From: Patescibacteria group bacterium
GTDB lineage: Bacteria; Patescibacteriota; Gracilibacteria; Peribacterales; Peribacteraceae
DNA length: 38,192 bases
Reading direction: 5' to 3'
Assembly (NCBI GenBank): GCA_018818235.1
Contig: JAHISE010000074.1
Coordinates: 1-38,192, forward strand
In this document: positions 1 to 38,192 of the stretch, one piece after another
Layout of the letters: each line of letters begins with the position of its first letter
Position numbering within the stretch: the first letter of the stretch is position 1
Position numbers and translations under genes: made by a program
The notes under the pieces: generated by a model
Database searches by the model: none
Told to the model about the DNA's origin: nothing
Seen by the model: only the letters and a program-made list of their open reading frames with translations

Positions 1-1149
1 CGAGTGATCGGATATGATGTAAATGAAGAACGTATATCAACTCTTAAGAATAACAAAGACTGGACCGGCGAGCTTGCAGAAAGCCAGCTTAAGGAAGTTG
101 AAATTGAATTCGGTACCAATCCTGAAGTTATTAAAGAGGCAGATATTGTAATAGTTGCTCTCCCAACTCCTGTTGATGAAGGCAATAGACCCGATCTGAC
201 AATTCTTAAAGCAGGAACAACGACAGTCGGTCAGAATTTGAAGAGTGGAGCAACCGTGGTTTTTGAATCAACTGTTTACCCGGGTGTTACAGAAGATATT
301 TGCGGACCAATTTTGGAAAAAGAATCAGGTGGCAAAAACTTTAAACTTGGTTACTCCCCCGAACGTGTGAATCCCGGTGATAAAGAACATACCATTACAA
401 AAATTACAAAAGTTGTAGCAGGAGAAGATGAAGAAACTACTGATTCTCTCTGTGATCTATATGAATCAATCATCGAAGCCGGAGTTTACCGAGCGTCCTC
501 GATCAAAGTTGCTGAGATGTCCAAAGCAATCGAAAATGCGCAAAGGGATTTGAATATTGCTTACATCAATGAAATTGCAAAGCTCTGTAATAAACTCGAT
601 ATCAGCACAAAGGATGTATTGGATGCTGCCGGTAGCAAATGGAACTTCTTGCCGTTTAAACCCGGACTAGTTGGCGGACATTGTATTGGAGTTGATCCTT
701 ATTACTTGGTCGAATTGGCTCGCGATAAAGACACTATGATGAGACTTATTGAAAGTGCTCGTGATACAAATAGTGAAATGGCGGATTATGTTGCCGGTCA
801 AATTGTTAATGAGTTATCAAGTCCAAGCGAAAATTCTGTATTGATTCTTGGAACAACATTTAAGGAAGATGTTCCTGATATGCGAAATAGTCAGAACGTG
901 AAGGTAGTAGATGCGCTTAAAGCCAAGGGATGCAGAGTGGATACAGATGATCCATACAACGAACGATGTGAATCTGCAGAGAATTCTTATGATGCAATCG
1001 CATTACTGGTCCCACATCGTGAATATCTGGAAATGTCTTTGGATGAATTGCTTAAACCACTTAAAGAAGGAGGTGTTTTTTATGATTTGAAGTCGGTTTT
1101 GGATAAAAAGGAAATTGAAGAGGGAGGATATAGGTATTTGGGGCTGTGA
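1..1149 (+). CDS. Nucleotide-sugar 6-dehydrogenase, UDP-glucose/GDP-mannose dehydrogenase family (TviB/WbpO/CapL-like); 5' end outside the window
   Basis: The reading frame is open from the window edge and the N-terminal Rossmann GxGxxG is missing. Catalytic-Cys motif 'GGHCIGVDPYYL' and central helix 'AEMSKAIENAQRDLNIAYINE' are typical of the family. Stop at 1147-1149. Confidence 0.85.
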   Translation, partial: RVIGYDVNEERISTLKNNKDWTGELAESQLKEVEIEFGTNPEVIKEADIVIVALPTPVDEGNRPDLTILKAGTTTVGQNLKSGATVVFESTVYPGVTEDICGPILEKESGGKNFKLGYSPERVNPGDKEHTITKITKVVAGEDEETTDSLCDLYESIIEAGVYRASSIKVAEMSKAIENAQRDLNIAYINEIAKLCNKLDISTKDVLDAAGSKWNFLPFKPGLVGGHCIGVDPYYLVELARDKDTMMRLIESARDTNSEMADYVAGQIVNELSSPSENSVLILGTTFKEDVPDMRNSQNVKVVDALKAKGCRVDTDDPYNERCESAENSYDAIALLVPHREYLEMSLDELLKPLKEGGVFYDLKSVLDKKEIEEGGYRYLGL

Positions 1150-2249
1150 TAATTGTCAACCGCATCCTCAACCATCTCCACCGTCGTTCCATCCAAAGCT
1201 CTCCTCTGCTCTTCATTAGAAACCCTCAAAGTCTCCGCAACAAAAGATGATGGATTACACTCATCAGGTGGTAACACCAACCTGACCTTATCACTTTCCT
1301 TAGGCGGCTGTTCACCTGGATCTACGCATCCGACAATATCAACCAAAGCAACCCCAAGTGCATGTGCAATATAAAGTGGACCTGTATCAACCGAAACAAA
1401 CAACGAAGCTTTTGCAATTATTGCGGATAATTCTCTTAAATTAATTCCTCCAATATCTCTGCTTCCCTCTCTGCCAAACATCTCATGAGCCTTGGCAGTG
1501 ATTTCTTTGTCAGCTGAAGAGAATAAAATTTTCATTTCATATTTATCATGAATGTAACGAGCAAGTTCTACGAAGTTTTCCAATGGCCACTCTTTAAGTG
1601 GATTTCCTGCAGTGAGTGAAAGGACTGCAAAACGACCATGAACTCCGATACTTTCCAAAAGTCCTGATGCTTTTGTTTTTTCTAATCCTGTCAAATACAC
1701 ATCATGCTTATATTCAACCTCCGGAGCACCAACCATCTCGGCTATCTTCATATAATGATCAAATGTCCTTGTTCCACGTTCGTATTTAATTCTTTTTGAA
1801 TGAAAAAGGTGAAAGAAGAGTCCCATTAATCTTATTTTGCCTCCACGCGTATGCAATCTGACAGGAGCCGCTGTCCATAATCCCAGAAGTGCAGTCAAGA
1901 ATCCCGGCAATACAGTAATACTAAGAGCGAACCGTGATGAATATAATTTTTTAAACAACCTGAATCGTCCGCTTAAACCCTTGTAAGCATCATCATCAAT
2001 AAATATTAGAGTTGATATATTTGGATTGTTATCCAAAACAGAAGAGGCTCTTTTTAAACACAAGATCGATACTTCGTACCCACCTTCAGAAAGAGATTTG
2101 AACAAAGGAGTCGTACAAACCAGATCTCCAATCTTTCCAAGCTGAATTACCAATGCTTTTTTATTCTTCTTTGACCTTAACTTAGAAACAATAAGTAACC
2201 ATGGAAGAGCACACAAAGTTGCCAGCGCAAGAATCAAACTTCTAAACAT
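1080..2249 (-). CDS. Glycosyltransferase family 9 (ADP-heptose:LPS heptosyltransferase-like)
   Basis: N-terminal GT9 signature 'ALVIQLGKIGDLVCTTPLFKSL' and C-terminal 'VSVDTGPLYIAHALG'. The track start at 2282 is a TTG. The first ATG (2249) lies 1 nt after the HldC stop, so I prefer 2249. The 3' tail overlaps the convergent dehydrogenase by 70 nt. Confidence 0.75.
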   Translation of the reverse strand: MFRSLILALATLCALPWLLIVSKLRSKKNKKALVIQLGKIGDLVCTTPLFKSLSEGGYEVSILCLKRASSVLDNNPNISTLIFIDDDAYKGLSGRFRLFKKLYSSRFALSITVLPGFLTALLGLWTAAPVRLHTRGGKIRLMGLFFHLFHSKRIKYERGTRTFDHYMKIAEMVGAPEVEYKHDVYLTGLEKTKASGLLESIGVHGRFAVLSLTAGNPLKEWPLENFVELARYIHDKYEMKILFSSADKEITAKAHEMFGREGSRDIGGINLRELSAIIAKASLFVSVDTGPLYIAHALGVALVDIVGCVDPGEQPPKESDKVRLVLPPDECNPSSFVAETLRVSNEEQRRALDGTTVEMVEDAVDNYHSPKYLYPPSSISFLSKTDFKS

Positions 2250-2250
2250 T

Positions 2251-2733
2251 TTAAGAGCAGTATTTCTCTTTAATAACCTCAATCACATCACTTGTGGAAA
2301 GCAGTCTTTCTGATCTTTGAACTAATTTTAGCTCTGCCCCAATCTCTTTTACTACTGCTGCCTCCACGCAATCTTGTGAGTATTCTGAAGAGTTAACATG
2401 AACATCAGGTCGCACTTCCTTTAGCCACTCACGCGGATCTTCCTCGTCAAATAAGAACAGCCCGTCTATGCATTCTAATCCTGCAAGCAATTCAAGTCTC
2501 TGGCTTTCCGGAATTATCGGACGACTGTCATCTTTTATCTTTTTAACTGATACATCACTGTTAATTCCAACTAATAAAAAGTCTCCTGATGCTTTTGCAG
2601 CTTCTAATAAGCGCAAATGAGGAACCGAAAGCATATCAAATACTCCATTAGTTGTTACCACTGTTTTGCCCGATTCTTGAGCTTTATGAGCTATTTCAGC
2701 AGCTTTAGCCAGTGTGAGAATCTTTGATTGCAT
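2251..2733 (-). CDS. hldC: D-glycero-beta-D-manno-heptose 1-phosphate adenylyltransferase (RfaE domain II / HldC-like cytidylyltransferase fold)
   Basis: 'VVTTNGVFDMLSVPHLRLLEAAKASGDFLLVGINSDVS' aligns with the RfaE-II 'TNGCFDILHAGHVSYL...VAVNSD' region, although the HxGH motif reads SVPH. Size is about 160 aa. The ATG overlaps the gmhB stop (TAATG). Confidence 0.75.
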   Translation of the reverse strand: MQSKILTLAKAAEIAHKAQESGKTVVTTNGVFDMLSVPHLRLLEAAKASGDFLLVGINSDVSVKKIKDDSRPIIPESQRLELLAGLECIDGLFLFDEEDPREWLKEVRPDVHVNSSEYSQDCVEAAVVKEIGAELKLVQRSERLLSTSDVIEVIKEKYCS

Positions 2734-3251
2734 TATTTTAAGAGTATATCAGCAAGTTCATTTAAATCTTTGACAGTATAATCTCCTTTTTCTTCCATTG
2801 GGTATACTTCCGAAATAATTCTGGCGGTAGAGCATCCGATATTCTTGCCAAAAATTATATCCGCATCCTTATCTCCAATCATAATGCATTTTTCGGGATC
2901 AAGATCGGAGTATTCCTCACAAAGTGATTCCCACATACCCGTCTTTGGCTTTCTGCAATCACAACCCTGTTCTCGATGATGAGGACAAACTCTATATGAT
3001 TCAATTTTTATTCCTTCTTTATCAAGCATATTAAACAATCGAGTCATACATCTATCAAAATCATCACGAGTAAATATTTCGTGTCCAATACCCGACTGAT
3101 TTGTAAAAATAAAGAATCTGTAACCCGAATCTCTGAATCTCTGTAATCCTTCCACTGCACCCGGAACAAATTCCAGATCATTGGGATTACTTAAATAACT
3201 TTTATCAATATTGATCACGCCATCCCGATCCAATAAAAGAATATTAATCAT
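2733..3251 (-). CDS. gmhB: D-glycero-D-manno-heptose 1,7-bisphosphate phosphatase (HAD family)
   Basis: HAD motif I 'LLDRDGVIN', 'FTNQSGIG', and the Zn-binding 'CPHHREQGCDCRKPKTGM' characteristic of GmhB. Confidence 0.85.
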   Translation of the reverse strand: MINILLLDRDGVINIDKSYLSNPNDLEFVPGAVEGLQRFRDSGYRFFIFTNQSGIGHEIFTRDDFDRCMTRLFNMLDKEGIKIESYRVCPHHREQGCDCRKPKTGMWESLCEEYSDLDPEKCIMIGDKDADIIFGKNIGCSTARIISEVYPMEEKGDYTVKDLNELADILLK

Positions 3252-3260
3252 GTAAACAGA

Positions 3261-4613
3261 TTAAAGGACATCAATTAATTCCCCAACTGTAAGTGTGGCA
3301 GCTCCAGATTTTCGAACAACTATACTTGCCGCACGATTACCAATATCTGCCGCATCTTCGACCGTGCTTCCACATGCCATGCAAAGAGTAACAACCGCAG
3401 CAACGGTGTCACCGGCTCCGGAAACATCCACAACATCGGGAGAATGTGAATCGAAATGGATAATCAGTTTTCCCTTTTTATACACATCCATACCATCGCC
3501 TCCTCTGGTAAGAACTAACGTTCCACGGATATCTGAGCTTAATTTGCATCCAATCTTCTCGGGCTCTGAATCGTAATCTCCCAGCAAAAGCCTTGCCTCA
3601 CGCATATTTGGAGTAACTACACTTGCGTCCTTAAGATCTTCAAGTGAAGCAATCCCATTTGGTTTTGGATCCAGAATTACAGGAATCCCATTCTTTTTAC
3701 CAAGACTATAGCCAGTGCTGATTACTTTGGATGTAAGCACGCCCTTGGCATAATCTGTTAGCAAGATTGCTCTCGCAGATGGGGCAACCTCTTTCATTGC
3801 CATTATCAAACGCTTTTCTGTTCCGGAAGAAATTGGATGTGATTCCTCGGTATCTATCCTAACTATTTGTTGCATGTTAGCACTGACAATTCTGTGCTTA
3901 ACTGTTGTGGGACGTGTGCTTTCGGAAAGCAACGTGGACTTGATACCCTTATCTTTAAGAAGAGTTTTTATTTGCTGACCGGGACCGTCCTTTCCAACTA
4001 CGGAAATAATCTGAACATTCGCACCAAGCTCTTTTATATTCGCAACAGCATTCCCGGCACCTCCTAACATTTCTTTAACTTCTCTTGCTCTTACTACTGG
4101 TACGGGTGCTTCCGGTGAAATACGGTCAATTGATCCTTGTGTGTATCTATCAAGCATGCAGTCGCCTACAACCAGAATAGACCGTCCCTTAAATGAATTT
4201 ACAATTTCGGTTTGTCGTCCAAATCTTTCGACATCCACATGTCCCGAATATTCCGTTCTGTAACTATCATCTTCCTGATGATTTGTAGAGAATTCGAATA
4301 TTTCGCTGTCTTCGATTCCTGTGAATCTATGTGGCGTTCTGGGTGGAATATGGATAAAGTCTCCGGGCTCAAGCACAAACTCCTCTCCTCCGGTTTCCAA
4401 TTTGACCTTACCACTCTGGATATAGAAGACTTCATCCTTCTCCTTATGTGTGTGCATGCTGCATCGCCGATCCTTTTTGAGCATCAGCTTTTTGCCGCAA
4501 TATTCCTTATTCACAATCCAATGCTCTTCCCCCCATTCTTTGGGTTCCTTGTGTACATCACCTCCGGAGAAAAAGGCTTTTGTGGACCGAAAATGAACAT
4601 GAAAGTCATCCAT
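3261..4613 (-). CDS. hldA: Fusion protein: N-terminal metal-binding cupin (phosphomannose-isomerase-like) + D-beta-D-heptose 7-phosphate kinase (RfaE domain I / HldA, PfkB family)
   Basis: Cupin motifs 'SMHTHKEKDEVFYIQSG' (HxH-x4-E-x6-G) and 'GDFIHIPPRTPHRF' lie in residues ~50-100. They are followed by 'ILVVGDCMLDRY', 'SPEAPVPVV' and the PfkB signature 'DVSGAGDTVAAV'. Confidence 0.8.
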   Translation of the reverse strand: MDDFHVHFRSTKAFFSGGDVHKEPKEWGEEHWIVNKEYCGKKLMLKKDRRCSMHTHKEKDEVFYIQSGKVKLETGGEEFVLEPGDFIHIPPRTPHRFTGIEDSEIFEFSTNHQEDDSYRTEYSGHVDVERFGRQTEIVNSFKGRSILVVGDCMLDRYTQGSIDRISPEAPVPVVRAREVKEMLGGAGNAVANIKELGANVQIISVVGKDGPGQQIKTLLKDKGIKSTLLSESTRPTTVKHRIVSANMQQIVRIDTEESHPISSGTEKRLIMAMKEVAPSARAILLTDYAKGVLTSKVISTGYSLGKKNGIPVILDPKPNGIASLEDLKDASVVTPNMREARLLLGDYDSEPEKIGCKLSSDIRGTLVLTRGGDGMDVYKKGKLIIHFDSHSPDVVDVSGAGDTVAAVVTLCMACGSTVEDAADIGNRAASIVVRKSGAATLTVGELIDVL

Positions 4614-4661
4614 ATTTGGAATACGATTTTATCCTCTAAATGGTGGTTTGGCTAGGAAATT

Positions 4662-4816
4662 GGGGAGATTTATCTCTCCCCCCTTGTCTTCCCTCTCCCC
4701 CTGGCCCCTCCCCCCTGGGGGAGGGGGGACTCCGCCATTGGAGAGAACAGGTTTTGAAGTTACCAATAGCGGAGCTCCCCTCTCCCTTCGGGAGAGGGGG
4801 TCAGGGGGAGAGGGGC
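4662..4816. repeat. Cluster of three GC-rich hairpins (CCCCTCTCC/GGAGAGGGG family) in a divergent intergenic region
   Basis: Three hairpins: 'ggggagatttatctctcccc' (~4662-4681), 'cccctcccccctgggggagggg' (~4706-4727), and 'cccctctccc-ttc-gggagagggg' (4777-4799) followed by 'tcagggggagagggg'. The same motif family occurs at 33070-33276 and flanking the DUF559 gene. Confidence 0.7.
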
Positions 4817-4835
4817 TACAAGTGAAGAGGAGGCA

Positions 4836-6134
4836 ATGGAAGGAAACAAAAAGAACAAACCAATTGTTTTAATCCCACCTAACCTGAATAATACCCTCGT
4901 GAAACTTACAGGTCTCCCGCGGCAAATTTCTGCTTCTGTATATGACGAAGTAAGGGAAACTGTAAAACAGAAATATTCGAACATCCCAGGAGTGAAGGCT
5001 GTTGTAGAAACAGGAAGAGTATTGCTTCCTGGAATTTCTGATATTGATTTCCTCGTTATAACTGAGGCAAATGCTGCGGTTGATATTCCTAGATTCAATA
5101 CATATTCAGACGACCACCAATATGCAATGTCACACAAACATTTTGTGGTAAGTGAGGATGCTTACAAAAAATTCCAATGTATTGATCCGTGGATAAGAGG
5201 TGTAACTCCAATTCTCGGAGGTGATGAATATAGTTTGCCTCCAACTCCTTTTGATGAAGAAGGGAGACGTGCACTTTCACTTTTCTTTTTAGGAATAGCA
5301 GGCTCATTTGGATTCTTTAAGATCGTTGCTCATGCAAAATGCGCAAAGCAAATTGACTGTAGATCTTTTTTGGAAGCCATCAAATACATTGGAAATTACG
5401 AGCGCGAGATGAGAAATGCAGGACTTATTGAAATCAACGAATCACTTGATTCCAAAATACCCTTATATGCTCAAATCAGAGAGCAGTGGTTCACTCTTTC
5501 CGAAGACAAACGTGAACAGATGTTAACCGAAGCATTGGATGGAATTGAGCTAACCTTGGCAAAGATAATCAAATTAGTTAATAACGATCTGAAAAAGACA
5601 ACAGATAGATTCCCATCAAATAGCTTGCGTAAGCCAAAAAATAGCCGTTATCCGCACTCACTCGTAATAGATACCGGTGACGAGACCATTGTTTTTCAGG
5701 AAGGGCGCGAAGATGTTGAAGTTAAGTGTGAAATTTACCGCCCATTGCTAACTCATTTATATGCGGGATATTTTGAACGAATGACATACTTGTTCCCTCT
5801 CGAATTAAGCGCACTAATAACTCCCTACTTTGAACAAGAAGGACCACTGTCGGAAAAACTTATGGAGTCTTCTGTGACCGATCTTAATGAATTGCCCATA
5901 CTCAGAAACCAAGGCTTGATTGATCGGGCACAAATGACAAATCAAAATCTGATTGAAACGAGCAAAGTATCCGCTGTAAAACAACCTTCCCTTACTTTCG
6001 GATATCAGATAAAACCAACTCACGAAACTATTTTAGGTAAAACTCATAAGTATTATGATTGGTTTATGGAACTCTTTACCCGAACCAAAGCCGGACAACT
6101 CCTTATAAAAAATCACATAACCCTTAAGTACTGA
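4836..6134 (+). CDS. Hypothetical protein with possible N-terminal Pol-beta-type nucleotidyltransferase motif
   Basis: 432-aa ORF with ATG preceded by GAGGAGG. 'ETGRVLLPGISDIDFLVI' resembles the G[SG]-x9-13-(S)DxD NTase signature. The rest has no motif I recognise. Its stop overlaps the GT4 start (TGATG). Confidence 0.55.
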   Translation: MEGNKKNKPIVLIPPNLNNTLVKLTGLPRQISASVYDEVRETVKQKYSNIPGVKAVVETGRVLLPGISDIDFLVITEANAAVDIPRFNTYSDDHQYAMSHKHFVVSEDAYKKFQCIDPWIRGVTPILGGDEYSLPPTPFDEEGRRALSLFFLGIAGSFGFFKIVAHAKCAKQIDCRSFLEAIKYIGNYEREMRNAGLIEINESLDSKIPLYAQIREQWFTLSEDKREQMLTEALDGIELTLAKIIKLVNNDLKKTTDRFPSNSLRKPKNSRYPHSLVIDTGDETIVFQEGREDVEVKCEIYRPLLTHLYAGYFERMTYLFPLELSALITPYFEQEGPLSEKLMESSVTDLNELPILRNQGLIDRAQMTNQNLIETSKVSAVKQPSLTFGYQIKPTHETILGKTHKYYDWFMELFTRTKAGQLLIKNHITLKY

Positions 6135-7357
6135 TGCACATACTTTTATTAAATGATGATTTTCCTCCTGCGGGCTCCTCTAGTGTTGCAATCATTGCAG
6201 AGAATCTTAAACGAGGTTACGAGTCCAGAGGACATAAAGTCAGTGTAATAACTACACACAGAAAAGAAAATTCGGATGTAGTTATCCGCACAGGAGATAT
6301 TATCAGCCTTCCAATCTCATACAGAATTTCACTCAGACACTTCAAATCAATTTGGATGTCTAAGGTGTCCAAAATGCTCAAAACTGAGATTAATAGAATC
6401 AATCCTGATGTAATTCACGCACATAATATCCATACTTATCTGACCTACTCAGCGCTGAGTATTTCGCATAAACTAGCCAAAAAAGTGATAATCACAATGC
6501 ACGATGTGTTCAGCTTTGCATTTTCCAGACTCTCATCCGAAAAATATCTGGAATCAAAAGGATCTGATACTAAGTTATCCCCTCTCGAAAACTTGCACGC
6601 AGTTGGATTCCAATATAATCCATTTAGAAATTATCAAATCCGAAAAATTTTAAAAAAGAGTGTATCTAAAATCATATCTCCAAGCTCTGCACTTGAGCTT
6701 GCACTTAACCAAAATGGAATAAAGAACACCGAAGTAATTCCAAATGGGATTGATGTTAATGACTGGCAATGCTCTGATGAAGAAATAGGTGAATTCAAAA
6801 AACGATTTAATCTGGAAGGACGTAATGTTGTTCTGTTTGCGGGAAGACTGAGCCTTGATAAGGGGGCGATACCACTTTTGAAAGCTATTGATGCTATCAG
6901 AAAAGAAATTCCAAATGTAACACTGCTGGTTGCAGGAGAACAACGACGTTGGGATGGAATTGCCAAAGCAGCTGGAGTTACTGATGAGCTTTCGCCTTAT
7001 ATTGTGAACACCGGATGGTTGAATCATGATGATATGAGAATCGCTAATCATGCGGCAGATGTAATAACAGTTCCTTCTTTGTGCCTTGATGTTTTCCCAT
7101 CTGCAAATCTGGAGGCAATGGCTGCGGGTAAGCCTGTGATTGGAACAATATTTGGAGGAACTCCGGAGATTGTGGAAGATGGCGAAACCGGTTTTATCAG
7201 AAATCCTTTGGAACAGGAAGAATTTACCTCTTCCTTACTTAAACTGTTAAAAGATGATGACTTGGCGAGGAGAATGGGGCAGGCGGGGCTGGAGAGAGTG
7301 AAAAATGAATATTCATTGGAAAGCCAGATAGAGAGGTATGTTGAGTTATTTGAATAA
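6134..7357 (+). CDS. Glycosyltransferase family 4 (GT-B, Glycos_transf_1)
   Basis: 'EAMAAGKPVIGTIFGGTPEIVEDGETGF' is the classic E-x7-E region. N-terminal 'HILLLNDDFPPAGSSSVA'. Confidence 0.9.
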   Translation: MHILLLNDDFPPAGSSSVAIIAENLKRGYESRGHKVSVITTHRKENSDVVIRTGDIISLPISYRISLRHFKSIWMSKVSKMLKTEINRINPDVIHAHNIHTYLTYSALSISHKLAKKVIITMHDVFSFAFSRLSSEKYLESKGSDTKLSPLENLHAVGFQYNPFRNYQIRKILKKSVSKIISPSSALELALNQNGIKNTEVIPNGIDVNDWQCSDEEIGEFKKRFNLEGRNVVLFAGRLSLDKGAIPLLKAIDAIRKEIPNVTLLVAGEQRRWDGIAKAAGVTDELSPYIVNTGWLNHDDMRIANHAADVITVPSLCLDVFPSANLEAMAAGKPVIGTIFGGTPEIVEDGETGFIRNPLEQEEFTSSLLKLLKDDDLARRMGQAGLERVKNEYSLESQIERYVELFE

Positions 7358-7405
7358 ATATGACCGCAACCGAGGTAACTGCGTTCCACCGGCTGCGGCA
7401 TTTCT

Positions 7406-8161
7406 ATGTATAATCACCTCATGTCAAACCTAAAAACATTTCTATACAACTTAAAGAGCCGCAAAAAGAGGAAATTCTATTTGGACTTGATGTTCCCAAA
7501 AGATGATTACCATCTTAAGTACTTTGGACATCAACATGGCAAAGCTCCGCGGAAGTTTGTGGCTGAGATTTTTCCCAGAATAAAGAAATATCAATTAATT
7601 AATATACATAAGTACTTTGATCTGGATCCCGGTACTTCTTTGGAAGCAAAAGAGTTGGTTGAACTGATTTCTATTGCTAAGTACATCAATGCAAAAGAAA
7701 TTATCGAAGTGGGAACTTTTAACGGATGTGCCGCTCTTAATCTGGCTACGAATCTTCCGGAAAGCACCATTACTACAATCGATCTTCCTGTCGATGAAGA
7801 AGTGGATATCAATGACATCCCGGAAAAAGATGTAAATGTTACAGATAGGAATGGGGTTGGTAGGTGCTTTAAGGGAACACAATATGAAAATAGAATTCGG
7901 CAGGTTTTTGCAGACTCAATGAAACTGGATTGGAATACATTCGGTAAAAAGTTTGATCTGATCTTTATAGATGGATGCCATCATTACAAATACGTAAAGA
8001 AAGATTCAGAAAATGCACTCGCTCATCTAAACGAAGGAGGGATAATTCTCTGGCATGATTACGGGCAAAGCGAAGGAGTAAGTAAAGCTGTTGATGAAGT
8101 GGAAAGCATGGAAGTAATAGCAATCAAAGGAACAAGATTTGCAATTGGACTAAATAAATAA
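7406..8161 (+). CDS. Class I SAM-dependent methyltransferase (Methyltransf_24 / O-methyltransferase-like)
   Basis: 'IIEVGTFNGCAALNLA' (SAM motif I), 'FDLIFIDGCHHYKYV', 'GGIILWHDY'. Confidence 0.75.
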   Translation: MYNHLMSNLKTFLYNLKSRKKRKFYLDLMFPKDDYHLKYFGHQHGKAPRKFVAEIFPRIKKYQLINIHKYFDLDPGTSLEAKELVELISIAKYINAKEIIEVGTFNGCAALNLATNLPESTITTIDLPVDEEVDINDIPEKDVNVTDRNGVGRCFKGTQYENRIRQVFADSMKLDWNTFGKKFDLIFIDGCHHYKYVKKDSENALAHLNEGGIILWHDYGQSEGVSKAVDEVESMEVIAIKGTRFAIGLNK

Positions 8162-8207
8162 TCGCAAATATCTGAATTCTTTTAAGAATTTCCTATACAA
8201 TGGCACT

Positions 8208-9941
8208 ATGAAGCCACTTAGGATTCTAGTAACCGATGTACAGGAGCTTGCCGGTCTTGGTGCAGTTCGCTCTCTTGGGAGGGCAGGGCATATTGTTACC
8301 GCTGTCCATACGTCCGGCTTCCATCCTGCAGCGATCAACTCACGTTGGTGCAAAAATTCGATGGGATATCCGGACCCATGGAAATTCCATATGCAATTCC
8401 GTGAATGGCTTATAAATGAACTTGAAACAGGAAAATATGATGCAGTTCTCCCAACTGCAGAAGCTGCGATATTTGCTGTTAAAGAAATTAGAGATCAGTT
8501 TCCTCAGGATATTATTAAGATTCTTCCAAATGATGAGCATCTTAAACTCACCTTAAGTAAATTCCATGCAAACAAAACCGCAAAAAATGCAGGACTTACT
8601 ACTCCAAAAACAATATTTGTCTTTGATGGAAAAAATGAATGTGATGGCGACTTAAGCTCACTTGGATTTCCGGTAATCATCAAAACCGATAACTCTCTTA
8701 CATCCGAAGGAACTTATATTAAAGGTAGAACTGTTAGAGTTAACTCGCAGGAAGAAGCTGATTTGATATTTGAGGAATGCAAAGCGCTTGGATGCAGTGT
8801 TATTGCTCAAGAACCTGTAAAAGGTTCCGGAGTGGGAGTGTTCCTGCTTAGATGGAATGGAAAAACTATTCTCAAATTCGCACACCAAAGACTACATGAA
8901 GTTCCATGGACAGGTGGAGCCTCTTCTTTTCGTAAAAGCGTTCATGATAATGAGCTTATCGATCTTTCTGAAAAGTTTTTAGAGAGTATCGACTACCAAG
9001 GAGCTGCAATGATCGAATTCAGAAGAGACGGTACGGAAGGCGTTCCATACTTTATGGAAATTAATGGAAGATTGTGGGGGTCGATTGCGTTATGCCTCCA
9101 TGCCGGATTAGATTTTCCGAAAACTTTAGTTGATTGTGAATCACAAGGAGAGCCGGAAAGCCCTATAAATAAACAAAAAAGCTATCCAAGTAATCTTAAG
9201 TGCAGAAATCTTTCAGGTGAGATCAACTACGTAAGTTCTGTACTTAAGTCTAAATCCGGTCCGTCTAAAACCAAGACAATACTTGAATTCTTTGCATTAA
9301 GCTTGAATCCTCTGGTTAAGTATGACTATTTTTGGTGGAGTGACCCGATGCCGGCGTTAGTTCAGGCTTATTTGACTTCAATTGATATACTTAAAGGATT
9401 TAAAAACAGAATTAAATCTATGTTTGTCTCACGAAAAACTCCTGTAACCCCAAAGCTTACTCATTTTGAGTCTAAACCAAATAAAATACTCTTCATATGC
9501 CATGGAAATATCTGCCGAAGTGCATTTGCAGAATTTTATTGGAACAAAAACTTTTCTAAGTCCGGTGTAAAAGCCATTTCTGCAGGACTATGCAAAGAAA
9601 TGAACAGGCCTGTCCCCCTTCGTGCACAATCTATAGCAAATGTTTTTGGACTCGACCTTTCCGGCCACAAATCAAAATCTGTAACAAAAGAAATAATTGA
9701 TGAATGTGATTTGATCTTTGTAATGGATACGGAAAACTACGAAGGAATGTTAGATAAGTTTCCACACTCTGAATCAAAATTGATTTTTCTTGGAAGTCTT
9801 TCAGGTGAAAAAAATATCGAAATATCCGATCCATGCAGAAAATGCCCGATGAAGTTTGATCCTATAGAAGCCAAGAATATATTTGATAGAATTATTAATA
9901 ATTTGAATTTATTAAATCGTTATATTTCCAATCAGTCTTGA
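8208..9941 (+). CDS. Fusion protein: ATP-grasp carboxylate-amine ligase-like domain + C-terminal low-molecular-weight phosphotyrosine phosphatase/ArsC-like domain
   Basis: The ATP-grasp core carries 'FPVIIKTD', 'VIAQEPVKGSGVGVF' and 'AAMIEFRRD...PYFMEINGRLWGS'. The C-terminal ~150 aa carry the CX5R(S) P-loop 'ILFICHGNICRSAFAE' and the 'ISDP' Asp loop. Confidence 0.8.
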   Translation: MKPLRILVTDVQELAGLGAVRSLGRAGHIVTAVHTSGFHPAAINSRWCKNSMGYPDPWKFHMQFREWLINELETGKYDAVLPTAEAAIFAVKEIRDQFPQDIIKILPNDEHLKLTLSKFHANKTAKNAGLTTPKTIFVFDGKNECDGDLSSLGFPVIIKTDNSLTSEGTYIKGRTVRVNSQEEADLIFEECKALGCSVIAQEPVKGSGVGVFLLRWNGKTILKFAHQRLHEVPWTGGASSFRKSVHDNELIDLSEKFLESIDYQGAAMIEFRRDGTEGVPYFMEINGRLWGSIALCLHAGLDFPKTLVDCESQGEPESPINKQKSYPSNLKCRNLSGEINYVSSVLKSKSGPSKTKTILEFFALSLNPLVKYDYFWWSDPMPALVQAYLTSIDILKGFKNRIKSMFVSRKTPVTPKLTHFESKPNKILFICHGNICRSAFAEFYWNKNFSKSGVKAISAGLCKEMNRPVPLRAQSIANVFGLDLSGHKSKSVTKEIIDECDLIFVMDTENYEGMLDKFPHSESKLIFLGSLSGEKNIEISDPCRKCPMKFDPIEAKNIFDRIINNLNLLNRYISNQS

Positions 9942-10660
9942 TGCAATTTATAACTTCTTGGGATGACGGCCGCAAAACTGATCTACGCATTGCTGCAATG
10001 TTGGAGAAGTACGGGTTAACGGGAACTTTTTATGTTTCTCCACCTGAAACTAACGAGAAACCGGCTCTGAGTACGAATGAGATTTTGGAAATTGCCTCAA
10101 GACACACTATAGGAGCTCATTCAATGACTCATCCACGTTTAACCCGAATACCGATCGATCAAGCTAAAAGAGAAATTGAAGAATCAAAACAATGGATCGA
10201 AGGCATCACCGGAAAAGAATGTAATACATTTTGTTATCCTGCCGGTGATTTTAATGACCAAACAAAAAAGCTGGTAAAAGAAGCGGGATTCGTCGAAGCA
10301 CGAACCGTGGAGCAACTTGAATTTAAATCTGCCGACTACTTTGCATCTCCAACTACTCTGCAAGTTTATCCATTCCCATTCAGAAAACGCTGGACACGCT
10401 GGTGGCATTATATTGATCCACTTGTACGACTAAGAGTCTTCTTACCTCGAATGATCGCTCTCAGATTACCACCCAAGGCATATGCTAGTTGGGCTGAGCT
10501 TGCTAAATCACTTTATAGATATGCGCAAAAAACAAACCAGCCATTTTTTCATCTTTGGGGACATAGTTGGGAGATTGAAAAGTATGGGATGTGGGAGGAG
10601 TTGGAGGAGTTTTTGAGGTTTGTGGAATCCAATAATGAAGTAATACCAATTATCATTTAA
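9941..10660 (+). CDS. Polysaccharide deacetylase (NodB homology, CE4)
   Basis: 'TSWDDGRKTD', 'GAHSMTHPRL', 'FCYPAGDF'. The track start at 9938 is TTG. The ATG at 9941 overlaps the upstream stop (TGATG). Confidence 0.8.
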   Translation: MQFITSWDDGRKTDLRIAAMLEKYGLTGTFYVSPPETNEKPALSTNEILEIASRHTIGAHSMTHPRLTRIPIDQAKREIEESKQWIEGITGKECNTFCYPAGDFNDQTKKLVKEAGFVEARTVEQLEFKSADYFASPTTLQVYPFPFRKRWTRWWHYIDPLVRLRVFLPRMIALRLPPKAYASWAELAKSLYRYAQKTNQPFFHLWGHSWEIEKYGMWEELEEFLRFVESNNEVIPIII

Positions 10661-10905
10661 ATGGTACTAATTTCTTGGCTCCATCTGAAAAGAAAACACT
10701 TATGTATTTTCCCTTATCTCCCTCCATCAATGTTTTAAGGTGAAGGGGTTTTCTAAGTGGTAGAGGATGAGTGATGGTGATTCAAGACTGGTATTGTTTC
10801 GGTATAAGTGGGCCAGAAGATGCAGAAAAATCAGAGAACACTGCTATCAAAATCTCTGAATAATCGTTTATAGAGTCCTATGACCCTTCTGATTCCTCTG
10901 ATTCC

Positions 10906-12399
10906 TTATCGAACTTCCTTGATTTTTCCCACAAACCCCTCCACCATCGACCTAATATTCTCCTCCCCTGTCCACTCAGGTCTCTCTTGATAATCCCGTG
11001 CAAAAGTTCCTTCTTGGGCCACCTGTTCCATGGCCTTTAAGAAAATCCTTACATCTAACAACGAAGGCTTGGCACCATTTTGAATTTCTTTAATTGCATT
11101 TCTGCAATCTTCGTTTGAATGTATCGGGAAAATACTTGGGGCATATTGGAAGAACGTATGACCGAACAAAAGTACCGGTCTTTCGTGGAACAGCGCTTCC
11201 ATACTTACGGTTCCTGTCCCCGTTGCAACTGCAATGGAAGACTTGAGTAGTGTGAGTGAATTGAAATTAGTTGGAGCGAATCTGACTTTATCCAGACTAA
11301 GTAAATCTTTATAAAAATGGACATCTCTGCCTCTCCCGTCAGGATACTGCCTTGGTTGATTCGGATGCTCTTTGACATAAATCAAACAATCCTCCGGCAG
11401 CAGACCATTTAACATCTTCGCAATCAATAATTGGTCACTATATGCGCCCGCCATAGGATTGGTGGAGCATTCCGGCTGCATATGAAGCGGAAAATATACG
11501 AATTTCTTGTTAAGATCAGGTTTAGGTGCATGTTTATCGTAAAATCTCATCATGCTATTTACCCGCATCTTTCTTCTTAATCTATCAAACATAAATACCC
11601 AGTATCTCGGATTGATCCAGCGCACTATGAACTTAAATACATGCTCCAAAAAATCCTTTTTACCATTCTTAAACACGTTTTTTACTACTCCAAACCATTT
11701 GGCGAATGGATTATTGAACTTGTTTACCATATCCCAAGGTACGGGAGCATTATCGCGGTTCGCTAAATGAGACTGATAGAATTTTTCGAACTTATCTTTT
11801 AGGGGAATTTCCTCAGGCTTTGAATATTTTGTTTTAAGTGATTCTATGGCCTCTTCCATACCAACTGCGGATTCTTCCCAATCGGTCACAAAGAACTTTG
11901 TATCCTGAACAGGACCACTGTGCCCAAAAATAGTAGGAATTCCTTTTTGTTTGCATAGCGAATAGATTACATACTCATGTGACTCGTGCGGAATACCGCT
12001 CGATAGGTAAAGATTGATCTTATGTTTATCCAAAATATGATTCCAGTACTGAAGACTTCTTAAATACGCTCGCTTGCGATCCTGATAGATAAATGGGTGA
12101 CGCTCTTCGAGGCGAGTTAGCATATCCATATATACAGCTTCACACTCACGCATCTTGTATATGAGCTCCTCATCAATCGGGGTTACCTCATTCCAATCCG
12201 CATCATAATTCCCCCACTTAACATTCTGCGAAGATACCCGAACTTGCTGATTTGGGCCAAGAAAAGGAATATTGTGCTCAAACTGGCAAACTGACACACA
12301 AAACTCGGCATCTATTTCCTTTAGCACTCGCCTTTTTATCTCATCATCCATCTCCAACGAGAGACGTGTGACTATGACTCTGGGTTTGTGATCATTCAT
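10906..12399 (-). CDS. Capsule polysaccharide biosynthesis protein family (KpsS/PF05159-like); candidate nonulosonic-acid transferase
   Basis: 'YFPLHMQPECST...YVKEHPNQ' resembles the PF05159 core. It is the last gene of the pse operon, immediately downstream of pseI. Confidence 0.6.
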   Translation of the reverse strand: MNDHKPRVIVTRLSLEMDDEIKRRVLKEIDAEFCVSVCQFEHNIPFLGPNQQVRVSSQNVKWGNYDADWNEVTPIDEELIYKMRECEAVYMDMLTRLEERHPFIYQDRKRAYLRSLQYWNHILDKHKINLYLSSGIPHESHEYVIYSLCKQKGIPTIFGHSGPVQDTKFFVTDWEESAVGMEEAIESLKTKYSKPEEIPLKDKFEKFYQSHLANRDNAPVPWDMVNKFNNPFAKWFGVVKNVFKNGKKDFLEHVFKFIVRWINPRYWVFMFDRLRRKMRVNSMMRFYDKHAPKPDLNKKFVYFPLHMQPECSTNPMAGAYSDQLLIAKMLNGLLPEDCLIYVKEHPNQPRQYPDGRGRDVHFYKDLLSLDKVRFAPTNFNSLTLLKSSIAVATGTGTVSMEALFHERPVLLFGHTFFQYAPSIFPIHSNEDCRNAIKEIQNGAKPSLLDVRIFLKAMEQVAQEGTFARDYQERPEWTGEENIRSMVEGFVGKIKEVR

Positions 12400-12405
12400 A
12401 AATAA

Positions 12406-13473
12406 TTAAGCAATAAGTTCGTCGGTTAAAGGAGTTCCTTTTCCTATTGTTTTGGCGGACTTCTTTCCGATTATATCTTTTATTTTTTTCGGAGGAAGGC
12501 CATATGAGGGTCGAATGACCCGGGTATTATTTGCATTGAATTCTTCGCCTTCATTTATATCCTCAACCACAAATACTGATCGTCTGAATACCCTGCTTGT
12601 CTGTTCTTTCTCGGTAACATCGTAAGAAATTTTCCCCAGAGCTTTTTGGGCAACCCTAACTTCTTCGACCATTTGTTTGAATTCACTTGGCTCCAAAGAA
12701 AAAACACTATCCGGCCCTCCTGCATCCCGCGATATAGTGAAATGTTTTTCGATAACACATGCTCCAACAGAAACTGCGGCAATTGGAACTGCAATACTTA
12801 ATGTATGATCAGAAAGACCTACAGGAATATTCAACTTTTCCGAAAGATCCGAGATTGTGAGCAAATTAATATCAGATGGATCTGCAGGATAAGCACTTGT
12901 GCATTTAAGAAGTACTATTTCATCCGTACCCGCATTTCTGAGAGTATCAACTGCTTCTTTTATCTCCTCAAAAGTCCCCATCCCCGTGGACATGATCACA
13001 GGTTTTTTTAGCGAACCAACTTTTTCCAACAATGGGATGTCTGTGAGTTCAAATGAAGCAATTTTATAAGCAGGAACGTCCATCTCTTCCAAAAAATCCA
13101 CTGCAGAAGCATCGAATGGAGTGGAAAAAAGGTCTATACCAAGCTTTTGAGCTTCTTCTTTTAGCTTTGGTTGCCATTCCCATGGTGTAAATGCTTCTTT
13201 ATAAAGATCGAATAGCTTTTTACCTTCCCAAATTGTCCCCTTGCCGATTTTAAATTCTTCACGATCGCAATCAATCGTCATTGTGTCCGCTGTGTAAGTC
13301 TGAAGCTTAACTGCATCCGCTCCGGATTCCTTCATCGCATGAATTGTTTCAACTGCTCGTGAAAAATCCTGACCATGATTGGCAGAAAGTTCTGCAATTA
13401 TGTACACAGGTTCATTTGGACCAATCTTGCGGCCATTTATGATAATTGATGAATTCATACTTATATTATGCAT
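12406..13473 (-). CDS. pseI: Pseudaminic acid synthase (NeuB/PseI family nonulosonate synthase with C-terminal SAF domain)
   Basis: 'PVYIIAELSANHGQDFSRAVETIHAMKESGADAVKLQTY' plus a SAF-like C-terminus 'VRPSYGLPPK'. The track start at 13539 is TTG, and ATGs lie at 13473 and 13458, so the start is uncertain by 5 codons. The Pse assignment comes from the pseB/C/G/H context. Confidence 0.8.
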   Translation of the reverse strand: MHNISMNSSIIINGRKIGPNEPVYIIAELSANHGQDFSRAVETIHAMKESGADAVKLQTYTADTMTIDCDREEFKIGKGTIWEGKKLFDLYKEAFTPWEWQPKLKEEAQKLGIDLFSTPFDASAVDFLEEMDVPAYKIASFELTDIPLLEKVGSLKKPVIMSTGMGTFEEIKEAVDTLRNAGTDEIVLLKCTSAYPADPSDINLLTISDLSEKLNIPVGLSDHTLSIAVPIAAVSVGACVIEKHFTISRDAGGPDSVFSLEPSEFKQMVEEVRVAQKALGKISYDVTEKEQTSRVFRRSVFVVEDINEGEEFNANNTRVIRPSYGLPPKKIKDIIGKKSAKTIGKGTPLTDELIA

Positions 13474-13543
13474 ATAATAGTGCACCCCATAGACATATCC
13501 ATAGCGAAAACCTTCTATTTTTGTGGCCGGAAAGGGCAAATTT

Positions 13544-14038
13544 TTAGCTTATTTGTGATTTTTCTTTAATAATAAAATGGAACACTTCGCTTCCCTTTAT
13601 TCTTTTTACTCCAAGACTTTTAAATCCAATTTTTTCGAACATTTTTCGCGACGGCTCATTGTCAATTTTCACGAATGCATTTATTTCTCGAACTAAAGGC
13701 GAAGACCCTTTTGTTTCTTCAAAATACATTTTAATTCCCAACTTCATCATTTCAGCCCCCAATCCTTTCCCCCTTTGCTCAGGAGCAAGGTTAACATTAA
13801 CAACTATATCGATATCATCACAATCAAAACGAACTTGACCAATCGGATTTCCATCTACTTCTGCAATATAAATTTTACAATCAGGATCGTTCATCTTTTT
13901 ATCAAACCACTTCTCGTGATCCTCCCATGGAATTGAATCAGTGGAAAATGAGGCTGCTCTTACTAAAGGGTCGTTTGCCCATTCCCAGAGGAAGCGGGAA
14001 TCGGATGACTTGACCTTGCGGATAGAAATGGATGACAT
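13544..14038 (-). CDS. pseH: GNAT N-acetyltransferase, PseH-like (UDP-4-amino-4,6-dideoxy-N-acetyl-beta-L-altrosamine N-acetyltransferase)
   Basis: 'IRKVKSSDSRFLWEWANDPLVR', the GNAT motif A 'QRGKGLGAEMM', and its position between pseG and pseI. Confidence 0.75.
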   Translation of the reverse strand: MSSISIRKVKSSDSRFLWEWANDPLVRAASFSTDSIPWEDHEKWFDKKMNDPDCKIYIAEVDGNPIGQVRFDCDDIDIVVNVNLAPEQRGKGLGAEMMKLGIKMYFEETKGSSPLVREINAFVKIDNEPSRKMFEKIGFKSLGVKRIKGSEVFHFIIKEKSQIS

Positions 14039-14151
14039 TAGAGCTTAAATATACAAGAAATTGAATATTAGAAATAGAATATGTCTTAGATAGTAATGGT
14101 TTAAGTAAATTTTGGTTGTATTTTTTTTGAATTCCTGTAGAGTGCTTTCTC

Positions 14152-14406
14152 ATGAAACAAGATCAAATTGATTCCGCAGGTGCTACTCCAGTTATTCCTG
14201 AAGTCGGAACAGGAGAGGTTCGCAGGACAACTAATATAGTCGACGGAATAATAACTGATGTTGGCGATAGAACATCTTCTGTCAGGACAAAATGGCCAAA
14301 ATTAACTTGGAGTGTACATGAAAAAGATTCTCCAGATTCCACTGCTGTGCGTGAGAGGGGAGATAATCAAGGGATTGCTAGGCCACCCTTGAGTGATAGT
14401 GTTTGA
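14152..14406 (+). CDS. Doubtful 84-aa ORF on the opposite strand inside a 439-nt gap of the pse operon
   Basis: This is only an open frame. I see no recognisable motif and no obvious SD. It is reported because the gap 14039-14477 is otherwise unexplained. Confidence 0.15.
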   Translation: MKQDQIDSAGATPVIPEVGTGEVRRTTNIVDGIITDVGDRTSSVRTKWPKLTWSVHEKDSPDSTAVRERGDNQGIARPPLSDSV

Positions 14407-14477
14407 TCATATCAAGTTTATGGTTTAGTAAAATAAAGTAATTGTTTATTATGACAAACTCATACAATTTTGACAAA

Positions 14478-15497
14478 TTATAGATTCAACAATTTATCAA
14501 GAACTCTCTTCGTACCTCCTCCATCTATCAGACTTTTTCCAGTTTCAGACATTCTTTGACGTAGCCCTTGATCCGCCAGAATAGCCCTTAAACTAGCCAA
14601 AAATTCCTCGTTACTGCATTCCCGTGCCCATCCAAGGGATTTTACCACTCCCCGTCTATCTAAATCCTCAGCAACACGTATTTGATTGTCAGCGAATATG
14701 AACATCAGAGCTGGTACGCCCATAAAAGCCAACTCATAAGAAGTTGTACCACCAGCGGCAATTGCAAGATCTGCCTCTGTTATCAACTCCTCCATATTAT
14801 GTGCATCGCAAATAACTTTCATACCCTGTGCTTCTGACTTTATCTGATCCAGATGCTCATGCGCACTTCCAACAACAACTGTTACATCTAAATCGGCAAC
14901 TTGTTTTAGTAATTGAACAATTCTTAGTGTGATGTTGTCTGGATCACCACCGCCAAGAGTTACAAGAATCTTCTTAGCTTTCTCTGGAACTTTTTCTGTT
15001 GGATTTGCATTCTTAAACTCACGCCTGAATAAAACAAACTCATGCCCCAACAGTAACTCACAATCATCCGGACGATCTGAGTAGATCGACTCAAGTTCCT
15101 TAGCATACGCATTCTGATTTAATATGAAGTCAGCACTATATTTTTTTGCATGACCGTAATCATCGATTAATAAGAATCTAACTCCGGCTTCTTTTAATCC
15201 TTTCTGATAATCATCACCAAAGGCATAACCATCTACGACCGCACACAAAGCTCCTGATTCTTTGAAAAGTTCCGCTGTCTCCTTAATATCTCCCGTCGAT
15301 GCACGAGAGGATTTTAATTCTATTACTTCACAACCTTCTTCTGTTAATCTTTCTTTAAGATGATCGGCACCGGGTAGCATAAGAAAAATAGCTTTGTGAC
15401 CTTGATCCAAAGCTTCCTGAGCTAACGCAAGACAACGCATAACATGACCTGTTCCGATTGTTGTTGATGCATCGGTTCTAAATAGAATTGTGCTCAT
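14478..15497 (-). CDS. pseG: UDP-2,4-diacetamido-2,4,6-trideoxy-beta-L-altropyranose hydrolase (PseG, GT28-like fold)
   Basis: 'ILFRTDASTTIGTGHVMRCLALAQ' is the typical PseG N-terminus. C-terminal 'AAGGTTSYELAFMGVP'. The ATG overlaps the upstream stop (ATGA). Confidence 0.85.
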   Translation of the reverse strand: MSTILFRTDASTTIGTGHVMRCLALAQEALDQGHKAIFLMLPGADHLKERLTEEGCEVIELKSSRASTGDIKETAELFKESGALCAVVDGYAFGDDYQKGLKEAGVRFLLIDDYGHAKKYSADFILNQNAYAKELESIYSDRPDDCELLLGHEFVLFRREFKNANPTEKVPEKAKKILVTLGGGDPDNITLRIVQLLKQVADLDVTVVVGSAHEHLDQIKSEAQGMKVICDAHNMEELITEADLAIAAGGTTSYELAFMGVPALMFIFADNQIRVAEDLDRRGVVKSLGWARECSNEEFLASLRAILADQGLRQRMSETGKSLIDGGGTKRVLDKLLNL

Positions 15498-16804
15498 GCC
15501 AATCTTCGGAAATCCGCAAATGCTACGGGACCTTTTAATAATTCTTCGATATTCCCTGCATCAAGAGCAGCCTGAATCACGCTAAAGGCTTCCTCAGTTG
15601 CTATAAGATATTCATCTACATTAGCGTCTGTATGTGCAAATGTGGGATAAAACGCCGGAGAAGCCAAAAATCCCTTTTCCAACATAAGCTGCGTAAATAA
15701 CGTGGAGGCGGGTTGTTTTTCTTCGCATTCAAAGGAGAAGTGACTTAATGGGGTTATTCCTCCTGCTTCTATCTTCAGACCTGTATTCTCGGCAGCACTC
15801 CTCCACCCCTCCTGAACTCTTCCTCCAAGGCGCATCAGATGTTCGTGAACTTTATTTGTGCGATGCTTATTGATTGTTGCTATTGCCGCAACCGGACCAA
15901 GCCTTTCCGTCCAATAAGTCGAGCTTATAAATGTTTCCCATGCTACATTCATAAATTCTTTCTTTCCCAGAATCGCACCCATCGGATAACCATTACTCAT
16001 ACCCTTCGCGAACACTGCAATATCCGGCTCGACTCCAAGAGTTAAATGAGATCCTCCGCAAGTTAATCTGAATCCTGCCGAAACTTCGTCGAAAACAAGA
16101 GGAATATTTAATTCGGTTGCTTTTGCACGAACTTTTTCCAGAAATCCGTTCTTCGGTTGATCACTTCTGATCGGCTCCATGACTATTCCTGCTAATTCAT
16201 CTCCGTGTTCTTCGACTACCTTATAAAACTCATCAATATTATTGTAATTAAATGGAATTGCCGTGCCCTGCAAAGCTTTTGGAACTCCCAATGGTTCCAG
16301 TCCTTTAATTAAATGATCATCCAATGCATCTGAAGCCTGCAAATTTGCAGAAAGATACCAGTCATGCCAACCGTGATACCCGCAAAACGCAACTTTATCT
16401 TTCTTTGTATGCGCTCTGATAATACGGACTGCGATTGTAACTGCCTCACCGCCACAGCGTGCGTATCTAACCTGCTGCGCCCATGGGTGAAGTTCAATTA
16501 AAAGCTCTGCAAGCTCCACTTCTTCCGGACAATTGAGAGTAGACATGGAACCATTATCAACTGCTTCTTTTACTGCCTTATCAACATCATCATCTGCCGC
16601 ACCTAATATGCAAGCGCCAACGCTGTTGTATGTCATATCTACATATTTGTTTCCATCCAGATCCCAAACCTGCGCACCTTTGGCTTTAGAGTAATAGCTG
16701 GGCCAAATGTCCGGCGCATAGCGTTCGGGGCGTTTGGTCAAAAGCTGTGCCCCGCCGGGTATTAAGTGTTTTGCCTTGTTGTAGAGATCAGCTCCTGTAT
16801 TCAT
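15494..16804 (-). CDS. Class III PLP aminotransferase (glutamate-1-semialdehyde 2,1-aminomutase-like)
   Basis: 'GYHGWHDWY', 'FDEVSAGFR', 'AKGMSNGYP' (PLP-Lys region). Length is 436 aa. Confidence 0.85.
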   Translation of the reverse strand: MNTGADLYNKAKHLIPGGAQLLTKRPERYAPDIWPSYYSKAKGAQVWDLDGNKYVDMTYNSVGACILGAADDDVDKAVKEAVDNGSMSTLNCPEEVELAELLIELHPWAQQVRYARCGGEAVTIAVRIIRAHTKKDKVAFCGYHGWHDWYLSANLQASDALDDHLIKGLEPLGVPKALQGTAIPFNYNNIDEFYKVVEEHGDELAGIVMEPIRSDQPKNGFLEKVRAKATELNIPLVFDEVSAGFRLTCGGSHLTLGVEPDIAVFAKGMSNGYPMGAILGKKEFMNVAWETFISSTYWTERLGPVAAIATINKHRTNKVHEHLMRLGGRVQEGWRSAAENTGLKIEAGGITPLSHFSFECEEKQPASTLFTQLMLEKGFLASPAFYPTFAHTDANVDEYLIATEEAFSVIQAALDAGNIEELLKGPVAFADFRRLA

Positions 16805-16946
16805 GGGGTGATTTTACAGTAAATTTATGAATGGCTTAAGAATTTTGTATAAAAAAACCTCAATAAAAGGATTTACATGACAAATCGTTATTTGATATAA
16901 TTGTAATATCACGATGAGGGGTCAACCAAAGGGTTTTGTCCCGCGG

Positions 16947-17444
16947 CTATGCCCCTCGTTTTTTGGTTGCTTCTATTCTGTTTCGTAACTGATTCAGAAA
17001 GGTAATGTGTTCACCAAATTCCCGTAGCAACGAAGAGAATTTTCTTTGGTTTGGAATTAGTAATCTGCAAAGCTTGTTATTTTTGACTAAATGGTCAATC
17101 AAACAATGAAAATCTCCATCACCGGAAACAATGATAGCTTTATTAAATTTGTTGTATTCAATCATCGTATGCAATACAAGCTCTGCATCCACATTACCTT
17201 TTGGTTTACCACTCTTTAAAATTAACGTTGGCTTAAATATTAATACATAACCAATACTTCTGAGATATTTGTACAAGCTTTCATTTGATTTGACATAACC
17301 AATAAATAATAATGCTTTGGTTATTCCATACTTATCAGACAAAAACTGTCTAAATCGCTCAAAATCAAGCTTCCAACCCTGATCCCGAATGGAGAGATTC
17401 AGATTTTGGCTATCTATAAATGCAAAATTATTAACCGGTTTCAT
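16947..17444 (-). CDS. NYN (LabA-like, PIN-related) domain protein, predicted RNase
   Basis: 'FAFIDSQNLN' (N-terminal Asp), 'NVDAELVL', 'IIVSGDGDF'. These three acidic motifs are typical of PF01936. Confidence 0.8.
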   Translation of the reverse strand: MKPVNNFAFIDSQNLNLSIRDQGWKLDFERFRQFLSDKYGITKALLFIGYVKSNESLYKYLRSIGYVLIFKPTLILKSGKPKGNVDAELVLHTMIEYNKFNKAIIVSGDGDFHCLIDHLVKNNKLCRLLIPNQRKFSSLLREFGEHITFLNQLRNRIEATKKRGA

Positions 17445-17495
17445 AAGTCCTATACTTTTACCTTACAAGAATTAATGTATCAAGTATTTATTAAA

Positions 17496-18251
17496 CTACC
17501 TAACAAACACATCCTCTCTCATCGACTTTATAAGCCCCTCATTGCACACAATCCCATCGTTTAATTTACTTAATTGAGGATTTTCCTGAACCACTTTCAA
17601 AATATCATCCATTACAAAATCTTCGGTATCAAAATGTTCAAAGACCTCCCGAACAAAAGCAAGATCACGGGGTTCATCTACTACCCATCGCAGGTTTGAA
17701 TGATCTTCGTCATTAATAATGTGTCCGATCTTAAATACATCTGGATTCTTGAAGAAATAAGGTGTCACATGCTCGCGCTCCGAACGCAACTTTGCTTCTT
17801 TGTGCGCTTGTTTAAGCGCTTTAATTCCGATTACTTCAACATCTAGTCCATCGGGGTAAGTTCTCTCTACCGCATTACTTACATAATCAAATTCTCCAGA
17901 GCAAAACTTATCAACTGCTTTATCAATAACATCAGGATCAATAAGAGGGCAGTCGGCAGTAATTCTTACAACTGCATCCGCATTATAAGCCAGCGCTGCA
18001 TCATAAAATCTTTTTAGCACATCATCCAGATCTCCTCTGAAACAATTTATGTCACGTGCTTTGCAAAAGACCTCGATCTTATCGTCATCAGGAGAAAGGG
18101 ATGTTGCCAAAATAACATCTTGAATCGTTTTGCTCCGCTTTGTCCTGGATACCACATAGTGCAACATTGGTTTACCTTTGACATCAATCAAAACCTTCTC
18201 CGGTAAACGGGTAGAGGACATACGAGCTTGGATGATGGAGATGATTCTCAT
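17496..18251 (-). CDS. SpsF-type cytidylyltransferase (CTP_transf_3); likely CMP-nonulosonate synthetase of the pathway
   Basis: 'MRIISIIQARMSSTRLPEKVL' is the canonical N-terminus. The track start at 18329 is a GTG reading through repeat DNA ('HRLRLRLEERP'), so I prefer the ATG at 18251. Confidence 0.8.
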   Translation of the reverse strand: MRIISIIQARMSSTRLPEKVLIDVKGKPMLHYVVSRTKRSKTIQDVILATSLSPDDDKIEVFCKARDINCFRGDLDDVLKRFYDAALAYNADAVVRITADCPLIDPDVIDKAVDKFCSGEFDYVSNAVERTYPDGLDVEVIGIKALKQAHKEAKLRSEREHVTPYFFKNPDVFKIGHIINDEDHSNLRWVVDEPRDLAFVREVFEHFDTEDFVMDDILKVVQENPQLSKLNDGIVCNEGLIKSMREDVFVR

Positions 18252-18280
18252 GGGAGGATTTAGTTGATGGTAGTTCTTGA

Positions 18281-18380
18281 GGGTCGCTGGTCGCTCTTCG
18301 AGCCTGAGCCTGAGTCGATGGCTGGTCACTGGTCGCCGGTCAATTGCATCATGACGAGTGACTAGTGACGAGCGACGCTC
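18281..18380. repeat. Intercistronic low-complexity mirror repeat built from GGTCGCT/GGTCACT heptamers and GAGCCT hexamers
   Basis: 'ggtcgctggtcgct' (18282-18295), 'gagcctgagcctgag' (18300-18314) and 'ggctggtcactggtcgccggtca' (18320-18342) face the complementary 'tgacgagtgactagtgacgagcgacg' (18352-18377). The right arm overlaps the last codons of the oxidoreductase gene. Confidence 0.6.
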
Positions 18381-19339
18381 AAATTTACTTCTTTTTTTGC
18401 ATAGATTGCAATCTCCAAGGCTTCCCTCGCCTCCTCCAACGTCCCCGATAGTACTGCAGAATTCGCAATAGCGTCCAGAAAATGTTTCGCTTCTTCCAAA
18501 TACATCTGGTTCATATCATATCCATCCGGTTCATCATAAACTTCAACTGAATCTGATCCGATCAATTCTACTTTCTTACTGTTTATATCCCACTTAATTG
18601 TTCCACTCTCACCTTTGATAATGCAAAAGCGTTTATATTCCTTTTCGATAAAGCTCAGATGAACCTTGCTTACTGCACCTGATGAATGTTGCAGAATTAA
18701 ATCTGCAGAGCCATCTACTTCCGGAAGATCAATAGAAGCTGCAGACTCAATCTCAGAATTCTTAATCTCAGCCGATCCCAAATACCACAAAGCCAGATCA
18801 ATCTCGTGAATACAATCCAGTATCGCTCCCCCACTAAAGGGATCCGCACTATAACTTTGTTTGTAATCCTGCTTTGGCCGCCAGTCTGGAAGATATGAAC
18901 CTGTATAAACTTCTGCACCTATAATTTTTCCAATCCTTCCTTCATCAATAAGTTTTTTTACGATCGAAGGCCCGTGATGGAATCGCATGTTACACCCGAC
19001 GAAAGCTTTAACTCTTTTTGCTTTGGCCAAAGAAATCAAATCGTCCACTCCGGTCAAAGAATGTGACAATGGTTTTTCTATAAATACATTTGCTCCGGAC
19101 TCAACGGCAAGTTTTGCCTGCTGAATATGCAACGAAGAAGGAGAACAAACAAAAACTGCATCGGGCTTTTCCTTCAAGGCTTCTTCTAATGACTCAAATG
19201 CAATGGCGCCTATTTCCTGAGCAAGTGCATTCATTCGATTTTCATCAGGATCAGTGATTACCAAATCTACTCCTAGTGTTTTTAGATTTCTTGCATGACG
19301 TGATCCGATAGAGCCGGCACCTGATACGAGTATTCTCAT
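18362..19339 (-). CDS. Gfo/Idh/MocA family NAD(P)-dependent oxidoreductase
   Basis: 'MRILVSGAGSIGSRHARNL' Rossmann motif and the family 'FIEKPLS' motif. Confidence 0.85.
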   Translation of the reverse strand: MRILVSGAGSIGSRHARNLKTLGVDLVITDPDENRMNALAQEIGAIAFESLEEALKEKPDAVFVCSPSSLHIQQAKLAVESGANVFIEKPLSHSLTGVDDLISLAKAKRVKAFVGCNMRFHHGPSIVKKLIDEGRIGKIIGAEVYTGSYLPDWRPKQDYKQSYSADPFSGGAILDCIHEIDLALWYLGSAEIKNSEIESAASIDLPEVDGSADLILQHSSGAVSKVHLSFIEKEYKRFCIIKGESGTIKWDINSKKVELIGSDSVEVYDEPDGYDMNQMYLEEAKHFLDAIANSAVLSGTLEEAREALEIAIYAKKEVNLSVARH

Positions 19340-19370
19340 AGTTAGTTATAGTAGTTTGATTCTACTTAGA

Positions 19371-19456
19371 GCAGTTGGCAATTTGCTTGTTGGCTTGTTG
19401 GCTACCATTGGCTGCCACACATAGCCAATTAACCAACTGCCAATATGCCAATAGCC
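19371..19456. repeat. Intercistronic low-complexity mirror repeat built from TTGGC / GCCAA units
   Basis: The left arm 'gcagttggcaatttgcttgttggcttgttggctaccattggctgcc' has 4 x TTGGC. The right arm 'atagccaattaaccaactgccaatatgccaatagcc' has 3 x GCCAA. The inner stem is attggct/agccaat. The element fills the pseC-oxidoreductase spacer. Confidence 0.6.
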
Positions 19457-19458
19457 TG

Positions 19459-20673
19459 TCATTTTGAATAATAATTAATAACTTTTTCAATCCCTTCAAT
19501 AACATCCTCCACATCCTCATCCTTCATAGAAGCAAACATTGGAAGCGAAAGAATCCTTTCATAAGATTGCTCTGCAATGGGACACAAACCTTCCCCTGTT
19601 CCAAATTCTCTTTTATAAAACTCCTGCATATGAACCGGAATATAATGAACATTTACTCCAATATTCTCAGCTCGCAGAGCCTTGAAGATTTCACCACGGT
19701 CAACTGACAACTTATCAAGTTCAAGCTGAATGACATACAAGTGATACGCATGTGTTACATCATCACGAAGCCCAAGAGGAGTAACCGAATCCATTTGTGC
19801 AAAAGTCTGATTATATTTTTTCGCAATTTCCCGTCGCCTATTAGTCCAATCATTAACTTTTTTTAACTGACTTAATCCAAGTGCACAATGAATATCCGAA
19901 AGTCGATAATTGTATCCAAGATCTTCCATCCCATAATGCCATGCGCCTTTTTCCTGCCGTTCACGATGATCTGAAGTTAAGCAGTGATTTCTTAACCTGC
20001 GCATTTTCTCCGCTGACTCGTAACTTTCGCAAGTAATCATTCCGCCCTCCCCCGTTGCAATTGGTTTAACAGGATGGAAACTGAATGTATTTAAATCCGC
20101 AAGAGTTCCAACCGCTCTTCCTTTGTAATTTGCACCAAGCGCATGACAGGCGTCCGAAACCAACGTAATCTTGTGACGATCTGCAATTTCTCTGAGCTCA
20201 TCATACTCACAAGGTTGACCTGCGTAATCGACTGCAACAATTGCTTTTGTTTTATCTGTAATCTTCTCTTCAACTTTCACCGGATCAATTAGCAAAGTCT
20301 GAGGATCGCAATCACAAAACACCGGAGTTCCTTTCTGAAACACAACCGCATTCGCAGTTGCCGCAAAAGTCATTGTCGGAACAATCACCTCATCACCTTC
20401 GACAATCCCCAAGGCAAACATACTTGAATGTAATGCCGCAGTCCCACTGTTAACTGCCACTGCTTCCTTTGCCCCAACAAATGATGCAAATGCTTTTTCG
20501 AATTCCTCTACCTTTGGGCCTGTTGTAAGCCAATCTGACCTGAGTACCTTATTCACTTCCTCAATATCTTCCTCACTTAAAAACTGCCTCGCATATGGAA
20601 GTAATGTGGATCTAATAGGCATACCACCTTCTATTGCCAATTTCTCTGATTGCTCAACAAGCTGAGAATTCAT
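19459..20673 (-). CDS. pseC: UDP-4-amino-4,6-dideoxy-N-acetyl-beta-L-altrosamine transaminase (DegT/DnrJ/EryC1 family, PseC)
   Basis: 'SDACHALGA' and 'FSFHPVKPIATGEGGM' (PLP-Lys). The N-terminus 'YARQFLSEEDIEEVNKVLRSDWLTTGP' is typical of PseC. Confidence 0.9.
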   Translation of the reverse strand: MNSQLVEQSEKLAIEGGMPIRSTLLPYARQFLSEEDIEEVNKVLRSDWLTTGPKVEEFEKAFASFVGAKEAVAVNSGTAALHSSMFALGIVEGDEVIVPTMTFAATANAVVFQKGTPVFCDCDPQTLLIDPVKVEEKITDKTKAIVAVDYAGQPCEYDELREIADRHKITLVSDACHALGANYKGRAVGTLADLNTFSFHPVKPIATGEGGMITCESYESAEKMRRLRNHCLTSDHRERQEKGAWHYGMEDLGYNYRLSDIHCALGLSQLKKVNDWTNRRREIAKKYNQTFAQMDSVTPLGLRDDVTHAYHLYVIQLELDKLSVDRGEIFKALRAENIGVNVHYIPVHMQEFYKREFGTGEGLCPIAEQSYERILSLPMFASMKDEDVEDVIEGIEKVINYYSK

Positions 20674-20731
20674 GCACCTACAATACCAAAGAAGTAGATA
20701 TAGGGTAGTAGAAAGTGGAGATTATAGAGAA

Positions 20732-21739
20732 TTATTCATCGCCTGAACCTTCTCCTTCTTGCTCTTCATCTCTTTTCCTTAGAGCCTCCATAATTTCTTC
20801 ATTAGGTGCTCTTCCTGCAACTCCTGTGAAATCTTCAACTGTAATCCATCCATCTACGAAGAACTCAGGTTTCTCGATCTGTTCAAGAATGCCTGCGTGT
20901 TCATCTCTAGTTCCAAGATTTGCTTCCCAAGCAACCCATGCCAAATGATAGTTGCAGTTTAGAATACCACGCATGATATCCCTCTCATCTTTTTGATGTG
21001 CTTCACTTTCCAACATCTGCTCAAAATGAGTCTTAGCTCCAGCAATATCAAATCTGGCATCCCCTGCAGGATTATCCTGTGCCAACCACCAATAACTTTC
21101 TTCTTGGATTCTAAGCCCTTTTACCGGTTCACCTGCTCTTATCGCATCTTTTCCACTGTTATGCAGATATGTAGCACCTGCTTCGGTGTCTCCTTTTATT
21201 CTGAAAGCCTGTGCCAATTCGTATCCCGCAGAAGATCTTAATGAAAGTTTGTCTGCAAACTCTTCTATCATCATTGGCTTAAACTTTTTAATCGCTGCAT
21301 CCGGCATTCCATGTCTCCTTAAAAATTCGCCAATCTGCACACTGCACGCCAAAGCAAAATTTTCGTTCTCGCTTTTTTCTCCCCTCTTAATCAAATCCCA
21401 ATAAAAAGCTTGCCTGGACTCATCGGTTGTATATTGAAAATCGTGAAGATCACTTAGAATAATAGGAATATCTACTGCTTCCAAAGACGCAATTAAGCCA
21501 TTCAATGCTTCTTTTGCCCCCTCTGTATCATCAGTAGACTTTTTTTTATAATTATCTGCAACAACTCCCACTGTCTTTAAGTGCATTTGTTCTACTTGAC
21601 GGCTTAGACCAAGTATAACTCTTCTATATTGAGCCCCAAAATCCTGCACATTATAAAAAACCCATTTAGAATTTTTATTACTTAACCTTTGTAAAAAAGA
21701 CTCAATGTCTCTCGGAAAATCAATCTGTTGTTCTGACAT
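20732..21739 (-). CDS. Hypothetical acidic cytoplasmic protein (no recognisable domain)
   Basis: 335-aa ORF with an ATG start. It is the first gene of the minus-strand pse operon, divergent from an amidotransferase gene. It has an acidic tail 'RKRDEEQEGEGSGDE'. Confidence 0.6.
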   Translation of the reverse strand: MSEQQIDFPRDIESFLQRLSNKNSKWVFYNVQDFGAQYRRVILGLSRQVEQMHLKTVGVVADNYKKKSTDDTEGAKEALNGLIASLEAVDIPIILSDLHDFQYTTDESRQAFYWDLIKRGEKSENENFALACSVQIGEFLRRHGMPDAAIKKFKPMMIEEFADKLSLRSSAGYELAQAFRIKGDTEAGATYLHNSGKDAIRAGEPVKGLRIQEESYWWLAQDNPAGDARFDIAGAKTHFEQMLESEAHQKDERDIMRGILNCNYHLAWVAWEANLGTRDEHAGILEQIEKPEFFVDGWITVEDFTGVAGRAPNEEIMEALRKRDEEQEGEGSGDE

Positions 21740-21828
21740 AACAATAATAAGAATTAAATAAGTATAGGATTATAGTGTTTCAAGCTAGTATGTCAACCAA
21801 GCTCAACATCTTTTATTTCCATATTGTC

Positions 21829-21857
21829 TTGCATAAATATCGCTTCTGCTTTATAAA
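21829..21857 (+). promoter_or_regulatory. Candidate sigma70-type promoter (TTGCAT-17 nt-TATAAA) for the 21867 amidotransferase gene
   Basis: TTGCAT at 21829-21834, a 17-nt spacer, and TATAAA at 21852-21857. The ATG is only 9 nt downstream, which implies a very short or absent leader. This is a pattern match only. Confidence 0.25.
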
Positions 21858-21866
21858 ATCTTCACT

Positions 21867-23084
21867 ATGCCTAATAAAAACTGGATCAAATACTGTACCA
21901 AGTGCCTTATACCAGCCACCCGACCCGGCCAAACTTACGATGAAAAAGGGGTCTGTAATGCATGCAAAGAATTTGAATTCCGAAAGCAAGTCGACTGGGA
22001 AGCGCGTGACAGGGAACTTGACACTTTGCTTAACCAATACCGAAGAACAGACGGATATTACGACTGTATTGTCCCTGTAAGCGGAGGAAAGGACAGTACA
22101 TGTCAGGTAATAAAAATGTTGGAAAAGGGAATGCATCCGCTTTGTGTTTATGCAGCAGTAGATAAACCATCTGACATTGGGAAAAGGAACTTGGAAAATA
22201 TGCGACAACTCGGAGTTGATCTGGTTGAAGTAAGTACAAATCCAATTGCCAGAAATAAGATGGATAAAATCAGCCTTATGGAAATTGGTGATATTTCTTG
22301 GGCTGAGAATGTTGCTATATTCACAATCCCCGTTCGTATCGCAGTTCAAATGAAAATTCCTCTGCTTATTTGGGGAGAAAACCCACAAAATGAATTCGGA
22401 GGTCCAAAGGAGGCCACACATAATCATATTTTAGATAAAAGATGGCTGGAAGAATTCGGAGGACTTTTGGGGTTCGAGAATCATCATGTTGTCGGAAGGG
22501 AAGGAATTACCGAAAAAGATATGGTTCAGTTCAATTATCCTTCAGATGAAGAATTGAAAGTGGCAGGAGTTAAAGGAGTATTCCTTGGCTACTTTGTACC
22601 ATGGGACGGATACGCTCATGCGCTTCTGGCACAAGGATATGGTTTTGAAATGTGGCCAAAAAGTAACGAAGGAGCACTGGCAAACTACGAACATATGGAT
22701 AATCTTCATGCGGGGATACACGATTACTTTAAATTTATTAAGCTCGGATTCGGTCGTGCAACCGATCACGCTTCTTTGCATATTCGACGTGGAAGATTAA
22801 GCCGTAAGCATGGATTGGAAATTGTTAAGAGAAATGATGGTAAGTTCCCATGGACATATCTGGAAACCACACTTGAAGAAATTCTTGATGACATTGATAT
22901 GAGTTTTGAGGAATTTATGCAGACATGCGACAAGTTTACAAACAAGGATTTGTTCCTCACAGACGAAAACGGAGAATTGATAAGAGATAAGGGCTTTAAT
23001 CTTACGAAAATCAACTACGATAATGTAGATGAAGCACTTATGGAAGCAGTGGATAAACAAGAAGTAATGTCTGTTAATTATTAA
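21867..23084 (+). CDS. N-acetyl sugar amidotransferase, PP-loop ATPase (WbuX/WbpG/PseA type), paralog 1
   Basis: Zn-ribbon 'CTKCLIPATRP...GVCNAC', PP-loop 'PVSGGKDSTC', and 'IPLLIWGENPQNEFGG'. Confidence 0.85.
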   Translation: MPNKNWIKYCTKCLIPATRPGQTYDEKGVCNACKEFEFRKQVDWEARDRELDTLLNQYRRTDGYYDCIVPVSGGKDSTCQVIKMLEKGMHPLCVYAAVDKPSDIGKRNLENMRQLGVDLVEVSTNPIARNKMDKISLMEIGDISWAENVAIFTIPVRIAVQMKIPLLIWGENPQNEFGGPKEATHNHILDKRWLEEFGGLLGFENHHVVGREGITEKDMVQFNYPSDEELKVAGVKGVFLGYFVPWDGYAHALLAQGYGFEMWPKSNEGALANYEHMDNLHAGIHDYFKFIKLGFGRATDHASLHIRRGRLSRKHGLEIVKRNDGKFPWTYLETTLEEILDDIDMSFEEFMQTCDKFTNKDLFLTDENGELIRDKGFNLTKINYDNVDEALMEAVDKQEVMSVNY

Positions 23085-23839
23085 GCCCTTACATTAACTC
23101 CCCGATCCACCAGATATTTTCGCGTCTTTATGGGACTTTGATCTGTGAAATGAAAAATACTTGCGGCGCTAACTGCGGAAGCTCCCGCTTCTTCCATACC
23201 AAGCCTGAAGTCATCCAAAGTACCCACACCACCTGCCGTTATTACCGGAATATTAATTGCATCCACAACGGATTTTGTTAATTCAAGATCCAAACCCTTC
23301 ATTGTGCCATCCCTGTCAATCGACATAAGGAATATTTCCCCGGCACCTTTATTTGCAACCTCTTTAGCCCAAATAACCGGATCCTTGCCGGTTGCTTTTG
23401 TACCACCATGTGTAAACACTTCATAAGATCCGTCATCATGTTTAATATAATCAATTGACACAACTATCGTGGAGCATCCGAATTTTTCCGCCGCTTCTTT
23501 TATTAGCCCTTCAACCTCAATAGCGGCAGTATTGATGGCAATCTTGTCCGCCCCATCGCGCAACAGAGATTGAATATCTTCGATGGATCTTATCCCTCCC
23601 CCGATACAAAGTGGCATAAAACATTCCTCCGCCATTTGGGTCGCAATATCAAAAAGTATTTTGCGCCCTTCTTTGCTTGCGGAAATATCCAGCACAACAA
23701 GCTCATCTGCTCTCTGTGCATCATAAATCCGAGCAGCTGTAATCGGATGACCTGTATCCCTGTAATTTCCAAATTGAACCGACTTGACCATGCGGCCGTC
23801 TTTTAATAGTAACGATGGAATGATACGTTTTTTGAGCAT
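23081..23839 (-). CDS. hisF: Imidazole glycerol phosphate synthase cyclase subunit homolog (HisF-like; WbuZ-type partner of sugar amidotransferases)
   Basis: 'KRIIPSLLLKDGRMVKSVQF', 'GADKIAINTAA', 'ITAGGVGTLDD'. It sits in a glycan cluster next to a HisH homolog and WbuX-type genes. Confidence 0.9.
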   Translation of the reverse strand: MLKKRIIPSLLLKDGRMVKSVQFGNYRDTGHPITAARIYDAQRADELVVLDISASKEGRKILFDIATQMAEECFMPLCIGGGIRSIEDIQSLLRDGADKIAINTAAIEVEGLIKEAAEKFGCSTIVVSIDYIKHDDGSYEVFTHGGTKATGKDPVIWAKEVANKGAGEIFLMSIDRDGTMKGLDLELTKSVVDAINIPVITAGGVGTLDDFRLGMEEAGASAVSAASIFHFTDQSPIKTRKYLVDRGVNVRA

Positions 23840-23845
23840 ATAAAA

Positions 23846-24466
23846 TTAAGGATTCCATTCAATAAAATTTGCCAGCATCTTTAGTCCTTTCTGCTGACTT
23901 TTTTCCGGGTGGAACTGGGTTGCAAAAATATTCTCTTTAGATATACAAGCTGTAAATGGTACTCCATAGTCGCATGTTCCAAGGGGTAGAACCAAATCAT
24001 TAGGATTCACGTAGTAGCTATGCACAAAATAAAAATCTTCCTGATTTTTTAATCCGGATGTAATCGGATGGTTCCGAACGAAGTTCACCGTGTTCCATCC
24101 CATATGAGGAACTTTAAGCTTTTTCTCTGAGGGAAAATTAAATTTTCTAACATTTGCATCTATCCAATTCAAACCCTTGTGTGATCCGAATTCTTCGCTT
24201 TCCTTTGCAAGTAACTGCATCCCCAAACAAATACCCCAGAAAGGCTTCTTCTTTTTTAAAACTTCATCTTTCAGCAACTCAATCAATTTAAATTTTTTGA
24301 GGTTTTGCATACCGTCCCCAAAAGCTCCAACTCCCGGCAATATTATCCTATCGGCATTTTGAATTTCTTCGTGATTATTGGTTACAACCGTATCACCTCC
24401 AACACATTCCAATGCTTTTGCAATGGAACGAAGATTGCCAAGACCATAATCAACAATTGCAATCAT
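23846..24466 (-). CDS. hisH: Class I glutamine amidotransferase, HisH-like (WbuY-type)
   Basis: 'IAIVDYGLGNLRS', nucleophile 'GICLGMQLL', and 'FHPEKS'. The track start at 24487 is TTG, so I prefer the ATG at 24466. Confidence 0.9.
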   Translation of the reverse strand: MIAIVDYGLGNLRSIAKALECVGGDTVVTNNHEEIQNADRIILPGVGAFGDGMQNLKKFKLIELLKDEVLKKKKPFWGICLGMQLLAKESEEFGSHKGLNWIDANVRKFNFPSEKKLKVPHMGWNTVNFVRNHPITSGLKNQEDFYFVHSYYVNPNDLVLPLGTCDYGVPFTACISKENIFATQFHPEKSQQKGLKMLANFIEWNP

Positions 24467-24527
24467 AAATTTTGAAATCGGAATCAATGATACGGCTTAA
24501 TGCCTGAAAAGCCAGTAATCACAAAAA

Positions 24528-25739
24528 CTAATCCGTAATCCAATCTTTCTGATCAGGAAGCTGCTTTCCTCTTATAATACTCGAAGGATCATGTTTCCAC
24601 GGCGCAACTGTATGCCTAATCGCTATTTGATAGAATTCTTCCTCGGAAATTTTCAGCCAGTTTAAAAGCACATCCAGACTGGCGGGACGCAGACCTTCCC
24701 ATTCCTTTATCAATTCCATACCCCTCTCGCGAGTAAACCGACCGTTACGAATATCTATGGATGCCAAATGGCTCATTCTTCCCCATCCACGTTTAATAAA
24801 TTTAAGATAATCCTGTACACCTTGCATCATATCTTCTATTTTCTCGTAATCGTACTCGGGAGGAACACCTTCAACTCGATCTCCTTCCCAATCAATTTCA
24901 CGCTTAATTATCTCTACATGCCTTTTAACATCCCATGGAACAAAGCTTCCAAGACAAATCGATCTGCATTTAATGAACGCGAGTTCTTTGCGACTAGGAT
25001 AAATATAAGGCGCCATATCGCGCATTGTAACCGGATTATCGTCATCTGCTGTCGGAGATCCCGGCTCGTTAAGCATGCCAAACATGTCCTGAGCTGTTAT
25101 TCCCAGATTAACAAACATATTAAATCTGCGCTCATCAACTTCCTCAACGTCATCATAATCATAATAACTGGTGTACTCGGCGGAAGGCTCCCCCCATATT
25201 ACAAGAGGAATATTGTGCTTCACGGCAATCTGCATCGGATAAGCAAATATTCCGTTGTGCTGATACCAAAGAATATCTCCCTTTCGCTCCAACGAAATTC
25301 TCATTAACTTTTTAACCAAATTCCAGTCCGGCCTGTAGCCCAGATAATCGCAACCAAGTTTTCTAAGCAGCCTCTCTCGGTTCTCCACGACTTTAGGACG
25401 CAATAAATTGTGATCAAAACTGACTATGAGAGGTTTAAGCCCCCAGTCTTTGACTAAAGAATAAACCGTATAAGATGAATCTTTGCCCCCGCTGAACGGA
25501 ACAATACAATCGTATTCATGTTGACCGCGATACTGATCAAGCAGCTCTTCGAAATCTTTTTTCTTTTTGTCCCAATCTACATTTTGTTGTTTGAACTCAA
25601 TATTTTGGCATGTGGCACACACACCTTCATTATTAAATGATATTACCTCTTGCGTTTCCGGCATAACACAACGCGAACAGCGTTTGAGCTCCATAGGATC
25701 AGATATTGTTCTCTCTTTTTCAGTGACGGATGTTAACAT
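24528..25739 (-). CDS. N-acetyl sugar amidotransferase, PP-loop ATPase (WbuX/PseA type), paralog 2
   Basis: 'CSRCVMPETQ...GVCATC', 'PFSGGKDSSY', 'IPLVIWGEPSAEY'. Confidence 0.85.
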   Translation of the reverse strand: MLTSVTEKERTISDPMELKRCSRCVMPETQEVISFNNEGVCATCQNIEFKQQNVDWDKKKKDFEELLDQYRGQHEYDCIVPFSGGKDSSYTVYSLVKDWGLKPLIVSFDHNLLRPKVVENRERLLRKLGCDYLGYRPDWNLVKKLMRISLERKGDILWYQHNGIFAYPMQIAVKHNIPLVIWGEPSAEYTSYYDYDDVEEVDERRFNMFVNLGITAQDMFGMLNEPGSPTADDDNPVTMRDMAPYIYPSRKELAFIKCRSICLGSFVPWDVKRHVEIIKREIDWEGDRVEGVPPEYDYEKIEDMMQGVQDYLKFIKRGWGRMSHLASIDIRNGRFTRERGMELIKEWEGLRPASLDVLLNWLKISEEEFYQIAIRHTVAPWKHDPSSIIRGKQLPDQKDWITD

Positions 25740-25745
25740 TATATT

Positions 25746-26297
25746 TCAGGAAGTAATACTATTCGATATTGACGATAGCTTCTTCATAACAATTCTGTCA
25801 AACAATTCCCCATCATGATCAACAGCATCCTTTTCTATCCGATTAATCGAAAACCCACACTTCTCATAAACATGTATTGCAGCCTTGTTTTGATCTATTA
25901 CACCTAAATTGACTTCCTTTAGTCCCATCTGATCAAAAGCATAATCGCAAATCAGATTTGTAGCCTCGGTTGCCACTCCCTTCCCCCAATACTCTTTATT
26001 CCCGATAAGAATTCCCATCATAGCTTCACCTTTTTCAAAATCTATCGGCTCAAGCTTGATGTTTCCGATGTGCAGGTCATTCTCTTTCCAAAACATCCCA
26101 AGAAACAGTGTATCGGAACTTCCCTGCCTTTCTGTTATATAACTTTTAAGTTCATCAACTGTTACTTGGCGGGTTTCTAAGTACTTATTAACCTCCGGAT
26201 CATTAAGCCAAGAAGCATAATCTGCGGAAGCATCGGCAACGGTGAGTTCTCGAAGAATAATCTGATCGCCATCAATTGTTTCAACTTCAAGGTGCAT
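25746..26297 (-). CDS. GNAT family N-acetyltransferase (RimJ/RimL-like, Acetyltransf_3)
   Basis: 'ILRELTVADASADYASWLNDPEVNKYL' and 'WGKGVATEA'. The track start at 26396 is a TTG and adds a hydrophobic 33-aa extension. The first ATG is at 26297. Confidence 0.75.
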   Translation of the reverse strand: MHLEVETIDGDQIILRELTVADASADYASWLNDPEVNKYLETRQVTVDELKSYITERQGSSDTLFLGMFWKENDLHIGNIKLEPIDFEKGEAMMGILIGNKEYWGKGVATEATNLICDYAFDQMGLKEVNLGVIDQNKAAIHVYEKCGFSINRIEKDAVDHDGELFDRIVMKKLSSISNSITS

Positions 26298-26376
26298 CGG
26301 TAATAGATTAGAAGTATACAAATAACCGTCAAGCAACAACAGCGTAACTAAAAACCAGTAACTGGCAACTAGCAAC

Positions 26377-27378
26377 TTATTGAGTACTACCAACAACCTC
26401 CACCCCCGACCCCATCACATAAGCCCTCAACTCGTCCCCTGTCAGCCAAACATTGTTCCTATCACTCGTATAACAATATCCTTCTTCCGGGATCGATCCT
26501 TCCCACTCTGTGTACCTCCAAGCAGGATCTTCGGGTTGAATAACGAACATGTCATTAAGTTCAACAGTATGACGAGCTTCATCTTTGGAAAGTAATGCTT
26601 CGTGCAACTTCTCTCCGGGTCTGATACCAATGCACTTGCGCTCACATCCCGGTGCGATCACGTCAGCCAGATCTGTCATCTTCATGCTAGGAATCTTTGG
26701 TACAAAAACTTCCCCACCGTGCATTTGCTCTATGCATTTTATAACGAATCTGACACCCTGATCCAGAGTAATCCAAAACCTTGTCATGCGCTCGTCTGTG
26801 AGTGTGATTGTTCCGGTCTCGCGTTGTTTTTGGAACAAAGGGATTACACTTCCGCGACTTCCGACTACGTTTCCGTAACGTACACAACTAAAGTTGGCTT
26901 CGTCTGATGTGCGATACGAATTGCCCTGAACGAAAACTTTTTCCGCAACTAACTTGGTTGCTCCGTACAAATTAATCGGATTGACTGCTTTGTCCGTACT
27001 TAGTGCCAAAACTCGTCTAACTCCTTCATCAAGGGCGGCAGATACTATGTTTTTGGCTCCCAAGATGTTGGTCTTAACCGCTTCAAACGGATTGTATTCA
27101 CAGGCCGGAACGTGTTTGAGCGCCGCAGCGTGGATTACAAGATCAACACCGTGCATAGCTCTTTGTAACCTGCTCTGATCACGTACATCTCCTATAAAGT
27201 ACCTGAGACTGGGGTGATCAAACCCTTCATTTATTTTCATCTCATGCTGTTTTAGCTCATCACGGCTAAAGATAATTAATTTTTTGGGATTTAACTCTTT
27301 TAGTGCAAGACGAGTAAATGCCTTCCCAAAGGATCCTGTGCCGCCGGTAAGAAGTATGGTGGAATCTGACCAGTTCAT
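26377..27378 (-). CDS. pseB: UDP-N-acetylglucosamine 4,6-dehydratase (inverting), PseB/FlaA1 type SDR
   Basis: 'ILLTGGTGSFGKAF', 'FIGDVRD', 'STDKAVNPINLYGATKLVAEK' (YxxxK). Confidence 0.9.
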   Translation of the reverse strand: MNWSDSTILLTGGTGSFGKAFTRLALKELNPKKLIIFSRDELKQHEMKINEGFDHPSLRYFIGDVRDQSRLQRAMHGVDLVIHAAALKHVPACEYNPFEAVKTNILGAKNIVSAALDEGVRRVLALSTDKAVNPINLYGATKLVAEKVFVQGNSYRTSDEANFSCVRYGNVVGSRGSVIPLFQKQRETGTITLTDERMTRFWITLDQGVRFVIKCIEQMHGGEVFVPKIPSMKMTDLADVIAPGCERKCIGIRPGEKLHEALLSKDEARHTVELNDMFVIQPEDPAWRYTEWEGSIPEEGYCYTSDRNNVWLTGDELRAYVMGSGVEVVGSTQ

Positions 27379-27434
27379 AAGATAGGAGGGGATACTACGC
27401 TAATAATTGAAGAAAACACAAAGGAATAGTAAGG

Positions 27435-27567
27435 AAAATCCCAAAACCCAAATCCCAAAACCCAACGAAATCCCAAACCCAAAATCCCAAACTTCGATCA
27501 TTCTTTAGTTGGGATTTATTATTTGGGGTTTGGGATTTGTATTTTTGTATTTTGGGGTTTGGGTTTT
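27435..27567. repeat. Telomere-like CCCAAA(A)/TTT(T)GGG mirror repeat, copy 1 (C-arm 27435-27492, loop, G-arm 27509-27567)
   Basis: There are seven CCC runs with 3-8 nt A-rich spacers, then 'ttgggatttattatttggggtttgggatttgtatttttgtattttggggtttgggtttt'. The element fills the spacer between the TIM-barrel gene stop (27566) and the pseB start (27378). Confidence 0.8.
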
Positions 27568-28399
27568 AACTAACAATTCCCCTCAAATAATCACATTCCT
27601 TCCAATAGGTTTCTTCCGCATATTTGATCGCATCATCTGCATTGCTTTCGGATATATCACCAAAACCAAAGAACGGATCCCCTTCGCAGATTATAACCGT
27701 ATCAAAGACAAGCTTATGCAATATCCCGGAAAGCAAATCTGATATTTCATCTTTGTTTGTAGCCATACAAACAGGAACATGCGGATATACCTGTCCCCCA
27801 TTTTTTCTTATTTCCCCGCTTATATGCAAATGAGATAGATTGCCGGAATTAATTATTTTTTCTGCGATACTCACAGCGAATGATGGATCCTGTTTTTCAA
27901 ATCCAACTTCGCAGGCATGCTGAAGATCCAATACAATTTGCATTCCATATTTTTCCGAAAGAGAATTTAATGATTCAAAATCTTCAAAAGAAGATTCCGC
28001 CACAGACATGTTTTCTATAGCTATTGGAGTCCCAATACGATCACTAAATATCTGATAAGCCTTCTCGTCCGTATCGGACGGATGAGAAACTATCCTGTCC
28101 GGATTATGTAATTTGATCAAAGCCATTATGTCATCAAGATGCGGCACTACTCCATCCTCGGAAACTTTGATCCTCGAATCTATGTGTATCGAATTGAATT
28201 TGAACCGATCAGCAAATGACTTCCCTTCGAGCAGTGCATCAGTTCGTTCCTGTTCCGAATTACTTAAATTGACTTCAATCGCTTCCAAACCAAACTTTTT
28301 TACAAAAGAGGCACAATCATCTGCACTCAAAATAAGTTTGTTACCCTGCACCCAGCCCATTGATATTCCTAAGCGTGCCATTGTGGCTAAAGAATACAT
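27566..28399 (-). CDS. Xylose isomerase-like / AP endonuclease 2 TIM-barrel protein (sugar-phosphate isomerase/epimerase or phosphodiesterase)
   Basis: The spacing of candidate metal-ligand motifs is typical of this TIM-barrel family: 'AIEVNLS', 'IAIENM', 'IVLDLQHA', 'LSHLHISG'. The call is family level only. Confidence 0.55.
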   Translation of the reverse strand: MYSLATMARLGISMGWVQGNKLILSADDCASFVKKFGLEAIEVNLSNSEQERTDALLEGKSFADRFKFNSIHIDSRIKVSEDGVVPHLDDIMALIKLHNPDRIVSHPSDTDEKAYQIFSDRIGTPIAIENMSVAESSFEDFESLNSLSEKYGMQIVLDLQHACEVGFEKQDPSFAVSIAEKIINSGNLSHLHISGEIRKNGGQVYPHVPVCMATNKDEISDLLSGILHKLVFDTVIICEGDPFFGFGDISESNADDAIKYAEETYWKECDYLRGIVS

Positions 28400-28418
28400 T
28401 AAGTTCTAAATATCGTCA

Positions 28419-28456
28419 CAACGAATAAACGAACAACGAGTAAACGAGAAACGAAT
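28419..28456. repeat. Degenerate tandem (A)ACGA(R) repeat, period ~7-8 nt, five units
   Basis: 'caacgaataaacgaacaacgagtaaacgagaaacgaa' has ACGA cores at 28421, 28429, 28436, 28444 and 28451. It lies in the ABC-exporter/TIM-barrel spacer. Only a weak complementary partner ('cttcgt', ~28468) is present. Confidence 0.45.
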
Positions 28457-28495
28457 CTCCGATTGGCTTCGTATTACATAATCTTACCGACACTA

Positions 28496-30316
28496 TCAGT
28501 CAAAACGCTGCTGCTCCCACAACTCAAAGAACACCCCCTTCTTCTCCAACAACTCATCAAGCCCTCCTTGCTCAACCACTTTGCCTTTTTCCAAAACAAT
28601 AATCTTGTCCGCGTGCTTAATGGTAGAAAGACGATGTGCAATTACAATCGCAGTTCGATCTTTTACAGCTTCGTCGATTGCTTCCTGAATCATTCTCTCC
28701 GTCAGAGTGTCGAGTGAGCTTGTTGCCTCATCCAGAACAAGTATTTCTGAACCTTTAAGCAGTGCACGTGCAATAGAAACTCTTTGTTTTTCTCCTCCGG
28801 AAAGTTTTACGCCTCTATCTCCTATGAGCATATCTATGCCCTGAGGACTTTGCGAAACAAACTCGGACAATCTTGCCTGCTGAATTACTTTTTTGATGTC
28901 TTCATCCGAAACTTTGTCCAAACCGTATGCAATGTTATTCCTGAGAGTATCATGCAGGAGCAAAGTTTCCTGACTTACCAACGCAATGTTGCTGAGCAGT
29001 GACTCAAGTTTAAATTCACGTATGTCCGTGTCATCGATAAACAAGGAGTCGGGAGCGCAATCATAATAACGCATCAATAAACTGACGATTGTTGTTTTTC
29101 CGGATCCTGTTGGCCCGACTATTGCGGTAACTTTTCCTTTTTCGAATTCAATTGAGAGATTTTCCAAAACCTTCCTGCTTTCGGGATATGAAAAATCAAG
29201 ATTCCTGAACTCAATTTGATTATTTATTCCCGTGAATTCCTTATTACCTCCTTTTACAAAGTGTTTCTCGTTGTCTTCGAACACTTCCAAAACTTCATCC
29301 AATGGTCCCGTAGCTTTTGCCAAAGAATTTCGTAAACTGGCAACTACTCCGAACTTATTCGCAGCATTGTACATAAGATAAAAATAAACCAGAAAAGCCG
29401 GTGCGCTCCCTGATTGATCATGCACATGCAAAAACATCATTGCAGCGAATAACAATAGCAATGCGAAAAGCAATATCACTTCGTGGGTCGGATTTATCAT
29501 GTGCTGGAAAACCTCGGATTTAAAATCCAACTTTGATTTCTGGTCACTAATATTGCTGTAACGTTCTTTTTCATAACTTTCTGTTTTATAGGCTTTGACC
29601 AATGCGATTGTTGATAGAATCTCAACTGATTTCTTACCCAGCGCCCCTCCGCGTTCCGCAATTTGGTGTGACATTGTCCTTATCTTTCTGACTATTATCT
29701 TGATAGAAAAATGAAGAACTACAAACAGAGGTAGAATAAACAATGTAAGCTTCCACGAAATCATTGCCATTATTATCATATAAACGAGAAGCGACATTAG
29801 AGCACCAAAATGTTTGCTAACTTCGTAGACAGGCTGGAATGCAAGACCTGTGAATTCGGAAAGTACAATACTTAGTCTCCCAACACTTGAACGATCAAAA
29901 TATAGTTTTCCGAAGCTTACATATCTTGTAAAAATTTGTTTTCGCAGATGATGAATCGCCCGATAAGTAAAAAATGACATGCAAAGCATCGAGCAATATT
30001 TGATTATGTTCTTAAGTAAGAATGCGACTACGAATATTCCGAGCAATACTCCAAACAATGCCTTGTCACTTACAAGTATGGTTGGGGGGAGCATGTTGAT
30101 CGCATCCCCAAGATAAGGAAGCTCTTTTATAAAGCTAAAGTCACGCTCCAGAAAACCATTGAGCAAAGGAATCAAAAGCCCCATTCCCACACCCTCAAAT
30201 GCAGCTGCCAATGCAGCCAACGAAAAGGGTAATAACAGATACGCAGGATGAATGTTTATCCCATTTAGAAGACGAATGATTTTGCCTACGTTATCGAACT
30301 CCCGAGTCTTGGACAT
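28496..30316 (-). CDS. ABC exporter, fused transmembrane + ATP-binding domains (MsbA/type I exporter-like)
   Basis: Six predicted TM helices at the N-terminus, Walker A 'GPTGSGKTT', signature 'LSGGEKQRVSIARAL', Walker B 'ILVLDEATS', and an H-loop 'IAHRLST'. Confidence 0.9.
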   Translation of the reverse strand: MSKTREFDNVGKIIRLLNGINIHPAYLLLPFSLAALAAAFEGVGMGLLIPLLNGFLERDFSFIKELPYLGDAINMLPPTILVSDKALFGVLLGIFVVAFLLKNIIKYCSMLCMSFFTYRAIHHLRKQIFTRYVSFGKLYFDRSSVGRLSIVLSEFTGLAFQPVYEVSKHFGALMSLLVYMIIMAMISWKLTLFILPLFVVLHFSIKIIVRKIRTMSHQIAERGGALGKKSVEILSTIALVKAYKTESYEKERYSNISDQKSKLDFKSEVFQHMINPTHEVILLFALLLLFAAMMFLHVHDQSGSAPAFLVYFYLMYNAANKFGVVASLRNSLAKATGPLDEVLEVFEDNEKHFVKGGNKEFTGINNQIEFRNLDFSYPESRKVLENLSIEFEKGKVTAIVGPTGSGKTTIVSLLMRYYDCAPDSLFIDDTDIREFKLESLLSNIALVSQETLLLHDTLRNNIAYGLDKVSDEDIKKVIQQARLSEFVSQSPQGIDMLIGDRGVKLSGGEKQRVSIARALLKGSEILVLDEATSSLDTLTERMIQEAIDEAVKDRTAIVIAHRLSTIKHADKIIVLEKGKVVEQGGLDELLEKKGVFFELWEQQRFD

Positions 30317-30336
30317 ATGGGGGAAAATAGCCTAGA

Positions 30337-30454
30337 TTTGGGGTTTAAACAAGGAAATGGATTGGAAAATCCCAAAATTCAAATCCCAAATCCCAACAAA
30401 ACCCAATCCCAAATTGCGAGACTTTTGGGTTTTGGGTTTTGGGTTTTAGGATTT
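30337..30454. repeat. Telomere-like CCCAAA/TTTTGGG mirror repeat, copy 2 (C-arm 30367-30413, loop, G-arm 30423-30454 with (TTTTGGG)x3)
   Basis: 'aaatcccaaaattcaaatcccaaatcccaacaaaacccaatcccaaa' - 'ttgcgagac' - 'ttttgggttttgggttttgggttttaggattt'. It has the same orientation and the same position relative to the downstream start codon as copy 1. Confidence 0.8.
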
Positions 30455-30468
30455 CTAATCTCCCACCA

Positions 30469-32070
30469 TCACCTTACCAAATGTAATAAATATCTAATCA
30501 CCGGACTCACTTCAACCCCCTTCGATTTCACTGGCTCCAAAACTACAACTCTCGGCAACCTCCTCCTAATTTGAACATTTGTTTCCTTTGGATACCCAAC
30601 AACATGAGTTACACCGTAATGATCAAATGCTTCTTTGAGTTTTCCGCTCTCAATAATTCTATCCACAGTTTCTAGGTGGAAATATATTTTTTCTCCTTCC
30701 CAGAAATAAAAGTAATCACGATAGGCAATCGGGAATGCAACGACTGAGTCTTCGGGTAACGCATTTAATTGTTCCGCTGCAGCATAAGACATGGGGACTG
30801 TTGAGCGTGCATACAGTTTTGCAAAGTTTCCTCTGTTTGCCTGTACTAATTGCGCCGAAGCAATCAGAACTATTACAAATATCATTTTGTTTGTTGATAT
30901 TTTTGGATGATGTTCGGCCAAAACTTTTCCTATACCTGCTATTCCAACGCCTGCAAGTAATGCGAAAACGAAATGATAGTTCATTAAGTGACTTCGCTGA
31001 TAATGGAATCCAAATCTGACGATAAGTTCATTAGTAAACCAAATACCGAGTATAAAAATCAGAAGTTTTCTATTCTTGCGCCAAAGAATGAGTATTCCCG
31101 GAATGATAAACAGCCACAAGAATGCTCCCCCCATTTCCTCCTGCATAAATAGTGTTGGAAGCCTATTAACAAACAACCAAGCTCCATCTAATACAGATTC
31201 AATCGGAGAAAGCTCATCAACACCAAATACGAACCTATAATGCGTATTCTGAATTTGCTCCAGTTTTGACGCTCCTTCGTGCTTTTCTGTGGATATCTGA
31301 TCATAAAGATCTTTTTCGAACTCGTAAGTCCAGCGATCCGGATAATAATGTGACCATCCCGGTTCACGTGGTTCCAAAATCTTTAGTATCTGATCTGTGC
31401 GCTGCGAAAGTGATTGATTCGGCTTTAGTGAGGCGGCGATAAAGGGTGACGAGAATATTATTCCCGAACAAAATATAAATATTACTCCATTAATAAATGC
31501 ACCTTTCCATTTCTTTCTTTCTGTCCACAAATAAAAGATGAACATCCACGGAAGAAAAAGAATAAACACGTCACGGAACACCATCGCTCCTCCAAATAAA
31601 AGACCGGCGATGATTAATATTGAAGTTTTTCTTTTATTATAAAAACAAATTAATGCAAGTGAGCTCAGAAACACAAACAAGTACCCAACCGAGTATCCAT
31701 CAGGTCGCAGAGCTGTTAACCATGTTAATGGCATTAGTGCGAAAAGTGTTGTTGATCCCCAGGCAACTTTTGCATCGAAAAGTTTTCTGCAAAGTATCCA
31801 CCATGGGATCAGAGCAAGTGCGAGGATTATTGAACCTGTAAACGACCAACCAATTGAGTTGTTCCATCCTACAAGAGGACTAAGAACTGAAATTAAAACA
31901 GGCATGAGTCTGTGACTGTCAATGACAAGACCTCCTCCAGATGCAAACTGTTTTGCATGATCAAGGAATATGAGTCTCCATGGATATCCTGCCATTATTA
32001 CAGGAAGCATCCATAAACTTATTAAAGCTGCTGCAAAGACTATTAGCCAAATAAATTGATTCCTTTTCAT
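30469..32070 (-). CDS. Polytopic membrane protein, possible GT-C fold glycosyltransferase (ArnT/PMT-like) or polymerase/ligase, with C-terminal soluble domain
   Basis: There are about 11-13 hydrophobic helices, a large loop (residues ~215-300) and a ~110-aa C-terminal non-membrane domain. I could not verify a diagnostic motif by eye, so the call is topology and context only. Confidence 0.45.
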   Translation of the reverse strand: MKRNQFIWLIVFAAALISLWMLPVIMAGYPWRLIFLDHAKQFASGGGLVIDSHRLMPVLISVLSPLVGWNNSIGWSFTGSIILALALIPWWILCRKLFDAKVAWGSTTLFALMPLTWLTALRPDGYSVGYLFVFLSSLALICFYNKRKTSILIIAGLLFGGAMVFRDVFILFLPWMFIFYLWTERKKWKGAFINGVIFIFCSGIIFSSPFIAASLKPNQSLSQRTDQILKILEPREPGWSHYYPDRWTYEFEKDLYDQISTEKHEGASKLEQIQNTHYRFVFGVDELSPIESVLDGAWLFVNRLPTLFMQEEMGGAFLWLFIIPGILILWRKNRKLLIFILGIWFTNELIVRFGFHYQRSHLMNYHFVFALLAGVGIAGIGKVLAEHHPKISTNKMIFVIVLIASAQLVQANRGNFAKLYARSTVPMSYAAAEQLNALPEDSVVAFPIAYRDYFYFWEGEKIYFHLETVDRIIESGKLKEAFDHYGVTHVVGYPKETNVQIRRRLPRVVVLEPVKSKGVEVSPVIRYLLHLVR

Positions 32071-32091
32071 GCTGATATGATAGCACTTCTA

Positions 32092-32625
32092 TCAGACTTT
32101 AATTAAGCATCCTTCTTTCTTTATTGGCATCTCTTTTGGCTTTCCTTTGCAAATCTCAAATCCTCGCAAATATGAAATCAACTGAGCACGCCCCTCTTCT
32201 ATCAAAGATATATCGTTATCAATAATCAAATCTGGACTTGCCGGAGGTTCATATGGCCGATCTACTTCTTCCAAGCCTTCACGTTTTACATAAACCCACT
32301 TAGGATCACAAATGGATTCAAGTTCATTGCGAACTTTCTCGAACGGAGCAATTACAGCAACTATCACCAGGAATCCGTGAGCCGAAAGAAGATCCGCAAG
32401 TCGTGCAACTCTCAGATTGTGCCTTCGACGATCCTCGGGTTCAAAACCTTCATCAACCGAAACTGTCGCACGCATTTCATCCCCATCCAGAACCAAAACC
32501 CTGCGTGACAATACGGAAGATCCATCAATGTCTTTATTAAAATAATCACGCACACCAAATGCCAGAGTGGTTTTCCCCGCTCCGGAGTTTCCTGTAAGCC
32601 AAATAACCGGAAAACGATTTTTCAC
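32092..32625 (-). CDS. Adenylylsulfate (APS) kinase family P-loop kinase (CysC-like; substrate uncertain)
   Basis: 'VIWLTGNSGAGKTTLA' (P-loop), 'VLDGDEMR', and 'DRRRHNLRVARLADLL' (the DRxENIRR region). The position equivalent to the CysC 'ISP' serine reads 'IAP'. The GTG start overlaps the upstream stop (GTGA). Confidence 0.8.
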   Translation of the reverse strand: MKNRFPVIWLTGNSGAGKTTLAFGVRDYFNKDIDGSSVLSRRVLVLDGDEMRATVSVDEGFEPEDRRRHNLRVARLADLLSAHGFLVIVAVIAPFEKVRNELESICDPKWVYVKREGLEEVDRPYEPPASPDLIIDNDISLIEEGRAQLISYLRGFEICKGKPKEMPIKKEGCLIKV

Positions 32626-32999
32626 TGCTCAAGTGGGTGAGGATTTTCTTTGTACTCTTTACCTGCATTTGCATAAAGCTCTTTTCTTAAATCAGTTGCT
32701 GATATTTTTTCCGTTTTGTCATCCAGTTGAATGAGTTCGTAACCAACATCTCTTCCTATATACACGCTTAGTTTTGAATCTGGATCATCAACCCGCATGA
32801 TTTGTACTTTTGATTCATCGGGAAATGCAACTCGGATCATTGCTTTGCATTTTTCAAATTCAAATGGATTTTTGTCCGACCTATCTGTATCACGCGAAAG
32901 CACTATGCACTTGTCACAATCTTCAAGAATTTTTTCTATGCATCTTTTGTGCCCATCATGGAAGGGTTGGAAGCGGCCGACGAAAATGCCTGTTTTCAT
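32622..32999 (-). CDS. Small HxGH-type nucleotidyltransferase (cytidylyltransferase-like fold; NMNAT/TagD-size, 125 aa)
   Basis: 'GIFVGRFQPFHDGHKRCIEKIL' carries the (H/T)xGH motif in the GRFQPxHxGH form. The C-terminal 'ISATDLRK' resembles the ISSTxxR motif. It appears translationally coupled to the APS-kinase-like gene. Confidence 0.7.
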   Translation of the reverse strand: MKTGIFVGRFQPFHDGHKRCIEKILEDCDKCIVLSRDTDRSDKNPFEFEKCKAMIRVAFPDESKVQIMRVDDPDSKLSVYIGRDVGYELIQLDDKTEKISATDLRKELYANAGKEYKENPHPLEQ

Positions 33000-33109
33000 T
33001 ATGTGAGAATTAAAACTGTTTGAGGTAGGGATTGCAAGAGGGAAATTGATTTCGCTATCCTACCTTGTACCCCCATCCCCCTGTCCCCCTTCCCCCTCCA
33101 CCCCACTGA

Positions 33110-33133
33110 CCACGGCAATCATGATTGCCGTGG
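33110..33133. repeat. Perfect 24-nt palindrome ccacggcaatca|tgattgccgtgg
   Basis: All 12 base pairs were checked position by position. It lies in the divergent intergenic region between the 32999 (-) and 33314 (+) starts. Confidence 0.95.
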
Positions 33134-33213
33134 CTGACCTGCAGGGGAAAGTGGGAACCCCGCTAACAGAGAAACAAACTCAATTCGAGTAAGCCCCTTC
33201 CCCCTGTGGGCAA

Positions 33214-33239
33214 GCCACGTCAGTCGTGACTGACGTGGC
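33214..33239. repeat. 26-nt palindrome gccacgtcagtc-gt-gactgacgtggc (12-bp arms)
   Basis: Checked position by position. It shares CCACG/CGTGG termini and a TGAC/GTCA core with the 33110 palindrome. Confidence 0.95.
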
Positions 33240-33313
33240 AAGCGGAGTGGAGGGGGAAGGGGTTTGGGGATGGGGGTCTTTCTCTACCAACAACTTCCCC
33301 CTACAATCTCGTT

Positions 33314-34189
33314 ATGCCTCCAAACAAAAAACTTTGGCTCCACCTCCTAAAACTTATAGGAGTTGGGCTGTTTGTGTGGATAATACGGGAAATAGACCTT
33401 GCCAGACTTCTTGAAGAAATAAGAAAAGCTGACCTGACGCTGTTCACTTTATCCTTTATAACAGGCTTTATTGCAATCTTCGTCAAAGCTGTAAGATGGC
33501 ACATAATTGTAAAAAAGGCGGGCTTGAGTCCAAGTATGTGGGAATCCTGGAAGCTATATAATATTGGATTTGCTCTCGCTGTAATTACTCCCGCCAAACT
33601 GGGAGAACTTGGAAGAGCAGCTTATCTAAAGAAAGATGGCATGAATGGGATCACTGCTATTGGCATTAACATTATTGATCGTTTGGCAGATGTAGTGACC
33701 ACTTTGTCATTCATACTCGCAGCAATTTGGTTACTTTTTGGATTTTCGATTTTTTTGTATGCATTATTAGCGCTTGTTGTTATTTCAATTTTAATATTTG
33801 TAATTTTCAAAAAAACAATATTGTCTAAGGCTATCAATTATTTTCTTCCTTTCGTTAAACACGTACTAACTTCTTCACTTATTATAAAGGCACTCGGAAT
33901 TACATTTATTTATTGGATTGCATTCTTCACATGGGCAATTTTGATTGCACAAAGCGTTGGAATCGATATACCAATAATTACAATTGGTGCAATCCTCACA
34001 ATCGCAAGTTCTATAGCTGTCCTCCCCATAGCTCCATCAGGTTTGGGGACAAGAGACGCGGCATTGATCGCACTATTAGCTCCATTTGGAATACAAAGTG
34101 AACAAGCTGTTGCAATGGCATTGTTGATGTTTGCGAGTATTGTGATTTCGAGTTTGTATGGGGCGGGGTTGTGGGTTACAAGTAAATGA
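33314..34189 (+). CDS. Flippase-like / lysylphosphatidylglycerol-synthase TM-region family membrane protein (UPF0104)
   Basis: Eight or so TM helices. The N-terminus 'KLIGVGLFVWIIREIDL' and 'ITPAKLGELGRAAYLKK' are typical of the family. Confidence 0.65.
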   Translation: MPPNKKLWLHLLKLIGVGLFVWIIREIDLARLLEEIRKADLTLFTLSFITGFIAIFVKAVRWHIIVKKAGLSPSMWESWKLYNIGFALAVITPAKLGELGRAAYLKKDGMNGITAIGINIIDRLADVVTTLSFILAAIWLLFGFSIFLYALLALVVISILIFVIFKKTILSKAINYFLPFVKHVLTSSLIIKALGITFIYWIAFFTWAILIAQSVGIDIPIITIGAILTIASSIAVLPIAPSGLGTRDAALIALLAPFGIQSEQAVAMALLMFASIVISSLYGAGLWVTSK

Positions 34190-34192
34190 ATA

Positions 34193-34784
34193 GACCTCAC
34201 TCTCTTCCCTCTAACCGACCTCACCCCCGGTCCCTCTCCACTCCGCTCCGCTTGCCCACTGTGGAGAGGGGAGCTCTGCTCATATTTTATTATGATTTAT
34301 GAAGTTAAATATCATTTCCAAAACCTCTGGTAATGATTCATGCACTTTGTCATTTGTAATTCTAAGTATCTTATAATCCCTTTCTATAAAATATTTATCT
34401 CTTATATCATCGTGTTCTTTTTGTTCTGCTTTTTCATGGATTTTTCCATCTATCTCTATTATTACTCTTTGCTCTCTGCAAATAAAATCTGCAATGTATG
34501 GCCCAACATTAACCTGTCTGCAAAACTTTAGTCCTCTGCATCTTCTATTGCGTAATACTCTCCATAATATTGCCTCTTCATGAGTCATTGATCTCCTTAG
34601 TTTCTTTGTAAACCTGCTTTTATTCTTCTTATATAGTGCTTCTTTGATTTCTTCATCCATAGGATTGCAGATCCTACACAAACAGCAAACAACATACAAC
34701 AAACAAAACAGCTCCCCTCTCCTCCTCAGAGGAGAGGGGCCGGGGGTGAGGTCGATTGTGGGCCGGGGTGAGGTCGGTTAAGGC
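34193..34784. mobile_element. DUF559 endonuclease cassette bounded by ~75-90 nt imperfect terminal inverted repeats (MITE-like/selfish cassette candidate)
   Basis: The reverse complement of the left flank 34193-34279 is 'agctcccctctccac..gtggagagggaccgggggtgaggtcggtta...gtgaggtc'. It matches the right flank 34711-34784 'gctcccctctcctc..gaggagaggggccgggggtgaggtcg...ggggtgaggtcggtta'. Each flank contains its own 10-11 bp hairpin. Confidence 0.5.
34280..34660 (-). CDS. DUF559 (Vsr/restriction-endonuclease-like fold) domain protein
   Basis: 'LRRSMTHEEAILWRVLRNRRCRGLKFCRQVNVGPYIADFICREQRVIIEIDGKIHE...RDKYFIERDYKILRITN' is the canonical DUF559 pattern. The track start at 34702 is a TTG in A/C-rich low-complexity DNA. 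The first ATG is at 34660. Confidence 0.85.
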   Translation of the reverse strand: MDEEIKEALYKKNKSRFTKKLRRSMTHEEAILWRVLRNRRCRGLKFCRQVNVGPYIADFICREQRVIIEIDGKIHEKAEQKEHDDIRDKYFIERDYKILRITNDKVHESLPEVLEMIFNFINHNKI

Positions 34785-34823
34785 ATTATTTCCTCAACCC
34801 CCCAATTCCCTTATAGTACCCCC

Positions 34824-35501
34824 ATGCCCTCCCCCACCTTCACCGACCGGCAAAAGAAATATTGGGATAAGAAAAAACATTCAAAGCGAAAGTCTCCCGA
34901 TTCTCCTGTGATCCGATCTTACGTTCAACCAAAGATAGATCTAATTATTAACAAGATTGATCTGCCTGATGATTCAAAAGTTCTGGATGTCGGTGCCGGC
35001 AACGGTTACTTCAGCTACTGGTTTGATAAAAGATGGGACACAACTGCGATCGATTACTCCGAAGTTATTCTCGAGAATAATCCCGTAGAAAAAAAGATGG
35101 TAATGGATGCGCGTAACTCGGAATTTCCTGATAATTCTTTTGATCTTGTCTTCTGCCATGCCGTCTTACATCACATAGATAAACCCGATCGCATTAAAGT
35201 AATAAATGAAATGAGGCGAGTCTCTAAAAAATACGTTGTGATGATAGAACCGAATTGTTTTAATCCTCTGATGTATGCTTTTGGACTGCTAAAGAAAGAG
35301 GAGCGTGGACTTTTGGACTTTTCTATCAGCTACTCAGCTCAACTTATTCATGACGGAGGCTTAAGAGTGATTGAATCTGCAAGTTGGGGAGCCCTGACTC
35401 CCAATAGAATGCCGTTAACACGATTATTGCTGCCAATATTTGCCAAATTTGAACGTAAACTGCTATTCGGAGTGAATAATATTGTTATTGCAGAGAAATA
35501 A
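34824..35501 (+). CDS. Class I SAM-dependent methyltransferase (Methyltransf_11-like)
   Basis: 'KVLDVGAGNGYFS' (motif I), 'FDLVFCHAVLHHI', 'KYVVMIEPN'. Confidence 0.85.
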   Translation: MPSPTFTDRQKKYWDKKKHSKRKSPDSPVIRSYVQPKIDLIINKIDLPDDSKVLDVGAGNGYFSYWFDKRWDTTAIDYSEVILENNPVEKKMVMDARNSEFPDNSFDLVFCHAVLHHIDKPDRIKVINEMRRVSKKYVVMIEPNCFNPLMYAFGLLKKEERGLLDFSISYSAQLIHDGGLRVIESASWGALTPNRMPLTRLLLPIFAKFERKLLFGVNNIVIAEK

Positions 35502-35541
35502 TTTGCCTAAACCGTATATCAAACATTAATATCTCTTTCCT

Positions 35542-36738
35542 ATGCCAACCTCAAAAATCTACTCACACAACTTCGGCCCGGATTTTACAAAGCGAAATTT
35601 TAAAAGATGTACCAAATGTATTATGCCGGATACAAAACCAGGAGGCTCTTTTGACGCAAATGGAGTTTGTAATGCGTGCCTTAATAATGATGCAAAGAAG
35701 AACATTGATTGGAATCAAAGAATACAGGCACTAAGAGATTTAGCCGAAGAAGCAAAAAGAAAGAAATCAACAGGATACAATTGTTTGATTCCGGTTAGTG
35801 GTGGAAAAGACAGTACCTATCTGGCAGTTACCGCAAGAGATACTCTGGGACTAAATCCCCTATGTGTATTTGTAGAGCCTTGTTACATTGCAGAAAGAGG
35901 AGACAAAAATGCAAAGAACCTTTCCAAGCTTGGATTTGATATTTTCAGATTCAATCCAAGCCAAAAGATAATGCCGGGATTACTGAAGAGAAGTTTTATT
36001 GAGGACGGACAACCTGTCCGAGCATTTGAGTTTATGCTTTATTCCGTTCCTATGCGTGTTGCGATTAACTACGGTATTCCTTTGGGTATATGGGGAGAAA
36101 ACGCAGCAGTTGAATATGGGAATCTTGGAAATACGGATGCGGAAGATCAAAAGAACTGTCCTGCATTGGAGGGTAGGGATGCATCGCACTGGGTTGGAAA
36201 CGGAGTAACAGAAAGAGAACTAACGGCATTCCAACATCCAACTGCGGAAGAGTTCAGACAATCCGGTATGCGTGTTGTATACATGAGTGATTATGTTTTT
36301 TGGGACAGCCGAATGACAGCAGAGTTCGCAATCAAGAGAGGCCTAGCCGTTAGAACTCCTGATGAGATTAAAGGAACTGGAGGCTACTGGGACTTTGAGC
36401 AATTGGATGACGAAATGCCGATAATCAGTCACCTGCTTAAGTACATCAAGTTCGGTTACGGCCGTGCAACGGATCAGGCTTGCAGAGATATCCGCAACGG
36501 TCACATTACAAGAGAAGAAGGGCTTGCTCTTGCAGACGAATTCGACGGACAGATTAATCCCGAGTACATCAGACGTTACTGTGATTACATTGGTATAACA
36601 GTTGAAGAGTTCTGGAAGATTGCAGAGAGTTTTAGGCCAAAGGAGACTGTAGCTCCATCTCCAATGTCACAACCTGCTCCTGTTCAACAGCAATCGCCAA
36701 CAATGTATCAGGCGAGTCCGGCTACTTCGATTGTTTAA
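35542..36738 (+). CDS. N-acetyl sugar amidotransferase, PP-loop ATPase (WbuX/PseA type), paralog 3, with P/Q/S-rich C-terminal tail
   Basis: 'CTKCIMPDTKP...GVCNAC', 'PVSGGKDSTY', 'IPLGIWGENAAVEYG'. The tail is 'KETVAPSPMSQPAPVQQQSPTMYQASPATSIV'. Confidence 0.85.
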   Translation: MPTSKIYSHNFGPDFTKRNFKRCTKCIMPDTKPGGSFDANGVCNACLNNDAKKNIDWNQRIQALRDLAEEAKRKKSTGYNCLIPVSGGKDSTYLAVTARDTLGLNPLCVFVEPCYIAERGDKNAKNLSKLGFDIFRFNPSQKIMPGLLKRSFIEDGQPVRAFEFMLYSVPMRVAINYGIPLGIWGENAAVEYGNLGNTDAEDQKNCPALEGRDASHWVGNGVTERELTAFQHPTAEEFRQSGMRVVYMSDYVFWDSRMTAEFAIKRGLAVRTPDEIKGTGGYWDFEQLDDEMPIISHLLKYIKFGYGRATDQACRDIRNGHITREEGLALADEFDGQINPEYIRRYCDYIGITVEEFWKIAESFRPKETVAPSPMSQPAPVQQQSPTMYQASPATSIV

Positions 36739-36808
36739 GAACTATGCAGGTGCTTGGGTTGCTTTAACATGGGATTTTGACCATATTCTTGGCGTGCGTG
36801 GGTGGGAG

Positions 36809-36958
36809 GGCAAACGCACTGTCTGAGCTCGAAAGCACAACTTAATTCAAGAAAACATTTATATACTTATTCTAGCCTGCTCTAACTCCGAGTGCAGCCA
36901 AACAATTCCGCACACCTTACCTTCTCTAATTATGCTTTCGAGCGAGTTTGCGTTTGCC
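36809..36958. repeat. Inverted repeat ggcaaacgca...ctcgaaagca / tgctttcgag...tgcgtttgcc separated by ~95 nt
   Basis: The reverse complement of 36933-36958 ('ggcaaacgcaaactcgctcgaaagca') matches 36809-36837 ('ggcaaacgcactgtctgagctcgaaagca'). A T/C-rich versus A/G-rich hairpin follows at ~36964-37011. Confidence 0.55.
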
Positions 36959-37070
36959 TTGATCTTTTCTTTGCTTCTTTCTATTGTATCAAGACAAAAG
37001 AAAGAAGAAGATTTGAAATTAGATCTTAGATAACCAATAAAAGTAGGCCAGCAATGCTCAACGTGTCTAT

Positions 37071-37155
37071 CCTTCGACCCATTCGATGAACTCAGGGTCG
37101 CTTACAAATTATTAAACTCTCCAATTGCAGGTCACTCTGAGTTTTGTCGAAGGGC
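37071..37155. repeat. Hairpin of the CCTTCGAC..ACTCAGGGTC / GGTCACTCTGAG..GTCGAAGG type
   Basis: The left arm 37071-37102 'ccttcgacccattcgatgaactcagggtcgct' faces the right arm 37130-37155 'ggtcactctgagttttgtcgaaggg'. A third half-site 'cactcaggatgac' at 37257-37269 supplies the stop codon of the 37259 gene. Confidence 0.55.
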
Positions 37156-37258
37156 GATACACCAAAATTTATAAAGTTGAGAGTCTCTGCTGAAATTCAA
37201 AAAATAATAGTTCGTTGTTGTCTTACTTTTCGTATTCTCAACTTTCAAATTTTGGCAC

Positions 37259-38191
37259 TCAGGATGACACGTTGCTCTTCTTCCCCACCGCCAACTGATT
37301 CAAAAGAAGAAACCCAAGCCCTACCCTCTTCATAATCTTTTCAATTCCAAGTTCCCCCTGGCATCCCCACGGACTGCACATAAATTTTTCGAGTTGAACC
37401 GGTTTAAGCCCGGCATTGCCAATATAAACTCGGAGCTTTTTCAATGTCATTGTTTCCTGATGTTCTTCGTCATCTATGTGACCGATGGCAGTTGCGATGT
37501 GCTCGAAGAATGGATCGGGAGTTGTGATAATAACGATCCCTCCGGGACGCAACATGCTGTAAATTTTACGCAAAAACTCTCCGGGATTACTTACATGTTC
37601 GATTATTGCAGTTGCAACAATCACATCAAAGGACCCATCTTCAAAAGGAGGATTCATTGCATCTCCTTGCACCATATTTAATCGATTATCCTCACATGCA
37701 TCTATAAGTTCTTGCGAGAACTCGAGTCCTGTACATTTAATTCCGGGAATCGAATCTAAGAAAACACTTGTAAGCTTTCCTTCTGCAGGACCAATATCCA
37801 AAAGATTCTCGGGAGTCCCGTTGTAATGTCTATGAATCATTCTGATAACTTCATCTGCGCGTCTTTGACCACGGTACACAAGTGACTTTTTATTTTTTCT
37901 GCCTTCGCAGTATTCAATCCCCATTGCACCCGTTACCCAAGGTAATTCTTCACATGTTTGATCTCCACTAAGATTAATTGTTCTTTGTAATCGAATTCTT
38001 TTGTTTGAGTTAAGTTTATTTAAATAGTTATCCGAAAGTTTGTAAGGAGAGGTCTCAAACTCTTGGGCTTGGAAGTATCTGGATTGCGGAACATATCTGG
38101 TAAAGAACTCATCGCCTAGTTGCAGTGACTCGAAAGTACTATTGCCACTCAGTTTGATACTATCGGTAATCCGAGCTCCATCTTTGGCCAA
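37259..38191 (-). CDS. Class I SAM-dependent methyltransferase (Methyltransf_11/25-like); 5' end outside the window
   Basis: 'LLDIGPAEGKLTS' (motif I), 'FDVIVATAIIEHV', 'LRPGGIVIITTP'. The frame is open to the window edge. Confidence 0.8.
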   Translation of the reverse strand: MAKDGARITDSIKLSGNSTFESLQLGDEFFTRYVPQSRYFQAQEFETSPYKLSDNYLNKLNSNKRIRLQRTINLSGDQTCEELPWVTGAMGIEYCEGRKNKKSLVYRGQRRADEVIRMIHRHYNGTPENLLDIGPAEGKLTSVFLDSIPGIKCTGLEFSQELIDACEDNRLNMVQGDAMNPPFEDGSFDVIVATAIIEHVSNPGEFLRKIYSMLRPGGIVIITTPDPFFEHIATAIGHIDDEEHQETMTLKKLRVYIGNAGLKPVQLEKFMCSPWGCQGELGIEKIMKRVGLGFLLLNQLAVGKKSNVSS

Positions 38192-38192
38192 C

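What the first reader, a model, noticed from the sequence alone, without database searches (positions are those of the whole stretch)
3261..4613. Cupin::heptose-7-phosphate kinase fusion in an ADP-heptose operon that lacks GmhA
The operon encodes the kinase (HldA), phosphatase (GmhB), adenylyltransferase (HldC) and a GT9 heptosyltransferase. No SIS-domain sedoheptulose-7-P isomerase (GmhA) and no HldD epimerase occur anywhere in the window. Instead, the kinase carries an N-terminal ~125-aa cupin with both metal-binding motifs (HTH-x4-E-x6-G and GDFIHIPPRTPH). The cupin sequence 'WGEEHWIV...YCGKKLMLKKDRRCSMHTH' resembles the catalytic cupin of type II phosphomannose isomerases. Fru-6-P to Man-6-P is the same aldose-ketose chemistry as sedoheptulose-7-P to D-glycero-D-manno-heptose-7-P. 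The fusion could therefore be a non-orthologous replacement of GmhA that channels product directly into the kinase. Alternatively the cupin could be a sugar-nucleotide epimerase or ketoisomerase that alters the heptose configuration.
Basis: partly seen in the sequence, partly recalled or inferred. Interest (0 to 1): 0.6.

Follow-up and report, generated by a model that had tools for sequence, protein, structure and literature searches.

The report
Cupin stand-in for heptose isomerase GmhA
A small metal-binding cupin domain fused to the heptose kinase of this ultra-small (Peregrinibacteria) bacterium most likely carries out the first step of ADP-heptose synthesis in place of the unrelated standard enzyme GmhA, and the same unnamed cupin fills that slot in many bacteria, tiny archaea and ocean phages; no enzyme assay exists yet.

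Summary
Window 3261-4613 (minus strand) encodes a 450-aa protein with an N-terminal Cupin_2 domain and a C-terminal heptose-7-phosphate kinase (HldA). GmhB, HldC and a GT9 heptosyltransferase follow it. The 95%-complete genome has no GmhA; its only SIS protein is GlmS.

The cupin belongs to a tightly conserved, unnamed family.
- It is fused to HldA in both orders, and also to HldC, GmhB and GT9.
- In DPANN archaea it heads cupin|HldD|HldA|GmhB::HldC operons. In cyanophages it sits beside either of two unrelated heptose kinases.
- All 50 genomes tested that carry it have HldA; 43 have no GmhA-like match.
- In a Planctomycetota sample, 0 of 8 cupin carriers have GmhA, against 113 of 129 other HldA-positive genomes.
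- A related genome has GmhA exactly where the cupin sits here.
- All eight catalytic residues of D-lyxose/D-mannose isomerases are invariant in the family.

Best reading (about 0.8): a cupin-type sedoheptulose-7-phosphate isomerase, a non-homologous replacement of GmhA. This rests on comparative genomics only. No paper describing it was found. Earlier follow-ups of this scan reached the same reading on other genomes. Exceptions exist: some genomes have both enzymes, and some have neither.

The parts
4209..4613 (-). Cupin domain (residues 1-135 of the fusion; folded barrel about residues 20-122). Proposed metal-dependent sedoheptulose-7-phosphate isomerase.
   Evidence: Cupin_2 E 8.4e-15. AF2 model with mean pLDDT 89 is an all-beta barrel. 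Family invariants K25, K41, H54, H56, K59, E61, H95, E107, H112, D116 and R119 are present.
3261..4208 (-). Short linker plus HldA-type D-glycero-beta-D-manno-heptose-7-phosphate kinase domain (residues 136-450, then the stop codon).
   Evidence: PfkB E 5.4e-40. rfaE_dom_I covers 3-312 of 315 positions, 314.5 bits. The GG and GAGD motifs can be read in the translation.
2733..3251 (-). GmhB-like HAD-IIIA heptose-1,7-bisphosphate 7-phosphatase.
   Evidence: PRK08942 E 5.4e-42, below its cut-off. DxDGV, FTNQSG, Cys/His loop and GDKDAD motifs.
2251..2733 (-). HldC-like heptose-1-phosphate adenylyltransferase with SVPH in place of HxGH.
   Evidence: rfaE_dom_II E 2.1e-39. The motif variant is shared by a subclade of Peribacteria.
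1080..2282 (-). GT9 heptosyltransferase, the likely consumer of the nucleotide-heptose. The TTG start at 2282 is the longest possible; the true start may lie further downstream.
   Evidence: Glyco_transf_9 E 2.5e-19. It is conserved at the end of the operon in 20 related loci.
4614..4835 (.). Divergent intergenic region upstream of the fusion gene. It holds C-run/G-run hairpins and one sigma-70-like match (4654-4626, minus strand).
   Evidence: Sequence read. The consensus scan found no more matches than shuffled controls, so this is weak.

Best explanation
The N-terminal cupin is a metal-dependent aldose-ketose isomerase. It converts sedoheptulose-7-phosphate (made by the genome's transaldolase and transketolase) into D-glycero-D-manno-heptose-7-phosphate. 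This is the reaction normally done by the unrelated SIS-fold enzyme GmhA.

The fused HldA domain then phosphorylates C1. GmhB removes the 7-phosphate. HldC makes the nucleotide-heptose, and the GT9 enzyme transfers the heptose to an acceptor. Fusion places the isomerase next to the kinase, so the unfavourable isomerisation is pulled forward.

By analogy with D-lyxose/D-mannose isomerases, the chemistry would run as follows. H54, H56, E61 and H95 hold the metal. E61 abstracts the proton to give a cis-enediolate, which K59 and the metal stabilise. K41, E107 and D116 position the sugar. Family-specific invariant residues (K25, N35, H112, R119) are candidates for binding the longer phosphorylated tail.

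Shown: the domain architecture, the absence of GmhA, the genomic associations, and the conservation of catalytic residues. Inferred: the substrate, the product and the mechanism.
For: 1. Missing step. The genome has HldA, GmhB, HldC and GT9 but no GmhA. It has a source of S7P: a transaldolase at 190 bits next to a transketolase-like gene.

2. Same slot. In the related genome G118 the order is GmhA|HldA|GmhB|HldC, with the GmhA stop overlapping the HldA start. That is exactly where the cupin is fused here.

3. Recurrent fusion.
- Among 240 homologues: 71 cupin::HldA, 43 HldA::cupin (plus two unrelated NeuB::cupin ORFs that the count also placed in this class), and triple fusions.
- Other architectures: HldC::cupin, HldA::HldC::cupin, GmhB::cupin::HldC and GT9::cupin::HldA.
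- The tree shows at least 3 N-terminal and at least 4 C-terminal fusion clades.

4. Operons.
- DPANN archaea have cupin|HldD-like (265 bits)|HldA|GmhB::HldC|GT9 with no GmhA.
- Cyanophage P-SSM2 has HldC|HldA|HAD phosphatase|cupin|HldD.
- Phage Bellamy has HddA-type GHMP kinase|cupin|HddC-like transferase.
- So the cupin pairs with two unrelated heptose-7-P kinases.

5. Phyletic pattern.
- HldA is present in 50 of 50 cupin genomes, and 43 of 50 have no GmhA-like match.
- Class sample: 6 of 7 fusion genomes lack GmhA, whereas 8 of 11 genomes with unfused HldA have it close by (within about 1.5 kb on the same contig).
- Planctomycetota sample: GmhA in 0 of 8 cupin carriers and in 113 of 129 other HldA-positive genomes.

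6. Catalytic residues. TsLI residues K62, H75, H77, K86, E88, H143, E156 and D163 (PMC8378251) align to K41, H54, H56, K59, E61, H95, E107 and D115/D116. Counting D116 for the last site, all are invariant in 57 of 57 family members.

7. Structure. Structure-based identity is highest to D-lyxose isomerases: 30-31% over 108 residues, rmsd 2.0 Å, Z 15.

8. Conservation. In the fusions the cupin is 64-72% identical between genomes, while the kinase is 40-45% identical.
Against: - There is no biochemical evidence for any member of the family.
- Complementarity with GmhA is not perfect. G268 and five of the 50 cupin genomes also carry a weak GmhA-like gene (89-142 bits). In two of them it lies next to a second, divergent kinase.
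- Some genomes have HldA but neither enzyme: G215, G075, G230 and 16 of 137 HldA-positive Planctomycetota. Absence of GmhA therefore has other causes too, such as incomplete MAGs or another route. G215's kinase nests inside the fused clade, which suggests it lost the cupin secondarily.
- Related genomes are not independent, so the raw counts overstate significance.
- A few family members are fused to NUDIX or RmlD-like domains rather than heptose enzymes.
- Residue mapping rests on a profile alignment with a one-residue ambiguity at D115/D116. No model coordinates were available to check the geometry.
Confidence: 0.8

Rival explanations
1. The cupin is an ordinary phosphomannose isomerase (Fru-6-P to Man-6-P) or a broad sugar-phosphate isomerase. 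The operon would then make a hexose nucleotide such as ADP-mannose through a heptose-like kinase/phosphatase/transferase route, or the cupin would serve GDP-mannose synthesis.
For: There are weak PF01050 and GMP_PMI matches. Small single-domain cupins of Thermococcus are annotated PMIs and are structural neighbours. PMI chemistry is the same reaction on a substrate one carbon shorter.
Against: - True split PMI cupins of the same class lie next to ManC, carry Q rather than H54, lack N35, C39, F63, H112 and R119, form a separate clade, and co-occur with GmhA.
- The heptose-type cupin was never found without HldA (50 of 50), and 33 of the 40 other sampled genomes of the window's family have neither the fusion nor a related cupin.
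- The associated kinases score at or above the HldA equivalog cut-off in DPANN (350-399 bits), so there is no sign of a changed sugar.
- HldD-like heptose epimerases sit in the same operons.
Confidence: 0.08
2. The cupin modifies the heptose after isomerisation. It could be an epimerase or ketoisomerase acting on heptose phosphate or nucleotide-heptose, like the RmlC-type cupins of Campylobacter heptose pathways. The S7P isomerase would then be supplied by something else, or the heptose phosphate would be scavenged from a host.
For: Cupin epimerases exist in heptose-modifying pathways (general knowledge, not tested here). CPR and DPANN organisms are probably episymbionts that could scavenge metabolites. 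Some genomes have HldA with neither GmhA nor the cupin.
Against: - The full 3His-1Glu metal site and the Lys/Glu/Asp set of aldose-ketose isomerases are conserved.
- There is no match to RmlC, FdtA or WxcM families.
- No 4,6-dehydratase, which such enzymes need, accompanies the cupin in these operons.
- The cupin is fused to the kinase, the enzyme that consumes the isomerase product.
- It is strictly anti-correlated with GmhA in Planctomycetota, which are free-living and have 4-5 Mb genomes.
- HldD-like epimerases are present alongside the cupin.
Confidence: 0.07
3. The cupin is a non-catalytic ligand- or metal-sensing domain that regulates the kinase.
For: Cupin domains serve as sensor modules in AraC-type regulators. 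There is a weak AraC_binding hit (E 1e-6).
Against: - The cupin also occurs as a free-standing protein in operons and phages, and fused to HldC, GmhB or GT9 instead of the kinase.
- It is more conserved than the kinase.
- The catalytic residues of sugar isomerases are invariant.
- A sensor role would not explain the complementary distribution with GmhA.
Confidence: 0.03

Closest known systems
GmhA, D-sedoheptulose-7-phosphate isomerase (SIS fold; TIGR00441, PF13580; EC 5.3.1.28)
   Same: The proposed reaction and pathway position are the same. GmhA occupies the same gene slot directly upstream of HldA in related genomes, and its distribution complements that of the cupin.
   Different: The fold is unrelated (alpha/beta SIS versus cupin beta-barrel) and there is no sequence similarity. 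This would be an analogue, not a homologue.
D-lyxose/D-mannose isomerases (PF07385; Thermofilum TsLI 7NZO-7NZQ, B. subtilis YdaE 2Y0O)
   Same: These have the closest sequence profile and the highest structure-based identity: E 3.7e-8 and 2.8e-7; 30-31% over 108 residues, rmsd 2.0 Å, Z 15. All eight metal- and sugar-binding residues are conserved. They produce or accept manno-configured aldoses.
   Different: They are 170-230 aa, with N-terminal helices and an insertion of about 22 residues (21-23 in the two alignments) between the two cupin motifs that this family lacks. They act on unphosphorylated sugars and are not linked to heptose genes. The Pfam match is only marginal.
Type II phosphomannose isomerase cupin (PF01050; C-terminal domain of ManC/AlgA-type GMP-PMI; small Thermococcus PMIs 7ZVM/7ZVY)
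   Same: They share the small cupin fold, the KxWGxE...YxGK...HxxKxE...H pattern and the aldose-ketose chemistry that gives a manno product. Structure-based identity is 23-24%.
   Different: PF01050 scores below its cut-off. The first metal position is Gln in PMI-type and His here. PMI-type cupins form a separate clade and are fused or adjacent to ManC, not HldA.
Cupin-type phosphoglucose isomerase of Euryarchaeota (PF06560; Pyrococcus furiosus cPGI)
   Same: This is a precedent for a metal-dependent cupin that replaces a non-homologous sugar-phosphate isomerase in a core pathway (cited in PMC7304191).
   Different: It uses a different substrate (Glc-6-P/Fru-6-P) and belongs to a different subfamily. 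PDB matches are only at E 0.3.
HldE, the bifunctional heptose kinase/adenylyltransferase of Gram-negative bacteria
   Same: It is a fusion of consecutive ADP-heptose pathway enzymes, and the kinase domain is homologous (PRK11316, E 3.6e-73).
   Different: HldE fuses the kinase to the adenylyltransferase. Here the kinase is fused to the proposed isomerase, and HldC is a separate gene.

Membership tests
GmhA (SIS-fold sedoheptulose-7-phosphate isomerase) | SIS/SIS_2 domain matching TIGR00441 | tested here: not met
   The fusion protein has no SIS hit. In the whole genome only GlmS matches.
GmhA (SIS-fold sedoheptulose-7-phosphate isomerase) | Catalyses S7P to D-glycero-D-manno-heptose-7-P | not testable with these tools
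   This needs an enzyme assay or complementation of a gmhA deletion.
GmhA (SIS-fold sedoheptulose-7-phosphate isomerase) | Genomic linkage to the heptose kinase, phosphatase and nucleotidyltransferase | tested here: met
   The cupin is fused or adjacent to HldA, GmhB, HldC or GT9 in CPR, DPANN, Bdellovibrionota and cyanophages.
Cupin superfamily (Cupin_2, PF07883) | Double-stranded beta-helix barrel | tested here: met
   Cupin_2 E 8.4e-15. The AF2 model has pLDDT 89 and 11 strands. Z is 14-15.7 to many cupins.
Cupin superfamily (Cupin_2, PF07883) | Motif 1 HxH(x3-4)E(x6)G and the motif 2 His, which form the metal site | tested here: met
   H54, H56, E61, G68 and H95 are present and invariant in 57 of 57 members. 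The leading Gly of motif 1 is Asp in the window protein.
D-lyxose/D-mannose isomerase (PF07385) | Pfam gathering threshold | tested here: inconclusive
   The whole protein scores 22.6 bits against a 20.8 cut-off, but no single stretch passes on its own.
D-lyxose/D-mannose isomerase (PF07385) | Active-site set K62, H75, H77, K86, E88, H143, E156, D163 (TsLI numbering) | tested here: met
   The profile alignment maps them to K41, H54, H56, K59, E61, H95, E107 and D115/D116, all invariant when D116 is taken for the last site. The residue list comes from PMC8378251.
D-lyxose/D-mannose isomerase (PF07385) | Protein of about 170-230 aa with an N-terminal extension and a long insertion between the cupin motifs | tested here: not met
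   The family core is about 115 aa, and the insertion of about 22 residues seen in 2Y0O and 7NZO is absent.
Type II phosphomannose isomerase cupin (PF01050) | Pfam gathering threshold | tested here: not met
   20.6 bits, below the 23.6 cut-off.
Type II phosphomannose isomerase cupin (PF01050) | The S-L-Q-x-H signature, and fusion or adjacency to mannose-1-P guanylyltransferase | tested here: not met
   The position is His54 in 57 of 57 heptose-type members and Gln in 6 of 6 ManC-adjacent CPR cupins. The partner here is HldA.
HldA heptose-7-phosphate kinase (TIGR02198), for residues 136-450 | Equivalog cut-off of 345 bits | tested here: not met
   314.5 bits over 3-312 of 315 positions. This is far the best family; ribokinase is next at 93 bits. 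DPANN orthologues linked to the cupin exceed the cut-off.
HldA heptose-7-phosphate kinase (TIGR02198), for residues 136-450 | PfkB GG and GAGD motifs, and an operon with GmhB and HldC | tested here: met
   The motifs can be read. The operon is shown.

The most novel reading that the evidence does not exclude
This cupin family is a previously undescribed, non-homologous isofunctional enzyme for EC 5.3.1.28 (a cupin-type sedoheptulose-7-phosphate isomerase). It would be the main entry point to nucleotide-heptose synthesis in Peribacteria, many DPANN archaea, a Planctomycetota lineage, some Bdellovibrionota and Dependentiae, and T4-like cyanophages. It would feed both the ADP-heptose (HldA) and GDP-heptose-type (HddA) branches.
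Probability: 0.78. Interest if true: 0.75.

Novelty: new variant of a known kind. Interest (0 to 1): 0.7.

Why it matters
- GmhA is treated as the universal first enzyme of heptose synthesis for LPS cores, S-layer and capsule glycans. Pathway reconstructions score the pathway as incomplete when it is missing.
- A cupin analogue would close that gap for whole lineages: CPR, DPANN, Planctomycetota and cyanophages.
- It would correct widespread mis-annotation. The cupin is labelled 'cysteine dioxygenase', 'putative nucleotidyltransferase' or 'cupin domain-containing protein'. In cyanophages a small HAD phosphatase carries the label 'phosphoheptose isomerase'.
- It would add a case of non-orthologous displacement that parallels the cupin-type phosphoglucose isomerase.
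- It would show that ultra-small episymbionts and ocean phages make their own activated heptose.
- ADP-heptose and its precursors are innate-immune signals and GmhA is a drug target, so a second, structurally unrelated isomerase is worth knowing about.
- The prediction can be tested directly with one coupled assay or one complementation experiment.

Tried and rejected
Contexts were rebuilt from genome loci with my own ORF calls and phmmer labels.
- Relaxed searches for a hidden GmhA in the window's genome found only GlmS (TIGR00441 at E<=1, SIS, SIS_2).
- RmlC, FdtA or WxcM-type epimerase/ketoisomerase was rejected. No family hit appears, and 4zu4 scores E 0.17.
- Membership of type II PMI was rejected on signature, clade and gene context.
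- Fold search alone cannot assign a function. All cupins tie at Z 14-15.7, and KdgF, Pac13 and CapF rank as high as the isomerases. Only the sequence identity within the structural alignment separates them.
- The 'phosphoheptose isomerase' genes next to the cupin in cyanophages were checked as a possible counter-example. They are 102-114-aa HAD-type phosphatases, not SIS proteins.
- G215 (an HldA operon with neither GmhA nor the cupin) was examined as a counter-example. Its kinase nests within the fused clade, so the cupin was probably lost.
- A full-length AF2 model was not run. The tool returns no coordinates or inter-domain error, so it could not inform channelling.
- The geometry of the predicted active site could not be measured, for the same reason.
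- Literature searches found nothing describing this enzyme (cupin+GmhA+heptose, cupin+sedoheptulose, phosphoheptose isomerase+cupin, Peregrinibacteria+heptose, ADP-heptose+archaea+GmhA, heptose+cyanophage+isomerase). The library lacks most subscription journals.
Full report
**1. What is in the window**

The ORF at 3261-4613 lies on the minus strand and encodes 450 aa.
- Pfam finds Cupin_2 at residues 48-102 (E 8.4e-15) and PfkB at 145-440 (E 5.4e-40).
- NCBIfam places residues 139-448 on the heptose-7-phosphate kinase model rfaE_dom_I. The match covers 3-312 of 315 positions, at E 7e-94 and 314.5 bits against a cut-off of 345. The next family, ribokinase, scores 93 bits.

Three genes follow on the same strand:
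- a GmhB-like HAD phosphatase (2733-3251)
- an HldC-like adenylyltransferase (2251-2733)
- a GT9 heptosyltransferase (1080-2282)

Homologue names place the organism among Peregrinibacteria/Peribacteria, within the candidate phyla radiation (CPR).

**2. The missing step**

The assembly is 1.58 Mb in 164 contigs and 95.3% complete. Searches with gmhA (TIGR00441, E up to 1), SIS_2 and SIS hit only a 603-aa GlmS-like ORF. No HldD reaches its cut-off. The genome has a transaldolase (190 bits) beside a transketolase-like gene, so sedoheptulose-7-phosphate is available.

**3. The cupin is a member of a distinct, highly conserved family**

A search with residues 1-135 found hundreds of 105-160-aa proteins that are 50-68% identical, from Planctomycetota, DPANN archaea and others. 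In an alignment of 55 members, 24 columns are invariant.

A profile search of 1.84 billion cluster representatives gave 200 hits at E<=1e-30 and 3080 at E<=1e-10. NCBIfam has no model for the family. Sources name its members 'cupin domain-containing protein', 'PfkB family carbohydrate kinase' or similar.

Within the Peribacteria fusions, the cupin is 64-72% identical to the window's, while the kinase is 40-45% identical.

**4. It is not the ordinary PMI cupin**

Other families of the same class have 126-151-aa cupins that are 41-47% identical to this one. These lie directly after a ManC-type guanylyltransferase (NTP_transferase plus ManC_GMP_beta-helix), so they form a split type II PMI-GMP.
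- They carry the classic S-L-Q-x-H signature.
- They score 84-110 bits on the family HMM, against 132-200 for heptose-type members.
- They form their own clade with 100% support.
- They differ at the family-specific invariant positions N35, C39, H54, F63, H112 and R119.

**5. Gene fusion**

Among the 240 homologues collected:
- 71 are cupin::HldA.
- 43 are HldA::cupin, for example from Oligoflexia. The count also placed two unrelated NeuB::cupin ORFs in this class.
- Some are cupin::HldA::HldC.

Representatives also include HldC::cupin, HldA::HldC::cupin, GmhB::cupin::HldC and GT9::cupin::HldA. A few carry NUDIX or RmlD-like partners instead.

On the cupin tree the Peribacteria N-fusions form one clade (SH-aLRT 96) that includes the window protein. 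The other N-fusions and at least four C-fusion groups are separate, so fusion happened repeatedly.

**6. Operons**

In 80 loci from named genomes, labelled by phmmer:
- Peribacteria show cupin::HldA|GmhB(::HldC)|GT9.
- Woesearchaeota/Nanoarchaeota show a free-standing cupin at the head of HldA|GmhB|HldC(|GT9). The cupin is either directly adjacent or separated by one translationally coupled gene. In the one locus scanned (L057), that gene's best hit is ADP-heptose 6-epimerase (TIGR02197, 265 bits, cut-off 274.6).

In the operons with that extra gene every step except GmhA has a gene, and the cupin is the only unassigned gene.

In the related genome G118 the order is GmhA|HldA|GmhB|HldC, with GmhA overlapping the HldA start. 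This is the slot the cupin occupies in the window.

**7. Phages**

Thirty-five T4-like cyanophage records encode the cupin at 45-53% identity. It is annotated 'cysteine dioxygenase', 'putative nucleotidyltransferase' or 'hypothetical protein'.
- In P-SSM2 it lies in HldC-like|HldA-like|small HAD phosphatase|cupin|HldD-like.
- In phage Bellamy it lies between an HddA-type GHMP kinase (NF049969, E 7e-83) and an HddC-like nucleotidyltransferase.

The cupin thus partners two unrelated kinases. What they share is their substrate, which is the product of GmhA.

The neighbouring phage genes labelled 'phosphoheptose isomerase' are 102-114-aa HAD-type phosphatases with no SIS match.

**8. Distribution against GmhA**

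(a) Class sample of 301 genomes.
- The fusion is found in 7, all in the window's family.
- Six of these have no GmhA-like match at E<=1e-8. One (G268) has an 89.5-bit GmhA-like gene next to an FSA/transaldolase-like gene on another contig.
- Of 11 genomes with unfused HldA, 8 have GmhA close by (within about 1.5 kb on the same contig) at 160-210 bits. G215, G075 and G230 have none.

(b) Fifty genomes carrying the heptose-type cupin.
- HldA is present in 50 of 50.
- 43 have no GmhA-like match, 2 have trivial SIS hits, and 5 have weak GmhA-like hits (107-142 bits).
- In two of those five, the hit lies beside a second, divergent kinase.
- Two of the 50 genomes (G321, G327) are flagged unpublished. 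Without them the counts are 48 of 48 for HldA and 42 of 48 for no GmhA-like match. Loci L065 and L077 come from these genomes and contribute only to the DPANN operon description.

(c) Planctomycetota sample of 151 genomes. Here the cupin is not linked to HldA on the chromosome.
- 8 genomes have the cupin at >=140 bits. All are HldA-positive, and 0 of 8 have GmhA.
- Of 129 other HldA-positive genomes, 113 have GmhA and 16 have neither.
- Weaker, PMI-like cupins co-occur with GmhA in 6 of 7.
- A naive Fisher test gives about 3e-7. Relatedness of the genomes makes this an overestimate of significance.

**9. Catalytic machinery**

A profile of the family matches B. subtilis YdaE (2Y0O, E 3.7e-8) and Thermofilum TsLI (7NZO, E 2.8e-7) across both cupin motifs and the C-terminal EFS motif.

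The TsLI paper lists K62, H75, H77, K86, E88, H143, E156 and D163 as the metal- and sugar-binding residues. It describes a cis-enediol mechanism with E88 as base and K86 stabilising (PMC8378251).
- These residues align to K41, H54, H56, K59, E61, H95, E107 and D115/D116.
- All are invariant in 57 of 57 heptose-type cupins, taking the invariant D116 as the counterpart of D163. The profile pairs D163 with the variable D115, so a one-residue shift is assumed.

The AF2 model of the domain has pLDDT 89. It matches many cupins at Z 14-15.7. The highest structure-based identities are to D-lyxose isomerases (30-31% over 108 residues, rmsd 2.0 Å), followed by the Thermococcus PMIs (23-24%).

D-lyxose/D-mannose isomerases and PMIs both make manno-configured aldoses. 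The conversion of S7P to D-glycero-D-manno-heptose-7-P is the same reaction on a substrate one carbon longer.

**10. Exceptions and limits**

- G215 has HldA|GmhB|HldC|GT9 with neither isomerase. Its kinase nests inside the fused Peribacteria clade (SH-aLRT 97-100), so the cupin was probably lost.
- G075 and G230 (TGA-recoded Gracilibacteria), with 104-139-bit HldA-like genes, and 16 Planctomycetota MAGs also lack both enzymes.
- Several genomes have both a cupin and a weak GmhA-like gene.
- Nothing here measures activity. All functional statements are inference from genomics and homology.

**11. Prior knowledge**

No paper in the searchable library links a cupin to GmhA, phosphoheptose isomerase or sedoheptulose. 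A CPR metabolism paper discusses only the cupin-type PGI. A cyanophage genome note lists 'phosphoheptose isomerase' among heptose genes without mentioning the cupin.

The scan's own notes show that earlier follow-ups reached the same reading on other genomes, including DPANN, CPR, cyanophages and giant viruses. Those are unchecked AI notes. I re-derived the evidence here and treat them as leads only.

**12. Verdict**

The most likely function is a cupin-type sedoheptulose-7-phosphate isomerase fused to the kinase that consumes its product (confidence about 0.8). The main rivals are a plain PMI or hexose route (0.08), a heptose-modifying epimerase (0.07) and a regulatory domain (0.03).

Noticed in passing
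window 2251-2733 (-): The HldC-like adenylyltransferase reads FDMLSVPH where the family has FDxxHxGH. The S[VL][PA]H variant is shared by five other Peribacteria (L035, L038, L041, L042, L044), all with an unfused HldC. It is therefore a conserved subclade trait rather than decay, and the nucleotide used may differ.
   Followed up: partly
L110:4056-4367, L110:5697-6026, L111:3449-3757, L112:4649-4993 (cyanophages S-SM2, Bellamy, P-SSM2): Genes annotated 'phosphoheptose isomerase' (T4-GC 306) are 102-114-aa HAD-type phosphatases (TIGR01689 E 1e-8; weak HAD_PNKP) with no SIS domain. The adjacent cupin (T4-GC 307) is annotated 'cysteine dioxygenase' or 'putative nucleotidyltransferase'. Both labels look wrong.
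   Followed up: yes
L013:5252-10547, L017:2972-7759, L028:5697-10460: In other families of the same class there is a conserved trio: a ManC-type guanylyltransferase, a split PMI-type cupin (SLQYH), and a roughly 1050-aa SecD/SecF protein with an inserted PPIC-type rotamase domain.
   Followed up: partly
L026:6121-7695 (G051), L027:14008-15510 (G278): These are 500-524-aa NeuB (sialic-acid-synthase family)::cupin fusions. The cupin keeps the HxH...K.E...H pattern and the Lyx_isomer-like motif. This may be another sugar isomerase fused to the next enzyme of its pathway.
   Followed up: no
L025:6631-9519 (G177); similar in G184 and G062: This is a second kind of heptose-like module in the window's family. 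A 505-aa reversed-order HldC::PfkB fusion is followed by a 125-bit GmhA-like gene and an inositol-monophosphatase/HisN-family phosphatase, which stands where a GmhB would be expected.
   Followed up: partly
L019:5882-7326 (G268): The only fusion genome in the class sample with a GmhA-like gene (89.5 bits) has it translationally coupled to an FSA/transaldolase-like gene. This may be a separate sedoheptulose-phosphate module.
   Followed up: partly
P0298, P0287 (representatives): Some high-scoring family members (143-146 bits) are fused to NUDIX (NUDIX::cupin), or to both an RmlD-like reductase and NUDIX (cupin::RmlD-like::NUDIX), instead of heptose enzymes. The family may have a second context.
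   Followed up: no
window 4662-4816: The divergent spacer upstream of the fusion gene is filled with C-run/G-run hairpins (for example ggggagag...ctctcccc) in otherwise 40% GC DNA.
   Followed up: no
window 8208-9941 (+): A 577-aa ATP-grasp::LMW phosphotyrosine-phosphatase fusion lies in the divergent glycan-decoration operon.
   Followed up: no
class sample: The only other sampled genome of the window's own genus (G257, 97% complete) has no match to the fusion at all. The whole heptose operon is therefore accessory within the genus and family (7 of 41 genomes).
   Followed up: partly

What the first reader, a model, noticed from the sequence alone, without database searches (positions are those of the whole stretch)
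32092..32999. Translationally coupled mini-nucleotidyltransferase + APS-kinase-like pair: candidate route to a 3'-phospho-nucleotide-activated decoration donor
A 125-aa HxGH nucleotidyltransferase ('GRFQPFHDGH') overlaps (GTGA) a 177-aa APS-kinase-family protein with intact P-loop, 'LDGDEMR' and 'DR..N.R' motifs. No ATP sulfurylase (CysDN or Sat) and no sulfotransferase is visible in the window. APS-kinase homologs phosphorylate the 3'-OH of a nucleoside-diphospho-X compound. One example is APS to PAPS. Another is Campylobacter jejuni Cj1415, which converts cytidine diphosphoramidate to its 3'-phosphate for O-methyl-phosphoramidate capsule decoration. The pair here could make NMP-X (NTase) and then 3'-phospho-NMP-X (kinase) as the donor for a non-carbohydrate substituent such as sulfate, phosphoramidate or another phospho-linked group. 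The NTase fold differs from both known systems, so this would be a distinct pathway. The kinase also has Ala where E. coli CysC has the 'ISP' serine.
Basis: partly seen in the sequence, partly recalled or inferred. Interest (0 to 1): 0.7.

Follow-up and report, generated by a model that had tools for sequence, protein, structure and literature searches.

The report
Mini sulfate-activating enzyme pair (PAPS)
A tiny 125-residue nucleotidyltransferase, always coupled or fused to a divergent APS kinase and often next to sulfotransferase genes, probably replaces ATP sulfurylase, so the two small genes would make the universal sulfate donor PAPS.

Summary
Two minus-strand ORFs, a 125-aa HxGH nucleotidyltransferase (32622-32999) and a 177-aa APS-kinase-like protein (32092-32625), overlap by GTGA inside a Peregrinibacteria (CPR) surface-glycan cluster.

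The kinase is a divergent APS kinase by sequence and by predicted fold. It has a shortened lid and Ala in place of the 'ISP' serine.

The NTase derives from NadM-type NMN adenylyltransferases. It has lost every NMN-binding element and gained two invariant arginines (R36, and R83 in GRxVGY).

- In all 38 species-level relatives where it can be checked, the NTase is followed by or fused to the kinase.
- Among 148 family representatives, at least 54 are NTase/kinase fusions, in both domain orders. These include cultured haloarchaea and an alphaproteobacterium.
- Sulfotransferase genes lie within 10 kb in 20 of 39 Peregrinibacteria loci, against 0 of 39 control loci, and next to the fusion in the other two lineages.
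- CysQ-like and DHH phosphoesterases also associate with the pair.
- No Sat or CysDN gene occurs in 0.95 Mb of flanks.

Best reading: a minimal two-gene PAPS synthase whose NTase is an unrecognised class of sulfate adenylyltransferase. This rests on inference from context and has not been shown biochemically. The window itself holds no recognisable sulfotransferase.

The parts
32622..32999 (-). Mini HxGH nucleotidyltransferase (125 aa), proposed sulfate adenylyltransferase. ATP-site motifs are G8-R9-F-Q-P-F-H14-x-G-H17 and I99-S-A-T102-x-x-R105. Family-specific invariants are R36 and G82-R83-x-V-G-Y87.
32092..32625 (-). Divergent APS kinase (177 aa) with a short lid. It has the P-loop G12-N-S-G-A-G-K18-T, L46-D-G-D49-E-M-R52, F61, D65-R66, N70 and I92-A93-P-F.
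32622..32625 (-). GTGA overlap: the kinase GTG start overlaps the NTase TGA stop (translational coupling).
   Evidence: The same 4-bp, 1-bp or near-zero junction, or a fusion, is seen in relatives.
30469..32070 (-). 533-aa membrane GT-C / PMT_2-like glycosyltransferase, starting 21 bp downstream of the kinase on the same strand. It is probably in the same transcription unit. A role in sulfation is not shown.
   Evidence: Syntenic with L009 (47% identity). No promoter or terminator pattern in the gap.
28496..30316 (-). 606-aa ABC exporter (transmembrane plus ATPase domains), same strand, in synteny with L009. This is context rather than a proven part of the system.

Best explanation
The pair is a minimal two-gene PAPS synthase.

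Step 1 (inferred): the 125-aa NTase uses the HxGH/ISxT ATP site it inherited from NadM-type NMN adenylyltransferases to transfer AMP from ATP onto sulfate, giving APS and PPi. The NMN-binding elements are deleted. Two new invariant arginines (R36, R83) are proposed to hold the small anion.

Step 2 (well supported by homology): the APS-kinase homolog phosphorylates the 3'-OH of APS to give PAPS. Tight translational coupling or fusion lets the kinase pull the thermodynamically unfavourable first step, as in known bifunctional PAPS synthases.

PAPS then feeds sulfotransferases that sulfate surface glycans. PAP is recycled by CysQ-like or DHH-type phosphatases where these are present. In this window's organism the sulfotransferase must lie outside the 38 kb, or be one of the unassigned ORFs.
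For: **Kinase is an APS kinase**
- Profile hits to solved APS kinases (8a8h 3.7e-26).
- The 50 best structural neighbours of the AF2 model (pLDDT 86) are all APS kinases or APS-kinase domains of PAPS synthases / ATP sulfurylases, with query TM 0.67-0.76.
- The P-loop, LDGD, R52, F61, D65-R66 and N70 are conserved.

**NTase and kinase are linked**
- In the 38 Peregrinibacteria species representatives whose contig continues past the NTase, the kinase follows on the same strand or is fused. About 30 junctions are -8 to +5 nt.
- Among the 148 best family representatives, 35 are kinase-NTase fusions and 19 are NTase-kinase fusions.
- The fusion occurs in many cultured haloarchaea and in a Micropepsaceae alphaproteobacterium (L046).

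**Link to sulfation**
- A sulfotransferase-like gene lies in 20 of 39 species-representative loci, and is the immediate neighbour in 14. It lies in 0 of 39 NMNAT control loci.
- The close syntenic relative L009 has the order sulfotransferase, NTase, kinase, GT-C, ABC exporter.
- L086 has a CysQ-like gene, then NTase, kinase and sulfotransferase.
- A 407-aa sulfotransferase-like gene (weak or faint Pfam Sulfotransfer_1/3 matches) sits just upstream of the fusion in 3 of 3 haloarchaeal genomes, directly adjacent in two and one gene away in the third.
- L046 has a Sulfotransfer_3 gene 6 kb away.
- An NTase-DHHA1 fusion exists (P0300).

**No other sulfurylase nearby**
- No Sat motifs and no CysD/CysN in 58 loci totalling 0.95 Mb.

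**NTase is not an NMNAT**
- It lacks the Trp helix, 10 residues after strand beta-4 and the C-terminal tail.
- G36 is changed to R, and GRxVGY is invariant across 140 diverse members.
- Separate full-length NadM NMNATs exist in the phylum.

**Chemistry**
- Canonical ATP sulfurylase also uses an HxGH motif (PMC11697783).

**Accessory, not housekeeping**
- The annotation table of the complete Ca. Peribacter riflensis genome lists no pair, no cysC and no sulfotransferase.
Against: - Nothing in sequence or fold ties the NTase specifically to ATP sulfurylase. The best matches are NMNAT and PPAT, over the N-terminal 75-80 residues only.
- The C-terminal 45 residues are modelled with low confidence, and a profile of that half finds nothing in the PDB.
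- The one Pfam ATP-sulfurylase hit (P0353, 23.8 bits) is below the gathering score.
- Sulfate binding is pure inference.
- The window has no recognisable sulfotransferase or PAP phosphatase.
- Three of nine kinase-centred contexts (L005, L092, L093) have kinase plus sulfotransferase but no NTase within 5-10 kb. APS can therefore come from elsewhere in some genomes.
- Whole-genome absence of Sat or CysDN in genomes with the pair could not be tested.
- The kinase lacks about 16 lid residues, including the second adenine-stacking Phe, and has Ala for the ISP Ser. Its substrate could therefore differ from APS.
Confidence: 0.6

Rival explanations
1. The pair makes a 3'-phospho-nucleoside-diphospho-X donor other than PAPS. 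X could be phosphoramidate, another oxyanion or a phospho-compound, by analogy with Campylobacter Cj1416/Cj1415. Sulfotransferase-fold enzymes or other transferases would then pass X on.
For: - The kinase is a divergent subfamily with a shortened lid and Ser changed to Ala, below the TIGR00455 cut-off.
- The NTase's acceptor pocket is unknown.
- The window has no sulfotransferase.
- There is precedent for an APS-kinase homolog acting on CDP-phosphoramidate (PMC11800397).
Against: - The recurrent neighbours belong to three Pfam sulfotransferase families and keep PAPS-binding motifs. CysQ-type phosphatases also recur.
- The phosphosulfate-contacting residues of APS kinase are conserved.
- No glutamine-kinase, Cj1417 or Cj1416-type genes are in the window or its relatives.
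- The ATP site is of the NadM type, which uses ATP rather than CTP (knowledge of the family).
Confidence: 0.12
2. Only the kinase works in sulfation. APS comes from a canonical sulfurylase elsewhere in the genome. The NTase has another role: regulatory, a structural 'lid' partner for the kinase, or adenylylation of an unrelated substrate.
For: - The kinase occurs with a sulfotransferase but without an adjacent NTase in L005, L092 and L093.
- There is no specific similarity of the NTase to Sat.
- Whole genomes could not be inspected.
Against: - The NTase never occurs without the kinase (38 of 38 loci), and the two are fused in both orders in at least 54 cluster representatives.
- All catalytic ATP-site residues are invariant across 140 members, which argues for an active enzyme.
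- No Sat or CysDN lies in any flank, although these genes normally sit next to cysC.
Confidence: 0.17
3. A NadR-like NAD salvage module (NMN adenylyltransferase plus ribosylnicotinamide kinase), or a CoA-type module (PPAT plus dephospho-CoA kinase).
For: - The best sequence and structure matches of the NTase are NadM/NadR NMNAT and PPAT.
- Both known modules pair an HxGH NTase with a P-loop kinase.
- The source of NAD in Peribacteria is reported as unclear (PMC4736985).
Against: - The NMN-binding Trp helix and the tail are deleted.
- TIGR01527 scores 41 bits against a cut-off of 181.
- Separate genuine NMNATs exist in the phylum.
- The kinase's sequence and fold neighbours are exclusively APS kinases.
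- The gene neighbours are sulfotransferases and glycan genes.
- The pair is absent from the complete Ca. P. riflensis genome, so it is not housekeeping.
Confidence: 0.04

Closest known systems
Bifunctional PAPS synthases (ATP sulfurylase plus APS kinase; human PAPSS1/2, Aquifex aeolicus 2gks, the fungal ATPS-APSK-like fusion)
   Same: - Two consecutive steps held together by fusion or coupling.
- Both domain orders occur in nature.
- Step 1 is done by an HxGH nucleotidyl-transfer domain.
- Step 2 is done by an APS-kinase fold.
- The product serves sulfotransferases.
   Different: - The step-1 module here is 110-125 aa and derives from NadM-type NMNAT.
- It lacks the QxRNPxHxxH and GRDHAG motifs and the PUA-like N-domain of Sat-type enzymes, and it gives no Pfam PF01747 match.
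- The kinase lacks about 16 lid residues.
CysDN-CysC / NodPQ / RaxPQ sulfate-activation systems that feed bacterial sulfotransferases
   Same: Dedicated PAPS supply encoded beside sulfotransferase genes, for sulfation of surface or secreted molecules.
   Different: CysD is a PP-loop ATP pyrophosphatase driven by the GTPase CysN. No homolog of either is present in 0.95 Mb of flanks.
NadM-type (archaeal) NMN adenylyltransferase (MJ0541 1f9a, 1ej2, 2qjo)
   Same: GRFQPFHxGH, NPF and ISATxxR motifs. The N-terminal 75-80 residues superpose at 1.5-1.9 Å.
   Different: - Lacks the Trp-containing NMN-binding helix, the segment after strand beta-4 and the C-terminal helical tail.
- G changed to R at position 36, and the GRxVGY motif is new.
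- Always partnered with an APS kinase.
Campylobacter jejuni MeOPN donor pathway (Cj1416 cytidylyltransferase plus Cj1415 CDP-amidate 3'-kinase)
   Same: The same logic: an NTase forms NDP-X, and an APS-kinase homolog then adds the 3'-phosphate (PMC11800397).
   Different: - The NTase fold and nucleotide differ.
- Cj1417 and Cj1418 equivalents are absent.
- The neighbours here are sulfotransferases and CysQ-like phosphatases.

Membership tests
APS kinase (Pfam PF01583 / TIGR00455 CysC) | Significant match to the family model | tested here: met
   Pfam 83 bits against a gathering score of 21.1, over residues 7-107 only. PDB profile hits to APS kinases down to 3.7e-26.
APS kinase (Pfam PF01583 / TIGR00455 CysC) | Reaches NCBIfam equivalog cut-offs (is an orthodox CysC) | tested here: not met
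   TIGR00455 90.3 bits against 138.7; NF002059 84 bits against 244. 28% identity to E. coli CysC.
APS kinase (Pfam PF01583 / TIGR00455 CysC) | P-loop, LDGD Mg/3'-OH motif, and the Arg/Phe/Asp-Arg/Asn residues that contact APS | tested here: met
   GNSGAGKT, LDGDEMR52, F61, D65-R66 and N70 are invariant or nearly so in 24 family members, and align to 8a8h and 2yvu. The ligand contacts themselves are taken from knowledge of published APS-kinase structures.
APS kinase (Pfam PF01583 / TIGR00455 CysC) | Mobile lid (KGLYKKAR...GFTG) and the ISP serine | tested here: not met
   The lid is about 16 residues shorter (gap in the alignment to 8a8h). IAPF, with invariant Ala93.
APS kinase (Pfam PF01583 / TIGR00455 CysC) | APS-kinase three-dimensional fold | tested here: met
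   AF2 pLDDT 85.8. The top 50 Foldseek PDB matches are all APS kinases or APS-kinase domains, with TM 0.67-0.76.
Sat-type ATP sulfurylase (Pfam PF01747) | Match to the family model; QxRNPxHxxH and GRDHAG motifs | tested here: not met
   - No PF01747 hit for the window protein, and no ATP sulfurylase among PDB sequence or fold hits.
- The motifs here read GRFQPFHDGH and GRDVGY.
- One family member (P0353) hits PF01747 at 23.8 bits, below the gathering score of 24.3.
Sat-type ATP sulfurylase (Pfam PF01747) | HxGH nucleotidyl-transfer motif with a downstream ISxT..R motif (shared superfamily chemistry) | tested here: met
   H14-D-G-H17 and I99-S-A-T-D-L-R105 are invariant across 140 members. HNGH is essential in human PAPSS (PMC11697783).
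Sat-type ATP sulfurylase (Pfam PF01747) | Catalyses ATP + sulfate -> APS + PPi | not testable with these tools
   Needs an enzyme assay or genetic complementation.
NadM-type NMN adenylyltransferase (TIGR01527) | Reaches the family cut-off; has the NMN-binding Trp helix and the C-terminal tail | tested here: not met
   41.2 bits against 181.2. Three deletions relative to NMNATs from the same phylum and from archaea. Paralogous true NMNATs are present (L049, L053, L073).
Campylobacter MeOPN donor pathway (Cj1415-Cj1418) | Glutamine kinase, phosphoglutamine hydrolase and a GT-A-fold cytidylyltransferase beside the kinase | tested here: not met
   - No such Pfam families beside the pair in the window or in about 50 related loci.
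- The only GATase in the window pairs with a HisF-like cyclase and WbuX.
- The Cj1415 sequence itself was not available for a tree.
PAPS-dependent sulfation module (activation + sulfotransferase + PAP phosphatase) | Sulfotransferase and PAP phosphatase genes associated with the activating genes | tested here: inconclusive
   Met in relatives: 20 of 39 loci hold a sulfotransferase; CysQ-like genes occur in L005, L086 and L092; haloarchaea and L046 also qualify. Not met in the window itself.

The most novel reading that the evidence does not exclude
The NTase-kinase module does not make PAPS. It makes a different 3'-phosphorylated adenylyl-X donor, for example an adenylyl-phosphoramidate, another oxyanion or a phospho-linked group. 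The associated sulfotransferase-fold enzymes would then transfer X, giving an undescribed class of glycan decoration in CPR bacteria and haloarchaea.
Probability: 0.1. Interest if true: 0.9.

Novelty: new variant of a known kind. Interest (0 to 1): 0.72.

Why it matters
Sulfate activation (EC 2.7.7.4) is known from only two enzyme types: Sat and CysDN. A third type of about 115 residues, derived from an NAD-biosynthesis enzyme, would have several consequences.

- It would explain how genome-reduced CPR bacteria, and possibly many haloarchaea, supply PAPS for sulfated surface glycans.
- It would correct the annotation of a widespread protein family. Several hundred 50%-identity cluster representatives match the family profile at E <= 1e-10, although some of these are NMNATs. 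They are now labelled only 'adenylyl-sulfate kinase' or 'cytidylyltransferase family protein'.
- It would give metabolic reconstructions a marker for sulfation capacity.
- It would offer a very compact PAPS-generating module of about 285 aa when fused, useful for biocatalytic sulfation.

Because the fusion occurs in cultured haloarchaea, the hypothesis can be tested directly.

Tried and rejected
1. **NMNAT/NadR-like or PPAT/DPCK-like module: rejected.** The NMN-binding elements are lost, true NMNAT paralogs exist, and the kinase is an APS kinase by sequence and fold.
2. **MeOPN-like pathway: no support.** No Cj1416-1418-type genes were found.
3. **CysD-like role for the three SGGKDS PP-loop ORFs in the window: rejected.** They are TIGR03573 WbuX amidotransferases.
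4. **Search for a sulfotransferase in the window: nothing found.** Tried tblastn with nine sulfotransferases from relatives, PAPS-motif regular expressions, and Pfam at E <= 10 on unassigned ORFs.
5. **Specific similarity of the NTase to ATP sulfurylase: none found.** Tried a PDB profile search of the full length and of the C-terminal half, and Foldseek.
6. **Literature.** Seven full-text searches found no description of this family, nor of sulfation in Peregrinibacteria.
7. **Genome-wide absence of Sat or CysDN in carriers: could not be tested.** Only 10 kb flanks are accessible. An attempt to find an NTase elsewhere in the genome of L093 by way of P0123 led to a different assembly.
8. **Rfam on the whole window:** no hits.
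Full report
**1. What is in the sequence**

On the minus strand, a 125-aa ORF (32622-32999; MKTGIFVGRFQPFHDGH...) ends in a TGA that overlaps the GTG start of a 177-aa ORF (32092-32625). The overlap reads GTGA.
- The first ORF matches Pfam CTP_transf_like over residues 5-66 only (1.4e-8). In NCBIfam its best matches are NMN adenylyltransferase models, far below their cut-offs.
- The second ORF matches Pfam APS_kinase (3e-23) but not NCBIfam's CysC equivalog cut-off (90 bits against 139).
- A GT-C/PMT_2-like membrane glycosyltransferase follows 21 bp downstream on the same strand, and then an ABC exporter.

The whole window is a surface-glycan cluster. It holds:
- a heptose pathway;
- nonulosonic-acid genes (a PseB-like enzyme, DegT, NeuB, a CMP-sugar synthetase);
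- three WbuX amidotransferases with a HisH/HisF-like pair;
- glycosyltransferases and methyltransferases.

No Sat, CysD/CysN or sulfotransferase is detectable in the 38 kb.

**2. Organism and conservation**

Homologs of both proteins come from Peregrinibacteria/Peribacteraceae, in the Candidate Phyla Radiation.

A scan of one genome per GTDB species with the NTase profile returned 39 Peregrinibacteria species with true orthologs at 53-78% identity. In all 38 whose contig continues past the NTase, the kinase follows on the same strand. About 30 junctions are -8 to +5 nt, and two are in-frame fusions. Three more assemblies behave the same way.

The reverse does not hold. Of nine kinase-centred look-ups, three (L005, L092, L093) show the kinase without an NTase within 5-10 kb. 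The NTase therefore depends on the kinase, and not the other way round. This is the pattern expected if the NTase's product has no use except as the kinase's substrate.

**3. The family is large and often fused**

A full HMMER scan of 1.84 billion cluster representatives with the NTase profile gave 616 hits at E <= 1e-10. Of the 148 best hits that were fetched, 35 are kinase-NTase fusions and 19 are NTase-kinase fusions.

One fusion cluster of 285-286 aa belongs to cultured haloarchaea, including Halalkalicoccus, Haloarcula, Halopelagius, Halorarum, Haloterrigena and Natronococcus. Every member is annotated simply 'adenylyl-sulfate kinase'. That labelling probably explains why JGI names some stand-alone NTases 'adenylylsulfate kinase'.

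A Micropepsaceae alphaproteobacterium carries a 258-aa kinase-NTase fusion (L046). Fusion in both domain orders and in three distant lineages is strong evidence that the two activities are consecutive.

**4. What the neighbours say**

Sulfotransferases are the recurrent non-housekeeping neighbours.
- A 200-250-aa family lies directly upstream of the pair in many loci. It carries the motifs HIPKTGGxW and FVRHPxxxYQS, and 11 of 16 members match Pfam Sulfotransfer_2 (best 3.5e-8).
- Other loci hold Sulfotransfer_1/3 proteins. In L009, the closest syntenic relative of the window, the order is sulfotransferase, NTase, kinase, GT-C, ABC exporter. L023, L025 and L011 also have one.
- L086 has a CysQ-like phosphatase, then NTase, kinase and sulfotransferase, inside a nonulosonic-acid/capsule cluster.

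In total, 20 of 39 species-representative loci contain a sulfotransferase-like gene, and in 14 it is the immediate neighbour. None of the 39 control loci that hold ordinary NadM NMNATs has one.

The association repeats outside the phylum.
- In three haloarchaeal genomes a 407-aa sulfotransferase-like gene (weak or faint Pfam Sulfotransfer_1/3 matches) sits just upstream of the fusion. It is directly adjacent in two and one gene away in the third.
- L046 has a Sulfotransfer_3 gene 6 kb away.
- One family member is fused to a DHHA1 domain. That phosphoesterase family includes PAP phosphatases and pyrophosphatases (the family's functions are from my own knowledge).

No Sat motif and no CysD or CysN homolog occurs anywhere in 58 loci totalling 0.95 Mb. 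In classical systems the sulfurylase normally sits beside cysC.

The pair is not housekeeping. The annotation table of the complete Ca. Peribacter riflensis genome lists no cysC, no sulfotransferase and no sulfurylase, and a ZIP transporter occupies the slot upstream of rplC (PMC4736985 supplement). About half of the relatives carry the pair in that slot.

**5. The kinase**

- A profile search of PDB sequences finds only APS kinases (8a8h 3.7e-26).
- The AF2 model has pLDDT 86 and pTM 0.81. Its 50 best structural neighbours are all APS kinases or APS-kinase domains.
- The P-loop, LDGD, R52, F61, D65-R66 and N70 are conserved. In solved APS kinases the corresponding residues contact Mg and the phosphosulfate and adenine of APS (the contacts are from my own knowledge).
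- Two features depart from the norm: the lid is about 16 residues shorter, and the ISP serine is an invariant Ala.

I read it as a real APS kinase of a distinct short-lid subfamily. The missing lid elements leave some doubt about its exact substrate, and may be supplied by the NTase partner. That last point is speculation.

**6. The NTase**

Its N-terminal 75-80 residues are NadM-type. They carry GRFQPFHxGH and NPF, and superpose on 2qjo and 2qjt at 1.5-1.9 Å.

Compared with genuine NMNATs, including paralogs from Peregrinibacteria themselves (L049, L053, L073), it lacks three elements:
- the 13-16-residue Trp helix, which stacks on nicotinamide (from my own knowledge);
- 10 residues after strand beta-4;
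- the C-terminal tail of about 40 residues.

Across 140 diverse members the ATP-site residues are invariant: G8, R9, H14, H17, S100, T102 and R105. Two family-specific arginines appear as well. R36 is Arg in 96% of members where 97% of NMNATs have Gly, and R83 lies in an invariant GRxVGY motif.

This describes an active adenylyltransferase that has discarded its large acceptor site and acquired extra positive charge, as would suit a small anion.

Canonical ATP sulfurylase uses the same HxGH chemistry (HNGH in human PAPSS; PMC11697783). Even so, I found no specific sequence or fold similarity to it, apart from one hit below threshold. The C-terminal 45 residues of the model are of low confidence.

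**7. Interpretation**

The best-supported mechanism is a minimal PAPS synthase. The NTase adenylylates sulfate to give APS. The coupled or fused kinase converts APS to PAPS, and in doing so pulls the unfavourable first step. Sulfotransferases use the PAPS on surface glycans, and CysQ-like or DHH enzymes recycle the PAP.

What is shown and what is inferred:
- Shown: the identity of the kinase family, the NTase-kinase linkage, the association with sulfotransferases, and the loss of NMNAT features.
- Inferred: that sulfate is the NTase's acceptor, and that no other sulfurylase exists in these genomes.

The rivals, with my estimates:
- a non-PAPS donor, about 0.1;
- an NTase with some other role, with APS made elsewhere, about 0.17;
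- an NAD- or CoA-type module, about 0.04.

**8. Novelty and verdict**

No paper in the searchable library describes this family or sulfation in Peregrinibacteria. Public annotation treats the fusion only as an APS kinase.

If the hypothesis is confirmed, this is a third and much the smallest class of sulfate adenylyltransferase. The pathway is known but a key enzyme has been replaced by a non-orthologous one, so I rate it a new variant of a known kind.

The claim that the fold differs from ATP sulfurylase is inaccurate at superfamily level. For this particular window, the link to decoration of the encoded glycan stays open, because no sulfotransferase was found in it.

Noticed in passing
window 33040-33320: GC-rich intergenic element (55% GC against about 40%) between the divergently transcribed NTase and a flippase-like gene.
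- It forms a long imperfect inverted repeat (69-nt arms, 78% complementary) with two perfect 12-nt internal palindromes.
- It holds four copies of a CCCCTTCCCCCT-like motif (0.05 expected by chance).
- It folds at -160 kcal/mol (z = -10) and has no Rfam match.
- It occupies the position where the close relative L009 has a sulfotransferase gene.
It may be a MITE-like or palindromic element.
   Followed up: partly
window 21867-23084 (+), 24528-25739 (-), 35542-36738 (+); 23081-24487 (-): Three paralogous WbuX-type N-acetyl sugar amidotransferases (TIGR03573, above 300 bits each), plus a HisH/HisF-like glutaminase/cyclase pair. This suggests multiple acetamidino modifications of the nonulosonic or amino sugars.
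   Followed up: partly
window 8208-9941 (+): A 577-aa fusion of an ATP-grasp ligase (ATPgrasp_Ter / ATP-grasp_3) with a C-terminal low-molecular-weight phosphatase / arsenate-reductase-type domain, inside the glycan cluster. Function unknown.
   Followed up: no
window 34280-34702 (-) and 16947-17444 (-): A DUF559 endonuclease-like gene and an NYN-domain nuclease gene embedded in the glycan cluster. The DUF559 gene, together with a flippase-like gene and a methyltransferase, lies where L009 has the sulfotransferase. This suggests local rearrangement.
   Followed up: no
L005 7195-9351; L092 3942-7372; L093 10001-13174: A sub-lineage of the same short-lid kinases has a CysQ-like phosphatase directly upstream of the kinase (overlapping it in L005), with a sulfotransferase nearby, and no NTase within 5-10 kb. 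L093 has kinase plus sulfotransferase only. The source of APS in these genomes is unknown.
   Followed up: partly
L092 8113-10850: A PEP-mutase/NTP_transf_3 fusion and a TPP-dependent decarboxylase, which are phosphonate biosynthesis genes, lie beside the CysQ-kinase-sulfotransferase genes of a Peregrinibacterium. The same surface polymers may therefore carry both phosphonate and sulfate.
   Followed up: no
L089 10880-11632; L090 10884-11630: In two of three haloarchaeal genomes a YqcI_YcgG-family protein follows the kinase-NTase fusion. In all three a conserved 407-aa protein with only faint sulfotransferase signatures precedes it. The substrate of this module is unknown.
   Followed up: no
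P0300 (432 aa), P0266 (395 aa), P0321/P0365 (about 330-370 aa): Other architectures of the mini-NTase family: NTase-DHHA1 phosphoesterase, DUF4118 membrane domain-kinase-NTase, and tandem NTase-NTase proteins.
   Followed up: partly
L001 8590-9702; L020 10917-12044: A conserved 370-aa protein (66% identity between two species) with no family match lies directly downstream of the kinase. A weakly similar acidic helical ORF is in the window at 20732-21739.
   Followed up: no
about half of loci L003-L045 (e.g. L003 8721 onward, L088 14364 onward): In about half of the Peregrinibacteria species the NTase-kinase pair, with its sulfotransferases and large multidomain glycosyltransferases, lies just upstream of the rplC ribosomal-protein operon. 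In Ca. P. riflensis that slot holds a ZIP transporter instead.
   Followed up: partly
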